A stretch of 63,902 nucleotides of DNA, counting the filler, from Hausera hauseri (lineage: Eukaryota): assembly GCA_046269625.1 (NCBI GenBank). It is 11 parts of 11 records of this genome, joined end to end, with 100 filler letters (N's around TTAATTAATTAA, not from the genome) between each part and the next. Parts side by side here need not be neighbours in the genome. Positions count along the whole stretch, not along the records: positions 45,982 to 51,270 come from JBJURY010289392.1; positions 51,371 to 58,524 come from JBJURY010034780.1; 9 more parts are not named here. One strand, 5' to 3'. Shown here piece after piece: positions 1-63,902 of the stretch (position 1 is the stretch's first letter; each line of letters begins with the position of its first letter). The notes under the pieces were generated by a model, which saw only the letters and a program-made list of their open reading frames with translations, ran no database searches and was not told the origin of the DNA. A program made the position numbers and the translations under genes.

Positions 1-360
1 AGGACAAACGATTAGAAAAAGAAAGACAGTATAAAAAGTTGGAAAAGGAAGAGTACATTGAAAAAGGCAATAGACCACATTCTGCTTCAACAAGCACGGA
101 GAGTATCTCGAATGAACACTGAAATGGGTCCCTATACGGATCATATGATTTTCGTTCAAAAATTGCTGCCGCAATGTGACAAATTGTTCATTCGATTAGC
201 TCCCAATGGAAAAAGATTGTTGTGTAGTGAGTCAATCGATGAACCGATAACAGAATTCGCCATTTATCAAAGCTACATTGGAAGCAACGTAAATCTGATT
301 ACTGCCAAAGAAAATGATTCACAAGAATTAAACATAAACTGTCGCATACGTTTTCATCCG

Positions 361-2100
361 CACTTGGATCAGCAGGTTTGGATCACCTCGCTACATCATT
401 TCGGATTAAGGTCCACAGTTCGAATCCAACCTGTTTAAAGCTCTTGTCAATCGATTGGGAATTAACCACATTCATACGTCACCATATCATCAGCAATCAA
501 ATGGCCTTCTCGAACGCTTTCACCAAATGATGAAAACGCCTCTCAAAATCCTTACTAAGTCCAATCGCAGTTGGACCACACTCCTTCCGTACGTTCTGCT
601 AGGCTGGCGGAACACACCATCTACTTTTACAGGTTGTTCACCTGCAGAAGCATTATTTGGTACTTCTATTAGACCATTATTCGAGCTGGCTGAGCTGGAC
701 AATATTTCTACAGACGAAACCATACAAGCGGCCCAGAGACACTTCGTTGCGATCAGCAAAGACTCATTTAGACTATTACACGGAAATAAACCTTACATAC
801 CCGACGATTTATATACTTCCAAGTTCGATTGGCTGAAAAACCAGACGCCGTGTGGTTTTCAACCTCAGTATGTTGGCCTTTACAAAGTAATTCGTTTACA
901 CTCTCACGACATTATCATTCTTAAGGACGACAAAGAAGTAACAGTCCACATCAACAACGCTGAGCCGGCTTTCTTCATTGACGATACGCCTCCCATCTAA
1001 ACCACTTTTCCACCAACATCTTTACACGACGCGCAGCAATCCAACAATTCGCCTTCCATCTCTGCTCAATTCTTTCACCCACTTTCCCTACGTTTTCTTC
1101 CAAGTCCTCTACTTTAATTTTTTCTGACAGTTCAGCCTTTTTTTCCCATCCGATTTTGCACCTTCAAGCCTTTTACACCTTCTTCATCCCCTGGTGACAA
1201 CTTGCTTTCTCCTTTTACAAGACCTCCTCCGCCAAACACCACTTCAACTTCACCAATCTCTCCATCTATTCCTTTCATCATTCCAACCTCTTGCATACCA
1301 CCTTCCAACTACTTTCCTTTACCTTCTCCATCTTCTTGCTCCTTTCCGCTTTGTCCCGCTTCGTCGTCTTTTCTCTCTCTCTTTCTCATTCCACACCTTC
1401 CTCATCTTCAGCACTTTCTTCTTCCCTTTCTCCTCACACATCGCCTTTTACCCCTTTAATTTCTTTTTTTAAACTTCTTCCTATTTTTTCTTCAATCCCT
1501 ATCTCTTTTCCTCTCTCTACCACTACCTCTGTTTCATTTTCCACGTCCACTCTTGCGCCTAATACAATTCCAACTTCTATTCCAATATTCCTCTCTCCTC
1601 CTTCATCCGCCACTACACCTTTTATCATTTTTTCGTCTTCTAACACTCTCTTCAATACCTTTAACCATCCGTCTTCAATAACCTCTCTTCCTCCTTCACC
1701 TTCTTCTTCTCTTTCTTCTGACCCATCTTCGCACGACATATCACTCACAACAAAATCCAAAATTTTTTTCCCAACTTCAAACTCTGCAAGCAAACACATC
1801 GCATAAAGACAAAACACGCAGTCACATTCAGCAAATATAGCAGGGAAAAATCAGCAGAAGGCATCCAACGTCTTGTCCACAATAAGACCAACTGACACAG
1901 GCACTTTTTCGTTTAGCGAATTTTTCTTTCTGTCTGTTTTGATCTTCATAGTTTTCACTTTGCCACGGAGAGGTGATGTGGTGCCCACGGCGGCCGGTGC
2001 CCTTTGGCCCATTTGGTCGGCCACGGCCGGGCGTCCACTGCCGCCGCGTCGGGCCCATAGGCGAGCCCCCGATCTTCCGACCCTTCGCTGTAAGAATTCA
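361..2100 (+). mobile_element. Gypsy/Ty3 LTR retrotransposon relic, copy A (integrase core and C-terminus, S/P/T-rich tail, PPT, start of 3' LTR at 1977)
   Basis: TWISRFGSP..ISD*GPQFES and HTSPYHQQSNGLLERFH rve motifs; purine tract ACGGAGAGGTGA followed by TGTGGTGCC; homologous to copies B-E; right boundary approximate. Confidence 0.88.
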
Positions 2101-2295
2101 ATCCATGAATTTATCGAAAAGGATTCTATATTTTATATTCATCTTCTCTCGTATTTTAATTTTTGAAAGCTGTTTATTACCTTTACATATAGTCAGATTT
2201 TACATGAATTTATCTGCTGCGATTCCACTCCAAACTGTCCCTGTTTCATCCAGTCTCTACTTCTATTGTCTTGACAAATACGATTTTCAATACCA

Positions 2296-2440
2296 CCATA
2301 CGAATGACGTAAGCCGGACACATTTGGAGTCCACTGATGCATACTGCATGTCAGTGATTCTGGAATACACTTACACGGGTCAAATTCCATCAACTATCGA
2401 TTTGTTTGAAGACATTTTAATGACTGCCGACTGTTTTCCT
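2296..2440 (+). pseudogene. BTB/POZ (kelch-like) domain fragment
   Basis: HLESTDAYCMSVILEYTYTGQIPSTIDLFEDILMTADCF resembles the BTB C-terminal half (il.y.YTG.i......ll.aAd.l); no complete gene visible. Confidence 0.5.
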
Positions 2441-3811
2441 TTTGGACTCAATAGTCGAGTCAATCGTCTCAGAGCTGAAATACCATCTTACACGGGACAG
2501 CGTGATAAAGTATCATCAATTGGCCAAAACAATTCGACGCCACTCGGGGTAGCCCACAACACAGCAATCCATCTTTAATAACAGCAGATACGATGGACAT
2601 TCTGAAAGACCAACGATTAGCTATTTGTCTGGGAATATGTTATGCATCAGTGGGCACTGTACGACAAGGAAGGGAGATGTGACTGCAAGCAATATACCTG
2701 AAAACCCAAGTTTCAAATTAGCCAAATTTTACATTTCGAAAATAAAAATTGCTGGATGTAACAAGCAAATTCAGATTTCAACGTTAATCACTTAATCAAT
2801 TTAAAATGACAGTTTACAGCATTGTACACAGTTGGCCCTTCTTTCCTAAAGTAATTGTACGATTCAAAGTATTTGGCTTTATCAAAGGGGTCTTTCGAAT
2901 ATCTATTGCAAATTTCATATGAATTTGGTGATATTCTACAACACTGTAGTTTGTCATTAGTAATCATCTCATTTTGTTTGGGAGATCGTAAAGTATTACT
3001 GTGATTCCAAATTTCAATTCCGATGTCGTGATATACATTTAACTTCTCTATCAGAACGTTTTACAACTGGAGTCAGACGACCAATCAAAACGATCAGCAA
3101 CTTAGCAAATAATACGTCAAGTAAAATTGGATCCCTTGTATTGTTTCAAATAATGCTCTTTATCTTTTTTCTCACGGTACAGGTTTGTCAAGAAAATAAC
3201 CCTTGCTACTTAAATGTGAAAAATATTATTTTTATTTTAATTTTTCTGCATAAATAACTGATGACTTTTTGGTACATAATGAATTTTGTCCAGATTGAAT
3301 AAGAAAATGACTTGTTTGAATGAGCAAAAAATTTGTGTAAAAATGGATATAGTTTTTGATTTCAATATGGTAAATATGTGGACATGTTTTTATAATCGAT
3401 CAGTTTCTGTTTCATGTTAGCCATTTTCTTTGACTTGAATTTAACATTTAATTTGGAAGTTACATCTTAGTTCGGAATTTTGAATTTTTGAGATTTTGTT
3501 ATTGCTGATTCTATTGTATTTTAATTTTGAATTTTGAATTCTAAATTTGTCCTGGACATATTGGTGTTGTTGAATTCTTTAGATAATTCGAAGCAAGTTT
3601 ATTTATATTGATTTGCAGAAATTTTGAGTGCACTCAATCCATTCCATATTATGTGCCAAATTTATTCGAAGTCAAATTGCTCTGTAATAAAAGATTCGGA
3701 TCGCTTATTCTGGTCTAAGATCCCGACCAATCAAATATTTTTCTTAACGAGATATGAAACCATGGGAGAATTCATGCTCCAGACAAGTTCATATACATGG
3801 ATAATCCACAC

Positions 3812-6800
3812 AGTTGTTTCATTACTGCCTTCATCTTTCACATCACTAAAAATGCTCGCTACATCTAATAAATTATTCACCTCAAATAGGCACGCATTAC
3901 CTATTTTTGGTGCTGCAGAAAGGTTTTCACCCTGCCACATTTTTTATGTCTTTCAATGGAAGTTCACTGTTGCAGGTACCAAAACGCCAACCTTAGGGTC
4001 TGATTTTTTATCGAACTACAATTTACTAATTGACTGCAGACAGCATCGTGGGATCAAAAATGCAATCAATCATACAAAATCACAAAATAATCAACACTTG
4101 TCGGGCAGTTGACTGTAGCGCCGAAATTTATATTAAAGAAATCTTTTATTAAACTAGATAAATTGAACGTTGATAACTCCGATTGTCACGCTTCCATTCA
4201 TACAGTAACAACAACAAAAAAATTACCAACACCGACACGATCTCTCACCTCACCTATCCATTTGTGCAACTGGATGTAGCTCTTCGTGATTACATCACAA
4301 CTCGTACCAGAACGCTAAAAAAGATCCCAACTTTAAGCCTGTTTCTACGATGTACCATCACATCGTCACTGAACACCAAAAGTCAATTAAACAGAAGATT
4401 TAGCCACATTCTCCGTGAAGACATGAAGTTATGGCACCGGAGTTCAATGAATTAGAAAAAGCAAGTATTATAAGAAGATCAAAGTCACTTTGGGCCTCAC
4501 TTCTACATGTAGTTCCCAAGAAGGACCGTTCTATCAAGCCCTGTGGCGATTATCGCCAATTGAACACCATTACGGTAATAGATGCATATAGATTACCGCT
4601 TATCAACGACATCTTAAATAGACTCAATGGCAACACCATATTTTCTTCCATCAGTCTTTATAAAGCCTAGAATCAAATTCCAGTCTCACCGGTTGACATA
4701 CCGAAAACGGCTGTGACAACACCTTTCGGCCTTTTGAGTATGTCTTCATGCTTTTGGTCTGCGTAGTGCCTCACAAACATTTCAAAGGCACATTTACACA
4801 ATCCTTATTGGCCTAAACTTTGCATTTTCTTGCATAGATGACATTCTCATAGCTTCGTCATCTCCTAAGCAACATTCTAAGCATTTACGTATGGTCTTTC
4901 AACGCCTTCACAAAAATTATTTAGAAGTAAATTTCGCCAAATGCTGTTTTTCCAACAAAAGATCTAATTTCGTGGTCGTTATCACCAAATTTGGCCACTC
5001 TCCTCAACAATACCGCATAACAGAGCTTAAGAACATCCAACTGCCAAGAATAACAATTGAAATGTGCTCTTTCTTGGCATACTCGACTTTTTTCACAAAT
5101 ACGTGCCACATTACTCCGAATTAACGTCATCCTTTGCATTTCTATCATCTGGAAAAAAGAAGCAATTAATTCGCTGAACGCCTGAACTTGTCAATTAATT
5201 CGACCATTTACGTGAGGGTTTGAGAACCGTTGAAAATCTAGCATACCCTAAGCCTGACGCAGAGCTGATACAAAACGCAGATGCATCTACCACAGCCGTC
5301 GGTATAATACTGCATAAAATTTCTGATGGCATCAACAAGCCTCTGGAATTTTATTCTCGGAAATTTACACCACCAGAAAGCCGTTACTCATATTTCGACA
5401 GAGTGCTACTAACTATAGTATTAGCTTTATAACATTTCTCGCATTTGTTAATCACCAGGTCTTTTACGATTCAAACAGATTACAAACTTCTGCTGGGAAT
5501 CATGAATATGAAAACTCCTTCACCTTGATAGGAACGTCATGCATCGTACTTTTTGACGTTGAATTTTAAAATGGTACATATTTCAGGCACTGACAATCTA
5601 GTTGCCGATTTTTTCGATATCAGTTAACATCATTGGAGTCATTGCGATTTTTTCACAGGCGGTGCTTCAGCAAAACGTACTAGCAATAGAAATTCTTAAA
5701 TCCTTTAAATCACATCAAATCATTGACGGAATTGCCTATGACACGTCTAAACCCGGTAATCACAAACCCATACTATCTTCATCTTTGCGGAAAACTGCAT
5801 TCTATAGCGTTCATTCTCTTCATCATCCTGGTACCAAAGCAACTTTTAGTCTTTTGTAACGTAACATTATGTTAGTCGTGGGTTAATAAGAGTGCGGTAT
5901 GCCAAAAATGTACAACTTACAAGCATTTGAAGCCACCACTACATCAGTTCTCCTGTACGTCGAGTTTTGAATCGGTTCATATAGACTTAGTCGCCCCTCT
6001 TCGTCCAGACAACGGCCATCATTTCATACTCACCATGATGGACCGTTCTTCTCGGTGGTCAGAAACCATTCCATTACGTTCCTCCAATACAGACACTATC
6101 GCTGAAGTCTTCATCAAAACTTGGATCATCAGATTTGGCTCATCTTGATTCATAATCTCGGATCAAAGTCCACAATTCGAGTCAAATCTCTTTAAATCTT
6201 TAGTCGATCACTTGGGGATTAAACATATGCACACTTCTCCATATCATCCCGAAGCAAACGGCATGCTAAAAAGATTTCACAGTACAATGAAGACCTAACT
6301 TAAAATCCTTGCTTTATCACAAAGCAACTGGACAGCTCTCCTACCTTTTTTCCTGCTTTGTTGGCAAAACACACCCTCCACCATTACGGGTTGTGCACTA
6401 GCTGAAACATTGTTTGAAACACCGATTCGAGAACTTTATGAGTTAGCTGATCTGGACGGTACACTTGACGATCACTTTGTTGTACTAAACAAAGACTCAT
6501 TTCGCAGAATAGTAAATTATAACAAATCAAACATACCAGATGATTTGTATACCGCCAAGTTTGTCTGGCTTCGTAATCCTTCACCTGATAGTTTTCAATC
6601 ACAATACGTTGGACCATTCAAACTGCTTTCTTTATAGTCTCACACGGTTACAATTCTTAAATGTAGTAAAGAACAAACTGTGCACATCACCAATCTAACA
6701 CCTGCCTTTTCGTGGACTATTCTCCTAATGATTTACACTGGCACTTTTCTCTATTATTTTGTTCATACTCCGGGCCTTGCCAACTCAACGAATCACCAAC

Positions 6801-7467
6801 CACCACCTGATCCAATACCAACTTCTCTTTCTAATCTTTCTACCCCTACTTCCAATTCCTTACCTGTTACTTCTCATTTCTCATCTTCTACTGATAACTT
6901 CACATCCACTACTTCACATTCATAATTTCCTCCTACTCACTTCTCACTTTCTACTCTTTCTTCCTCAAATTCCACTTCTACGTCTCGTTTTCCATTTTCT
7001 ACTCTTCATTCTTCTTCCATTTTTCATTCCTCACTTTTTTCCTCCATTTTTTCTTCAACTAATCTTTCCTCACAACTGTAACTCTTCAACACAAAGAACA
7101 CCAAACAATGAACCAAAAAATACAAAGTTTTCACCCCTACGTACACCTCTGCAAACGAACACACCAAACGAAAACAGAATACGCAGAGTTACCTTCAATA
7201 AATACTTTCAGTAAAATATCGACATAGAACAACGTCTAGTACCCACAAAAGTCGAATAGAACACAAACTTTTCCTTTTCACGATTTTTTCATATTTTTGC
7301 TCTATTATAATTCCATTTTTGTCAGGCGAGGATAGTGTGATGCCGCGATTGCGGGCGTCGCCACCACTGACGGCACACGGTTAACAACTTGGTGCCGTTG
7401 GGCCGGTGTATTTTTCGTTTCGGCATTTCTTTGTAGCTGCTGTCTCGTTGGCTGTAGACTAATCACC
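3812..7467 (+). mobile_element. Gypsy LTR retrotransposon relic, copy B (protease, RT, RNase H, integrase, tail, PPT, ~130-bp 3' LTR at 7336-~7467)
   Basis: VVSLLP..TLGSDFL protease; WASLLHVVPKKD..PCGDYRQLN; CIDDIL RT; ADASTTAVG RNase H; VHIDLVAPL integrase; many stops and frameshifts. Confidence 0.92.
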
Positions 7468-8722
7468 TTTTGAAAGTGGTCAGATATTCAAATTTTAAAG
7501 CATTTTTATACATGCTAAATCAAACTCAAAGTTCTATTCCTGACAATTCTGGTGCAAAAGTTGTATATTACACGACATTGTTACAAAACTATATACCTCA
7601 TGGTATATTATGAAATCATTGGTCAGACTCAATCACACTTTATCAATATGTCGTCAGAATATATATCCGTTTTCAAAGTCACTTTTCTCTGTAGCCTTTC
7701 ATTTTGTTTACTGATGGGAGGAGACAAACTGAATTTAGCTTTATCGAAAAATCAAACTGATCTCCATTTTCTCCATTGAATCGATGTAACATTAATTGTG
7801 ATTTTGCCATTTGGTTTTTGCGCTGCTCCGTCAGTGTGTGGCACTTAACCTTTTTGAAGCATCTGAGGCTACTTTGTTTAATTATGTATTATATACAAAC
7901 TTCTTTCATATTCCTAAAGTCGTAGAAATGCTTCTTTGAATTTCGTGGCCTGTTGTCTGATTATCCAGTTGTCTTGGTTTGGCAGGTGTAAGAGTTAACT
8001 CCAACACGTGCATGTGTCTTGAAAGTGCTTGTTTGACCGAGCCCTTCTTTCCGTTTTCCTGCTTCCTCCTATTCAGTGTCTGTGAACCTTTCGACATTGC
8101 ACGGAATTGATGACGTGTGATATTTTGGAATAAATCGGGAAACACTGGTCTGCCTGTATCTAAACACCAGTTCACTTTTGAAAAGGACAATTATCATTCT
8201 TTGGAAGTGTCAGTTATGGTGCTATTTTCAAAAATACATCTTTCGATTGTGTTTTGTAATACCTTTATAAATATTAAGTTATAATAAAAATAGTATTTAT
8301 TAAGGTGTTTTATTCATGTGTTGTAATATGTTAAATACATATAATTTGTATATTGTACATATATGACTCAAATATGGGATTTGTGTTTTACGCTTGTTTT
8401 TATTTACATTCACTTTTATGAAACACAATAAACCCCATTTTAAAAAGAAAGAATTTAAAACATTACGCAGATACTATTTTAGAAGGATTACATTGAAAAT
8501 TATCTAACAACCCACAAGCAACAAAACGGTAACGAGCAGCACTTAGTAAGTTATCCAAAATAATAGTCAAATAATGTTTGTATTGTAATAATAGAAGACG
8601 ACGAAGTGTACGTAATAGTGTATTAAATCAATCAGAATTAATTTAGAATTAATTATTTACAAATTGAATCATTACCGCTAATTGTTATGCACGAATTGAA
8701 TCATTATTTTTATACATTGTTT

Positions 8723-8822
8723 NNNNNNNNNNNNNNNNNNNNNNNNNNNNNNNNNNNNNNNNNNNNTTAATTAATTAANNNNNNNNNNNNNNNNNNNNNN
8801 NNNNNNNNNNNNNNNNNNNNNN
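8723..8822. other. Artificial contig spacer (N44-TTAATTAATTAA-N44). Identical spacers at 14497-14596, 18638-18737, 23643-23742, 31013-31112, 35619-35718, 41273-41372, 45882-45981, 51271-51370, 58525-58624
   Basis: Ten identical 100-bp blocks with a six-frame-stop palindrome in the centre; composition and gene content change abruptly at each. Confidence 0.97.
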
Positions 8823-8871
8823 TATCAAGTGTTGGCGCAGTTTTGAATTATATGATAATTAGGCTAATTAC

Positions 8872-13916
<5,045 letters not shown>

Positions 13917-14596
13917 TATTGCATTTGCCGCTGTCGTTGTCACCACCGACCGCTATTCTCCTGTATTTAAATGTAGCTCTCGATGGTGATTGGTCAACAG
14001 TCGTGTCCATTACTTTTATAAATATAGTGTTGTTTTTACTTCTATTGCCCGCCATTCAGTTTGTGTTCCTCCAGATGTTGGGTTCCTTTTTTCTAAATAT
14101 ACTTAACTATCCACTATATTACATTTTGTATGTTATTTGAAACTTTTCGCTCTCTGGTATCATCGCAGTTTCTAGGAATTAATTTTTGGTCTCTGTCAAT
14201 GTTTATCGCTGATTATTTCATCTTTCTAAAATAAACACATTTTAATTGACGTTGCATCAATCCAATTTGTTATAACTGTCAAAAATTGAAATGTTACCAA
14301 ATCGAGGAAATGTAATTAATTTCCTTCGTTCTAATTTTGCTGATATGATGCTGTTGTTGAAAATTATTTAAAAACCATATCAGAATGGCAAAAACGACAG
14401 AATAATCGCCCATGAAATTTGAAATTTCACAGAAGCTGAATCTAAATGTCAGAAAATCAAAATTGTTGATAGCCATAGATAGACATCACGTGATAGNNNN
14501 NNNNNNNNNNNNNNNNNNNNNNNNNNNNNNNNNNNNNNNNTTAATTAATTAANNNNNNNNNNNNNNNNNNNNNNNNNNNNNNNNNNNNNNNNNNNN

Positions 14597-17500
14597 GCAA
14601 TATCACACCACCATCCCCCCATAGGAGAAGTGAAACAGTAGGTAAAAGAGAAAGAATTGAAAACGTGGAAGGAATAGTCTGTAACGAAAGTAAGCAGACA
14701 AGGCAGAACGGTGTAAGCGAACTATTGGGTCTTTGTATGGACAAGACGTGGGATTTTGTCGATATTTTGTTCTCTGCAGCATTTGCTGAAAGTGACTGTT
14801 TTGTTTTGTTTGCCGTGCCGTTTGATTTTATGCTGAGGTGATTGTAATATAGTTGAATTTTGATTTGACATTTCAGCAGATTGAGAACTAGTCGGTATGT
14901 CGCTTTGCGTAGCTTTTTGAATTGATGCAGGTTTTGAAATAGCAGAATGTTGTGTAGGCAAAATGGACGAAGAATTGAAGGAATCAAGAAAGGTATGTGT
15001 AGAGTTAGTTGTTGGATCCGGTGTGTCATTAACGAAAAGTGCAGGTTTTACGTTAGATATGTGCACATTTTGTTATTTGTCGTTTCTGAGTATTGTAAAC
15101 GTGTGTGAAGTTAGATTGAGAACTTTATATGGTCCTATGCAGTTTGGTTGGAATCCAGAAGGTGAAGGATTTTTTATCCACACGAACTTTTCATTAAATA
15201 GCGAGTTAGGTAATTATGATTTTTCACCATGTACTATTTTGCAGAAAGAATCCTGGCTTAATTGGACGAAGTGACTTTGTGCAAACCTAATGGTTTCGTC
15301 AGTCGGTGTGTTATCCAAATCGGTGAATTCGAAGAGTGCACGAATTGTGGTACCAAAGAGTGCTTCAGCGGGTGCACAACCGGTGGTAGTAGACGGCGTG
15401 TTGCGCCACCCGAGTAAAACAAAAGGGAGGATGGTTGTTCAATTCTTATGAGTTTCGGCCAGGATTTTCAACGAGATCTTGAGAGTGCGATGAAAGCGTT
15501 CTAATAAGCCGTTCGACTGGGGATGATATGGTGCTGTGTGTATGTGATTAATGCCTAGTCGATTAACTAAAGATTTGAATAGGTTTGATTCAAATTGGGG
15601 ACCTTGGTCTGTAATTATATTGCGAGGTGAACCGAACCGGCTAATCCAAATTATTATGAATGCATCGGCAATCGAGTCTATATTGATTGAGCGCAAAGAA
15701 ACGGCTTGCGGCCAACGAAACGCGCGGTCCATCAATGTTAACACGAATTGGAGGCCGTTATCGGAAGGTAATGGGCCAACGATATCTATGTGAAATGACT
15801 CAAAGCGGGATGTACATGGGAAATGGAATAATGGTGGTTTAAGATACTTAGCTACTTTAAACTTTTGGCAAGCTACACATTGCCTAACCCAGCTCTGTAC
15901 GTCAGACCTCATTGATGGTCATGTTACATGACGTTTGAGGAGGCGGAATGTAGCCTTAGAACCTGAATGATACAAAGAATGAACATGTTGAAATTCAGTT
16001 TGTTGGAGAGGAGGTGCCAAAATTGGCAAATGTTGTCCAGGTGTCAAAGTATACATGGCTATTCCATCGATGATTTGCACGGATTTTTATTGTTTCAGAA
16101 TTTCATTGGAAGGTGGATTTTGGATTAACTGGTTCTTTGAGAAAATTGGTGGGACGCTAATAGCGCCAACTGACCATGATAAGAAGTCGGCTATTAAATT
16201 GTCTGTGCCGCGAATATAGCAAATTTTAATGTTGAATATTGACAGATATGAGATATGGCGTTCTTGTCGCAATGATGGTTGTTTCATGTTTATTACGTGA
16301 ACGAGAGATTTGTAGTCCGTTTGGATAGTAAAGGAACGAGCGATAAGCAAGTGTGAAAAATGTTTTAGAGCTAAAACAATGGCCAGGAGTTCTCTATAGA
16401 AGGTGGAATAACGGCGTTCTTGTGTCTGCAGCGTGCGTGAAAAGAATTCTAACGGCTCGTTTATACCTTGAGATATTTGATAAAGAACCGCTCCTACTGC
16501 TGTAATTGATGCATCGGTTGTTAAAATTAGGTCAGCATTAGGTTTTGGGTAAGCTAAAATTTCGACTGTTTTAAGATTGTCTTGGCGTTCATCGAACTGG
16601 TTAAAAAGTTCTGGTGTCAAATATATGAGCTTTTTCTTCGGCCCTGCTCCTAGTTGAGCGAAAGGCGCAGTTAACTGGCTACAGCATGGGGCGTATTTAT
16701 GTGCCAAATGTAAAATCCCAAAGAAACTACGCATATGAGTAGTGGTTTTTGGTAGCTCGATATTTCGTAGCTGATGGATTCTATCAGACTGTGGACTGTG
16801 ACCGTCAGGTATGATGACGAGGCCAAGGAAATTGACCTTTTTCTGAAAGAAAGAACACTTAGAAAAGTTCACTTGCAAATTGTGGTTGTGCAAGCGTTGG
16901 AAAACTAGTTTGAGATGTTCTTTATGTTGTTTGGGCGATGCCGATGCGACTAGTATGTCATCAATGTATGGATATACAAAAGGAAAGCCTGAAAGAACTG
17001 AATCAATGTGTCGCTGGAAAGTTTGTGCTGCGTTTTTTAAACCGAACGGCATGAATGCATATTCGAAAAGACCAAAAGGTGTTATAATGGCCGTTTTTTG
17101 GATGTCTTCAGGTGCTACCGGTATTTGGTGGTAGGCTTTTTCGAGATCTATGGTCGAATAGATTGTAGTCTTGGGTAAGGAATGTAATATGTCCTTAATC
17201 AAAGGTAGAAAATAAGCGTCCATGGTAGTGACGTTATTTAGTTGGCGATAATCGCCGCATGGACAGAATGTGCCATCTTTTTTGGCACAACGTGGAGTGG
17301 TGATGCTCACGGAGATTTTGATCGTTTTATTATGCCAGCTTGCTCGAGTGCAGAGAATTCCGCTTGGACTGCCTGTCGACGGTGTGGTAAAAGTGGGTGG
17401 AGTTTCTGCCTAACGGGCCTAAGATTTTCTGTGATGATATGATGAAACGTCGTGTTAGCCGGTCGAAATGCTGGGCCTTTTTTAATTGTATGAAAACAAG

Positions 17501-18637
17501 ACTTGACTAAATATTGTTGCATTTCTTGGCTAAGCGTAGAAAAGGTTTGATTGGACTTAGTGTGAAAAATGGTAGAAATCGGGCAGTCTAAATCGGACTT
17601 CAACAGAAAAGTAGGACTGTTTATATTGGTTTTATCAGTAAGGTTTTTATTCACATTGGTTAATGGTTTATTCAATATTGATTTTATAGTTGAGATAGGC
17701 TGCATGATCATTTGGTTATTTGTAAGGGTTGGCTTTGTTGAACTGCTTTTAATGATCCGACGCTATCTACAATCTATAAGGAGGTTGTAGAATGATAAGA
17801 AATCAGACCCAAGTATTGGAGATTGTGTGTCGGCAAAGATGAATGTTTAATTAAAAATGTCGGAGAATGGTTGTAAAGTAAATAAAACTTTAAACGTGCC
17901 GAAAATGCGTAAAGCTTGGCCGTTATCTGTGTATAATTTAGTGTTAGATGGTAAGATGGATGGTGTTTTAATGGATGGTGGTAACAAAAAAACAGCAGCC
18001 CATGAGTCAATGAGGAAGTTGATTGGTTCATTAGGTTTGGATGTTAAGGAGGCTTTTAATGTGAAAACAGCGTATGTACGGCTATTAGACTGAAGACGTT
18101 TGCCTGTGCCAGTATGTGCCGAAACATCTGGCGGCTGTCAGTTTTTTTGGATAGTAAAATTTTGGGAGTCGGAAGAATTACGATGAAATTGGTTAAGTCG
18201 ACTGGAAAACGTGCAACCGTTGATGCAGTTTCGGGCTTTATTGCTGAACCTATTATGGTAAATACAAACGATGTCAGATTTTTGAAAAGCGGGTGTAAAG
18301 AATATACATCCAAGCAACATTTGTTGAATTGGTCCTTGAATTTAGTGTGATAATAGCACACCATAGGTCGAGTAGGGGACCTAGCAAATCTCGAATTTTG
18401 CGATGAAACACGGCTATGATTGGGTGGGAATCGACCTCTTCGTGGCATGGATAAATTGTTCAGTTTAGAACTTAAAGCAGAAATGTCTTGGTGTATTGCT
18501 GTGTTTTCAGCCCGGAGAGCGTTTATTTGGTTATTCATCGCTACGATTTCTGAATTGGGTGGTGTCATAGACGGTTGTAATGTGGCTGCCACAATAGGGG
18601 TATGGTGTGCATTTAGTATTTCATAACTTTTATCAGA
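14597..18637 (-). mobile_element. Gypsy LTR retrotransposon relic, copy C (gag C-terminus, protease, RT, RNase H, integrase, tail, PPT, LTR start at the contig edge)
   Basis: ORF 16087-17310 has YIDD and TTDASITAVG; ORF 15439-15912 has rve motifs; gag CYYH knuckles; PPT GGGGGATGGTGG followed by TGTGAT. Confidence 0.94.
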
Positions 18638-18737
18638 NNNNNNNNNNNNNNNNNNNNNNNNNNNNNNNNNNNNNNNNNNNNTTAATTAATTAANNNNNNN
18701 NNNNNNNNNNNNNNNNNNNNNNNNNNNNNNNNNNNNN

Positions 18738-18905
18738 CTGTCCTCTCCTCCTGTCCTGTCCTCTCCTCCTTTCCTGTCCTCTCCTCTCCTCTCCTCTCCT
18801 CTCCTCTCATTTTCTTTCCTGTCCTCTCATCTCCTGTCATGTATTGTCCTCTCCTCCCGTCCTGCCCTGCCCTCTCCTCTCCTGTCCCATACAATTTCCT
18901 GTCCT
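18738..18905. repeat. (CTCTC/CTGTC)n pyrimidine-rich simple repeat
   Basis: Directly visible pentamer repeats. Confidence 0.85.
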
Positions 18906-19499
18906 AACCGTGGAGTGTGCGCGTGTCTTTACTCACCTTTCAGATGGCCGGGGAGCAGTCCCTCGATCTCAATTCCTCACCTGCCCGGGTTAGGGAATAA
19001 AACAGTAAACACGTTAGTTTATTTCCTCGTGGTGGCTCGTTTTCCTCATTGGATGGCTTGTTTGGCCATTTCTTTTTCTCTTCTTTCGGTGGGACTATTT
19101 TTTCTTTTATCATTGGATGAAAACAAACAAACAAACACTCACTCACCCTCACAAACTACACGGCAGAGTCCCCACGCTGGCATGGGGGAATCCTCGCTCA
19201 GCTGCGTCACATGCGCTCCACAGACGCCACACGTCACTGGGGGCCCCGGCCTGGCCCCGGCCGCACGCCCGATATCTGCGTTTGTCCGGTCGGACAAAGT
19301 GGTTTTCCTCCTATTATCCTAACCTGGAGACGGCGAGAGTGGATGCTCGCGTCCGTGCGTCACATGAGATGAACGGACGCGAGAAGTCACTCCGAGTCAG
19401 CACTCCCAAAATAGACTACAAAAATGGCGTCCGCTCGGCCAGTCTCGGAACTACAAGTCCCACCGAACTTGGATTTGTTGCGAGCAGGCTGTCAAATCC

Positions 19500-19563
19500 A
19501 GAAAAACACAGAGAGGAGGAGAGAAAAAAAGAAATGAATAAAGGACAGAAAGTCAGAAAGACA

Positions 19564-19603
<40 letters not shown>

Positions 19604-19830
19604 GGAAATGGATAAAGGAAAGAAAGAAAAAAAAGAAAGTGAGGACACAAATAAGAGAGGGAAATAAATAAAGGAGGGAGGAAAGAGAAGGACAGACATA
19701 AAGAGAGAGAGATTGGGAAATGGATAAAGAAAGAAAGAAGGAAAGAAAGTGAGGACACAAATAAAGAGATAGAGAGGGAAATAAATAAAGGAGGGAGGAA
19801 AGACAGAAATAAAGAGAGATAGAGAACGGA
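19500..19830. repeat. Purine-rich low-complexity region with a (GA)n microsatellite and an internal ~120-bp duplication
   Basis: (GA)n at ~19568-19599; ATTGGGAAATGGATAAAG...GAAAGTGAGGACACAAATAAGAGA occurs twice. Confidence 0.8.
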
Positions 19831-20272
19831 CAGAATTTTTTTTAACCATGCACAGACTTTGGTCTGGACACAGGGGCCAACGCACAGACAGACATTTGTT
19901 TATGTTCTACATTTTATATGCAGGCACGAGGCTTTTGCTTAAGAGCAATTTTGAACTTGTTTAGCGGTTAAGGGATGGAGCCCGTCATGAGAGGAGACTG
20001 TGGTTCACTGCCACTGTTCACCGTTTTGTCCCCCCCACCCCATCATTCATTAAGCCACAGAACCACTGCTGGTCAGAGGAAACACTTTTTATTAACACCA
20101 CTACAAGCTAAGAACTGAGTGCACATAAGCTCAAAAGAAATAAAATTGTCCATAGGAGGAGTAAAGAAAAAAAGAGAAAAAACAAACAAACAGAATAAAT
20201 CTCAAAGCGGAGTGCAACACCTAAAACGAACAAGCCTCCACTTGTACTGAGAGAAAAAAGTTAGTGCCAGAC

Positions 20273-22406
20273 CTAGCACTTCTTTTGCCCAGACCTGCTG
20301 GGTGGGAGCCGCTCAAAGTGCTTCGTTTTCCTCAGCCTTTTCTGGGGAACGGCGGACTCCGGCGAGCCGAGGGCCGCAGAGGGCCGCGATGCACCGACTG
20401 CAGGGGGGGGCCGTTCCAGGGACCGCTGCTGCGAGGGAACGTCCGCGGGGGCCTCTTCGGGTTCAGATGCCTTGGCAAGAAGCGACAGTCTCTTTCTCGC
20501 CCTGGGGGGTTCCGAAGGTGGCAGGGGTGGTGTCGCGCCACGGCCCTTCACGCCTCTTTCCCTCCACTGGTCGGACGAAGAGCTTTTGTAGGAAGAGTCT
20601 GCGCCGCGGTCCTCACGTTCTCCCGCCGCCTGCCCACTCGGCGGTCTGGCAGGCGTGTGCAGGTGTTGGCTGGCCTGAGGACAAAGAGACACTGGAATCA
20701 GACCCCCCCTGCTGCTGCACAGTGTTCAAATTACTCAACAACAACAACAACAACAATAATAATTTATCACATCTACCAAAGGAAATTAGGATTACCTAGG
20801 AATCTGTAACATTGAGATGTAATCAGGGAATCAAATATTTACGTGTATAAATTTATTATAGTACTATATTTAAAAAGGTGAGCGTGGAAAATTTGTGTTA
20901 CGAATTTACACACACACAGACGTTTGCATATATGCGTGTATGGATGTGTGTGATCATGCATGCGTGTATGGTTGTGTGTGTGTGTGTGTATGCGTGTATG
21001 GATCTGTGCATGTATGTGTGTATGCACGTGAACTGGAAGACTTACCCGGGTTGAGGCACTGGAGCACAGCAGGCTGGAGCACACGTCTGCCCACTGCGTG
21101 GCCTCTGCTCGAGCCTGGACTCTGTCCACGTGGACCCTCGCCGTCTTGCTGACTTCTGTGCGAACGGTTTGCAGCTCTTCCTTGATGTGGGCAAACTCCC
21201 TAGTGGAAAGGTTGCTGACGGGCCGGTGCTGTGGTTCCATGTGCCTGACGAATAGCAGTACGTTGCACAGCATATTTTTGATTGTGCTGGGGGCGTACCC
21301 CTTTTCGGAGAGGTACCGGGGATACCTGGGGAAACAAAAAGGCAAATCTCACTCTCTCACACACACACACACGTACGTTTCTGATCACGGACAACGCGTG
21401 CTTCAATTTGCAGAACGTAGTGCTACGTACGAGCGCAGCTTCCCAAGCTGGTTCAGACAGGCAAAGTCTTGGCCTCTGGTGGCAGACGGGCAGTCGCCCT
21501 GCATATACAGCCAGAAGCGCTTTGCGTGACTCCGGGCCTGGTGAGCGTTGTCGAGGTCCTTCAGGTCTGTCCGCACTCCCACCCGCGCGCGCTCGAAGGT
21601 GTCCAGCACCGTCTCTGCGGGAAGAGAGCTTCGTTTAATCAGGTTCATTGACATTCTGACTTTCAACTGCTACGTGGTGATGATCAGTTTTCTTGCAGTT
21701 TGACTTTGTTGACCCCCGCCCACACACACACACACACGGTTTTCCCACAACAGCTCGGGCAAGCTTACCGTACAAACTAGCTGTTTTTGCGGTTTTGTCC
21801 ACCATCTGGCCCTTCTGGACGGAGCCCGGAGCCCTACGGTCAACACTGGATTTTGCCGGCGTAGTCAGCTGCTCTCTCAGGGAGCAGACGGTTAACTCCA
21901 GTTTCCTAACCATGGAGAGCACCTCGTCCTCCCTCGAACTACCACCCGCACCCCGGGAGCCTTCTCCCTGCCGGCTGGAGCTCCCGGGGCCGCTGGGGGA
22001 CTGTTCGACCCCTCCCCTCTTCTCTATCGAACTCTGACCGCAGGCCAGTGGGTCCGACAACTCGTCCCCCGGAGTCTGTGGACTCGAGCGCGCGCTGGTG
22101 GGGTGGAACTGCCTGACAGGCGTGGAGCTGACGGGTGGCTCCCAGATCGGCTCCTCCGAAGCCCCACGGTCCGCCCTGGATTTTGCTGCCGTAGCCAGCT
22201 GCACTCTCAGGGAGCTCAGGCTTTCCTCCAGTTGGCTAACCCTATCCTCCACTTTGCTAAGCCTAGAGAGCACCTCCTCCTCCCTCGGACTACCACCTGC
22301 ACCCTGGGAGCCTTCTCCCTCTCCCTCTTCCTCCCCACTCATCTCGCTCTCTTCTGGCTGGCTAGACTCTGGGTCCGACGACTTGCGGAACATCTCGTCT
22401 TCAGCT
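20273..22406 (-). CDS. Multi-exon teleost-like gene with a segment resembling the core-binding (SAM-like) domain of tyrosine recombinases; exon structure tentative
   Basis: Spliceable segments ARSHAKRFWLYM..FACLNQLGKLRS / YPRYLSEKGYAPSTIKNMLCNVLLFVRHM; GT-AG sites near 21768, 21430, 21326 and 21045; upstream exon has an internal duplication; no catalytic R-H-x-x-R-Y motifs seen. Confidence 0.4.
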
Positions 22407-24751
22407 GTGAGTAAGTGATGAGAAAGAAAAAAAGCATGCATGAGCGTTTTAGTATCCACATGAGAGACAGCTGATCTTATTTTGGCAATGTTCTCGAAGC
22501 TAGGAGGGAGGGAGCCAGGCAGGAAGGAGGAAGGAAATAAGGAAGCTAGGAAGGAGGAAGGAAGGAAGGAAGGTGTAAGGAAGTTAGGAGGGAGGGAAAG
22601 AGGGACGAAAGAAGTGAACAAACCTTACCCGCCCGCCCATTCATCCATCCATCCAGTTTATTTATCCATTTAAACCTGTATTTATTTATTATTCATTTAT
22701 TGTTTAACTTGTTCCTTTAATTTCTTCCTTGCTCTAACATCCATCCATCCACCCTCGGTTTTATCTATTTATCAGCGTATTTATTTATTATTTTTTATTC
22801 ATGTATTTAATACTTCTTCATTTATTACTTTATTACATCCATCCACCCTCGGTTTTATCTGTTTATTAGCGTGTTTTTTTATTTATTTATTCATTTATTT
22901 ATCTATTTAGTTATTTAGTATTTTATTACTTTATTTAATTACATCCATCCGTTCTCGTTTACTTGTTATGCAGTTAAAATTACTTTTTTTTTTCTTTAGG
23001 GCGTCGGTCGGTGAGGTCTTAATTGGCTCAGTTCACCGCTAGGCCTCAGTGTCGCCATTGCGCACCGCTAAAGTGAACTTTTCAGACAATGTCAGGCGCT
23101 TTTTGAGCCGGCAAATCCTTAAGGTGTTGGTCAAAACATGCACACAAACAACTTTCAACAGTTTAGCGTGTGTTTCTTGGTTTGTTTTTTTGGTTTTTAA
23201 ACTTTGCAATTTCCACATGAGAAGTAGACACCTTACCTTGAAAAACGCCTGGCCTGAACTGCTCCTGGTCTTCATGCAAATGAGCTACCCGTCTCTGTGC
23301 TCCGCTATTGGATGGGCATGATCACGAGACTTATCACGTGTCATGCAAGAGGCGCTCCTAAGGGAGAATCAATTAGAACAAATAAAACAAACAAACAGAA
23401 CGACATTAGTCATACGGCAGCAAGTGTTGATAAGTGCAGGTTGGGAATAAACGCAGTTAAAGCAAAGATTGGCACAGTTTCTGCTTTCGCGTTTCTCTCC
23501 TGCGCCAACGTCTGAGTTAGGACACATTCAAAGTTGAAAAAAAAAAAAAAGAAAAAAACAATCGGAACGGGACAAAAAAAACAAACAAACGAGCGAATGA
23601 ATAAACAGCCTGACAAATGAAGGAACGAAGTAATAAACAAACNNNNNNNNNNNNNNNNNNNNNNNNNNNNNNNNNNNNNNNNNNNNTTAATTAATTAANN
23701 NNNNNNNNNNNNNNNNNNNNNNNNNNNNNNNNNNNNNNNNNNTATGCAATCTGTGATTTTCTATTGGTTTTCGAAAAGTTTTGATTGTTCAAAGTCTTTG
23801 TATTTATTCAATTAATTTCAAATATTAATGATCGTTCTATGTTCATGCTACTGAATTGAAAAATATTGATTGTTATAAATGGATCGAAAGCAACTGTATA
23901 TAGAAAGTGGCAGTGTATATAATTATAGAAAGACGATAATACTTTTAGATGTAATTAATATTGAAATTTTCTTATACTAATCAGAACAATTGAATTTGTA
24001 GAAAATTTCCCACGAAAATTAAATGTAAAATTGCATGAACCAGTTAATGATTCTTACAACAAATGTTGTTTAATAAATATTAACGGGTTTTCACACGAGA
24101 GAGAGAACAAATAAATGGAAACAAATTGAGTATTCAGAGTAATTCTCATATAATAGACATATAAATACTTTAACCAAAATTAGAAAAACTGACTATTTTG
24201 ACAGAGCCAAACGTAGAGAGAGAAGCTTAGAGAAAATCTGACTAAAGAACTCTGAACCAAAGATATTGTTGGAAGTTAGTGAAAGTTGGCGACGTAGAGA
24301 AGTACGATGGGCACAGTAAATTCAAACCTGAAGACGTCACATTGGGCAACTCGTATTACTAGTAGAGGTGATCAAATTTGTTTTATTGTGGTATTGAATA
24401 TATATTTTAAAGAAGAAGGTATTCCAGGATTTTTTTCTTTCAGCTGCATTTTATTTTATTTGTGATTTGTCTCTTAAATGTATTTTGTTTTGAAATTACA
24501 AAAAGAAAAAGGAAATCTTCATATTTAACCATGCTGCGAAGAATCAAATGTCAGCTTGTTTATAACTAAAATTGTTAGTTTTCTGTTAGCATCTTCTGTG
24601 AGCACACAAGCTAACGGCACTCACAGGGTGGTTGCCTAGCAACAACTGCAGTTAGGGACAGTCAACAGTGAGAGGGACAACAGAAGACAGACTGATTTTA
24701 CTCTCATCTGTGATTGTAAACTACTAAAGCTGAGGGACCAAACTTACACAC

Positions 24752-27700
24752 ATGTGGAGACAAGAGGTCAGACAGCACATGGAGGCAGCACTGGAAGAAA
24801 TTGTGGGCATTTTGGAAAGAGCCGCCACAGAATACGAACAGGAAGAGTTTCGTTTAGGTCAGATGGAGTTGCTGAACGACAAACTACCACATCTGGTGTT
24901 CAACGCCAACAACCAATTAGGTTTGTATTTTTGTAGTTGTTTGTCTCAAACCTTATTTTGATACAGTTTAGTAAAAGTTGTCTTTTAGCCAATGTTTGTT
25001 CTTCATAAGACCTCGTAAATATTGTCACTTTTTAGCCGTTGCTTGCTAACTGATGGAACCAAGGACTTCACAACCCGTCACAGAGTTTAATAACTGAATT
25101 ATTCTGTATAACCTCTGACACAACTTCAAATCTGTGTCGTTTTGATAACATTATAAACACTTAGTGTCTGTTGTACTTTATAAAATTATCTCACGGTTAT
25201 TTAAAGATTATTAACATTGGTGCTAACTTTTACAAACTGTTTTTAGCTTCTCTACAAACATCTGGTTTGTTAACAGCTGTTGTTTAATTTAGCATTTAGC
25301 TGTTGTCCCCTTGGTCTAATTAGAGCTACAAGTGAAAATATAACATTAGTGACAGATTGTTCAAAGATTGATCACATAACCATTTAACAGGACTTACTCA
25401 ATGTTTAAATTAATGATTGAAATATTGACAAACAATGAAATAATTTGGTTGAAAATCAAAAGAAATTAAAGTAACCATTGTTATTTTAACCACTGATTTT
25501 CATCCTGAACAACACCATTCAGGATCATTATGTGGTAAAGAAACAAGAGTAATCTCATAAACTCAGTATTTTGTTGATAGTTTTATACTTTTTACTAAAG
25601 AAGTTTAGAAGTTCTTAAAGCTAAAAACTTTAAATATGTTTGATTAAATAAACTCAAGATAAACAACAAAATTAAAAATAAACTCTAAATTGGACCTTTT
25701 GTGTAAAACCGTAATAATTCTGTACAAATCTAGTCATGTTGTGTAAATTAGTTTATTTCTGCAATGTTGTGTCTAAAAGTGTCTCGGTGCTGCCCTCTAT
25801 GGGTTGATGGTGGCTACTGCAGTTTATTTTCAAATTGGTTCAAACTGTACAGCTTCTGTGTTCAGGTATAAAAGCCTCTCTCAGAGACACGCCCCTGCAG
25901 TGAGTCAGGAGTTGAGCTACTTTCAGACCCAATACGTTTTGAACATTCAGAACACGTCCTATGCTTGTCCTTGTGCTCTTTCAGATCAGACACTTTTGGT
26001 ATGAATGTAGACGCACGTCATGCGCGTCGGGACGAGCCTCTGTTGTTTTCCTCTCCCGGTCTCTGTTTAATGGTGGATGTAATAAAGAAGGTGGTTTGCT
26101 TTATTTACTGAGACCAAGCTCACCATATAATTAATTCACAACTAATTCACCAGATAAGAGGCGGTCTGTTCGGTAAGTTTCACAACAGGAGCTGTGAGCT
26201 GATGAGGCTCGCTTCCAAAACTAGTTTAGTCCTGAGTCCAGTTTAACACAGCAATTAATTTGATGAGCTGCTGTCCCACATCAATGCTAATATCTCCTGC
26301 CAGAACACCAACTACAGACAGTCGATTTCAGCTAAAGAGCAGGAGGAGTTTGGAATATAATAAAGAAATAAAGCGTTTTTAAAGCACGTATAGAAAGAAC
26401 AAATCCTCAAGATGTCCCCCTCCAGCTGTAGAAAAGTTCAGTCGTGTCATGGCGTCATTTCCTCCCTCCTGCTGCACATCAAGCGGAGCGAAGCATTAAC
26501 ACTAGTTTTTCACACCCAAGTTGTCGAAGAAAAACTTATTTTTATGTGTTTTTACCCACAGATTAAAAGAAAAAAGATGTAGACGTTTGTTTAGTCATGA
26601 ATCCATCTTGCTAATATAATTTTCTGCTCTGATGATGAAGATGAAAGCGCAGCAGAGCAGCAGCCGATACGCTGAGCAGACAGAAGCTCATAGTATGGCA
26701 GGCCAATATTACATTTATGTGGCTTCCTCACGCTCACATTCCAGTTATGTGAAATTGTTTTATGACTAGGACTATGTGCACGCTTAAGGTCCTGAAGGCC
26801 CTCTCACACTATAACATTTTAGGCAACTTATGCTAACTTAGAGTTTTTTATGTCTGAATTACTAATTTTACTTGAAGTATTGGTTTTAACATCCACTTTA
26901 TTTTGATATTGTTAAAAAATTGAGAAATGTTTTTGTTGTTCAAACCATTTTCCAAAACATATAAAACATGTTTTAGTACTTCTGTTATGTTCATTAGCAC
27001 TATAACAAAAATACTGGGTTTGATTATTTGATTATTTCTGCAAAAGTAGCACTCTAAAAATTACATGATATTTGCTTTAATGATAATTTTCTTGCGCGAT
27101 ATATACTGTTACCGTGAAGAGATTCAATTTATACCATGGTATGAATTTGAGGTCATACCGCCCAGTCCTACATTAGACCTGTTTCAGAAATGTTTGTTTG
27201 TCAAATGAAGCTAGCTGTATCATTCCCTCATCCTGACCACAGCTCCTCACTGCCCCCCACACTCAGCTGTGACCCTCAGTGTCTCTTGGCACCGCCCACT
27301 TTGTTGGAATTTTTCAGATTTGCCTGGAGGCAGGATTATGCTTTCACAGGGGGGTTAGTTACACTTTAAAGATATTTAGCTTTTTCTGAAGGCCAGTCAT
27401 AATTTAATTTCAGTTTTTCTGTCGTCCAGCACTAGATGTGGTTTTGACAGTGAAGCAGTGAACTCAACAATAACACAAGTGATGTGAAAATACTGTGGTT
27501 ACATTTGTTCATATTGTTCTTGTTTTCAGTGATTCCTACAGATGTTCAGCAGTTGGTGTCGATTCCAGAACATGCTCCTGAAGAACAGAGGCCTGGTGCT
27601 GACCTGCAGAATCCAGAGCACCTCCCCATCAAGGAGGAGGAGGAGGAGGAGGAAGTCTGTTCCAGTCTGAGGGAAGAGCAGCAAAACGTGAAGGAGGAGA

Positions 27701-28287
27701 CAGATCACAGCAGTTTTTCTTCAACTGCAGTTCCTTTGAGGAGTGATGATGATGTTGAAGAGAAACCTCTGTTCTCAGCCCTTCACCAACACCAAGTGGA
27801 AGACAGAGATCTCCCAACCAGCAGTTCAGCTGAGCAGATGGAAACAGTGACTGGCAGAGAAAACAAGAGCAGAACAAGAACTATCATGACTCCACATCTG
27901 AACACATCTGTAGACAATTCCAGCTCTTCACAGACTGAAGACAGTGATGATTATGATGATGATGAGAAACCTGTGTTCTCACACCTTAATCAACACCAAG
28001 ATCTCCCAACCAGCAGTTCAGCTGAGCAGATGGAAACAGTGACTGGTGGGGAGGACAGTAGAGGCTTATGTAAGAAAGTCCCAGCAAATCTGAAATCATT
28101 TAGATGTGATGATTGTGGCAAAAGTTTTGGCACTAAATGTAATTTAAACAAACACATGATGATCCACACAGGCGAAAAACCATTTGCTTGTGATGTTTGT
28201 GAACACAGATTTCGCCACAAGTCAACTTTAACCAAACACATGAAGATCCACACTGCAAACAAAGCAGTGGTTTGCACTGACTCCTAA
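24752..28287 (+). CDS. Teleost-type C2H2 zinc-finger protein (exon 1 24752-24857, exon 2 27530-28287)
   Basis: Exon 1 EAALEEIVGILERAATEYEQE is typical of the N-terminus of teleost ZNFs; phase-1 GT-AG join gives V-IPTDVQQL; two C2H2 fingers with a TGEKPF linker; duplicated DLPTSSSAEQMETVTG segment. Confidence 0.85.
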
Positions 28288-29064
28288 AACACACATGAGA
28301 AGTCACACAGGAGGGAGAACAGTGCAGATGTGAACAGAAACGTCCTTCAGACACATAAGAGTTTGGTCACAGTTCAAACTGAAAGGTTTCAGGGTTTGTT
28401 TGAAACATGATGGGTTTAGCACATGCATGTTATGAATTGTGAAAATTGTTTTTATTCACAGTAATATACATGTATATAATTCTGTTTGTTGTGTTTTTCC
28501 TCTATTCTCTAATTTATATTTTGTTCCTTAAATGTTTTTCGGCTCTGTTGTAATCAAATGTTTAATGTTGCTAAGAATAAAACATTTCAATTCTTTCAGT
28601 GAAATATTTGAATAATTTTCTGAAAAACATTTTCAGTTTTATCTTCCTAGAAAATGTAAACATGTTGTAGTTTAGTCAGTTTTAAATCTGGAACTCTCAT
28701 CTCCATTTGAATCTCAGCGGCCCATCAGGTTCTGTAGGTCACCTGTCTCTCTGATTGCTCTGTGGAGCTGGGCAGTCAGGTCTTACAGGAGTCCTGGTTG
28801 TGTCAAACTGTTCTGTGAGAATTATGCAACAAAAACAACAGTTCTGCTTTTCCTAAAAGTCTGTTCCTATAACAGCATCAGTCAGACACTTTTAATAATT
28901 ACTTTTTAATAAAACACTAAGAGGTAAAATACTGATCAGAAACTTAGACAAACTTTAAACCTACGAAGAAAGAATTCTGAAGAAGGAAACCCAGAAAAAT
29001 TAAAAATGTTTAAAGAAACCATGAACCAGAATCTAAACCCTCAGGCTACACGAAGCAATACTTT

Positions 29065-30105
29065 AACATTTCCATTTGCTGTGAGCACCTGTGCCCCAAT
29101 TTTACTGTACACCCTAGACATTCACTCATTAATCTTCAAGACATTCACATATAGGAACTTGGGGGTGGTCAATCTTAGGGCATGCAGGGGGCAAGGCTGG
29201 ATTCACTCTCACCACTGCTGCCTGTGCCCACTCCCAATGGATACTTGTAGACACTTAGGGTTTTGGGTTAGAGTTGGTGTGGAGGGGAACTGGCACCATG
29301 CTGGTCTCTGTCTCTGCTTCTTCACAATTTTAATTGCAATATAGAACAACACACATCAACAGCACATCTGAGGGTGTGGGGGGGACTTTTACATTCCCCC
29401 GTCACCCGATTGCTGCTTGGGGATGGAATTCAGAGTAGGGGCGGACCGTCTGGTGGGGACCTGGGCTGGGGGGGTGCCAGGGACAGGACTGGCGCTCCGG
29501 CTTCCCTGGGGCCGTTTGGACTCACCGAGTACGGCTTCCGGTTGCCGTGGTTGGTCCATTGGCCGGGGTGGCTGCTGTGGTCTGGCGGGTGGGGGTGTGC
29601 GCCTGACCATTGGCAGTGGGTGGGGGCATGGCCTCATTAAGGAGGGGGGGCTGGCTGGACGGTCTGGTGTGGCCCGGCCCGAGTCATGGCTGTCTGCCCC
29701 TCTCCTTCCCAGAACAAATGGGGTAGCCTTCTGGGTTGGGATGTGGGCCGCCCTCTGTAGGGGGTGGGTGCATGTCCTGGACCATGGGGGCATAGGGTGT
29801 GTATGGGGAGTGTGAGTGGAGTATGGCAAATATATCTGTCAGGCTGAGGTTCGGGCTGCCCCCTCCTCTGCTCCATCTGGGGGCCCCCTGCTGGCGTTGG
29901 ACCTCGCGGCTCTCCCTTTGTGTGTGTCATGCCTTTACCCACCGGGACACTGGTGGCCGGGTGACTCTTGGCTTCGGGGGCCGTGCGCTTGGGCACATAC
30001 CGGCTCGGCCTGGTGGGGCCTGGGTCTTCTGGCCCTATTGGGCCTTGGCCTGGGGGTGGTGCGCTCTGGGGGCCCGGGCCTCTGTGTCCAACTGTGCAAT
30101 CACAT
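29065..30105. repeat. G-rich segment, probably an interspersed-repeat/retroelement 3' region
   Basis: Sharp GC/G-skew shift with only low-complexity ORFs; family not identifiable by eye. Confidence 0.3.
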
Positions 30106-30114
30106 CTTTAACTT

Positions 30115-30428
30115 AATCACACAATGTTTCTCCGTCTCAAAGAGTTCCATTCAAAAAACTATGACCACTTCTTATTCTATAATTATTTCCTCCCTCCTAT
30201 TCATTCCTCTTTTTCCTTTAACATCAACTGTATCTTGAACTTTATACGACTGTCTCCCTTTTGTCTCATTATACCATCTCATTTTCCATAATATCTTACT
30301 TTCTGTCCATACTATACTTTTACCTTCAGATCTGGATAACTGTATGTTCATGTCAATATCTTCTTTCCTAACAACTTTCTTGGTCAATTTATATGCTCTT
30401 TCATTGCCAAGGACACCTACATGAGCAG
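30115..30428 (-). mobile_element. LINE (I/Nimb-like) RNase H / C-terminal fragment
   Basis: (P)AHVGVLGNERAYKLTK..W..RWYNETKGR..NRREEIII matches the WVPAHVGIxGNExADxLAK RNase H motif of non-LTR elements. Confidence 0.75.
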
Positions 30429-30633
30429 AGCCCCGTTTCAGAAAGCAGGATAAGTGGATATCCTGAGTAGGGTCTGGGGTAACTTGGTGCATGGGATATG
30501 ACTCTGAGTCAAGTTACCCAGCTGATATCAGCTGTTCTGAAACCAAAAACCCTGAGTATCACAGAGCGGTAAGTTGATTCAGAGTATCTGTGTTAACTCA
30601 GGGTTTGTTAAGCCTGCTTTCTGAAACGGGGCC
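30429..30633. mobile_element. PIF/Harbinger-type MITE
   Basis: TIRs (A)GCCCCGTTTCAGAAAGCAGG / CCTGCTTTCTGAAACGGGGCC; 3-bp CAG target duplication on both sides; inserted in the LINE PAHVG codons. Confidence 0.8.
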
Positions 30634-30661
30634 CAGGAGAACATCACCATGTTGTCTAGGA

Positions 30662-30842
30662 CAGTGGTTCTCAATCCTGGTCCTCAAGGCATGTTTTAGT
30701 TGTTTCCCTTCTTTGGCACACCTGATTTAAATCAGTGACTGATTGGCAGGCTTCTGCAGAACTTAAAGACTTAAAGCAGAGCAGGGAAACAACTAAAACA
30801 TGCAGGGTAGGGGTCCTTGAGGACCAGGATTGAGAACCACTG
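30662..30842. mobile_element. hAT (Charlie-like) MITE, 181 bp
   Basis: Perfect 28-bp TIR CAGTGGTTCTCAATCCTGGTCCTCAAGG; 8-bp TSD GTCTAGGA/CTCTAGGA (7/8 match). Confidence 0.9.
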
Positions 30843-31112
30843 CTCTAGGAGACCGTGTTTCAAATGTTTTTGTTGTTTATCATATCTGTAGATGTCCTAG
30901 TAAACAAGAAGGTGTAGAGGATCTGTTTCAGCTCCTAGTCTGATTGGTCATCCCGCTAATGGTGTTCACCTGTGGACGGTTACTGCTGACGAGCTGCTGG
31001 GCTTTATAAGGCNNNNNNNNNNNNNNNNNNNNNNNNNNNNNNNNNNNNNNNNNNNNTTAATTAATTAANNNNNNNNNNNNNNNNNNNNNNNNNNNNNNNN
31101 NNNNNNNNNNNN

Positions 31113-34100
31113 AATATCAACGCTAAAGTGAAACGTGGTCGACATCAGTATTTATCGTTAAAACTTGATGAAATCAGTCCAAGTTTGGCCAAAATATCCG
31201 ATGGTAACATTCCTTTACCGGGTATCGAGAATAGAGAACTTCTGTCAATTTCTAACCAAATCAACATTCTCCCTACGAAAACCAAACCGAAAAAGCTAAA
31301 ATTCAATGTCAGTGATGGTAAACAGTACAGCTATCTCTACAAGGGTTTGGAAGATCTTCGATTGGACGAACGGATCATGCAAATACTTGGAATCATGAAT
31401 ACTATGTTTGATAAGATAAATGAGCACAATCCAAACAAGTACCACATTTCCACGTATCCAGTTACACCTTTGGGCCCTCGGGCTGGTCTTATTGAAATGA
31501 TTGAAGATGCAACATCAATTTTTAATCTTTACAAACGTCATCAAATTCGAAACAAAAGCAGTTTGGATATAATGAAATTACGATCGAAACCACTGCTGAA
31601 CTTCGGAACTGACGAAGCAACGATAATATCGGACGAAGGCCATCCAATTCGGCCGACTGATATTTATTGGCAAAAATTACGACCGAAACTTGATGCGGCA
31701 AAAATCGATACGACTCTTGATAGTCGTGAAAAGTGGCCGATTTCCATTTTGGTAGAAGTGTTGACAGAATTGAGTAATGAAACACCGAAAGATTTGCTAA
31801 CGAAAGAATTATGGTGTTGCAGTATAAATCCACAAAACTGGTTTAAGAGTTCGATAGGCTTTGCGAGGTCGTGTGCTGTTATGTCCATTGTTGGACACAT
31901 TATTGGTCTTGGTGATAGACATTTGGATAATCTGTTAGTGAACTTGTCGTCCGGTCAGATTGTTCATATTGATTACAATGTCTGCTTCGATAAGGGTGTC
32001 TCCTTAAAAGTACCGGAAAAGGTTCCGTTTAGATTGACGGATATCATTACCGATGTTTTCGGACCAATGGAAGTTAATGGGCTCTTTAAAATTTCATGTG
32101 AAAACGTTTTGGAAATTCTTCAACAATCTCAAGACAGTATATTAACATTAATGGACACTTTTGTTCTCGATCCGATCATTGATTGGTCAACTGGAATTGA
32201 GTGTGGTCCATACGGATCGTTTGACGGCGGGAAATTTGCATTCAGTTCATCGAAGTCAATTGTTGAAAAGCGTTCAGTGGAATTCATGATTAATTTACGA
32301 AATTTCCAATGTTCATTGTTACAAGTTGACGAAAATCTTAACGATTCGAAGTCTAAGTTATTGTTGGAATTGAAGGATTTACATAGACGAATGACAGAAA
32401 ATCTGAATATTTGTAAAAATATCCAACAGACACGAGAGAGTAATGGGAAAATGTCTGATTTGGTAGCATTTATGAAGAGTATAAACGACAAGGAAATCAA
32501 CGGGATTTTAGACAAGAACATATACGTTAAATCTATTGAAGAAAAATATTCCAGCTTAGACTCGGACATTGATCGACGACTGAATCAATTAACGTTCGTT
32601 AATAGTGGCCATAACAATTTCTTCAACAAAATTCTTTCCAATTCGGATTTTATCAGTTTAAAACTCGATGTGAAAAATTTACGGTTCTTCTTCGACGAAC
32701 AGGTGAAATCCGTTCAAAAATCGTATTTGGATTTGAAAACGATCGGCAATATTAATGAATACGATTCCATATTCGAAAGTTTATTGGCCTATTCCGAATG
32801 TCTCGAACCGGTGCTGGACAATTTGGTGATCGTTGAGAAATATCGGAATATCGTCCAGGAAATGCCTCAGAACTTCTTTTCGAGTGATCGTTGTAGTTAC
32901 ATGTTGAAAATGACCGAAGATTTAGTCAAAGAACGTTCGCCGGAGAAAATCGATGAACTTGTATCGATGTACACCGACAAATGGTTACGAACGGAAAATG
33001 AGAACGATATTATTTCGTTTATGAACGAACAAAAAAATTGGACGGATTTACTGAAAACTGTTGGCAATTGTTTGACAGACACCCAACAGAAATTGCTCAT
33101 CCATCCACACGATGAAGAAATTCATGAATTAGAAAATATTTGGCAATTGACCGTTTATGAAAACGTTGCCGGAATAAATATATTTAAATCGGTTATTCTC
33201 GAACAGTATTTGGAAATGGCGACCATTACGGCCCAATTGGACATCAATACGGTTAGCAAAATCCCCGATCAGGTGACACTGAACATCGACTATGATGGCA
33301 TTTTACGAAAATATCTCCAATTACTCAATGCCCACGAGAATTACTTCAAAATTCTGACTAATTACATGAACATGTTCGGTCTGTTTCTCAACAGCCCGGA
33401 AGCCGTCACAATTTGCAACATGATGTTGACACTGAAGAAGCTATGTTCAACGATCAGTTCGTTTGAAACTAACTTTATCGAGATCATCATGCCGGAATCC
33501 ATTAAAATCATGAAGAATTTGACCGATGAAGATCTGGAATTTCTCGACGAGCTTAAATCGATTGTTGCCGAAGGAGACAAAGTACTGTTGCATTTTAACA
33601 TTGCATTGACGTCGACGTCGTACGATGTGAAGAGTTACGAAAACATTCACGAAAAAGTCGTGTTGCCGATCAAAGAAAAAATGGCATCGATTACCAACAT
33701 GACGTCGTTATCGTTGCACGACGGTTCGAAACAGCTGAAAATTCTCGTCACCAGTTTTTACAACACCATCAATCAGATCAACAATCTCGTCAATGAATTC
33801 ATTGATTATTTCATCAGTGCCACATTTCCCAGTTCGTGGAATTACATGGACATCGTGGCAGCCAGTGCCGCCAATATATCACCTATGTGGAACAAATCCG
33901 TCAAAATGCTTAAGGACGCTGTGTTCGTCAGTTCTGTTCGTTGTTTGATGGCTAATTTGGAACACAGTCGAATCGTAACCAATTCGCGTACAGCTGATCT
34001 GTCGGACAATCAGTTCATGTTGTTGTTCTACAACATGTTGCGCAGTGTTGAAGTCTATTTCAATTTCATTTATCGTCACATTCTCGTGGGAATCGGCAGT

Positions 34101-34712
34101 CAGAGTTTCGGGAAAATGTTCTGCTTCTTGCTAGAATTCGCCGGTTGGAATATCGATGCGATGATTTCGGATTCATTGCCGAATAACTGTGCACTCAATG
34201 CCGATTTTCTATGTGGCACTGTCGGATCTTTCCGGAAATCTGAATATCCGAATGCCATTAATTTCCATTCTCAGCTTCAGTATCGATTCAATAGTTATAA
34301 GTCCATTGCCGGATTCAGTTTCGAATCGAACAGTTCGAACAAATTCATTGTTCGTAATTTGGCATATTTGAAGTCGCTATCCATTCTCGTCACAAACCAG
34401 TTGACTGTTCACTGTTGGAGTAAAAAACACTTGATCACGGATACCGGTATAGAGAATTCTGAACTTTCAAAACTAACCGATGTTCGAGATTTGATAAAAA
34501 CGATCCCACACCGGTTAGGTTCCATAAAGGATAATGTCATGAAATTAGAATCTCTGTCCGACGAGTTTATTGATTGCGATAAGATAATTTTTGCGACAGA
34601 CAATTCAAGCATCAAATACCGGGTCATTAAATTATCCGTTGAACGAAATCAGTTATTGACCGTAATCAAAAAACAAATTGTGATTGTTTTAATAATACAA
34701 GTTGTTTACTAA
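31113..34712 (+). CDS. SMG1: Serine/threonine kinase SMG1 (PIKK family, NMD), partial: kinase domain plus long post-kinase insertion
   Basis: LPTKTKPKKL, YLYKGLEDLRLDERIMQ, YPVTPLGPRAGLI, IGLGDRHLDNLL, HIDYNVCFDKG..LKVPEKVPFRLT; the long helical region after the kinase is characteristic of SMG1; FATC not seen. Confidence 0.92.
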   Translation, partial: NINAKVKRGRHQYLSLKLDEISPSLAKISDGNIPLPGIENRELLSISNQINILPTKTKPKKLKFNVSDGKQYSYLYKGLEDLRLDERIMQILGIMNTMFDKINEHNPNKYHISTYPVTPLGPRAGLIEMIEDATSIFNLYKRHQIRNKSSLDIMKLRSKPLLNFGTDEATIISDEGHPIRPTDIYWQKLRPKLDAAKIDTTLDSREKWPISILVEVLTELSNETPKDLLTKELWCCSINPQNWFKSSIGFARSCAVMSIVGHIIGLGDRHLDNLLVNLSSGQIVHIDYNVCFDKGVSLKVPEKVPFRLTDIITDVFGPMEVNGLFKISCENVLEILQQSQDSILTLMDTFVLDPIIDWSTGIECGPYGSFDGGKFAFSSSKSIVEKRSVEFMINLRNFQCSLLQVDENLNDSKSKLLLELKDLHRRMTENLNICKNIQQTRESNGKMSDLVAFMKSINDKEINGILDKNIYVKSIEEKYSSLDSDIDRRLNQLTFVNSGHNNFFNKILSNSDFISLKLDVKNLRFFFDEQVKSVQKSYLDLKTIGNINEYDSIFESLLAYSECLEPVLDNLVIVEKYRNIVQEMPQNFFSSDRCSYMLKMTEDLVKERSPEKIDELVSMYTDKWLRTENENDIISFMNEQKNWTDLLKTVGNCLTDTQQKLLIHPHDEEIHELENIWQLTVYENVAGINIFKSVILEQYLEMATITAQLDINTVSKIPDQVTLNIDYDGILRKYLQLLNAHENYFKILTNYMNMFGLFLNSPEAVTICNMMLTLKKLCSTISSFETNFIEIIMPESIKIMKNLTDEDLEFLDELKSIVAEGDKVLLHFNIALTSTSYDVKSYENIHEKVVLPIKEKMASITNMTSLSLHDGSKQLKILVTSFYNTINQINNLVNEFIDYFISATFPSSWNYMDIVAASAANISPMWNKSVKMLKDAVFVSSVRCLMANLEHSRIVTNSRTADLSDNQFMLLFYNMLRSVEVYFNFIYRHILVGIGSQSFGKMFCFLLEFAGWNIDAMISDSLPNNCALNADFLCGTVGSFRKSEYPNAINFHSQLQYRFNSYKSIAGFSFESNSSNKFIVRNLAYLKSLSILVTNQLTVHCWSKKHLITDTGIENSELSKLTDVRDLIKTIPHRLGSIKDNVMKLESLSDEFIDCDKIIFATDNSSIKYRVIKLSVERNQLLTVIKKQIVIVLIIQVVY

Positions 34713-34957
34713 CGAAATTTGAAATTTCAAGAAAAATAAAGACATACTGAATTTTGCTTTTATGAAATTTTGATATTGCCACATTGGAATTGCATTTGAA
34801 TATAAATGTTCACAATTTGCCATTTTGACATTATAATAATCTTATCCGTGGATTTAGTTTCCGAACCTATCTCTCGTATTTAAAGCTGGAATTTATTTGT
34901 CAAACTCTCATATGATGGCGGGATAATTCAGCATATATCTTCTACTAAGTCCATCGT

Positions 34958-35618
34958 CTATTGAGTTTTTACTTTTGGCATGTATGAATCATGTAGTGAT
35001 AGTGCAAGGACTATCTGTACATATGATATCGACCTGGTTAATATTAATGAAGTTTTCATTTCTTTTCGGCTTCGACTCGGATTTTTATTATTCGAGCGTA
35101 GGTTATAACGTTTATTTGGCCTTATGTCTGTTTTAATAACTCTGTATTGATACGACGTCTTTACCATTTTTGTTAATATAAACTGTAGTTGGTGTAGTTC
35201 TGGCAACCTCATAATATCCTCTTTCAGTTCGAGTGAGCTTCAGAAATGTAACTTCCTTCCCTACTGGGTAATATACATAAACCCAATTTCCTTGTTCTAG
35301 ATCATGTTGTTTAGTCTTCTTGTCGTATTGCTTTTTAAGTTGTTTTTGATACCTTTGAGATATTTCTTTTGCTACCTCCCAACACTTGTAGTCATGTCTG
35401 TAATACTTCAACAAGTTTTTGTTCTAAATCTTCTGTTTTCGCTGTATACGGTATTGTTCCTAAGTCAGTCGGTAATATGGCATCTGTGCCGTACATCGCA
35501 AAGAATGGAGTAAATCCAATCGCAGCGTGTGGTGCAGTATTAATAGCAAATTGTGCACCTTCTAAAAATTTATCCCAGTCCTTCTGGTCTTTGGCTACTA
35601 CTGTTGAAAAGATCCGTA
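34958..35618 (-). mobile_element. Gypsy integrase C-terminal fragment from a second family
   Basis: QKDWDKFLEGAQFAINTAPHAAIGFTPFFAMYG and KKQYDKKTK..LEQGNWVYVY; frameshifted. Confidence 0.75.
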
Positions 35619-35718
35619 NNNNNNNNNNNNNNNNNNNNNNNNNNNNNNNNNNNNNNNNNNNNTTAATTAATTAANNNNNNNNNNNNNNNNNNNNNNNNNN
35701 NNNNNNNNNNNNNNNNNN

Positions 35719-37840
35719 GTGTCATTCCAAGAATGTTCGATTCACTTGGATTTCTCTCGGCATTCCTAATTAAAAGAAAATTTTATTACAAAAGTTGTGG
35801 ATGTTAGGCGTTGGCTGGGATGATGGATTACTTAATGACAAATCAGTAGAAATAAGAAAATGGTTAGATGACATAGAAAAACTAAATCAAATAAAAATCA
35901 AACATATATTACTTGAAAGTACCAAAGACGAATACCAAATACACATATTCGTAGATGCTTCATTGGATGTATGTGGAGCAGTAGCTTATCTCAGAGAATC
36001 GATCAGAGATGAAACCAACGTTACAAAAGCCAAAGTTACACCAAGTAAGGTGATCACCATTCCTAGATTCGAGTTACTCGTCGCAATTACGGGAGTTCGA
36101 TTTGCAAAGAAAATTACTCCATCGCTGGAAATTAATAATAAAGAAATAGTATACTTGAGTGATAGTCTTAATGCACTCTGGTGGATTAGGCAACACGCCA
36201 AGAATTACACTCCATATGTTGCCAATCAGATCGGGGAAATACAAAATAAAGCGAGACCGAGTCAATGGAGATATATACATACTGCGGAAAATCCAGCTGA
36301 CATTCTATCTAGAGGTTTAGGAGCAGTTGAACTCAGTAAAAAAGAAATGTGGTGGAAAGGTACTATATTCTTGAAATAGGAGGAAGCATAATGGCCGAAC
36401 CAAAAAAGATATTCAATGGAGATAAGAAAATGGAACGAAGAAGAAACAAAACAACAATGTTGCAATTGGTTCGATCAAAACAAATAAATTTCAACCGTCT
36501 GAGTGGAAAAAATTATTGTCACTGGTAGCATTTACTGAGAATCCGAACGTGGGTACGACGTTTCATAAATAATTGCCATCATAGGATCGTGGTTTTAAAA
36601 ACGTGTGAATTGAGTATGAATGAAATCATTGAAGAACGAAGAATAATCATTGAAGATCAAAGCGAACCTTTAGAAGAAACCATCAAAGAAATATTATCAC
36701 AGGAACAAGTAACAGATAGGACATTGATACTAATTGATCCATTCAAAACTTGAGATGGTTTATTAAGAGGAAATACGAGAATTGTCAACTGTTCATTAGT
36801 ACTATGCTCGATGAAATATCCAATCATTTTAAACAATACAAGCGAGATCACAAGACTGTTAATAAATCACGAAAACACGAAGTTACATAACTATGGAGGG
36901 TTAATCATCTGTTCGGAGAATTAAGCCAGAGATATGGATAAAAAAGGCAAGATCTACAATAAAGCAAGTGTTAAATTCATGCCGGAGTTGTAAACGACTA
37001 AAAGCCAAAACAGTAACTACACAGATGGCACCAATTTCTACATTCAGGTTGATAGAACATTTAGTTGCCTTCTCAATAACAGCAGTGGACTTCACAATTC
37101 AGAGATGTCGACAATCGAAACAAAAACATTACATATGCCTATTCACTTGTACGTTTACCAGGGCTGTTCATTTAGAAATAACATCTGGTTTGGACACAGA
37201 TTCCTTCATATTACCCTTTCAACGATTTACTGGTCGAAGAGGAACTCCTTTAATGATAATGTCATACAATGGAATAAACTTTACCGGCGAGGCGAAGGAG
37301 ATAGAAGAAATCAAGATCGACAGTTATCGTTTGAAGGAAGAAACATCGAAAGACAAAATATCTTGTGTGTTCAATCCACCAAAGGCTCCCTATTTTGGAG
37401 GGATATTCGAGACCTTAATTAAAGCGATGAAAAATGCCCTGTACTGCATATTACAAAATACTTCAGTCAAATATGAGGAATTAGAGACATTGAAAACACC
37501 CTAAATTCACGACCGTTCATGTATATATCAGACGATGCCGGTATTGAAGTACTAAAACGAAACCAGTTCATTAGATGAGGCTACCGTGCGGAAAACAACT
37601 TGAATCTGACAGGTACAATTGAGGATAAATTAAGATCGAGATGGCGTCATAGAAGAGAATTAGAAAGGCATTACTGGAACAGATGGAAGAAAGAATTAAT
37701 TGCAAACTGGAAGGAGAGGCAAAAATGGTAGAAATCTGAAGGTCAAATAAAAGTTGTTGATATTGTGTAGATGCTGGAGAAAGATTCAATCGAACAAAAT
37801 TGGCCAACTGGTAAGGTTATTAAAATTCATGCTGGAACCG
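35719..37840 (+). mobile_element. BEL/Pao LTR retrotransposon relic (RNase H, integrase, C-terminal domain)
   Basis: IHIFVDAS..GAVAYLR, TIPRFELL, WRYIHTAENPADILSRG..WWKG, CRSCKR, LFTCTFTRAVHLE, FNPPKAPYFGGIFE, WPTGKVIKIH; stops and frameshifts. Confidence 0.92.
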
Positions 37841-39052
37841 AATTTTCCTTATTTATTATGTTATGAATTGTTTAATTGTTCAAAACCCATGGAAGAAGTT
37901 CTTGATAAAGTTTTCGGGAAACCGAACAAAATCAATGATAAAGCAAAGTTTAGTAATTTTATGGATAATTATAACGGTTCCTATTTTGACAAAAATTTGA
38001 TGTTTGTTTTTTGTAGAAAGAGAAACGTCGTTGGAAAAGAATATTGTTATTTTATCTGTGCAAATGCAGAAAAAATGGCGATATATACATGATATTATAG
38101 ACTGCATTAATGAGATAAAATTAGAAATGATCAATGACTAAGAAATACAGTCGGATGGCATGAGACAAGAAAGATTAACTGTACAATAATTATGTTTAAA
38201 TACAGAGGTATTTTAAATAACATTGTTGTTTGTCGTTCCTTTTCCTTTGTTGTACGCTAGTCGGCATAGACTGTGAAGTATGTATGATTGTCAGAATCTG
38301 TGATTATTTAACGGCCCAATGTGTTAAAAGTGGACGAGGTCCCCCGGAGAGAGGCACCCAGTCACAAATGGCCATTTATGATGAGAAATTTAATATAAAT
38401 GTATTTTATATCAATTTAAATGTTTTTTCGTTAATCATATGCAAAATAAAAAAATTGAATGTACATTTTGATTAGGGTATAAATTTATTCTGTGTACAAA
38501 AGTTATATATGTATGATGTGGAATTTGACAGTTATTTCCTTGTTACAAAATGCTAATTTTATAAGACAATGAATCAAAAGGAAATTTTCAGATGCAATCG
38601 CCAAACTATATGAATTGTGAAAATTGTATGCAGTAATTAATATTAATAAAAATCTAATCTATAGTTTGGTAAAAATTATCCGAGAAAATAATATTCGAAT
38701 AAATACATTCCTATTATACAAGTATGTCACAAAAGATAATATTCGAACAAATAACATTATATTATACACATTTTTGTATCATTAAAGTTGCAAAACTTTT
38801 AGAACATATATAATATTTTTCCATTGTTCTGCGATAATTTTCTTCGTTGTGCACAGCAGAAGTGCAGTATTTGTAAAGTTGACGTATCTAAAAAAATAGA
38901 TAAAAATGAAAATTGCTTAAAACAAAATTTACATTTGACATTGCGGTTTTTTGAAGAGAATTAAAACTATTTAAATTTAGATTTGTAGGTAATTTTGAGT
39001 GTGTTTGCATAGATGTGTATAAAAAAGTAAAGTGCGATTTTATTACTTTTCA

Positions 39053-39135
39053 TGTATGCACACACCTAAAATCATGTGCTTGCACATCTAAAATTATGTG
39101 TGCACACAGTAAAATCTTATGTGTGCACACCTAAG
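39053..39135. repeat. Four ~22-bp tandem units (TGTGTGCACAC..AAAAT) upstream of a TATA box
   Basis: Visible repeats; TATATAAG at ~39139; ATG at 39190. Confidence 0.65.
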
Positions 39136-39189
39136 TGGTATATAAGCCAGTGTTTTTCATTATTTTGTCACTTTTTTCAGTGCTCAAAT

Positions 39190-39948
39190 ATGAACAACAC
39201 TCAAGTTCTTGAAGAAGTCATTCAGGCTGCAACGGGCATTGTTAGCAGACAATCGGAAATTGATTTGGACAATTCAGAAGGAAAGTCGGACAAATCAAAC
39301 GGCAATATGGACAATTCAGGAAGGTAACCCGAACAAATCAAAAGGCAATTCGATTTCCAGCAGAAATGAAGAAATTGCTATAATAAAATTGTGAAAAGAT
39401 TTCGCACTGACTTAAGATTCTAGTAATGATTATTTGTCTGACACAAGTTCGATAATAGTCAAGAGAAAGACTAAAAATAAAGCCTTTTAGCGGATGAAGC
39501 AAAGTGCACCAACAAAGATAGAGGAAAACGCAAAGACAATCAAAAAGATGCTAATATGAGATCGGCCATCCTTGGGTAAAGACGTATCGATTGGAACAAC
39601 TGACGAAGGCAATAGAAAAAGCAAACAATACGCAAGAGCGTATTGTCATTACGAAAGCAGTGAAAGGCAAATGGCAGAAGGATTATGACTCACGGAAGAA
39701 AATCGCTTGAGTCTGAAAATGAAGGCCCAAACAGTAGAACTGTACGACCCAATGGATCCTGCACTCCGCATAAATCACGACAAGAGATTTGAAATACAGG
39801 CAAAGCTGCGGCTACCCGAGGATTAAGAGGAAGTCCGAGAACTGAAATCCCAGCTGGTCCAAGCTCAAAGGTAGCTGAAAGAAAAGGTTATTTACACGAA
39901 CGGTTTAATGGTCAAAGTTGAAGAGCAGGTGAAAATAATATTTCGCCA
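39190..39948 (+). pseudogene. Degenerate charged/coiled-coil ORF of unknown family
   Basis: MNNTQVLEEVIQAATG... and later LKMKAQTVELYDPMDP..EEVRELKSQLVQAQ read as protein-like, with interspersed stops. Confidence 0.35.
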
Positions 39949-41120
39949 GTAGGTAGAAGTGAGCTCTCCACCGCACTTCTCTGATTGGTCCGCCAACCAG
40001 TTTTCCCCACCTGATTGGCTATTCTGAACATTTCACTAAAATTTTTTCACGACTTCCGCCTCAGAAAATGAGGTCGAGCAAAGAGGTTCGGACCAGGTGA
40101 TACCACTAACGCGTGACGAGGTGAGCAAAAGTTAACAAAAGTGTGGCTTACAGAAATGTAATGGAGAGGTTCTAGAAGAGAAAGAAGCAAAACAGGAAAT
40201 GCTCCACGTGTAACGCAAAACATGTTTCTAGCACTGAGAAAATGTGTACAATGGCTAAATATATTTTGGCGATTTCAATAGACACTGTCGCCAGTCGGTC
40301 AGACCATGGAAACATGGGAAAAATCGACGGGAAACTTTCAAACTGGTAAAATTTTTCCATGTTCAAGTCTGCCGGTGATGGAAATTGGTCTAATACATTG
40401 CTCATAAGTTGGGAGAAATTTCATATTATAGCCGCCTCACGATCAGATCAATAAATCGGGGTGAAAGTGTAATCGAACGAACGAACGAACAAACCAAAGA
40501 AAAGCGTAATGTTAAAGTCAAAATCATCATAGTAGGTAGAAGTGTTCTCTCCTAACCACTTGCCAAAAAGGGCTCAGATCGAGCTAGAAACCAGTTTTCC
40601 CCACCTATCTTGCAATTCTGAGCATTTCATGTTTTGTAGTCAGAGACCCCCCAGCCGGAAGCACATGTCACATGTTGCACATGTCACCGGCGAAAATCGG
40701 CAGAGCTGGATGAGGCGAGAAAAATTTTCTAGCGCGGCAATAGTCGAAAATATTACTGGGCGGCTCTAGAAGCAAAAGAAGCAAAACAGGAAATGTTTTA
40801 TGAGAAACGAGACATGAGTTACGAATTGCGCAATGTTTGGTGCAAATGTCAAACGAAACGCCTGGGAATCGAAGGAGCACGATTTTAACGTTGTCTGACC
40901 ATGGAAACATGGGGAAAAACTGATGGGAAAATTTCAAACTCTAAAAATTTCACATTGTTCAAGTCTGCTGGTTGTGAAAATGGGATGAGCACGTAACCCA
41001 TCAGTAGCTGAGCATTTCCTATTATAGCCGCTTCACGATTAGACCAATGGATTCTGGTAAAAAATGCAATGAAAAACAAAAAAAAACACAATGTTAAGAA
41101 GTCAAATTCATCATCACCGT
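39949..41120 (-). repeat. Two tandem ~585-595 bp units of the Maverick-associated array (third element copy)
   Basis: GTAGGTAGAAGTG at 39949 and 40532; GACCATGGAAACATGG at 40302 and 40897; homologous to 41373-42185 and to the reverse complement of 57834-58524. Confidence 0.9.
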
Positions 41121-41127
41121 TGTTCCT

Positions 41128-41272
41128 ACGTTCGTTCGTTCGTTCGTTCTTTCGTTCTTTCTTCCGTTCGTTCGTTCGTTCGTGCTTTTGTTTGTTCGTT
41201 CGTTCGTTCGTTTTTTCGTTCGTTCGTTCGTTCGTTCGTTCGTTCGTTCGTTCGTTCGTTCGTTCGTTCGTT
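41128..41272. repeat. (CGTT)n / (GAAC)n microsatellite at the head of the array
   Basis: Directly visible; a short (GAAC)n sits at the equivalent position in the other copy (57800-57820). Confidence 0.92.
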
Positions 41273-41372
41273 NNNNNNNNNNNNNNNNNNNNNNNNNNNN
41301 NNNNNNNNNNNNNNNNTTAATTAATTAANNNNNNNNNNNNNNNNNNNNNNNNNNNNNNNNNNNNNNNNNNNN

Positions 41373-42185
41373 AATCAGACCATGGGAACATGGGGAAAAA
41401 TCGATGGGAAAATTTCAAACGGGAAAAATTTCCCCTTACACAAGTCAAACGGCAATGGAAATGGGTTGAGCTCATAGCTCATCAGTAGTTGAGCATTTCA
41501 TATTATAGCCACCTTACGATCAGGCCAAAGGATCCAGGTGAAAATGGCAACCAAACGAACAAAGAAAGAGAAAAGACGCATTGTTATAAGTCAAAGTCAA
41601 AATCATATAGTAGGTAGAAGTGTCCGCTCCACCCCCAATCCCACAAAGTGCTCAGATGGACCTCGGACCTAGTTTTCCCAACCTTTCTCGCAATTCTGAG
41701 CATTTCATGTTTTGTGGTCGGAGATCCCCCAGCCGGAAGCATATGTCATATGTCGCACATATCACCGATGGAAATCGGTAGAGCTCGATGAGTGGAGAAA
41801 AATTTTCTAGCGCGGCGAGAGTTGAAAATTTTACTGGGCGGCTCTAGAAGCAAAAGAAGCAAAACAGGAAATGTTTTATGAGAATCCAGACACGAGTTAC
41901 GAATTGCGCAATGTTTGATGCAAATGTCAAACCGATGTCGTGGAATCGAATGCACATAATTTTGACTCGGTCTGACCATGGGAACATTGGGAAAATTGAT
42001 AGGAAAATTTCAAACTGTAAAAAGTTCCCATTGTTCAAGTCTGCTGGTTGTTGAAATGGGTTGAGCACGCAGCCCATCAGTAGTTGACTATTTCATTTTA
42101 TAGCAACCTCACGATCAGACCAATGGATCGGGGTGAAAAATGCAACTAAAGAACGGAAAAACGCATTGTTATAAAGTCAAAATCT
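41373..42185 (-). repeat. ~1.4 tandem ~590-bp units of the Maverick-associated array
   Basis: GACCATGG at 41378 and 41974; CGCATTGTTAT..AAGTCAAA at ~41577 and ~42162. Confidence 0.88.
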
Positions 42186-42327
42186 CTTTTTGTTTTGTAA
42201 AAAGTCGTGTAGAATGAAGACGACGAGCTCATGATTGAGTATTCACAACTCACAAGGAGAAAGATTGTGATGAAAAGTCACACATATCATAACAAAACAA
42301 CAGCAATAAAATAATACACATATATAT

Positions 42328-42707
42328 TTCACAAATGTGATTGAGATGTAAGCCACAATAAACAGTAATGTACACACAGTATAGCCATTGGATATTGATA
42401 ATGAACTCGATTATATTCAATACGGCATGATGATTGCTGTTAAATTTGAGAAACTAAAATCCAAGCCGATCAAATACTCTGATGACGTTGGTCGGATGGT
42501 GGACGTACACAGCAATCCAATGTTTGCCAGGAAACGATGAACTGTGTGTATTGACAATAAAGCCACCGCCTCCATTTTGTCGTAAATCACGCGGCACACG
42601 GTCCAGTGGAAATTTCACGCCCAAGAGCAGTTTTCCGTAGTGACTGAGCTCGGTAGAGCTAAATGTGAATTAAGTATAATAGTAATAGTAGTAATAAATT
42701 ACTTCAT
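42328..42707 (-). pseudogene. Maverick adenain-like cysteine protease with a 44-nt intron (42659-42702)
   Basis: Spliced: MNSTELSHYGKLLLGVKF..PLDRVPRDL..GFIVNTHSSSFPGKHWIAVYV..VFDRLGF*..HYQYPMAILCVHYC (catalytic H, D, Q and C positions present). Confidence 0.85.
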
Positions 42708-42745
42708 AGTATGACGACGAAGAAGTGAGGCACAGCAGATTTTAT

Positions 42746-43946
42746 TTATACAATGACGTTTCCGTTTTTCGTTATTTCAACCTAGGCATCAAATACACCG
42801 TAAATGTACATCACGGTGGACTGATCCAACACTTTAGCAAAGTGAACCTCTAGTCTCAGGTTTCCCTGCTGAGGTAGTTGAGTCCGTTCAACGTAATAAT
42901 CTGGATCCAGGACAAAGTAGAAGAATGGATAGGTGGACTTGAATAAATCCATCTATATGCCATTATTGACACTTTTGTTTAACAAACCAATTTTGCGCAC
43001 AATAGATTGCATATATGTGCAAACATAATCGCCGGTCTCGAAATCCTACTTGTATGTCTCAACAAAATCCGCATTCCGACCAAAACTGACGTAATTACCA
43101 TTGCTATGCGTAAACGTTCCCGAATCGGTCGTATAACTGCCCACTTGTTGGACAGTCGTTTGAAATGTAACGAGCACAAGTTTCGGCAATCGCATGTCGC
43201 CAAACAGGGCATCTTTTCAAAAAAGTAGTTGAACCTTTGGGTATGGTGTAAAAGACGAGTTTTGTGCGTTGTAATGGGTAACAGGCATTTTGTGTTTCCA
43301 AGCCCAATCGCTGTCCCATGAGCACAGATGGTTCTACCTTTACCCGTCGTACGTATAATCGTGCCTTGGTAATTTTCAGTATGGATTTAAGCTGTGCAAC
43401 TGCGGTTTTCAAACAAAAGACATTTCTGCTTCGTTTGAGCCGACTCATGGCTTTAACACCGGGCAGTAGGTATTTCGGCTGATCGAAAGAGTCAAAGTAC
43501 AGCGGTCCACACATGGTAAGCGGTTTTGATTCGGCCACCCATGTCTGACGGTTTGCCGCTGTGGTATCGTATCCACTGTAGTTCAGAGCCGTTTCAATGA
43601 GTGCTTTGATACTGTATAGACTAGTGTTGCCTTCGATTTTGACGCTGTTCAGAGTCAGTGAAGCCTCTTGGAACAGTGTGAGGAAAAGGTAAATGTTCGG
43701 TGTGACAGTGTCTATTGCAGCGAGAACTGTTTATGCAGCCTTTTTAACCATGACTTTTTCACAGATTAACGTATCGTTCAAATCGAGGTATTCATTATCC
43801 GATTCCATTACATTAAATTGAATGTCAATGTTATCATCCGTTGAAACCGAATCAACGGGGTACATTTCTTTAAATGCCGAATTTTCAATAACAACTTGTG
43901 GCGCGGCTATGTCGAATATACACAATTCAAATTTTGCAGATGCCAT
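42746..43946 (-). pseudogene. Maverick major capsid protein (double jelly-roll, PY/hexon-like)
   Basis: MASAKFELCIFD, EYLDLNDT, KALIETALNYS, DQPKYLLPGV, LYVRRVKV, YPLQRT, QGNLRLEVHFAK; stops and frameshifts. Confidence 0.92.
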
Positions 43947-43965
43947 TTGTTTATCTGTCAATGAA

Positions 43966-44328
43966 TCAATGGAAAATCGTACGACGACGACTTTTGTTTA
44001 TAGCTAATGAACTCGATGATGCTCTACGGCGTTTTCTTATAAAGCCACTGCCAGCGAATTGTTTTTTGACTGATTCAAGGACTCCCGGTACGGCGCTTTT
44101 TATTTCGGATAAGGCATGTTTATTCAGTGATGGTAAAATCGATTTGTTTTCATATAGTACGTCCTGTGTTGTTTTTGCTGCCACGGCACCGATACGCTTC
44201 AACACCGGAAATGATAAACGTGCCAATATACGCAACCATCCAGAGGCGTACTGTTTACCAACAAAATATGGCAGTTCACAGCCCTATTGCGGTTTACTGT
44301 AAATGGATGCGATTTCGGAATCAATCAT
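43966..44328 (-). pseudogene. Maverick core/DNA-binding structural protein (adenovirus core-protein-like), 120 aa
   Basis: LPYFVGKQYASGWLRILARLSFPVLKRIG..DVLY..QFAGSGFIRKRRR..RRRTIFH; lies between penton and MCP; one internal stop. Confidence 0.75.
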
Positions 44329-45246
44329 GTTGTTGTTGGATTCGACGGAAATGAAGAGTTTGACTGGTTGTGGTACAGTACAGAAATTCAATAATGAAGT
44401 CCGCGTCATATCGGATATTCACTTCAACATTTTTTATAGATGTAGATGCCACGGGTAGGTGCATTGGATTATCGAGCTTGACAGTAACATTGTCGCCGGC
44501 AGTATACTTGCTGCTTTCCAGATAAATTGCACAGTATCATGGCGAAAGCTTTTTCCAGTGTAATTTTGACAATATCTTTAGCCAGATCAAATTTAATCAA
44601 CCCATTTGCATCTGACTCGAAAACTTTACATATCTCCTTAAATATTTAATCTGAAGAAGAAAAGTTTTGGCAGAGATATTCTACAGATTCGCAATAGCCA
44701 TTGTCTCCAATCGATACGTATGACGTTGACACCATTTTAGTTGTATAGGTAAATTTTACTGTTGTCTGTTAATGTACGGGACTTAATCTAGGAGCAGCTA
44801 CATATTCACTTTTAAGTTGTTGACCTTTGTATTCTGTATTTTTGAGTCCAAATTTCTGTGCCATATCAGATAACTCAAAGGTAACAGCAAAATTAAAATC
44901 TGCCATAAATGTAAGTTTTGGTCTAAAATAAAAACACCGATTTTGCCGTGTGAACCGTAATCTGCTTCGGTCGTGCAAATACCCGATTTTCCGACTGTTA
45001 TTTTATTGACAGTAATTGTTTGAGGACAAGAATGTGTTTTGGTTTCAGTAACAGTCTTGTACGTTATTTTCATCCTACTTTCAATGTCACCGGTGCGTAG
45101 GGAATGTTAAATTCCGTCATTGCAACCTCCCATTTTTCAGCAGATAAATCCAAAGGATTGTTCCGAACTATAACGTATTTACTGGCTGATTTGTTCGGAC
45201 GAGTCGTCGGATAACTGTTGCTCGGCAACACCATGTAAATACTCAT
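44321..45246 (-). pseudogene. Maverick minor capsid protein (penton/PX) paralog 2
   Basis: MSIYMVLPSNS..NPLDLSAEKWEVAMTEF N-terminus; DNPM.LPV..LFISVE/HFRR-type C-terminus; internal deletion relative to 54576-55609. Confidence 0.85.
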
Positions 45247-45288
45247 TATCTCGATGATAGTGATGATAATGATGACGCAGTTTGCTTA

Positions 45289-45881
45289 TTATCGACGTCG
45301 AAAATGCAACATCAAATGTGTCGTTGATCTAAACAGAAATTTAATGGGTTCTCAAAATTCATTAAGCATATACATGGAAATACTGTGCACAATATTGTGA
45401 AACAATGATAAGTACATGGGTCTAAGCATATTAATGCGAACAGTTTCACCCGTTGTTTTGTACGTGTCAGAATCCAGTTCGATGGAAGCTAGCAGTTGTT
45501 TACGTTCTATACCAATGAGTATGGATTCTGTTAAGTCCATTAAAATGTTTAATCCACGAAATGCTCCATAGAGTTGTGGTTTGTATTTAGCAACAATAGG
45601 TCGTCCAACAATGTTTTGATAGAATTCGCGTTGTGAGAAACCCATATTCCGAGCCAATAATTCATCAAAGGAAATATACGTAACATTGCCATGTAGTATA
45701 ATCAAAATATGACCATCAGCGTTTATTTCCCATGTCTTTACGGCTAATGTAGCCGTTTTCTTGACATATTCACACAATTCCGGTTCCGTTTCCATTAATA
45801 CATCGTGCGGTATAATATAATAGCGGAAGACTGATTTTGACTTAGTCCACTTTACTATAATATCGGATTCCGCATTGGATG
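45289..45881 (-). pseudogene. Maverick minor capsid protein (penton/PX) paralog 1, 5'-truncated by the contig end
   Basis: LARNMGF, NILMDLTESILIG..KQLLASI, LRPMYLSL, PIKF..THLMLHFRRR*. Confidence 0.85.
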
Positions 45882-46329
45882 NNNNNNNNNNNNNNNNNNN
45901 NNNNNNNNNNNNNNNNNNNNNNNNNTTAATTAATTAANNNNNNNNNNNNNNNNNNNNNNNNNNNNNNNNNNNNNNNNNNNNACCCGACTTTTCTTTAAAA
46001 AAACCTTTTTTTAAATGTTGGTATCTAGTCAGAAACCTGACGTGTCTATGATCCGTGCACCACAACATGCCTCCGGCATTACTTTCCAACCCCTTTCCTT
46101 TTTTGTTTTCAAAAATAACACACATTTCTAGCATACTCACTCGTAACACGGACATTGCTTACACCCTCTATACATCTCTATCCTCTTTCCTACACACTTC
46201 CGACTTTTATTTGTCGCACCATAGTTCTGTGCTACATCTGTCTGACTCACTTTCTTCTCCGATCATTCATCTCAACCTTTACTTTCACCTCCGAGGTGAT
46301 TCAGACCCTGATCCTTCTACTAAAAGTTC

Positions 46330-49300
46330 CTCCAAAACAAGATTCGGTCGTCGTCTTGCTGACTGTGCACAACCTGTCTCTCCCAATCTTCCTTGCAGAG
46401 AGTTCTTCCTCGATAAAACTAATTCAAGCCGCACTTGGCTACAATTTCATTTACAATGACTAAAAGCCAATCATATTACCGATTCTTTTTTGCGAGACAA
46501 CAGCTTGTTACTTCTTTTTCCAGCTAACATCAAGTATCAAATCAATAATCTTACTGATATCCTTACTTCGCCAATACTATACGACATGCTTTATGAGTCT
46601 GTCCTTCATATTACCGATTCACCGATTGATAATATAATACAGAAGTACTTTAAGAAACACGCTATAGGCAACAAAAAACCTTCTGACTTTCTGCAGACCT
46701 CTATTTCACATCTAAGTGCTCTTGGCGTTACCCCCACCAACAATGCGGATTTATTCGTCGTTATTTCCTTTCCTCGTTACCCATTTCCATCAGAGCTCTC
46801 CTTACTGTCGTAGACGACTCGACGGCGATTGAAAAACTTGCCCTATTGGCTGATAAAAGTTTCGAAATCTTGTGAACCAACAACTCACAACCCGTAGCTG
46901 CAGCAACCACGCATACCTCATCTCACGTAGACACGATTGTTTTCGCACAGCAACTACAATTAATGCAGAAACAATACGATACTCTACAGCATTCAATCTC
47001 CGTCATCACGGCTCAACTAAGTAATCTGTCTACGTCTCGGTGAGGCCAAATTTACTCATCGCGTTAGTGTAGCCTCTCCAGGCACTCATTTCGTTCCATA
47101 TCTCCTGGCGGACGAATGATTTGTTTTTATCACAAGAAATTTCGTAGAAATGCAGAAAAATGACTTTGGGGTTGTAGATATTATGACGAGCGATTCGCGG
47201 TGGACAGCCCTATCTGTATTTACCACACAAAATTCCACTCTAGACAGATCGTATGTTCCGGGATGTAAACATTACAAAAACAACTTCAGTTTTTCTTCAT
47301 CTTCTTCTCCTCCTCCTTCTGCCTACCAGTCATCTTCTTTCCCTACACAATCTTCAAAAAACTAAAAAGGCCGCCAGATGTAACGGCACATTCTGGCATA
47401 GGCAATACTGCTTAGTCTTCTGGCCGCCTTAACACCGCCTCCGCAGTTTTTCTGTTAAAAGCTACAGTGTTCTCTAGCAGTGCTCCACATATCGATTTTC
47501 TCATCGACTCAGGAGCTGCCTTTTCACTCCTCCCTTTGTCCTTCGTCTCTACATCAACGAAAGTTTTTTCACCTCCGCTTTTCATCGCCAGCAATCAAAC
47601 TTTGCGAATCGCAGATACAACGGAACTGGTTTTTACATTCTCAAACTTACCAGGCAAGTTTGTCTGGAAATTCCACGTGGCTAACATTAAATCGCCAATA
47701 ATCGGCTCAGACTTTTTGGCTGCACACGACCTGCTAGTTGACTGCAAGTATGGTTGTTTGCTACGTAGAGACTCCGTCGTGAACGTTAACAACTGTCTAA
47801 CAGACAGCGCAACAGAACAATCGATTGCAAACTCACACTTGAATTTGGCAAATTGCTCATCTGTTGTTAACGACACATCTAGTAGTTTATCTATTTCCTC
47901 AATTACACCCCAAACACCGAAGTCGATTTTAAAACAATCGGTTAAACCGAATGTTGACAACGGCAAAGTCGTTCGTTCTTCGCCAATCACAGTCACCGCT
48001 TCCTCTGATAATACGCCTCAATCATTTTTTTCACTAGATTCCAATCTCAAATTCCACATCAATTCCTCTTGTCCTTGCATACTAAAAAAAGACCCTAGCT
48101 TTAAACCCCTGTCAGCAACTTATAACCACATCGTCACCCAACACCAAAGACTTATCAGACAAAAGGTGAGATTATCATCGCCCCGTAGACGAAAAGCCGT
48201 GGAATTAGAGTTTAATGAACTCGAAAAATCTGGTATCATTCGGAGATCCAAATCACCATGGGCTTCACCATTACATATAGTGGCAAAAAAGGACGGTACT
48301 TTTCGACCATGTGGAGACTACCGTCTAGTAAACAATTTAACCATCATGAATGCTTACCATTACCGCTCGTAAAAGACATCCTGCACAGTCTTAACAACAC
48401 CAATACCTATTCCACAATAGATCTGCACAAAGCTTGCCATCAAATCCCCGTTGCACCCGATGACGTTCCAAATAGTGCTGTCATCACTCCATTTGTCCTT
48501 TACGAATACATGTTTATGCCATTCGGTTTACGTAACGCAGCCCAAACTTTCCAACGCCACATCGACACTGTTCTCTCAGGCCTTGATTTTGCTCATCCTT
48601 ACATCGATGACATATTAGTTGCCTCCAAATCTGTGAAACAACACCATGAACACCTCCAAATTATTTTTCACAGACTACATCATAGTAACTTACAAGTTAA
48701 TTTCTCCAAGTGTAATTTTTTTCAGAAACGTGTCAATTTCTTAGGCCACATTTTCACTCCTTACGGCCACTTTCCACAACCTGATCGACTACAGCAACTA
48801 AAAAACGTAACACTACCAACGACCACTACAGATATGAGAAATTTTCTTGGAACACTAAATTTTGTCCATAAATACATACCGCATTGCTCTGAGCTTACGG
48901 CACCTTTCGCACACATCTCATCTGGAAAGAAAAGACAGTTAATCCAATGGACTCCCGATTTAGTCACCAAATTCGACCACTTACGCGAAGGCCTTAAAAC
49001 CGTCAAAATATTGGCCTACCCAAAATCCGACGCGGAGATGATACTTACCATCGATGCCTCTTCCACAGCTACTGGTTCAATACTACACCAAGTTTCCAAC
49101 GACGTCGACGAACCTTTCGAATTTTACTCTCGAAAACTTACATAACCAGAAAGCCAATATTCTACATTTGATCGTGAGCTACTAGCCATAATTCTGGCAG
49201 TAAAACATTTCAAGCATCTCCTCCTCTCTCGCCCATTTGCCATCTAAAGAGATCGCAAGCCTCTGCTACACATCATGTCACTAAAACAGCAATCACTAAG

Positions 49301-51199
49301 GCAGAAACGACAGATATCGTACCTATCTACATTTTGTTTTGTCATAAAGCATATTTCAGGCACGGAGAATTTGGTCGCGAATTTCCTGTCACGGTCGATC
49401 GGCTCAATTACGGTTAAACTAATATTTTCTACCGAAATTCTAAAGTTCAACCAACCGTCTGCCGATATTCTTAGCACTTTCAAATCCTTCGAAATCATTG
49501 ATGGCATTGCATACGACACATCTAACCCCGGTAATAAAAAAATCATTCTCGCCCCTTCTTTGCAGAAACCAGCTTTTCTTCACACGTATTCACTTCATCA
49601 CCCAGGCTCGAAAGCCACGTTTTGCTTGCTCCAACGTCATATAGTTTGGCCATCAATGCGCACAGATGTACAGGGTTGGGTTAAGGAATGCGTCGCCTGT
49701 CAAAAATACAAAGTCAACAAACATCTTAAACCGCCGCCTTACCATTTCCCATGTACATTACGTTTTCATACCGTCCATCTTGATCTCGTCGGACCTTTAC
49801 TTTCCGATAACGGGTATCAACATATTCTCACTATGATGGATCGTGATTCTTGTTGGCCTGAAGCCGTTCCCCTCCGCTCAACAAACACCGATTCAGTAGC
49901 AGACGCCTTCATCAAAATTTTGATTAGTGGTTTTGGATCCCCACGGCATATCATAAGGAACCCAGGTCCACAGTTCGAATCGGAACTTTTCAAATCGCTT
50001 GTTAAACGCTTGGGAATATCGCATTTTTATACAACACCGTACCATCCACAAGCAAATGGCCTCCTTGAAAGATTCCATCGAACTATAAAAATTTCTTTAA
50101 AAATCCTAGCAGACAATCATCGTAATTGGATGTCCATCCTGCCATTTGTTCTACTCGGTTAGCGCGATACCCCTTCCACCATCACGGGTTGTGCTCCAGC
50201 CGAGGCACTTTTTGGGACTCCAATGCGGGCTCTGTTCGAACTTTCCGACCTTGACGACAATCCGACAGACAAAAACATTCGCGCAGCACAGTCGTACTTT
50301 GTTGAGGTCAACTTAGACTCATTCTGCCGCTTATTTAACAATAAAATATCGTACATACCGAAGGATTTATACTCAGCCAAGTTTGTATGGCTGAAGGATC
50401 AATCACCTTCAGGCTTTGGACCTCAATATGTTGGTCCATACAAACTACTTCACCTCTCATCTCATACAGCTACCATCTTACGCCAAGAAAAACCCTACAA
50501 TGTTTACTTTTCAAACCTTAAGCCCGCTTTCTTCGTTGATGACAATCCGGATGCCGATTCTACCTCCAACCCCAATTTAACTCTCGCTCCTTCCACTCCT
50601 TTCTCAGACTTTCTTCACGATTTCGCTCTGTTACAACAACCACTCTTCTCTCACACTAAATCATCCTCAACTTCCTCACCGCTTACTGAATCTACATCGC
50701 TTACTCCGTTTTTTCCGCTCGTATCTTTTCCCTCTCTTTCACCATCCCCACCACCTTCAGTTTCTTCGCCTCTCTTGTCTGATTTATTCCCTCCACCATC
50801 TTCAACGTTTTCACCTCAAGCAACACAACACAGTGAATCAGAAAACCCTACAAAACGTCCACCACAAAATATCGTCCAACAATTGAGCACAAACCAACCA
50901 AATAGGACACGCAGAGTGGCATTCAGTACCTATATCAGGGAAAAATCCGTAGACAAAACACAACGCCTCATACACACCAAAACGCAATATAAACCAACCA
51001 ATTTTAGAGTTTCGCCTCCTTCTGTTTCACCCTACAGTTTCTTTTCTGCCACAGGGGGGAGGTGATGTAGTGCCACGGTCTAAGACATGGCTCTCCATTT
51101 CTAGCAATAGAGTCACCGTTTGGTCTATATTTTGTTTAACAGACGAACAGCGCACAGTAGTGTCAAATAAAATCAATATTAGTATTTGGCTACTCACCA
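46330..51199 (+). mobile_element. Gypsy LTR retrotransposon relic, copy D (gag, -1 frameshift site, protease, RT, RNase H, integrase, tail, PPT, 3' LTR at 51066-51199)
   Basis: FLIDSGAAFSLLP, WASPLHIVAKKDGTFRPCGDYR, YIDD, TIDASSTATG, HHPG..CVACQ, PYHPQANGLLERFH; PPT AGGGGGGAGGTGA; LTR TG..CA with AATAAA. Confidence 0.95.
47356..47365 (+). promoter_or_regulatory. -1 ribosomal frameshift slippery site A_AAA_AAC plus gag stop
   Basis: The -1 frame from 47356 is the frame of the protease ORF at 47467; the same heptamer plus TGA occurs in copy C (18138-18147, minus strand). Confidence 0.75.
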
Positions 51200-51372
51200 G
51201 ACTACCAATTATTCTGTTATTTAAAATTTTACCGCCTAGTACGTAATCATCACTAAAAAACCTAGAGTTTNNNNNNNNNNNNNNNNNNNNNNNNNNNNNN
51301 NNNNNNNNNNNNNNTTAATTAATTAANNNNNNNNNNNNNNNNNNNNNNNNNNNNNNNNNNNNNNNNNNNNTA

Positions 51373-51832
51373 ATGGTAACTGATGAGTTTGATGAGAACT
51401 GGTCAGATAGATTACGCAACCGTGACGTTATTGCCATCGACAATTTATTTTATCTAGCAGCGAAACAATCGGACTTCAACAACCTATTCACGAAGAGTGA
51501 ATGGCACCGTAATGTGAGTGTTATTTTTATTACGCAAAAACATGTTCCATCAGGGCGGACAGCATTGAACAAGAAATCTAAACGTACACTATTTGGTGTT
51601 GTTCGAAAATTCCCGTGATCAGATTATCATTGATTATGTTGCACAACATTCATTTCCTCACAACCGAGCCTACTTAATAGATGCATATTATGATGCTACG
51701 ATGGAGCCACACGGATACTTGTTCATCGACTTTACGCAACAGTATCCCGATGACATGCGTGTACGAACAGACATTTTCAATCAGAAAGGTGGTGTATGTG
51801 TCTATAAGCAAATTCAAAAATCGGCGACATGA
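51373..51832 (+). pseudogene. Maverick packaging ATPase (A32/FtsK-like), C-terminal part, frameshifted
   Basis: VIAIDNL (Walker B), NLFTKSEWHRNVSVIFITQ, LVLFENSRD, AYYDATMEPHGYLFIDF..MRVRTDIF. Confidence 0.9.
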
Positions 51833-52029
51833 TTGCGATAAAAATAAAGAATTTCCAAAAAACGATTGTTAAACATAAACAATCTACTACCAAGCGGGTG
51901 TCCGGCGGCAAGAAACGTGTATCAAAACAAAGTTCCACTACAGTCAAGCGATTAATCAATTCTGTGTTTCGTCGAACAACAACATCAGCACCTAGACGCC
52001 AATTACCTTCAAAGTGGCAACGGTTATAA
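51829..52029 (+). CDS. Small K/R-rich hypothetical viral protein (66 aa)
   Basis: Intact ORF overlapping the ATPase stop (ATGA); very basic; contains VSGG. Confidence 0.5.
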   Translation: MIAIKIKNFQKTIVKHKQSTTKRVSGGKKRVSKQSSTTVKRLINSVFRRTTTSAPRRQLPSKWQRL

Positions 52030-52059
52030 ACAACTACGTCTAATGATCAATACAAAAGC

Positions 52060-52380
52060 ATGCGATACAAACGTAGTCAGCTGTACTTTATTGCTTTGCT
52101 CAAGACACCTACTAGATATAAGCGAAACATGTTACGATCATTCCCGCAATTTGTAGTAGACGATTTGTTGAAAATTTTGTACAATATCGTTGTGGGTCAC
52201 GTTGTCATTGGACGTGGAAAGCGCAATATACTAAAGTATCGAAAACGACTCATTGATTTAGCCAACGCCCGTAGAAAACGACTGAAACAAGAGGTCATGT
52301 ACCAGCAAGACGGCGTATTCCTTGGTGCAATTCTACCCATTGTCACGTCATTACTGGGTGAACTCATTGGTTCTGCATAA
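52060..52380 (+). CDS. Maverick small structural protein with a C-terminal amphipathic helix (pVI/cupiennin-like), 106 aa
   Basis: ..LLKILYNIVVGHV..YRKRLIDLA..QQDGVFLGAILPIVTSLLGELIG resembles the QxGGFL..LP family found in Polintons. Confidence 0.7.
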   Translation: MRYKRSQLYFIALLKTPTRYKRNMLRSFPQFVVDDLLKILYNIVVGHVVIGRGKRNILKYRKRLIDLANARRKRLKQEVMYQQDGVFLGAILPIVTSLLGELIGSA

Positions 52381-52518
52381 TAGTATAAGCAATAACGGTA
52401 AGTATATAATGATTCGGCGCATGATTTTTATCTTTCTGTCCCAGTTTACCGAATCTTTCATTTATGATTCGTCCTAATTGTTGTAATGCAAGCAAAACTG
52501 ACACCATCGACGGCAATA

Positions 52519-53490
52519 ATGGGCGATGTGTGGTTCGATCGGCATCATTTCGTCGGTTATACTGGCGTCGACAAACTGACAAAGACTGTCTAACAAAGTC
52601 GGCAACATAGCCAACGTTGGTTCGAGAAACAGCTAACATACAGCCTACACAAACCGATAAGAAGCCGGTTTCCAACTCGTGCATACCATGCTGACGATGT
52701 AAATAACATTTGACAAATAGATGTGATGGAAATTATTCCGTATGACAGCATCAACGATTGGTATCAGTACGTGCTGACATGAGTTGATGTGTTTAGTCGT
52801 TTTGCACGTGCAATTGCCGTAAAATCTAAATCCGGTAAAGAGATGGCCGATGCTGTCCAGACGCTGATACAACAACAACAACCGAATCATTTACAAACGG
52901 ATTTGGGTAAGGAATTCTACAACGCCCACGTTGCGGTGTAAACCACTACTCGCAGTTTTCCCAATATAAGGCGGCACTCATTGAACAATTTAATCGAACA
53001 TTGCGTGGTCGCCTAAACAAATTCTTTAAGAAGCAAAGCAACAAACGTAGGGCAAATGTACTGCCGTGGCATCAATGGATTACGGCCGATGGATGTAATC
53101 GATGAATTGGACATGTGACTTTATCAAAACCGACGACGACGACCAACTAAACGTCGTCCCAAGTATAAAATCGGTGATTATGTACGTATTTTAAAAATAA
53201 GCACGACGCCATTCATTAAGAACTTTAATCAAAACTGGGGCGACGAAGATTTCCACATTTCTGCAATCAACACTAAACATATACCTGTCATGTACGTTTT
53301 AGAGGATGAAAATGGTGAGGAAATATGCGGTAAATTTTCCGAACAGGAATTGCAGGTACTGCCCGAGAAACATGATGTATACCGTATACAGAAAATTATA
53401 CGTTCAGGTGGCAAAGGTTGGAATAAACAATATCTCGTCAAGTGGCACGGATACATTACAAAGAGCTGAGTATTTTCATCGCAGATTTAA
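52519..53490 (+). pseudogene. Maverick retroviral-like integrase with C-terminal chromodomain
   Basis: YTGVDKL, TYSLHKPIRSRFPTR, QIDVME, VDVFSRFA, LQTDLGKEFYN, EQFNRTLR, KYKIGDYVRI, NWGDEDF, YRIQKII..YLVKWHGY; stops and deletions. Confidence 0.93.
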
Positions 53491-54536
53491 TGATGATAAT
53501 TTATTTGGTACTTGATAGTAACAGATCATTATCACAACATGACTACGACAATGACGTCAATACCTCTAAACAGTTTACCATGCACTTGGACCAACCGATC
53601 GATTTACGCTACAGAGACTGGGAAATGGCTTTGACGGAATTCACTTTTACATTTTCACCAATGATAATACGTCAGAACAGTGGTAATTACTTTACCCGAA
53701 AAGAAACGTACCCTAATTTAAGTCGTTTTCGGACAATCCGACACAATAACCGATATACTCTTCGCAACGATTTGCGAAAACATTTCACAGTTCATGCTTA
53801 TTTTTCAAACTACCGTATGAATCTAATGCATCGAAATCCCATGGAAATGCAGTTTATTTCTATAGATGATGCTTAGGCATGGGGGTTTTAATCAGTCAAT
53901 GTACACTCAAAACATCTACGGCTAGGTGGAAATGTTATAATTAGTGAAAAATTGGACCTTTCATCTGATGTGGAATCTAAGTCGGAATCAGTCTTCCGCT
54001 CATATATTATACTACACAATTTATTAATGGAAACGGAACGGGATTTGTAAGAGTACATCAAAAAAACGGCTACATTAGCCGTAAAGACATGTGAAATAAA
54101 CGCAGATAGTTATATTTCGATTATACTACATGACAATGTTACATATTTTGTCTTTGATGCATTATTGGCTCGAAATCTGGGTTTTTCACAACGTAAAGTC
54201 TATGAAAACATTGTTGGACGATCTATTGTCGCCAAATACAAACCACAACTCTATGGAGCATTTCACCAAATCAATATTTTAACGGACTTAACCGAATTCG
54301 AACTCGTTGGTGGAGAACGTAAACAACTGCTGGCTTCTATCGAACTGGATTCTAACACGTACAAAACATCGGGTGAAACTTTCCGCGTTAATATGCTCAG
54401 ACTCCTGTACTTATCATTGTCTCACAATATTGTGCACAATATTTCCGTGTATATGTTTGATGAATTTTGGGAACCCATTAAATTTCTGTTTGGGTCAACG
54501 ACACATTTGACGTTGCATTTTTGACATCGTCTATAA
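53490..54536 (+). pseudogene. Maverick minor capsid protein (penton/PX) paralog 1
   Basis: MIIYLVLDSN..FTMHLDQPIDL..WEMALTEF; INILTDLTEFELVGG..QLLASI..YLSL..PIKF..TLHF*HR. Confidence 0.87.
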
Positions 54537-54575
54537 TAATCAAACTTAATAATCATCATTGACATAATTGTGAAC

Positions 54576-55609
54576 ATGAGTATTTACATGGTGCTGCCGA
54601 GCAACAGTTGTCCGACGACTCGTCCTAACAATTCAGCCAGTGAATACGTTGTAGACTGGAACAATCCTTTGTATTTATCTGCTGGAAAATGTGAGATTGC
54701 ACTGACGGAATTTAACTTTCCCTACGCACCGGTGACATTGAAGGGTACTATGAAAATAATGTACAATAAGACTGTTACTGAAATCAAAACACATTCTTGT
54801 TATCTGACACTTACTAACAATAAAATAACAGTTGGAGAATCGGTCACTTTCACGACCGAAGCAAATTACGGTTTATACGGCAAGATCGGTGTTTTTATTT
54901 TAGATCAAAACTTACATTTTATGGAAGATTTAGAATTCAAAAATACAGAGTACAAAAGTAAGCATATTAAAAGTGAATATGTAGTTAGTCCTAGATTAGA
55001 TCCCGTATATTACCAGACAACGGTGAAATTTACCTATACAACAGAAAGAATATCAACGTCATACGTATCAATTGGCGACAATGTCTATTGTAAATTTGTA
55101 GCACAGCTCAGTCAACATTTTTCTTCAAATCAAAAGTACAAGGCGATATTTAAAGCTTTCGAGTCAGATAAAAATGGCTACATTAAATTTGAACTGGCTA
55201 AGGATATTGTTGACATTTCGTTGGACGAAGCTTTGGCCATGGTACTGGGTTTTGAAAAACAGCAGTTTGATTGAAGATGGTGGCGGCACATGTTGCAACA
55301 CTCAAACCCAAACTGAAAAGTGGACTAATTCAAACATGCATTTACGTGAACGTCACCGAACCGATTTTCGTCGGTGGAGTACGTGTACGGCTAGTCCGTG
55401 CAATTTATCTGGAAAGCAGCAAGTATACTGCCAGCGACAATGTCACCGTCAAGCTCGATAATCCAATGTACCTAACTGTCGCATCTACATCTATAAACAT
55501 TGTTAAAGTGAATATCCGATGTGACGCGGGCTACCTTATTCAATTTCCGTACGGTACCACAACCAGTCTAACTCTTCATTTCCGTCGAACCCAACAACAA
55601 CATAATTGA
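54576..55609 (+). pseudogene. Maverick minor capsid protein (penton/PX) paralog 2 (frameshift near 55271)
   Basis: MSIYMVLPSNS..NNSASEY..NPLYL..EIALTEFNFP; LAMVLGF; IYVNVTEPIFVGG..LVRAI..NPMYLTV..IQFPYGTTTSLTLHFRR. Confidence 0.9.
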
Positions 55610-55964
55610 TTCCAAAATCGTTTCCATTTACAGTAAACCGCAGCAAGGCAATGAACTGCCGTATTTCATTGGTAAACCGTATGGCTCTGGTTGGTTGCGT
55701 ACATTGACACATTTAGCATTTCCTGTGTTGAAGCGTATCGGAGCCGTAGCGGAAAAAACAGCATAGGACGTACTTTATGGAAACAAATCGATTTTACTAT
55801 AACAGAAGGAACACGACTTGTCAGAAATAAAAAGCGCTGCACCGGAAGTTGTATAATCCGTTAAAAAACCATTCGCTGGCAGTGGCTTGATGAGAAAACG
55901 CCATAGAGCATCGTCGAGCTCATCAGCTATAAACGTACGTCGTCGTCGTACGATTTTCGATTGA
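55602..55964 (+). pseudogene. Maverick core/DNA-binding structural protein (start codon mutated ATG>ATA)
   Basis: Same length and sequence pattern as 43966-44328; YGSGWLR, FAGSGLMRKR, RRRRTIFD. Confidence 0.75.
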
Positions 55965-55983
55965 TTGATTGCCAAATAGATAA

Positions 55984-57195
55984 ATGGCATTTGCAAAATC
56001 TGAATTATGTATATTTGACAAAGACACACCACACGTTTTTATTGACAATGTAGCATTTAAAGAAATCAACCCCGTTGATTTGATTTCAACGGACGATAAT
56101 ATTGACATTCAATTTAACATTATGACATCGGACAATGAATAACTGCAATTGAACAATACGCTACTCTACTCGTCAACGGTTCTCACTGCAACGGACACTG
56201 TTACACCGGCCAATTACTTTTTCCTCACACTGTTCCGACAGGCTTCACTGACTCTAAACAGTGTCAAAATCGAAGGCAACACCAATCTGTCCAGAATCAA
56301 AGCACTCATTGAAACGGCTCTAAATTACAGCACTGACACGAAAACGACTCATTTGACGAAAACCATCGGATACGACACCACAGCGGCAAACCGTCAGGTA
56401 TGCGTGGCAGAATCAAAAGCACTTACAATGTGTGGACCTCTGTACTTTGACTTTTTCGATCAGCCCAAATACCTACTGCCTGGTGTTAAAGCCATGATTC
56501 GGATCAAATAAAGCGACAATGTCTTTTGTTTGAAAACCGCCGTTGCAAATCTCAAACCCATACTGAAAATTACCGAGACACAAATATACGTACGTCAAGT
56601 AAAGGTAGAACCATCTGTGCTTATGGGACATCGATTGGGCTTGGAAACGCAAAATGCCTGTTACCCGCTACAATGCACAGAACTTGTCTTTTACATCATA
56701 CCGAAAGGTTCGACAACGTTTTACAAGGAATCTCTGTTTGGCGACATGCGATTGCCAAAATTTGTGCTCGTTACATTTCAAACGACTGTTTAACAAACGG
56801 CAAGTTATACCACCGATTCGGAGACGTTTACCCATAGTAATGTGAATTAAATTAGTTTGGGCCGGAATGCGAATTTCGTTGAGACGTACAAACAAGACTT
56901 TGAATATAATGATTATGTTTGCACATATATGCAATCTATTGTGCGCAACATGGGTTTTCTGAACAAAAATGTTAATAATGGAATATCGATGGATTTGTTC
57001 AAGTCCACTCATTCATTCTTCACCTTTGCCCTGGCTCCCGATTATAACATTGAACAGACTCAGCTTCCTCAGCAAGGAAACCTGAGACAGAAGGTTCACT
57101 TTGCTAAAGCGTTGGAGCAGTCTACAGTGATGTGCATTTACCGTATATTTGATGCCGATGTTCAAATAACGAAAACCAAAACCGTCAGTGTATAA
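55984..57195 (+). pseudogene. Maverick major capsid protein, 403 codons in one frame with four in-frame stops
   Basis: MAFAKSELCIFD, TLFRQASLTLNS, KALIETALNYS, FFDQPKYLLPGV, YVRQVKV, RLPKFVLV, FTFALAPD, QGNLR..HFAKAL. Confidence 0.94.
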
Positions 57196-57239
57196 ATAAA
57201 ATTCGCTGTGTCTCACATTTTCTTCTTCGTCGTCGTAAT

Positions 57240-57638
57240 ATGAAGTAATTTATTACTATTACTATTACACTTAATTCACATTTAGCTCCATCGATCTCAG
57301 TCATTAGGAAAAACGGCTTTGGGGCGCGAAATTTTGTGGCATGTTTCTTTTGGACTGTGCTACGTGATTTACGACAAACTGGCGGCGATGGCTTTATTGT
57401 CAATACACACGCTTCATCGTTGCCGAGCAAACATTGGATTGCTGTGTTCGTCTACCATCCGACCAACGTCGTCACAGCATTCGATCCGATCGGATTTTAT
57501 TATCCGCCATCGTTAGTTTCTCAAATTGAACCACAATCATAATGTATTGAATATAATGGTTTTCATTATCAACATCCAATGGCTATACTGTATGGACATT
57601 ACTGCTTATTGTCGCTTACATTACAATCACTTTTGTGA
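57240..57638 (+). pseudogene. Maverick adenain-like cysteine protease with a 41-nt intron (57245-57285)
   Basis: ATG-AA|gtaatt..tttag|C gives MNSIDLSH; KFCGMF; FIVNTHASSLPSKHWIAVFV..AFDPIG..HYQHPMAILYGHYC (catalytic Cys changed to Tyr in this copy). Confidence 0.87.
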
Positions 57639-57833
57639 AATATATGTGTATTATTTTATTGTTTTTGTTTTGTATACCAAAGAGAGAACAAATCATGAGA
57701 AATAATAATATGATATGCTACAATCATTCTCCTTGTGAGTAGTAATACTCAATTATGAGCTCATCGTACAAAATAAAATTTACACACGACTTTGTACAAA
57801 ACGAACGAACGAACGAACAAACGCATTTACAAC

Positions 57834-58524
57834 GATGATGATTTTTACTTTTTAACAATGCGTTTTTTTGTTCGTTGCATTTTTCACCCGATCCATTGGT
57901 CTTATCGTGAGGCGGCTATAATAAGAAATGCTCAGTTACTGATGGGCTACGTACTCAACCCATTTCCACAGCCATCAGACTTTAACAGTGAGAAATTTAT
58001 ATAGTTTGAAAATTTCCCATCAAATTTTCTCCATGTTTCCATGGTCAGATAACGTAGAAATTGTGCGCATTCGATTCAAGGACATCGGTTTGACATTTGC
58101 ACCGAACATTGCATAACTCGTAACTCGTGTCTTGTTTCTCATAAAACATTTGCTGTTTTGCTTCTTTTGTTTCTGGCTCCTCCCAGTAAAATTTTGGACT
58201 CTCACCTCGCTATAAAATTTTTCTCTACTCATCAAGCACTAAGGATTTCCATCGGTGACATGTGCGACACATGATATGTGATTCCGGCTGGGGGGGGGCT
58301 TCCGAATTCGAGACATGAAATGCTGAGAACTGCGAGATAGGTGAGGAAAACTTGATCGGAGGTCGATCTAAGCACTTTTTGGGAAGTGAGGACAAAATGA
58401 CACTTCTAACTACTACATGATGATTTTGACTTTTTAACAATGCGTTTGTTTGCTCGTTCGTCCCATTGCATTTTTCACCCCGATCCATTGGTCTAATCGT
58501 GAGGTGGCTATAAAATAAAATCTT
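57834..58524 (+). repeat. Tandem ~582-bp units downstream of the Maverick protease (1 complete plus the start of a 2nd)
   Basis: GATGATTTT.ACTTTTTAACAATGCGTTT...CCGATCCATTGGTCT.ATCGTGAGG.GGCTATAA recurs, with its ATG at 57858 and 58440. Confidence 0.9.
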
Positions 58525-58847
58525 NNNNNNNNNNNNNNNNNNNNNNNNNNNNNNNNNNNNNNNNNNNNTTAATTAATTAANNNNNNNNNNNNNNNNNNNN
58601 NNNNNNNNNNNNNNNNNNNNNNNNAAAAATTTTTTACGCGCCAAATTCAAATTTTTACACGTACCTAAAATCCATACAGTACGCGTGCTTGTGTGTATCC
58701 AATTTCTGACTGTGTGTCTCCCATCTCCGCCCTATTAATCGTGCGTGCGTGTGTCGTTTTTTCTACCCCATGAATCATCCGCGAACCAAACATTTCCTTC
58801 CTTCTCGGGGGGGGGGTCTGATCTGGTGCGCTCCTATGTACCTACTA

Positions 58848-58993
58848 TTTTGAACTTCCCACAATGTCGATGATAGGATTCTGTCGCCAGATTCTATTAA
58901 ATCATACGTTGTCCATAGATCTTCGTCATTTTCTGGTATCAGTGTGACTTTTCCATTTTTATTCTTATCGATATATTTATTAACGCGCTTCAT
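58848..58993 (-). pseudogene. PELO: Pelota/Dom34 N-terminal fragment (first exon or decayed copy)
   Basis: MKRVNKYIDKNKNGKVTLIPENDEDLWTTYDLIESGDRILSSTLWEVQ aligns by eye to the pelota N-terminus (MKLV.K.I.K...G.VTL.PE..EDMW..YNL...GD....ST.RKVQ). Confidence 0.75.
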
Positions 58994-59219
58994 AGCTTCT
59001 GTTTCACAAATCTTACAAAAGAAATCTCTCTTCAAATATTAAGCAGTTTAACTTGTGTTGAAAAAAATGACGTTCAACAATTGAAATTTAAAACATAAAC
59101 ATTTTCTATTTTTTTAACGACCAAAAATTAGATTGAGTAAATTTTCAGAGGAAACACAATCAAAAACATACTCATAACTTCTTGCAAGATAATTGAAGGC
59201 TATAAAATAAAAGTCAAAA

Positions 59220-62200
59220 AATTGAAGTAGAAATTGGAATTGTATTAGGCGAAAGAGTAGAAATAGAAAATGAAACAGAGGTAGCGGTAAAGATAGGAAG
59301 AGAGATAGGAATAGAAGCAGAAGATGTTGAAAATGATGAAGCAGAATTAAGGGCAGAAGGAGGAGGTGGAACAGGTGTAGCAGCAGATATAGGAACAGCA
59401 GGAAGTGCAGGAGTGAGAAAAGATGTTGATATACCGATTGGTGAAGTGTCGTCGACGAAGAAGGAGAACTTTAAGTTGGTAATTTGCAGTGTAGGTTCTT
59501 TGCCGTCTTTAGAGATAATAGCGTTCTACAAATGCAGTTGTACCAGTTTATAGGGCCCTAGATACCGCGGCTGGAAACCACACGGCGATTGATTTTTTAG
59601 CCATACAAATTTTGCCGAATACAAGTCTTCAGGTAAATATGTTTCGTCTTTATGAAGTAACCTGCAAAACGAATCTTTAATGACCGTAACGAAGTGATTT
59701 TTTGCCGCCCGTATCGTTTCATCTGTAGGAGTGTTGTTTTGGGTAATTAGTTCGAATAATGATCGTACAAGAGCTCCGAATAAGGCTTCAGTAGGTGCGC
59801 ATCTCGTAGAAGTAGACGGAATGTTCCGCCAGCCAAGCAGAACAAACGGAATAAGATTTGTCCAACTAGTGTTGTACTCTGCAAGAATTCTTAGTGACGT
59901 TTTCAATGTTCGGTGGAAACGTTCTAAAAGTCCATTCGATTGGGGGTCATAAGGCGCTGTATGTATGTGATGGATCCCCAGTCGGTTAACAAGGGATCTG
60001 AACAGGTTGGATTCAAACTGTGGACCCTGGTCTGTGATGATGAAGCGAGGTGATCAAACCTGCTAATCCATGTACGAATAAAAACATCAGCTATAGTGTC
60101 GATATTTGTGCTCCGCAGAGGGATGGCTTCTTGCCATCGCGAGGAACGGTACATCGTTGTGAGAATGAATTGATGACCGCTGTCTGGAGGAAGAGGGCCG
60201 ACAATGTCAATATGCATGGATTCGAAATACAATGTGCAGGGAAAGTGGAACAGTGGTGGCTTTAAATGCTTAGTTGTTTTGTATTTTTGGCAAGTTACAC
60301 ACTCCTTAACCCGTGTCTGCACATCAAAACGCATTGACGGTGGAGCAGACGAAAAGTGGCTTTAGCACCGGGATGATGTAGCTAATGTACACTGTTAAAC
60401 GCATGCCTTTGCAAAGGTGGTGCAAGAATTATTGCGGAATGACCTGGTTTGGAAGTGTCTAAAGCCATGCCGTCAACAATTATGCATCACTTAAAAGAAT
60501 GAAGCATGTCCTGAGGTGGCTGGTTCTGTTGAAATTGTACTTGTGTAAAGATTGGTGAAAAATTAATCGAACCAACCGACCTATATAAAAAGTCGACAAG
60601 CAAATTATTAACTCCGTTAATATATTTTATGTCGAAGGAAATGTCGATAAGTATGACATCTGTCGTTCTTGGTGTGTGGAAGGATGTTTCATAGCCATGA
60701 TGTTAAGTAATGGTTTGTGATCGGTTTGTATAGTAAAATAACAAGCGACAAGTTGATGGGAGAAATGGTTTAAAGCTAGAATGGTGGCCAATGATTCTCG
60801 ATCTAACGCTGAATATCTAGTTTCAGGGGATGTTAGCTTACGAGAGAAAAATTCTAGCAGTTGATTTTTTCCTTTGTTGATTTGCTGGAGTACAGCTCCT
60901 ACTGAAGTCGTTGAAGCGTCTGAAGTAAGGATGAGTTCCGCATAAGGCTTGGGGAAAGCGAGAATGTCGACGGTCTTAATTCCTTCGCGTAGCTTATCAT
61001 ACTTATCTACCAATTCAGGTGTCCACTGGATTGACTGATGTTTTTTGCCACCGCTTAAGTTTGTAAATGTTGCTGTCAGTTCGGAACAATGCGGTACATA
61101 TTTATGTAAAAAGTGTAGCGTACCAAGGTAGCTTCGCATTTCAGTGGTCGTACGTGGTAACTGGATATTCTTAAGAGCTTCAACTCGGTCTGGTTGAGGA
61201 GAGTGACCGTCTGGTGAAATAACGTGGCCCAAAAAGTTGGTGCGTTTTTTGAAGAAATGGCATTTGTCAAAATTAAATAGGAGATTATGGTGGTTAAAGC
61301 GTTGGAATGTTTCGCGATGGTGTTCCTCATGTTGTTTGACCGAAGAGGAAACGATTGGAATATCATCAATGTAAGAGGCGCAAAAGGAAAATCTGAGAGA
61401 ATTGAGTCAATATGTCGCTGAAACGTCTGTGCGGCATTTCGCAAACCGAACGGCATAAACAGGTACTTGTAGAGGCCAAAAGGAGTACTGACAACGGTTT
61501 TTTCTATGTCTTCAAGTGCTACCGGTATTTGGTGGTATGCTTTGGCCAAATCTATGGTCGAATAAATGGTAGTTGAATTAAGACGATGCAGGATGTCCTT
61601 GATGAGTGGCTAGGGGTACGTATCCATGATTGTCAAGTTGTTCGACAGGAGGTAGTCACCTCATGGTCTAAAAGTACCGTCCTTTTTTGTACAACGTGTA
61701 AAGGTGACGACCAAGGAGATTTGGAACGGCGTACAATGCGGGAGTGTTTTAGTTCGCAAAATTCGGCTTTTGCGGCCTGTCTACGACGAGGTGACAATGG
61801 TCGCACCTTTTGACGTATTGGTCGTTGATGTTGTGTAATTATGTGATGTGTAGTGCTGTTTGTAGAGGTAAACGAACGATCTTTTTTAAGTACGCGTGGA
61901 CATCATGTGGTAACAAATTGCTGTAAAGTTGTAGGCAACTGTGAGAGATTCGGTGATGATGGTGAAGCAGCTGAGTAGTAGCGAATGCAATTTGTGAATT
62001 GTTTTGTGATGTGAATTCGAGTGGTATTTGGTGTAAGATAGTCAAATTGAAAATGGTGTTGGATAAAATGATTTCGTCAAGTGAATGAACACTGATGGCA
62101 GTACCACAATTATCGACATCGAATCTCGATCGAATATTAATATTATTATTCAAAAATTTACGAATTGAATTACTGTCATGGAAATTCGAATTATTTATTG

Positions 62201-63902
62201 ATTTTCCCAAAAATGACCTCCCTGTCCCGATCGACTGCACGGTAGTCGAAATGCTAATTACATGCTGAGCAATGCTGCCAGTGATGCCGCTCCTCAGACA
62301 TCGTTGACTGCAGTCAACCAATAAATTATAATGTAATAGAAAATCGGAACCTAGAATTGCTGTCTGGACGCTAGAAATTGTGAACGTCCAGTGGAAAGGT
62401 AAATAGAATTTTGGTAAGATGAAAGGTAATTTAGCAGTGCTAAAAATGTGCAGCGGTTGACCTGAAGTGGTGTATAACGGTTTAATTCTGAATGGTAAAT
62501 TTTGTACAGGGAAAGATTGTGGTAATAAGGAAACCACTGCACCTGTATCAATGAAGAAATCAGCTAATTGCATTTTAGGAGCGGTGACTGCAGCCTTTAG
62601 AGTAAAGACAGCAAAAAAGGAGTGTCGGCATTTAGAAAAGGTAATAGTGCTTTTGCCAGAGTTTGCCGTGACTTTCGGTGGCAAATTTAGCTTTCTGAAA
62701 AGGTAAACTAGGACGACTATTATAAGAAAAGGTAGTACGTCCGTCGTTTGTATCTGGTTTGAAGGTGCAGTCTGGAGTGCATTTATAGGCTTGATTTTTA
62801 AACTTTGCGTTATAAATGCAAACAACGGTGTCTGAAAAAAAACTTTTATTGTAAAATGTGTAAACTAGGCAGCATTTATTGGCAGTCGTATTGAATCTGC
62901 TGTGATAGTAGCAGATTAACGACCGCGCAAGCGATAGTGATCTGTTTCTAGATGCAGGAGTGGCGCGGTCAGTAGCAAAATCCCTTCACCTGGACAGGGA
63001 AAGCTCGTTTAATTTGTTGTTTATATTGTTAATCGTTGCGTGTAGTGCAATATTTTCAGCACGTGGCTGATTGAGTTGTTGTTCTATTTATATGTTATTG
63101 GTTTAAATATCGTTGGAAGCAACTGCCGACGAAACGACTGGTGCGGAATGTAAATGTAGAACATCGTGTGTTTTATTGGCTAATTCGGCCAATTTTTCAA
63201 GAACCGTGGAGTCCTTCACCACGTAAGTAGGGCTCGGATTTGGATGGGTAACGCGTTAAGAAAGTAATGACGCAGTAGTTCGGGGTTGTGTTCTTTAGTG
63301 ACGCTGAGACTGCGCAGATGTGCCAAAGACGCGCGTAAAAATTTTGATGGTCGTTGTGTGCCTATAGCATTGTCGTGGAAGAAGCGTTGTATGATGGCGT
63401 CCATTGAGAGCTGTTAGTATGGGTCAGGAAGTTCAAAGATTTCAAAGATGTTGTGAATTCGTATATTATTTTTCTGTTAGGGAGTAAGAAGAGGAGATTG
63501 TGTGCCTTGGTCAAAGGGTCGGTGATATTGCTTGATGTAGCCAGAGTTGATGGAATTGCAACCAAGTTTTGCTGGAGCCTTGGTTGTCAATGAAGAATTC
63601 GGTACAGTTAGGGAAAGGGGCGCAAGAGGTAGTAGATGAAGTATTATTGGTAGAAGCAAAAGTGGGTTTTTGAAGTAGTATGATAGATTTTGGTTTTGTG
63701 GTGGTTTTATCCGTGGTGTCTATGGTGGGCGATGAATTCATGCCACCACGGATGCGGCAGTGTATGTGGAGGTGGATATAAGTTGACGAAGGTCGCACAG
63801 TCCCAACGAGAGGTACCGTGGAGCCGTGGTGTGTGAGGTAAAAGTCAGGTGAGCGAATAAAAGTGGAGATAATGTTGTAGATAATAGCAGTGTTTAGTTG
63901 TG
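59220..63902 (-). mobile_element. Gypsy LTR retrotransposon relic, copy E (gag, protease, RT, RNase H, integrase, truncated tail)
   Basis: FFIDTGAVVSLLP, KAYHQIPV..TPFGLY..MPFGLRNAAQTFQR, TSDASTTSVG, CVTCQ, HIDIVGPLP; no PPT or LTR at the 3' side. Confidence 0.93.

Follow-up and report, generated by a model that had tools for sequence, protein, structure and literature searches.

The window, that is the whole stretch of DNA analysed, comprises 63,902 nucleotides of the Hausera hauseri assembly GCA_046269625.1, as 11 contigs joined by N-linkers. The element studied here is one entire contig of 7,154 bp (51371..58524). It carries nine genes followed by repeat units, and two further partial copies lie elsewhere in the window:

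51371..51832, plus strand: packaging ATPase of A32 type, 3' part; the gene is cut by the contig start and has a frameshift and a stop
51829..52029, plus strand: small basic ORF at the PM position; open, 66 aa, 29% K+R
52060..52380, plus strand: PZ, a pVI-like protein; open, 106 aa, 31-49% identical to relatives
52416..53490, plus strand: rve integrase with a C-terminal chromodomain-like part; broken, start approximate
53490..54524, plus strand: penton 1 (minor capsid protein), with three stops; the more divergent of the two paralogues
54576..55609, plus strand: penton 2; frameshift near 55272, 43-48% identical to the ends of the L001 penton
55606..55964, plus strand: PW, core protein; internal stops, start codon absent at the expected place
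55984..57195, plus strand: double jelly-roll major capsid protein (MCP); four in-frame stops
57240..57650, plus strand: broken adenain-like protease with an approximate 3' end; 5-nt exon 1 at 57240-57244, exon 2 starting at 57286
57245..57285, plus strand: predicted intron; 41-nt, GT-AG, phase-2, after codon 2 of the protease
57835..58414, plus strand: terminal-type repeat unit 1; 580 bp, closing with a Maverick-like end motif and following a short (AACG)n run
58415..58524, plus strand: beginning of repeat unit 2, truncated where the contig ends
41373..45881, minus strand: second copy; decayed, from the 3' part of penton 1 to repeat unit 2
39948..41272, minus strand: third copy; right end alone, with (AACG)n, unit 1 and unit 2

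The order ATPase, basic ORF, PZ, integrase-chromodomain, penton 1, penton 2, PW, MCP and protease on one strand is the one announced by the original prediction, the ATPase being represented by its 3' part only. The overlapping stop and start codons that it also described are present at the ATPase/basic ORF and integrase/penton 1 junctions, where this part of the claim stands.

The gene classes that define Mavericks/Polintons were recognized mainly through related loci. The A32-type ATPase, partial and broken, is 52-60% identical to the ATPase of L013 (E 4e-46), which matches Pox_A32. In the same way, the broken retroviral-type integrase gives an rve match on one piece (E 3.7e-5) and is 42% identical to the L001 integrase (E 2e-77), while that of L013 has both rve and Chromo domains. 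The adenovirus-like cysteine protease is recognized by its location after the MCP and by 43% identity to the intronless L005 protease (E 1.6e-16), whose own match to Peptidase_C5 is weak and below the cut-off (E 0.013). Among the loci examined, a basic ORF occupies the PM position in 6/6 of the near clade and in neither of two far-clade gaps. The PZ proteins of relatives show, in a motif table, a hydrophobic C-terminal tail after a Gly-Gly site, and PW is 44% identical to that of L001 (E 1e-20, 2 stops). PZ and PW may play the roles of GasderminX and Cupiennin of Beta adintoviruses, which their motifs and position would fit.

Fold models were made of relatives rather than of the window proteins themselves. 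The double jelly-roll capsid is thus represented by the intact protein P0002, 79% identical to the window MCP, whose model (pLDDT 85.8) matches the capsids of PBCV-1, iridovirus, Sputnik and mavirus (E 1e-17 to 6e-13). In the Atlas, the first match of the MCP is at 0.98 and PF21738 (DJR-like) occurs in 30% of members; no solved structure matched the MCP in a search by sequence. For the single jelly-roll penton, the model of the L001 protein has mavirus penton as its top 6 matches (E 4e-9), with a low TM (0.35). Both window penton genes are homologous to it, penton 1 on a long branch with 26% identity over 338 aa (E 5e-18). These modelled folds lend support to the MCP and penton calls of the original prediction. 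Twin pentons, which it took as a mark of an undescribed lineage, are not unique, since they also occur in 1/14 complete related loci; there they probably arose by a separate duplication, in a penton tree that is mostly unresolved (1/13 branches starred).

The downstream region, first described as a repeat array, does contain a tandem repeat, but it consists of two units of about 585 bp, each closing with the Maverick-like end motif, and not of a long array. This motif has 5 matches against 0.28 expected, and 4 of these places lie in the units. They likely arose when the terminal repeat was duplicated in tandem. TRF detected no tandem array at periods up to 500, and a search of 46 related loci with the repeat unit gave two 29-30-nt matches and nothing more. 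An RNA-gene array was considered for the unit and rejected, no Rfam match being found in the window. The third copy, which matches the downstream region at about 40300-41155, likely terminates at 39948, after which unrelated DNA follows. One likely element end is present, and neither a left end nor a target-site duplication was found within the window. Likewise, tblastn with the long ORFs of three relatives, themselves only likely PolB because Pfam gave Endonuclease_7 alone, found no match in the window, where the contig begins inside the ATPase gene. In these relatives (L004, L013, L019), the likely polymerase lies downstream of the protease, where the window family has its end. A 1,111-aa ORF at 31377, considered as a pPolB candidate, is an SMG1 kinase.

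The collinear second copy is 80-86% identical to the first at the nucleotide level, and both it and the third copy of the downstream region are present as originally reported. Multicopy status is upheld far beyond the window: 53,571 contigs of sequencing run X1, possibly the source sample, match the element across all 30 bins, mostly at 90-99%. A search of sequencing runs listed one run containing it, at a share of 0.20, and no RNA run. The "full morphogenesis module" of the original prediction is there as genes, but not intact, since 7/9 carry stops or frameshifts (ATPase, integrase, both pentons, PW, MCP and protease). The basic ORF and PZ alone are open. The tblastn alignment shows 6 stop marks in the integrase, and the protease has stops and a frameshift. 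An alternative genetic code was rejected as a reading of the four MCP stops, which by eye face three different residues in copy 2. Between the copies, dN/dS is 1.07-1.35 for PW and penton 2, 0.57 for penton 1 and 0.33 for MCP. Because most genes carry stops or frameshifts, both copies are regarded as fossils of a high-copy family; judged from these lesions, the module is non-functional in the window and the copies found here would form no particle.

The most notable feature of the element is the protease intron, the decayed copies themselves being ordinary. The spliced protease of the original prediction holds as a predicted intron, found at the same site in the second copy (42702-42659, 44 nt) and in related loci: it is predicted after codon 2 in 15/17 assessable loci of one capsid clade and in 0/14 called loci outside. 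These introns read GTRA..AG, measure 37-47 nt with all three remainders modulo 3, and have an A+T content of 74-92%. Without splicing, the protease frame meets a stop within three codons in 17/17 cases. Once the intron is removed, a conserved Gly falls at codon 20 in 12/15 loci by script, as in the intronless L005; it is also at codon 20 by eye in L010 and L011, and at codon 18 in L021. Twelve of the 15 intron loci have no alternative in-frame ATG, and an upstream in-frame ATG exists in the other 3/15. The near-identical L012 and L013 differ by 2 nt within the intron. In an MCP tree obtained by a quick search without bootstrap, all 16 intron rows fall in one clade (SH-aLRT 100), and 0/500 shuffles clustered the label equally. 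L005 and L043 have lost the intron. No second intron is required to account for any remaining core ORF of the related loci.

Most donors have the strong consensus GTAAGT, and in length the introns resemble four short host introns of 38-53 nt; this suggests constitutive splicing. Most likely, the intron was gained once and is spliced constitutively. Because annotation relies on ORF finding and the core genes of Mavericks are reported to lack introns, a protease with a five-base first exon is overlooked or given a wrong start, and elements of the intron clade that are in fact intact could pass for defective ones. The intron is also a clade marker and, its splicing being predicted, would indicate that a late gene is expressed by a nuclear, Pol II-type route. 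The spliced protease mRNA would offer a cheap RNA read-out of whether and where the maturation programme runs, a point relevant to whether Mavericks of animals form virions.

Promoter-like motifs were also found. In relatives, ATAAAY occurs 20-55 nt before the ATG, a range picked after inspection of the data, in 7/7 ATPase, 6/6 PZ, 7/10 MCP and 6/9 protease genes, for a background of about 9%. In front of integrase (2/9), penton (3/8) and PW (4/10) genes it is weak, and 3/7 window starts have it in this range. Each packed gene would likely have its own transcript, started from a TATA-like box that lies within the end of the preceding gene. From what is known of the family, the integrase of working ancestors would have inserted the element and the ATPase would have packaged its DNA into a capsid of double jelly-roll proteins with pentons at the vertices; the protease, as the motifs also suggest, would have cleaved PZ and PW, both small core proteins, at Gly-Gly sites. 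The host spliceosome would have removed the 37-47-nt intron after protease codon 2, its retention leading to a stop within three codons.

On the basis of co-assembly and composition, the likely host is a flatworm, a near relative of planarians, and not the fish of the same assembly. The flatworm SMG1 is closest to the free-living planarian Schmidtea, with 57% identity over 1,202 aa; the other animals that align over this length reach 28-30%. The trinucleotide correlation of copy 1 is 0.81 with the SMG1 contig and -0.06 and -0.10 with the fish contigs. A CHD contig clusters with parasitic flatworms, in a tree without planarians. Fish-like contigs occur in the same window. The flatworm may still be a parasite of fish, but nothing found here speaks for transfer between host and parasite.

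Altogether, there is good reason to regard the element as one decayed copy, in a genome that is likely a flatworm's, of a Maverick/Polinton family present in many copies. The clade to which this family belongs is predicted to express its maturation protease from a spliced mRNA. The Maverick/Polinton identity first proposed holds by folds, gene order and gene homologies. The "undescribed lineage" may hold in part: the closest MCP relatives are unnamed, but the gene order is published and common to many metagenome relatives. Because its MCP is 79-82% identical to unnamed intact proteins and about 45-55% to all other homologues, the family may well be unnamed so far, as far as such comparisons tell.

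It is possible, though rather doubtful, that the element is an ordinary member of a catalogued planarian Polinton family, with intron and twin penton already annotated in Repbase or a supplement. Polintons are known in planarian genomes (PMC8532177), a Maverick expansion is reported in Dugesia (bioRxiv 2025.12.11.693146) and Orthopolintovirales insertions occur in flatworms (bioRxiv 2025.04.19.649669). However, 0/57 MCP homologues bear an informative name, and the Maverick literature, in the portions available, calls the core genes intronless.

Less probable is a regulated switch, in which the intron would be retained in a transposon mode and removed in some cells or stages for virion maturation. 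Elements whose MCPs are only about 50% identical have it at the same position, no other core ORF of the related loci needs an intron, and retention gives an immediate stop throughout. However, this stop follows automatically from a phase-2 GTRA donor, the GTAAGT donors and host-like length suggest constitutive splicing, and L005 and L043 have dispensed with the intron. The P-element transposase, with its tissue-specific splicing, is an analogue of such a switch. Planarian Polintons are desilenced in differentiation (PMC8532177), which would also suit it. A broader form is similarly unlikely: in a large unnamed clade of invertebrate Mavericks, the once-gained and long-kept intron would govern, by cell type or stage, whether the element is copied in place or makes mature particles, the genes being expressed from their own nested TATA boxes and, in some relatives, with an element-encoded TATA-binding protein. 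If true, virion maturation of that clade would be placed under the host spliceosome. Least probable is the reading of an endogenous virus of a fish parasite that is still active, makes virions and has passed between parasite and host: the fish-like contigs, the position of the CHD contig and the existence of intact MCP relatives at 79-82% speak for it, but both copies are broken, SMG1 is closest to that of Schmidtea and trinucleotide composition matches the SMG1 contig as described above, and no relatives were found among 2.9 million viral contigs (155 pattern matches, 0 confirmed).

The preferred reading, a decayed Maverick/Polinton family with a predicted protease intron, can be compared with several known systems. 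Planarian Polintons/Mavericks (Schmidtea, Dugesia) likely belong to the same host group and show large Maverick expansions, the likeness being drawn here from repeat-class counts. Beta (Terrapene-class) adintoviruses (Starrett et al. 2021, PMC8502044) have hexon, penton, adenain, ATPase and integrase in common with the window element; the main text of that study, in its available part, mentions neither splicing nor a protease intron, and one of its supplementary texts does not mention flatworms. Nematode Mavericks/Polintons, as far as the available parts of their descriptions go (bioRxiv 2022.07.12.499685, 2023.08.22.554363), have the same core gene classes, and the HNH-type nuclease domain inside their polymerase is comparable to Endonuclease_7 in the long ORFs of L004, L013 and L019. 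However, their introns are confined to cargo genes, the core genes being intronless, whereas the window element has a predicted protease intron, and their fusogen gene was not seen in it.

Vertebrate Mavericks (Barreat and Katzourakis 2021, PMC8097293, in its accessible text) have the orders atp-pm-pz and int-mcp-pw-MCP-pro, the same as in the window element, and that of Xenopus tropicalis likewise has both modules on one strand. Their end motif, (ACT)2, is close to that of the window, and 96% of their loci are degraded, as the window copies are. Intact vertebrate Mavericks have open, intronless core genes and one described minor capsid gene, whereas seven broken genes, a predicted protease intron and two pentons are found here. 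Compared with them, the window element is further distinguished by its tandem-doubled terminal unit and its likely flatworm host.

Pfam searches on 25 Maverick pieces recognised rve alone, on one integrase piece, so that gene identities were taken from relatives; one further match, to EF-hand, lies below the cut-off and is spurious. Using as query the window frame of the major capsid protein (MCP) with X at its four stops, 57 homologues were retained out of 1,212 candidates. The best is an intact protein with 79% identity, the others share at most 53% with the window MCP, and none of the 57 is usefully named. A metagenome scan yielded 46 related loci; viral contigs yielded none. The longer ones carry ATPase, PZ (pVI-like), integrase, penton, PW (core), MCP and protease in the order of the window. 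The capsid and penton calls of the original prediction are upheld by jelly-roll matches obtained via models of relatives: the predicted model of the 79%-identical MCP matches double jelly-roll capsids, and that of a related penton, to which both window penton genes are homologous, matches the mavirus penton. Given the five gene features found, the element is very probably a Maverick and works like one.

The element at 51371-58524 is one entire contig among the 11 N-linked contigs of the window. Self-comparison of the window confirmed the collinear second copy (41373-45881, minus strand, blockwise 80-86% identity to copy 1) and the third copy of the downstream region (near 40300-41155). The proposed "full" module does not stand if taken as intact: the ATPase, integrase, both pentons, PW, MCP and protease of copy 1 carry stops or frameshifts, the basic ORF and PZ being open. 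Copy 1 is not an intact element. Between copies 1 and 2, PW and penton 2 have a dN/dS of about 1, penton 1 of 0.57 and MCP of 0.33, a pattern of neutral decay superimposed on older selection. At synonymous sites the copies differ more in MCP (pS 0.28) than in the neighbouring PW and penton genes (0.09-0.18), a hint of recombination among sub-families. One public sequencing run, which may be the source sample, contains this stretch (share 0.20). The 53,571 contigs of this run that align to the element, spread over all 30 bins (identity at least 99% for 4,323, 95-99% for 13,086, 90-95% for 22,663 and lower for 13,499), show a large diverged family, and their tally is not a copy number.

The distinguishing variant feature is a predicted clade-wide protease intron, the twin pentons and doubled end being minor. 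The predicted pattern (ATG-NN, GTRA, 37-47 A+T-rich bases, AG, then the protease body) occurs in both window copies and in 15 related loci, which represent 10 distinct elements by our grouping; L003 breaks off just past a donor, and truncated loci were not counted. The spliced protease first proposed from the window is predicted for these related loci too. With the intron removed, a conserved Gly falls on codon 20. The same codon holds it in L005, which, like L043, belongs to the same clade and has an intronless protease. Intron lengths vary freely modulo 3. In 17/17 cases a retained intron would end the frame within three codons, and 12 of the 15 loci lack another in-frame ATG. The MCP tree, a quick one of 91 rows built without 6 short loci and 3 duplicates, places every intron row in a single 67-row clade (SH-aLRT 100), and intron history requires two changes, one gain and one loss. 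Among far-clade loci, 14 of the 16 assessable have a direct start and two gave no call. A regulated splice switch is unlikely, nothing observed speaking for it more than for a harmless intron that was simply kept; the protease intron would be spliced constitutively.

The gene set, the folds of relatives, the breaks and the intron pattern are established. Beyond them, the integrase would drive insertion, the ATPase would package DNA and the protease would cut PZ and PW at Gly-Gly motifs conserved in relatives. Separate transcripts probably arise from TATA-like boxes before the starts. Such boxes lie 20-55 nt upstream (a range picked afterwards) for ATPase (7/7), PZ (6/6), MCP (7/10) and protease (6/9), against a background of about 9%; they are weak before integrase, penton and PW. 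PW and MCP also have a conserved ATAAAY box encoded in their C-terminal ends (loci L001-L032). Its distance to the following start is 29-55 nt in the near clade, which holds the intron and the window copies, and 70-86 nt for most loci of the far clade. Some related elements carry TATA-binding protein ORFs (L004 2175-2618, L013 2420-2866, L032 6502-6966; Pfam TBP, E ~1e-17). ORFs for a ubiquitin-conjugating enzyme (L013 225-719), a RING finger (L003 1710-2168) and a glycosyl transferase 4 (L015 2-511) lie near related elements.

The twin pentons are present in the window as predicted but are not unique to it: one of the 14 loci spanning integrase to PW, L013, also has two, truncated L012 being the same element. 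The more divergent penton is the second gene in L013 and the first in the window, and the two families lie in different MCP subclades; separate duplications are therefore likely. The penton tree gave no resolved branching on their origin.

Downstream of the protease, an (AACG)n run precedes units of 580-587 bp, each closing with the same 14-base motif (5 window matches, 4 at unit ends, 0.28 expected). The three copies agree to 83% in unit 1, which resembles the complete unit 2 at about 70%; past that unit 2, at 39948, comes unrelated DNA. We read these units as a probable tandem duplication of the terminal repeat predating the three copies; the window lacks the inverted partner. Relatives L004, L013 and L019 carry a likely polymerase where the window family has its end; searched with long ORFs of three relatives, the window gave no polymerase piece. 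BEL/Pao remains lie at 35774-37504, and a broken coiled-coil-like ORF at 39200-39950 adjoins the likely Maverick terminus.

The Maverick contig is not physically joined to a host gene. Two other contigs of the window carry genes that bear on the host:

31113-35618, SMG1 kinase, single long exon, 57% to Schmidtea SMG1 over 1,202 aa
8823-14496, flatworm-type CHD3/4 (Mi-2) gene whose introns are short (four candidates, 38-53 nt)

Over its first 300 aa, SMG1 is 74% identical to that of Schmidtea, others reaching at most 51%. The CHD contig groups with flatworms (99), outside trematodes and cestodes (82), in a quick tree without planarians, no planarian CHD being among the 120 matches listed. Trinucleotide correlation of the Maverick copies is 0.81-0.82 with the SMG1 contig, 0.74-0.79 with the CHD contig and -0.10 to 0.13 with two fish-like contigs. 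The host is probably a flatworm, and a planarian-like one is somewhat favoured. The two contigs of fish-like composition cover 18738-31012, the second being CpG-poor (0.37) with a C2H2 zinc-finger exon. Gypsy-type retrotransposon pieces, 70-76% alike and with strong GC skew, occupy 1-8722, 14597-18637, 45982-51270 and 58625-63902.

No report of this protease intron or of twin pentons was found in the literature covered, Repbase and most subscription papers lying outside this scope. Mavericks/Polintons are known and expanded in planarians (PMC8532177; bioRxiv 2025.12.11.693146; flatworm insertions, bioRxiv 2025.04.19.649669), and the core genes of nematode Mavericks are stated to be intronless. 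The same is stated of vertebrate Mavericks (PMC8097293), whose gene order is that of the window and its longer relatives, and whose (ACT)2 end is resembled by the unit-end motif.

Follow-up and report, generated by a model that had tools for sequence, protein, structure and literature searches.

Twin pentons in known viruses and at the Hausera locus

The penton (minor capsid protein, PX) of Polintons/Mavericks was described as a single jelly-roll protein encoded one gene upstream of the major capsid protein, in a module that also holds an ATPase, an integrase and a protease (Krupovic et al., 2014, PMC4028283). Most adintoviruses have one penton and a few carry duplicates (Adinto23690 and Adinto18043), and the DE-loop inserts are variable (Buck et al., 2024, 10.1101/2024.03.25.586562). 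The protein files belonging to that work (PMC11071296) contain eight 'Penton2' labels, namely in Adinto10012, Adinto11189, Adinto18043, Adinto23690 (twice), the reference genome BK011010, one adenovirus-like genome and one adomavirus. By these labels a Penton2 is found in 4 of the 67 new adintoviruses (67 being the row count of the naming table) and is not named in the other 63; the four come from Botryllus (10012 and 11189), sediment (18043) and Porites (23690). The original statement that Polintons typically encode one minor capsid protein holds, and twin pentons are uncommon in this family, though on record. In the giant algal virus PBCV-1, a chlorovirus, two penton paralogs keep the jelly roll at low identity (about 10%) and carry different DE insertions; both form homopentamers, which occupy 11 vertices in the case of P1 and the unique vertex in that of P1v1 (Shao et al., 2022, PMC9617893). 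Several genomes of Trimcap B PLVs, which are protist viruses, have two mCP copies, and the same report states that no Polinton virion has been observed so far (10.64898/2026.06.19.733378). A search of the open-licence literature found no functional test of twin Polinton pentons.

The locus analysed here belongs to a window of 63,902 nucleotides from Hausera hauseri, in which ten identical 100-nt linkers (8723–8822, 14497–14596, 18638–18737, 23643–23742, 31013–31112, 35619–35718, 41273–41372, 45882–45981, 51271–51370 and 58525–58624) separate 11 segments of 4–9 kb each. Because the linkers are artificial, gene adjacency across them is meaningless. Copy A of the Polinton (segment 51371–58524, plus strand) contains, in order, the end of an ATPase gene, small ORFs, an integrase gene, the penton genes PX1 and PX2, a small basic ORF, the major capsid gene, a protease remnant and a terminal repeat. 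Copy B (segment 41373–45881, minus strand) is about 80% identical to copy A, and its small ORF, major capsid, protease and terminal unit occupy 41609–44320 (minus strand). Both segments stop short of the left part of the element and the left end is absent; nearly all genes of copy A are disrupted. We read copy A as the virion module of an endogenous Polinton (adintovirus) now in decay; it carries two penton paralogs.

The retroviral-type integrase pseudogene (52522–53469, plus strand) has the match expected of a Polinton/adintovirus integrase (Pfam rve, E = 7e-8), and its tail is presumably chromodomain-like. Apart from integrase and pentons, the ORFs of copy A were named by position and by-eye likeness to published adintovirus proteins. 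On the plus strand these are the C-terminal part of a frameshifted packaging ATPase (51373–51829), which is cut by the segment start, resembles PacK and has a weak P-loop-type Pfam match (E = 0.019); a small basic ORF (52060–52380) like 'GasderminX' of the virion modules of Beta-type adintoviruses, with no Pfam match; a small basic ORF with stops (55602–55950) like the core protein 'Cupiennin'; a major capsid protein (hexon) pseudogene (55984–57195); and the remnant of a cysteine protease with adenain-like motifs (57300–57620). Capsid, ATPase and protease genes are tentatively placed in one module on these grounds, with no Pfam match for hexon or protease. Polintons have AG termini, and a unit of about 590 nt, probably the right terminal repeat (57835–58414, strand not assigned), ends on the minus strand in an AGTAG-type motif, for which four matches were found and none is expected by chance. 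These end motifs lie at 39948, 40531 and 41609 (plus strand) and 58414 (minus strand). The unit is repeated head-to-tail in more than one copy at 39948–41272, 41373–42190 and 57835–58524, which includes a third segment with terminal units and without capsid genes.

Copy A has two adjacent pentons between integrase and cupiennin/hexon, and its gene order is that of BK011010 (Integrase-Penton1-Penton2-Cupiennin-Hexon-Adenain in the file of PMC11071296). In the same files, Adinto10012 and Adinto11189 read PacK-GasderminX-Exod-Integrase-Penton1-Penton2, and Adinto18043 reads Penton1-Penton2-Cupiennin-Hexon with the same motifs, its pair being closely similar in the core by eye. The likeness is one of gene order: the twins of Buck et al. 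(2024) are from assembled genomes with open penton ORFs as listed, whereas copy A is a pseudogenised insertion. The module of Krupovic et al. (2014) also places the penton as here, with one penton there and two at this locus. The twin penton is real and not new, an uncommon known state of adintoviruses.

Integrity and fold of the two penton genes

PX1, the derived penton pseudogene (53490–54536, plus strand), runs in one frame with four internal stops. PX2, the canonical penton pseudogene (54576–55609, plus strand), has a core at most 53% identical to relatives; a frameshift near 55272 splits the gene in two, leaving one piece of 232 codons and one of 110. The two are 39 nt apart and lie between the integrase and major capsid genes. 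A six-frame scan with core and insert profiles built from relatives only gave, for PX1 and PX2 respectively, 33.7 and 70.0 bits for the N-core and 59.3 and 96.4 bits for the C-core (iE 8e-12 or lower), and it found no third penton in copy A. Two genes of about 345 codons with PX N- and C-termini had been predicted; the tandem pair and both cores in each member stand, but neither is an open reading frame, and both are dead genes today.

The same relatives-only profiles found two C-core matches in each copy of the element and N-core matches in both penton genes of copy A and in PX2 of copy B. The presence of both paralogs in both copies is borne out in part. PX1 of copy B (45292–45876, minus strand) comprises only the C-terminal ~195 codons, being truncated by the segment end, and PX2 of copy B (44324–45246, minus strand) lacks about 150 nt through a deletion and is frameshifted at several places.

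Two other explanations of these features were considered and set aside. PX1 and PX2 are not an assembly repeat, because the longest DNA match common to both is at most 18 nt, and the junction recurs in copy B. The PX2 break might have been a programmed -1 frameshift, given a slippery-type heptamer at 55247, yet decay is the better reading because the -1 frame runs straight into a stop and the heptamer lies over a coding motif that is conserved.

An intact relative of PX1 was found in 1 of 615 candidates (P0004, 345 aa, 52% identical to PX1), and with P0004 as a query 618 cluster representatives were obtained at E ≤ 0.001. The AlphaFold2 model of P0004, made with an alignment of 127 of the best 150 of these 618 relatives, reached pLDDT 94.4 and pTM 0.82; a three-row alignment gave pLDDT 29.9 only. 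Every top structural match of the model is a penton: PBCV-1 capsid chains score Z = 15.1 and 14.3, mavirus and Sputnik 12.6 each, and fowl adenovirus 12.5. Foldseek agrees (mavirus penton, E = 2e-6). The insert residues 49–249 alone match, with a middling score (Z = 5.8), an adenovirus-derived ADDobody, presumably the penton crown. Atlas pointed to the Sputnik V18/19 family (0.94, resting on 44% of that cluster's members). The top viral structural matches in BFVD are two unannotated proteins, M4QZG2 and M4QR75, of the protist virus Tetraselmis viridis virus S1, hinting at twin pentons in this cultured Polinton-like virus as well.

By this model the PX1 type is a single jelly roll with a DE-loop/crown insert. 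PX2 aligns to the family profile with an hhalign probability of 99.8 over 218 columns, and with N-core, insert and C-core profiles all matching it is, by homology, of the same fold. Since the P0004 fold matches pentons and PX2 aligns to the family profile, neither gene lacks the single jelly roll, and the penton identity originally proposed for both is upheld. No Pfam penton family matched P0004, PX1 or the pieces of PX2. The 127-row profile found nothing in a PDB sequence search, and neither did P0004 in a tblastn search of phages. In word-based searches no intact relative of PX2 came up among 129 and 207 candidates, which is weak evidence.

Divergence of the paralogs and of the two copies

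In an alignment with 130 of the best 150 of 618 relatives (230–480 aa; 20 were dropped by length), PX1 and PX2 are identical at 18/53 positions of the N-core (34%), 11/104 of the insert (11%), 11/47 of the stalk and 32/99 of the C-core (32%). The central regions do differ as strongly as had been supposed, but an insert identity of 11% is ordinary, because the inserts of PX1, PX2 and P0004 alike have a median identity of 13% to those of relatives. Both inserts match one insert profile (56.7 bits for PX1 and 61.0 bits for PX2), so that, as far as profiles tell, they are one domain type and not alternatives; the suggestion of alternative types of insertion domain is not borne out by this result. 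Identity between PX1 and P0004 is much higher (58–67% in core and stalk, 43% in the insert), so the PX1 lineage was under constraint.

The cores of the paralogs have changed unequally. PX2 has a median core identity of 0.40 to relatives, against 0.33 for P0004 and 0.30 for PX1. Among 44 family-conserved columns, defined from P0004 matches clustered at 50%, PX2 matches 35, P0004 30 and PX1 27 (most relatives match 37–43, the lowest 22), with neutral decay lowering the scores of the two genomic copies; at 12 family-conserved columns PX1 and P0004 both deviate. Judged from these columns, PX2 is canonical and keeps the conserved core residues, and PX1 has a derived core in which many are replaced. 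An IQ-TREE phylogeny of 50 rows and 199 core and stalk columns (the four genomic copies, P0004 and the 45 best-scoring relatives) gave the PX1 clade a stem length of 0.73 and PX2 one of 0.42, with support of 100/100 for each. Sisterhood of PX1 and PX2 is not rejected by the AU test (p-AU = 0.535), FastTree places them separately with weak support, and the nearest non-PX1 row to PX1 by path is PX2 (1.70 vs. 1.78). The phylogeny fits both duplication in place and capture of a second penton. An old and uneven divergence of PX1 and PX2 is supported by these comparisons, its age resting on protein distances and on the intact PX1-type relative.

Two proteins among the best 150 of 618 relatives (P0086 and P0128, 540 aa each) contain two complete pentons fused in one ORF, with C-core scores of 68 bits in the upstream and 94 bits in the downstream half of P0086 and of 69 and 81 bits in P0128. 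Judging from copy A, P0086, P0128 and, by eye, BK011010, the derived copy tends to be the upstream one. Doubling is also seen within the insert: P0005 (451 aa) has two insert matches, and P0028 (442 aa) and P0146 (645 aa) have doubled or much enlarged crown inserts by eye.

Comparison of copy A with copy B bears on the age of the pair. In the penton block dN is 0.139 and dS 0.177 (ratio 0.79, CI 0.57–1.10, 455 codons), so the comparison of A with B reveals no purifying selection on the pentons; the protease gives dN 0.149 and dS 0.136 (88 codons), and over 141 nt of non-coding DNA the raw distance is 0.11. No stops in the penton blocks are common to both copies. The penton blocks seem to have been almost identical at first and to have decayed once inserted, and they share nearly one progenitor because the ratio is near-neutral and the divergence close to that of non-coding DNA. 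For the same near-neutral difference copy B is no independent proof of age. The duplication had been called ancient and retained since it occurs in both copies; the old divergence is sustained by protein distance and the intact PX1-type relative, but the two-copy argument is not, and sequence comparison traces the tandem arrangement only to the common progenitor of blocks A and B.

The hexon and the small ORF (55602–57195) show a dS of 0.31–0.33, about twice that of the penton block (53970–55590) and the protease (0.14–0.18). For the hexon, dN is 0.119 and dS 0.330 (ratio 0.36, 378 codons), and for the small core-protein ORF dN is 0.134 and dS 0.311 (dN/dS 0.43); the order of hexon and penton dS (0.33 vs. 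0.18) was reversed in 0 of 1000 bootstraps. We infer that the extra synonymous divergence of the hexon block probably stems from recombination between two Polinton lineages.

Candidate roles of a second penton and remaining segments

With a probability of roughly 40%, we favour a division of roles between two separate kinds of homopentamer. Each paralog would have built its own homopentamer while the virus was active, PX2 at ordinary vertices and PX1 at a specialised one or at a subset, where it might have met different partners (in packaging, uncoating or attachment) as in the P1/P1v1 pair. This reading is preferred because of the core asymmetry and the PBCV-1 precedent: the 12 conserved columns at which PX1 and P0004 both deviate and the longer PX1 stem speak for it, as does the conservation of PX1-specific sequence with intact P0004. 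The precedent is a distant one, as PBCV-1 is a giant virus in which P1v1 carries a second insertion domain and a bridging helix, unlike PX1 and PX2, which are of equal length and carry the same insert type; vertex use was shown in PBCV-1 (Shao et al., 2022, PMC9617893) and is only inferred for PX1 and PX2. Further, a second penton is not required for packaging, because most adintoviruses manage with one (63 of 67 without a Penton2 label), and the confidence interval of the A/B penton ratio spans 1.

Equal length and architecture, together with inserts that form the outward crown and are so dissimilar, would also suit interchangeable homopentamers, in which either paralog could occupy any vertex and two crowns would broaden the range of cells or receptors used or distribute immune pressure. 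Among the best 150 of 618 relatives, inserts do vary widely in length and number (125–645 aa, with the double insert of P0005). We nevertheless consider this doubtful, as the insert divergence equals the family background and the distinctive PX1 changes reach beyond the crown into the conserved core. Heteropentameric vertices mixing both paralogs, as the original prediction had offered, are unlikely. The short gap between the tandem genes suggests co-expression, the fused proteins P0086 and P0128 would put two pentons in one assembly, and a heterotrimer was modelled for the triple major capsids of Trimcap PLVs (10.64898/2026.06.19.733378). Against these stand a core identity of 32–34% with PX1-specific changes at conserved positions, the homopentamers of PBCV-1 (PMC9617893), the sole solved two-penton case, and the chance that the fused ORFs are read-through or gene-calling artefacts. 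Transient redundancy, in which the second penton came from recombination between Polinton lineages (or duplication) and had no distinct role, is quite improbable: the mosaic look of A and B, the lack of a supported PX1–PX2 clade, the scatter of twins among single-penton genomes (PMC11071296) and the mosaicism described for these viruses (10.64898/2026.10.13.758929) agree with it, but sisterhood is not rejected, PX2 is the nearest non-PX1 row by path, and two different Botryllus adintoviruses both retain a divergent pair.

Extended from this locus, separate homopentamers would imply that some animal Polintons have an asymmetric capsid with a dedicated unique vertex made from a fast-diverging second penton, a generalisation we regard as rather unlikely. 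If the unique-vertex reading is true, a giant-virus trait recurs in small animal DNA viruses. A canonical and a derived penton in one genome offer a natural handle on whether a special vertex exists. What the present locus contributes is a pair of strongly divergent pentons and signs of block mosaicism. Better material for a test than this decayed copy are the deposited genomes that already contain the arrangement as an intact pair (BK066506, BK066579, BK066815, BK066910 and BK011010).

The remaining segments of the window are of other kinds. Decayed retrotransposon pieces occupy 1–8722, 14597–18637, 45982–51270 and 58625–63902, which we take to be Ty3/Gypsy-like by their reverse transcriptase and integrase motifs, and 35719–37600 is, by motifs, presumably a BEL/Pao-like retrotransposon remnant. 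Host-type genes lie in 8823–14496 and 31113–35618, presumably a Mi-2/CHD3-like remodeller with short introns and a PIKK (SMG1-like) kinase fragment by their motifs. The two segments within 18738–31012 hold microsatellites and a C2H2 zinc-finger gene of a different style, one of them has higher GC, and they possibly come from another animal than the Polinton segments.

Follow-up and report, generated by a model that had tools for sequence, protein, structure and literature searches.

A lineage of short adenain-type proteases, encoded by Polinton/Maverick elements of animals, very likely carries an inherited spliceosomal intron at its start codon, which the host would remove constitutively from a nuclear transcript. 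The DNA analysed, referred to below as the window, is 63,902 nucleotides long and is made up of 11 contigs, each of 4-9 kb, with spacers in between. Two of these, at 51371-58524 (plus strand, 7.2 kb) and 41373-45881 (minus strand, 4.5 kb), are fragments of one Polinton/Maverick family and are ~80% identical to each other. Each contains a copy of the protease gene:

57240..57244, plus strand: coding part of protease exon 1 (ATG and 2 nt, phase-2 junction; the 5 nt are identical in 7/7 DNA loci of the lineage)
57245..57285, plus strand: predicted GT-AG intron of 41 nt (80% A+T; donor GTAATT; same position in the intact loci L002-L006)
57286..57638, plus strand: protease exon 2, adenain type, decayed (fold predicted from the intact relative L005 matches adenovirus and adintovirus proteases)
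42703..42707, minus strand: coding part of protease exon 1, second copy (ATG at 42707)
42659..42702, minus strand: predicted GT-AG intron of the second copy, 44 nt (GT at 42702, AG ending at 42659; 82% A+T)
42329..42658, minus strand: protease exon 2, second copy, decayed (by sequence comparison)

These intron boundaries had been proposed in an earlier note on this DNA and were found to be correct when both copies were read again, as was its statement that the unspliced ATG runs into a stop after two codons, giving a two-residue peptide in both. Other statements about the pair held only in part. The sequence quoted for the spliced N-terminus was a composite of two broken copies. The frame, described as open through the catalytic His, is indeed so in the 42 kb copy, where 67 open codons after the acceptor span the catalytic His and Asp; in the 57 kb copy, however, a stop at 57305-57307 interrupts exon 2 after six codons, the frame shifts near 57355 and the catalytic position is without a Cys. 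The 42 kb copy is defective too, with a 12-nt gap ahead of the PLD motif and a stop beyond the catalytic Asp. On this reading of their frames, the window copies are fossils of an intron-bearing protease family and neither encodes a working protease. The length difference between the copies lies, as claimed, inside the intron, in a TAC/TAT run, but a difference of 3 nt says nothing about frame. The pair is also separated by 21 indels over ~3.5 kb, 13 of them not multiples of 3, and the putative intron has changed less than its flanks (1 difference in 41 aligned bases against 5.7 expected, p about 0.017), which was counted against an intron. The window pair by itself thus does not establish an intron; both copies are decayed, and it is the intact relatives that decide the question.

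Five such relatives (L002-L006) came from a scan of metagenome contigs in which the query was P0003, itself closely related and intact. All of them have an undamaged protease body of 110-116 codons with the His and Cys motifs, and in all of them ATG-AA is followed at the same codon by GTAA, an AT-rich stretch and AG. The predicted introns of L002 to L006 are 38, 37, 43, 39 and 41 nt long, respectively, so that all three frames occur (0, 1 and 2 mod 3), and their A+T content is 0.82-0.91, against 0.55-0.62 in exon 2. When the window copies are included, ATG-[AG]A-GT[AG]A and an acceptor are present in all seven DNA loci of the lineage, which form four independent groups with the window pair as one; for a fixed acceptor with 26 allowed positions upstream, base composition gives a chance of ~0.001 per locus of finding this motif. 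The signals are of U2 type, with a GTAA[TG] donor and a [TC]AG acceptor in 7/7 loci. A branch motif, [CT]T[AG]A[CT], is found at varying distance in five of the seven (in the 41-nt intron of the window there is a branch-point-like TTAAT at 57271-57275, plus strand); the motif is common in AT-rich DNA, and its absence from L005 and L006 was counted against the intron.

Length varies without regard to frame even between close relatives. Over 4.35 kb, L005 and L006 share 97.9% identity, and the only indels between them are one of 2 nt within the intron and one of 10 nt in intergenic sequence. Between L002 and L003 the intron contains one indel, of 1 nt, and substitutions at 7/37 positions; exon 2 has none of the former and 21/334 of the latter (Fisher p 0.014), and the substitution count upstream is 0/89. 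Contigs of run X1 (a run of unspecified kind; 0.21 of words), when compared with window positions 56400-57760, also have indels of 1, 2 and 3 nt within the intron; joints that exactly skip the intron number 0 among the 15 of 20 examined, a count that has no bearing on splicing either way. As a separate observation, 10,219 contigs of this run match the same interval at a likeness of at least 80%, which points to a very high-copy family in the organism of that run.

If the segment were translated, the 1-nt and 2-nt indels would be frameshifts ahead of an intact exon 2, and they contradict the idea that the segment is not an intron but codes for a hydrophobic extension, translated in the exon-2 frame from a start further upstream, with the window copies sharing a nonsense change in it. 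This idea draws on L006, P0001 and P0005, which can be read through without a stop from an upstream Met in the exon-2 frame (a point counted against the intron), on eight further proteins that, like P0001 and P0005, were called as continuous ORFs through the segment, and on the window lengths, which are both 2 mod 3. However, the upstream in-frame ATG of L006 is missing from its twin L005 and is absent in four of the five intact loci, and L002-L005 have either a stop or no ATG upstream in the exon-2 frame. All that the extensions have in common is the translated donor and acceptor, and, since a read-through is visible only if the intron length fits the frame, their occurrence can be put down to ascertainment. 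A coding extension is therefore barely credible.

The fold predicted for L005 exon 2 (from 18 sequences, pLDDT 93) has its helix 1 at residues 2-16, and the model matches the adenain of Terrapene box turtle adintovirus, its best viral structure match, with a TM of 0.91 and human adenovirus protease with a TM of 0.79-0.83. Since exon 2 alone gives the protease fold, exon 1 would add little beyond the start codon. The family is short (~100-130 aa), ending after the helix of the catalytic Cys, without the C-terminal third of the adenovirus protease.

The model also bears on the possibility that the segment is merely an AT-rich spacer or 5' UTR, with the protease starting at an internal Met or at a non-AUG codon near the acceptor. 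P0004 and P0006, closely related to the window copies, carry an in-frame Met ~13 residues in, a start at which would keep the catalytic His, Asp and Cys (this, too, was counted against the intron), and several gene calls begin at Ile or Leu codons directly before the acceptor Ser. However, a start of this kind would cost most of helix 1 in the L005 model, and neither window copy has the Met in question, nor do L002-L006, in which the first Met of exon 2 is residue 63 or 78, past the catalytic His. Nor would a spacer account for the fixed ATG-[AG]A-GT[AG]A 35-47 nt upstream in seven DNA loci and ten proteins. This makes a spacer or UTR highly improbable, and the view that the protease needs splicing is borne out, since the intact relatives would make none from an AUG otherwise.

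Other ways of supplying an N-terminus were tried and rejected. Joining a spliced leader to the acceptor by trans-splicing would put the leader AUG out of frame at a phase-2 junction (flatworm spliced leaders end in AUG, according to the accessible portion of PMC12582326). Fusion of capsid and protease by stop read-through, an arrangement mooted in the available part of 10.1101/2024.03.25.586562, has no fixed frame to work with, the ATG lying 2, 3, 4, 38 or 44 nt past the capsid stop. A leader acceptor just upstream of the ATG is not available in the window copies, as there is no AG in their spacers of 38-44 nt.

The same site can be recognised in protein databases. Of 821 proteins matched in a profile search, the best 120 were used; together with earlier matches, 139 were anchored and classed by their N-terminus. 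Most of the 139 begin with a Met 18-20 residues ahead of the anchor motif, and removal of the intron puts the intron-type Met at 19. A translated donor was recognised by the words [YNH]EV for ATG-AA-GT and WS[KN] for ATG-GA-GT-AA, and one or other of these occurs 35-47 nt upstream in all ten of the long read-throughs with an acceptor Ser; in these ten, which reach the donor, the Ser is at position 18. Five other long N-termini have no donor word.

A tree was built from the protease body only (108 columns), with the N-terminus excluded. One branch of 58 rows, whose support of UFBoot 98 / SH-aLRT 96 comes from a bootstrap that is unsettled, contains 34/34 intron-type rows, 15/18 truncated calls and nine Met-start rows, whilst the remaining 88 rows include 82 Met-start and no intron-type rows. 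The proposed re-inspection of 5'-truncated protease annotations in other Polintons was thus fruitful. The 34 intron-type rows comprise seven from DNA, ten with a donor word and 17 with acceptor-side read-through only, so that 27/34 depend on protein N-termini and not on DNA, and six of these 27 were classed by eye. The nine Met-start rows within the branch were likewise classed from protein only, where intron loss and cDNA origin are not separable; these rows, and the small size of the tree, were counted against the intron. Rows dropped beforehand were P0008, a repeat protein, eight without the anchor motif, amongst them P0009, which looks like a read-through, and one with <70 body residues. 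The genome contigs yielded L007, a distantly related protease (37%) whose ORF is continuous and follows a capsid-like stop, and L008 and L009, 19-residue matches that were left out; they gave no match to the capsid query. In a search of viral contigs with the protease piece, alignment A3, capsid, P0038 and integrase, the only hit was L001, an unrelated phage-like locus, which was dropped.

The rest of the longer window fragment follows the gene order of L005, a nearly complete element: ATPase, small ORF, integrase, two minor-capsid-like ORFs, small ORF, major capsid and protease. All of its genes carry stops or frameshifts:

51376..51823, plus strand: 3' part of the packaging ATPase gene, frameshifted (52-60% identity to the L005 ATPase; Pox_A32, E 4.8e-6)
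52516..53454, plus strand: retroviral-type integrase gene, decayed (41% identity to the L005 integrase; rve, E 1.3e-12)
53502..55591, plus strand: two tandem paralogous ORFs, decayed, probably minor capsid genes (labelled from their position)
55617..55847, plus strand: small conserved ORF, decayed, flanked by the minor and major capsid genes (49% identity to a 99-aa ORF of L005)
55984..57195, plus strand: major capsid protein gene, decayed, without an intron-sized gap (its stop precedes the protease ATG by 44 nt)
57195..57200, plus strand: AATAAA overlapping the capsid stop, a possible poly(A) signal judging from its sequence (in both window copies)
42746..43946, minus strand: second copy of the major capsid protein gene, decayed (its stop precedes the protease ATG by 38 nt)

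The family thus has the rve integrase, A32/FtsK-like ATPase, double jelly-roll capsid and adenain-type cysteine protease by which Polintons/Mavericks (Eupolintoviridae) are defined; that all core genes are intronless, a described trait of Polintons rather than a formal criterion, does not hold for this lineage. The window major capsid is 48% identical across all 403 aa to L005 ORF 6748-7959, which has an Atlas feature score of 0.97 to clusters with PF21738 DJR-like_dom in 15-65% of their members; direct Pfam and PDB sequence searches with the capsid gave no match. The L005 homologues of the putative minor capsid ORFs had no informative Pfam match. The Peptidase_C5 match of the protease is below its cut-off (E 0.005-0.05), and the adenain assignment rests on the fold of the intact relative. 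The window Polinton fragments have no polymerase gene. L005 bears an ORF of 1298 aa (8977-12873) which, from its motifs, we take to be polymerase-like; its sole library match is to Endonuclease_7 (E 1.4e-4), an endonuclease VII-type segment at residues 623-657. The pPolB2 of nematodes and oomycetes carries an HNH domain, according to the accessible text of PMC10748475. L005 also encodes a TBP-like protein at 1188-1637 (PF00352, E 5e-18). In both window copies the protease is followed by a tandem unit of ~590 nt (57800-58524 and 41375-42184) with no long ORF by eye, at a site where the intact relatives have an ORF of 154-168 aa; the unit is found again at 39995-41150 in a third contig, adjoining a Pao-type retrotransposon, together with (GTTC)n runs.

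The explanation that we favour is that one lineage of animal Polintons/Mavericks, with a protease of ~115 aa, has an ordinary U2-type intron, 35-47 nt long, that interrupts the protease gene behind its fifth coding base. The element would be transcribed in the host nucleus and the intron excised constitutively by the spliceosome, which would place the start Met on helix 1, where the intronless relatives start; RNA that remained unspliced would give the two-residue peptide alone, and splicing may in this way affect protease dose. The intron was most likely gained once, its site being kept, amongst proteases that are ~50-60% identical, whilst its length and interior drifted, and it was probably lost in a few members. 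In L002-L006 the capsid stop and the protease ATG are 2-4 nt apart; in the window copies the distance is 38-44 nt, with the AATAAA intervening. Such spacing suggests that the protease is expressed either from the tail of a capsid transcript or from an internal promoter. There is no AATAAA in the 60 nt preceding the protease ATG in L002-L006.

Dependence on splicing could in theory be put to regulatory use, and the earlier note proposed that it acts as a switch between transposon and virus modes. This proposal found no support: the splicing signals look ordinary, the polymerase-like gene of L002 and L003 is split as well, and both window copies are dead. It can be put in a general form, in which the start-codon intron is a control point of the life cycle and host splicing of the capsid-transcript end sets particle maturation. 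Splicing would then possibly depend on tissue, stress or piRNAs, and in the window lineage it might compete with the AATAAA at the capsid stop. The general form is unlikely, though if true it would amount to a molecular switch between the two modes. Quite unlikely is the specific form, in which splicing is regulated by tissue, stress or small RNAs, such that retention keeps the protease off during integrase and polymerase work and splicing leads to virion maturation. An intron kept at one site across such diverged proteases would suit this, as would the two-residue product of unspliced RNA in 7/7 loci, which is a clean off state, and the germline intron of the P element, a splicing switch in a DNA transposon, is a precedent. 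In L005, moreover, the protease alone would need splicing, since each of the others (ATPase, integrase, both minor-capsid-like ORFs, capsid and polymerase-like ORF) is one uninterrupted ORF that begins with ATG.

However, the donors (GTAATT, GTAAGA, GTAAGT) and acceptors resemble those of the introns of a CHD gene in the window, one of which shares GTAATT. The interior of the intron drifts freely, so that conserved regulatory sites could hardly be accommodated there. In its 5' part, the polymerase-like gene of L002 (1687-2243) contains five GT-AG micro-introns of 42-46 nt, and that of L003 (1580-1993) four of 41-42 nt, of the same type as the intron of the protease; the exons between them match in size (97, 122, 63/57 and 69 nt) and are stop-free in the running frame, whilst in L005 the gene is a single ORF on the opposite strand. 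In that sublineage, splicing would thus not be confined to the virion module but would be needed on the replication side too. Finally, most relatives outside the branch start with a Met and require no splicing step. Constitutive removal remains the reading to which these features point.

The CHD gene, of Mi-2/CHD type, lies on a separate contig (8863-13916) and has seven introns by eye. Six of these are 42-53 nt and the seventh is 133 nt; the protease intron fits the six in size and would match host introns, as had been stated, if the contigs come from a common organism. The best matches of the gene are to trematode flatworms in six of eight cases, the top match being a nematode protein at lower identity. 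A flatworm host for the Polinton contigs is likely on these matches, and the Polinton lineage described here is probably flatworm-associated. Two contigs, at 18738-23642 and 23743-31012, are CpG-depleted (o/e 0.74 and 0.37, against 0.92-1.39 elsewhere in the window), so that the window probably mixes two organisms. A further contig (31113-34712) has a long uninterrupted ORF with a PI3/PI4-kinase domain, and four others (1-8722, 14597-18637, 45982-51270 and 58625-63902) are related LTR-retrotransposon fragments with RT, RNase H and integrase, 62-71% identical in the pol region.

That Polinton core genes are described as intronless, as the earlier note stated, is supported by the available text of two sources: the ORFs of 134 intact vertebrate elements are intronless (PMC8097293), and in the Caenorhabditis Maverick the core genes are called intronless, with introns in the cargo genes (10.1101/2022.07.12.499685). 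No introns were found in endogenous virophage genes, as far as the accessible part of PMC8547959 goes. A literature search, outside which lie Repbase, subscription papers and supplements that may hold spliced annotations, found no conserved spliceosomal intron in a Polinton protease, and the portions available of 10.1101/697771, PMC10748475, 10.64898/2026.10.13.758929, PMC6431247, PMC8547959 and PMC8363768 contain no description of one. The start-codon intron of the protease, as read from genomic and protein sequences, is a lineage-wide feature and corrects the general statement that Polintons are intronless. ORF callers that assume intronless core genes produce truncated or spurious N-termini, as in the 49/58 branch rows without a normal Met start, and intact elements might be mistaken for dead ones in intron-blind calling. 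It would also follow from a conserved spliceosomal intron that transcription of the morphogenesis module is nuclear and that the host does the processing. The splice junction would be a marker that tells true late transcripts from DNA contamination, and thus a handle on whether and when animal Polintons express their virion genes. The intron is also one more instance of a lineage of small DNA viruses gaining an intron and keeping it for long.

In adenoviruses, the pTP and polymerase genes have their start codon on a tiny upstream exon. In the marbled eel adomavirus, LO4-LO7 have acceptors directly upstream of the ATG and use a three-exon leader (accessible text of 10.1101/341131). Morphogenesis genes of adomaviruses and adenoviruses depend on host splicing, as would the protease here; there, however, a shared leader is joined to alternative ORFs, whereas here a micro-intron lies within the coding sequence. 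The cryptophyte polinton-like viruses resemble the present lineage in having introns in a gene adjoining the capsid gene, but these are self-splicing group I introns of 309-376 bp in a small unannotated gene, and so neither spliceosomal nor in the protease (available part of PMC12220804). Eupolintoviral elements of dinoflagellates have introner insertions, which are mostly no older than the host introners, as far as the text at hand of PMC12166617 goes; in contrast, the intron described here has one site common to a deep viral lineage and an unconserved interior. The animal Polintons/Mavericks (adintoviruses, Eupolintoviridae) share with our elements the order ATPase, integrase, two minor-capsid-like ORFs, small ORF, capsid and adenain, but the elements described here differ from those already known in having a conserved intron in a core gene, and a protease of ~115 aa as against the 185-204 aa of the matched adenains.
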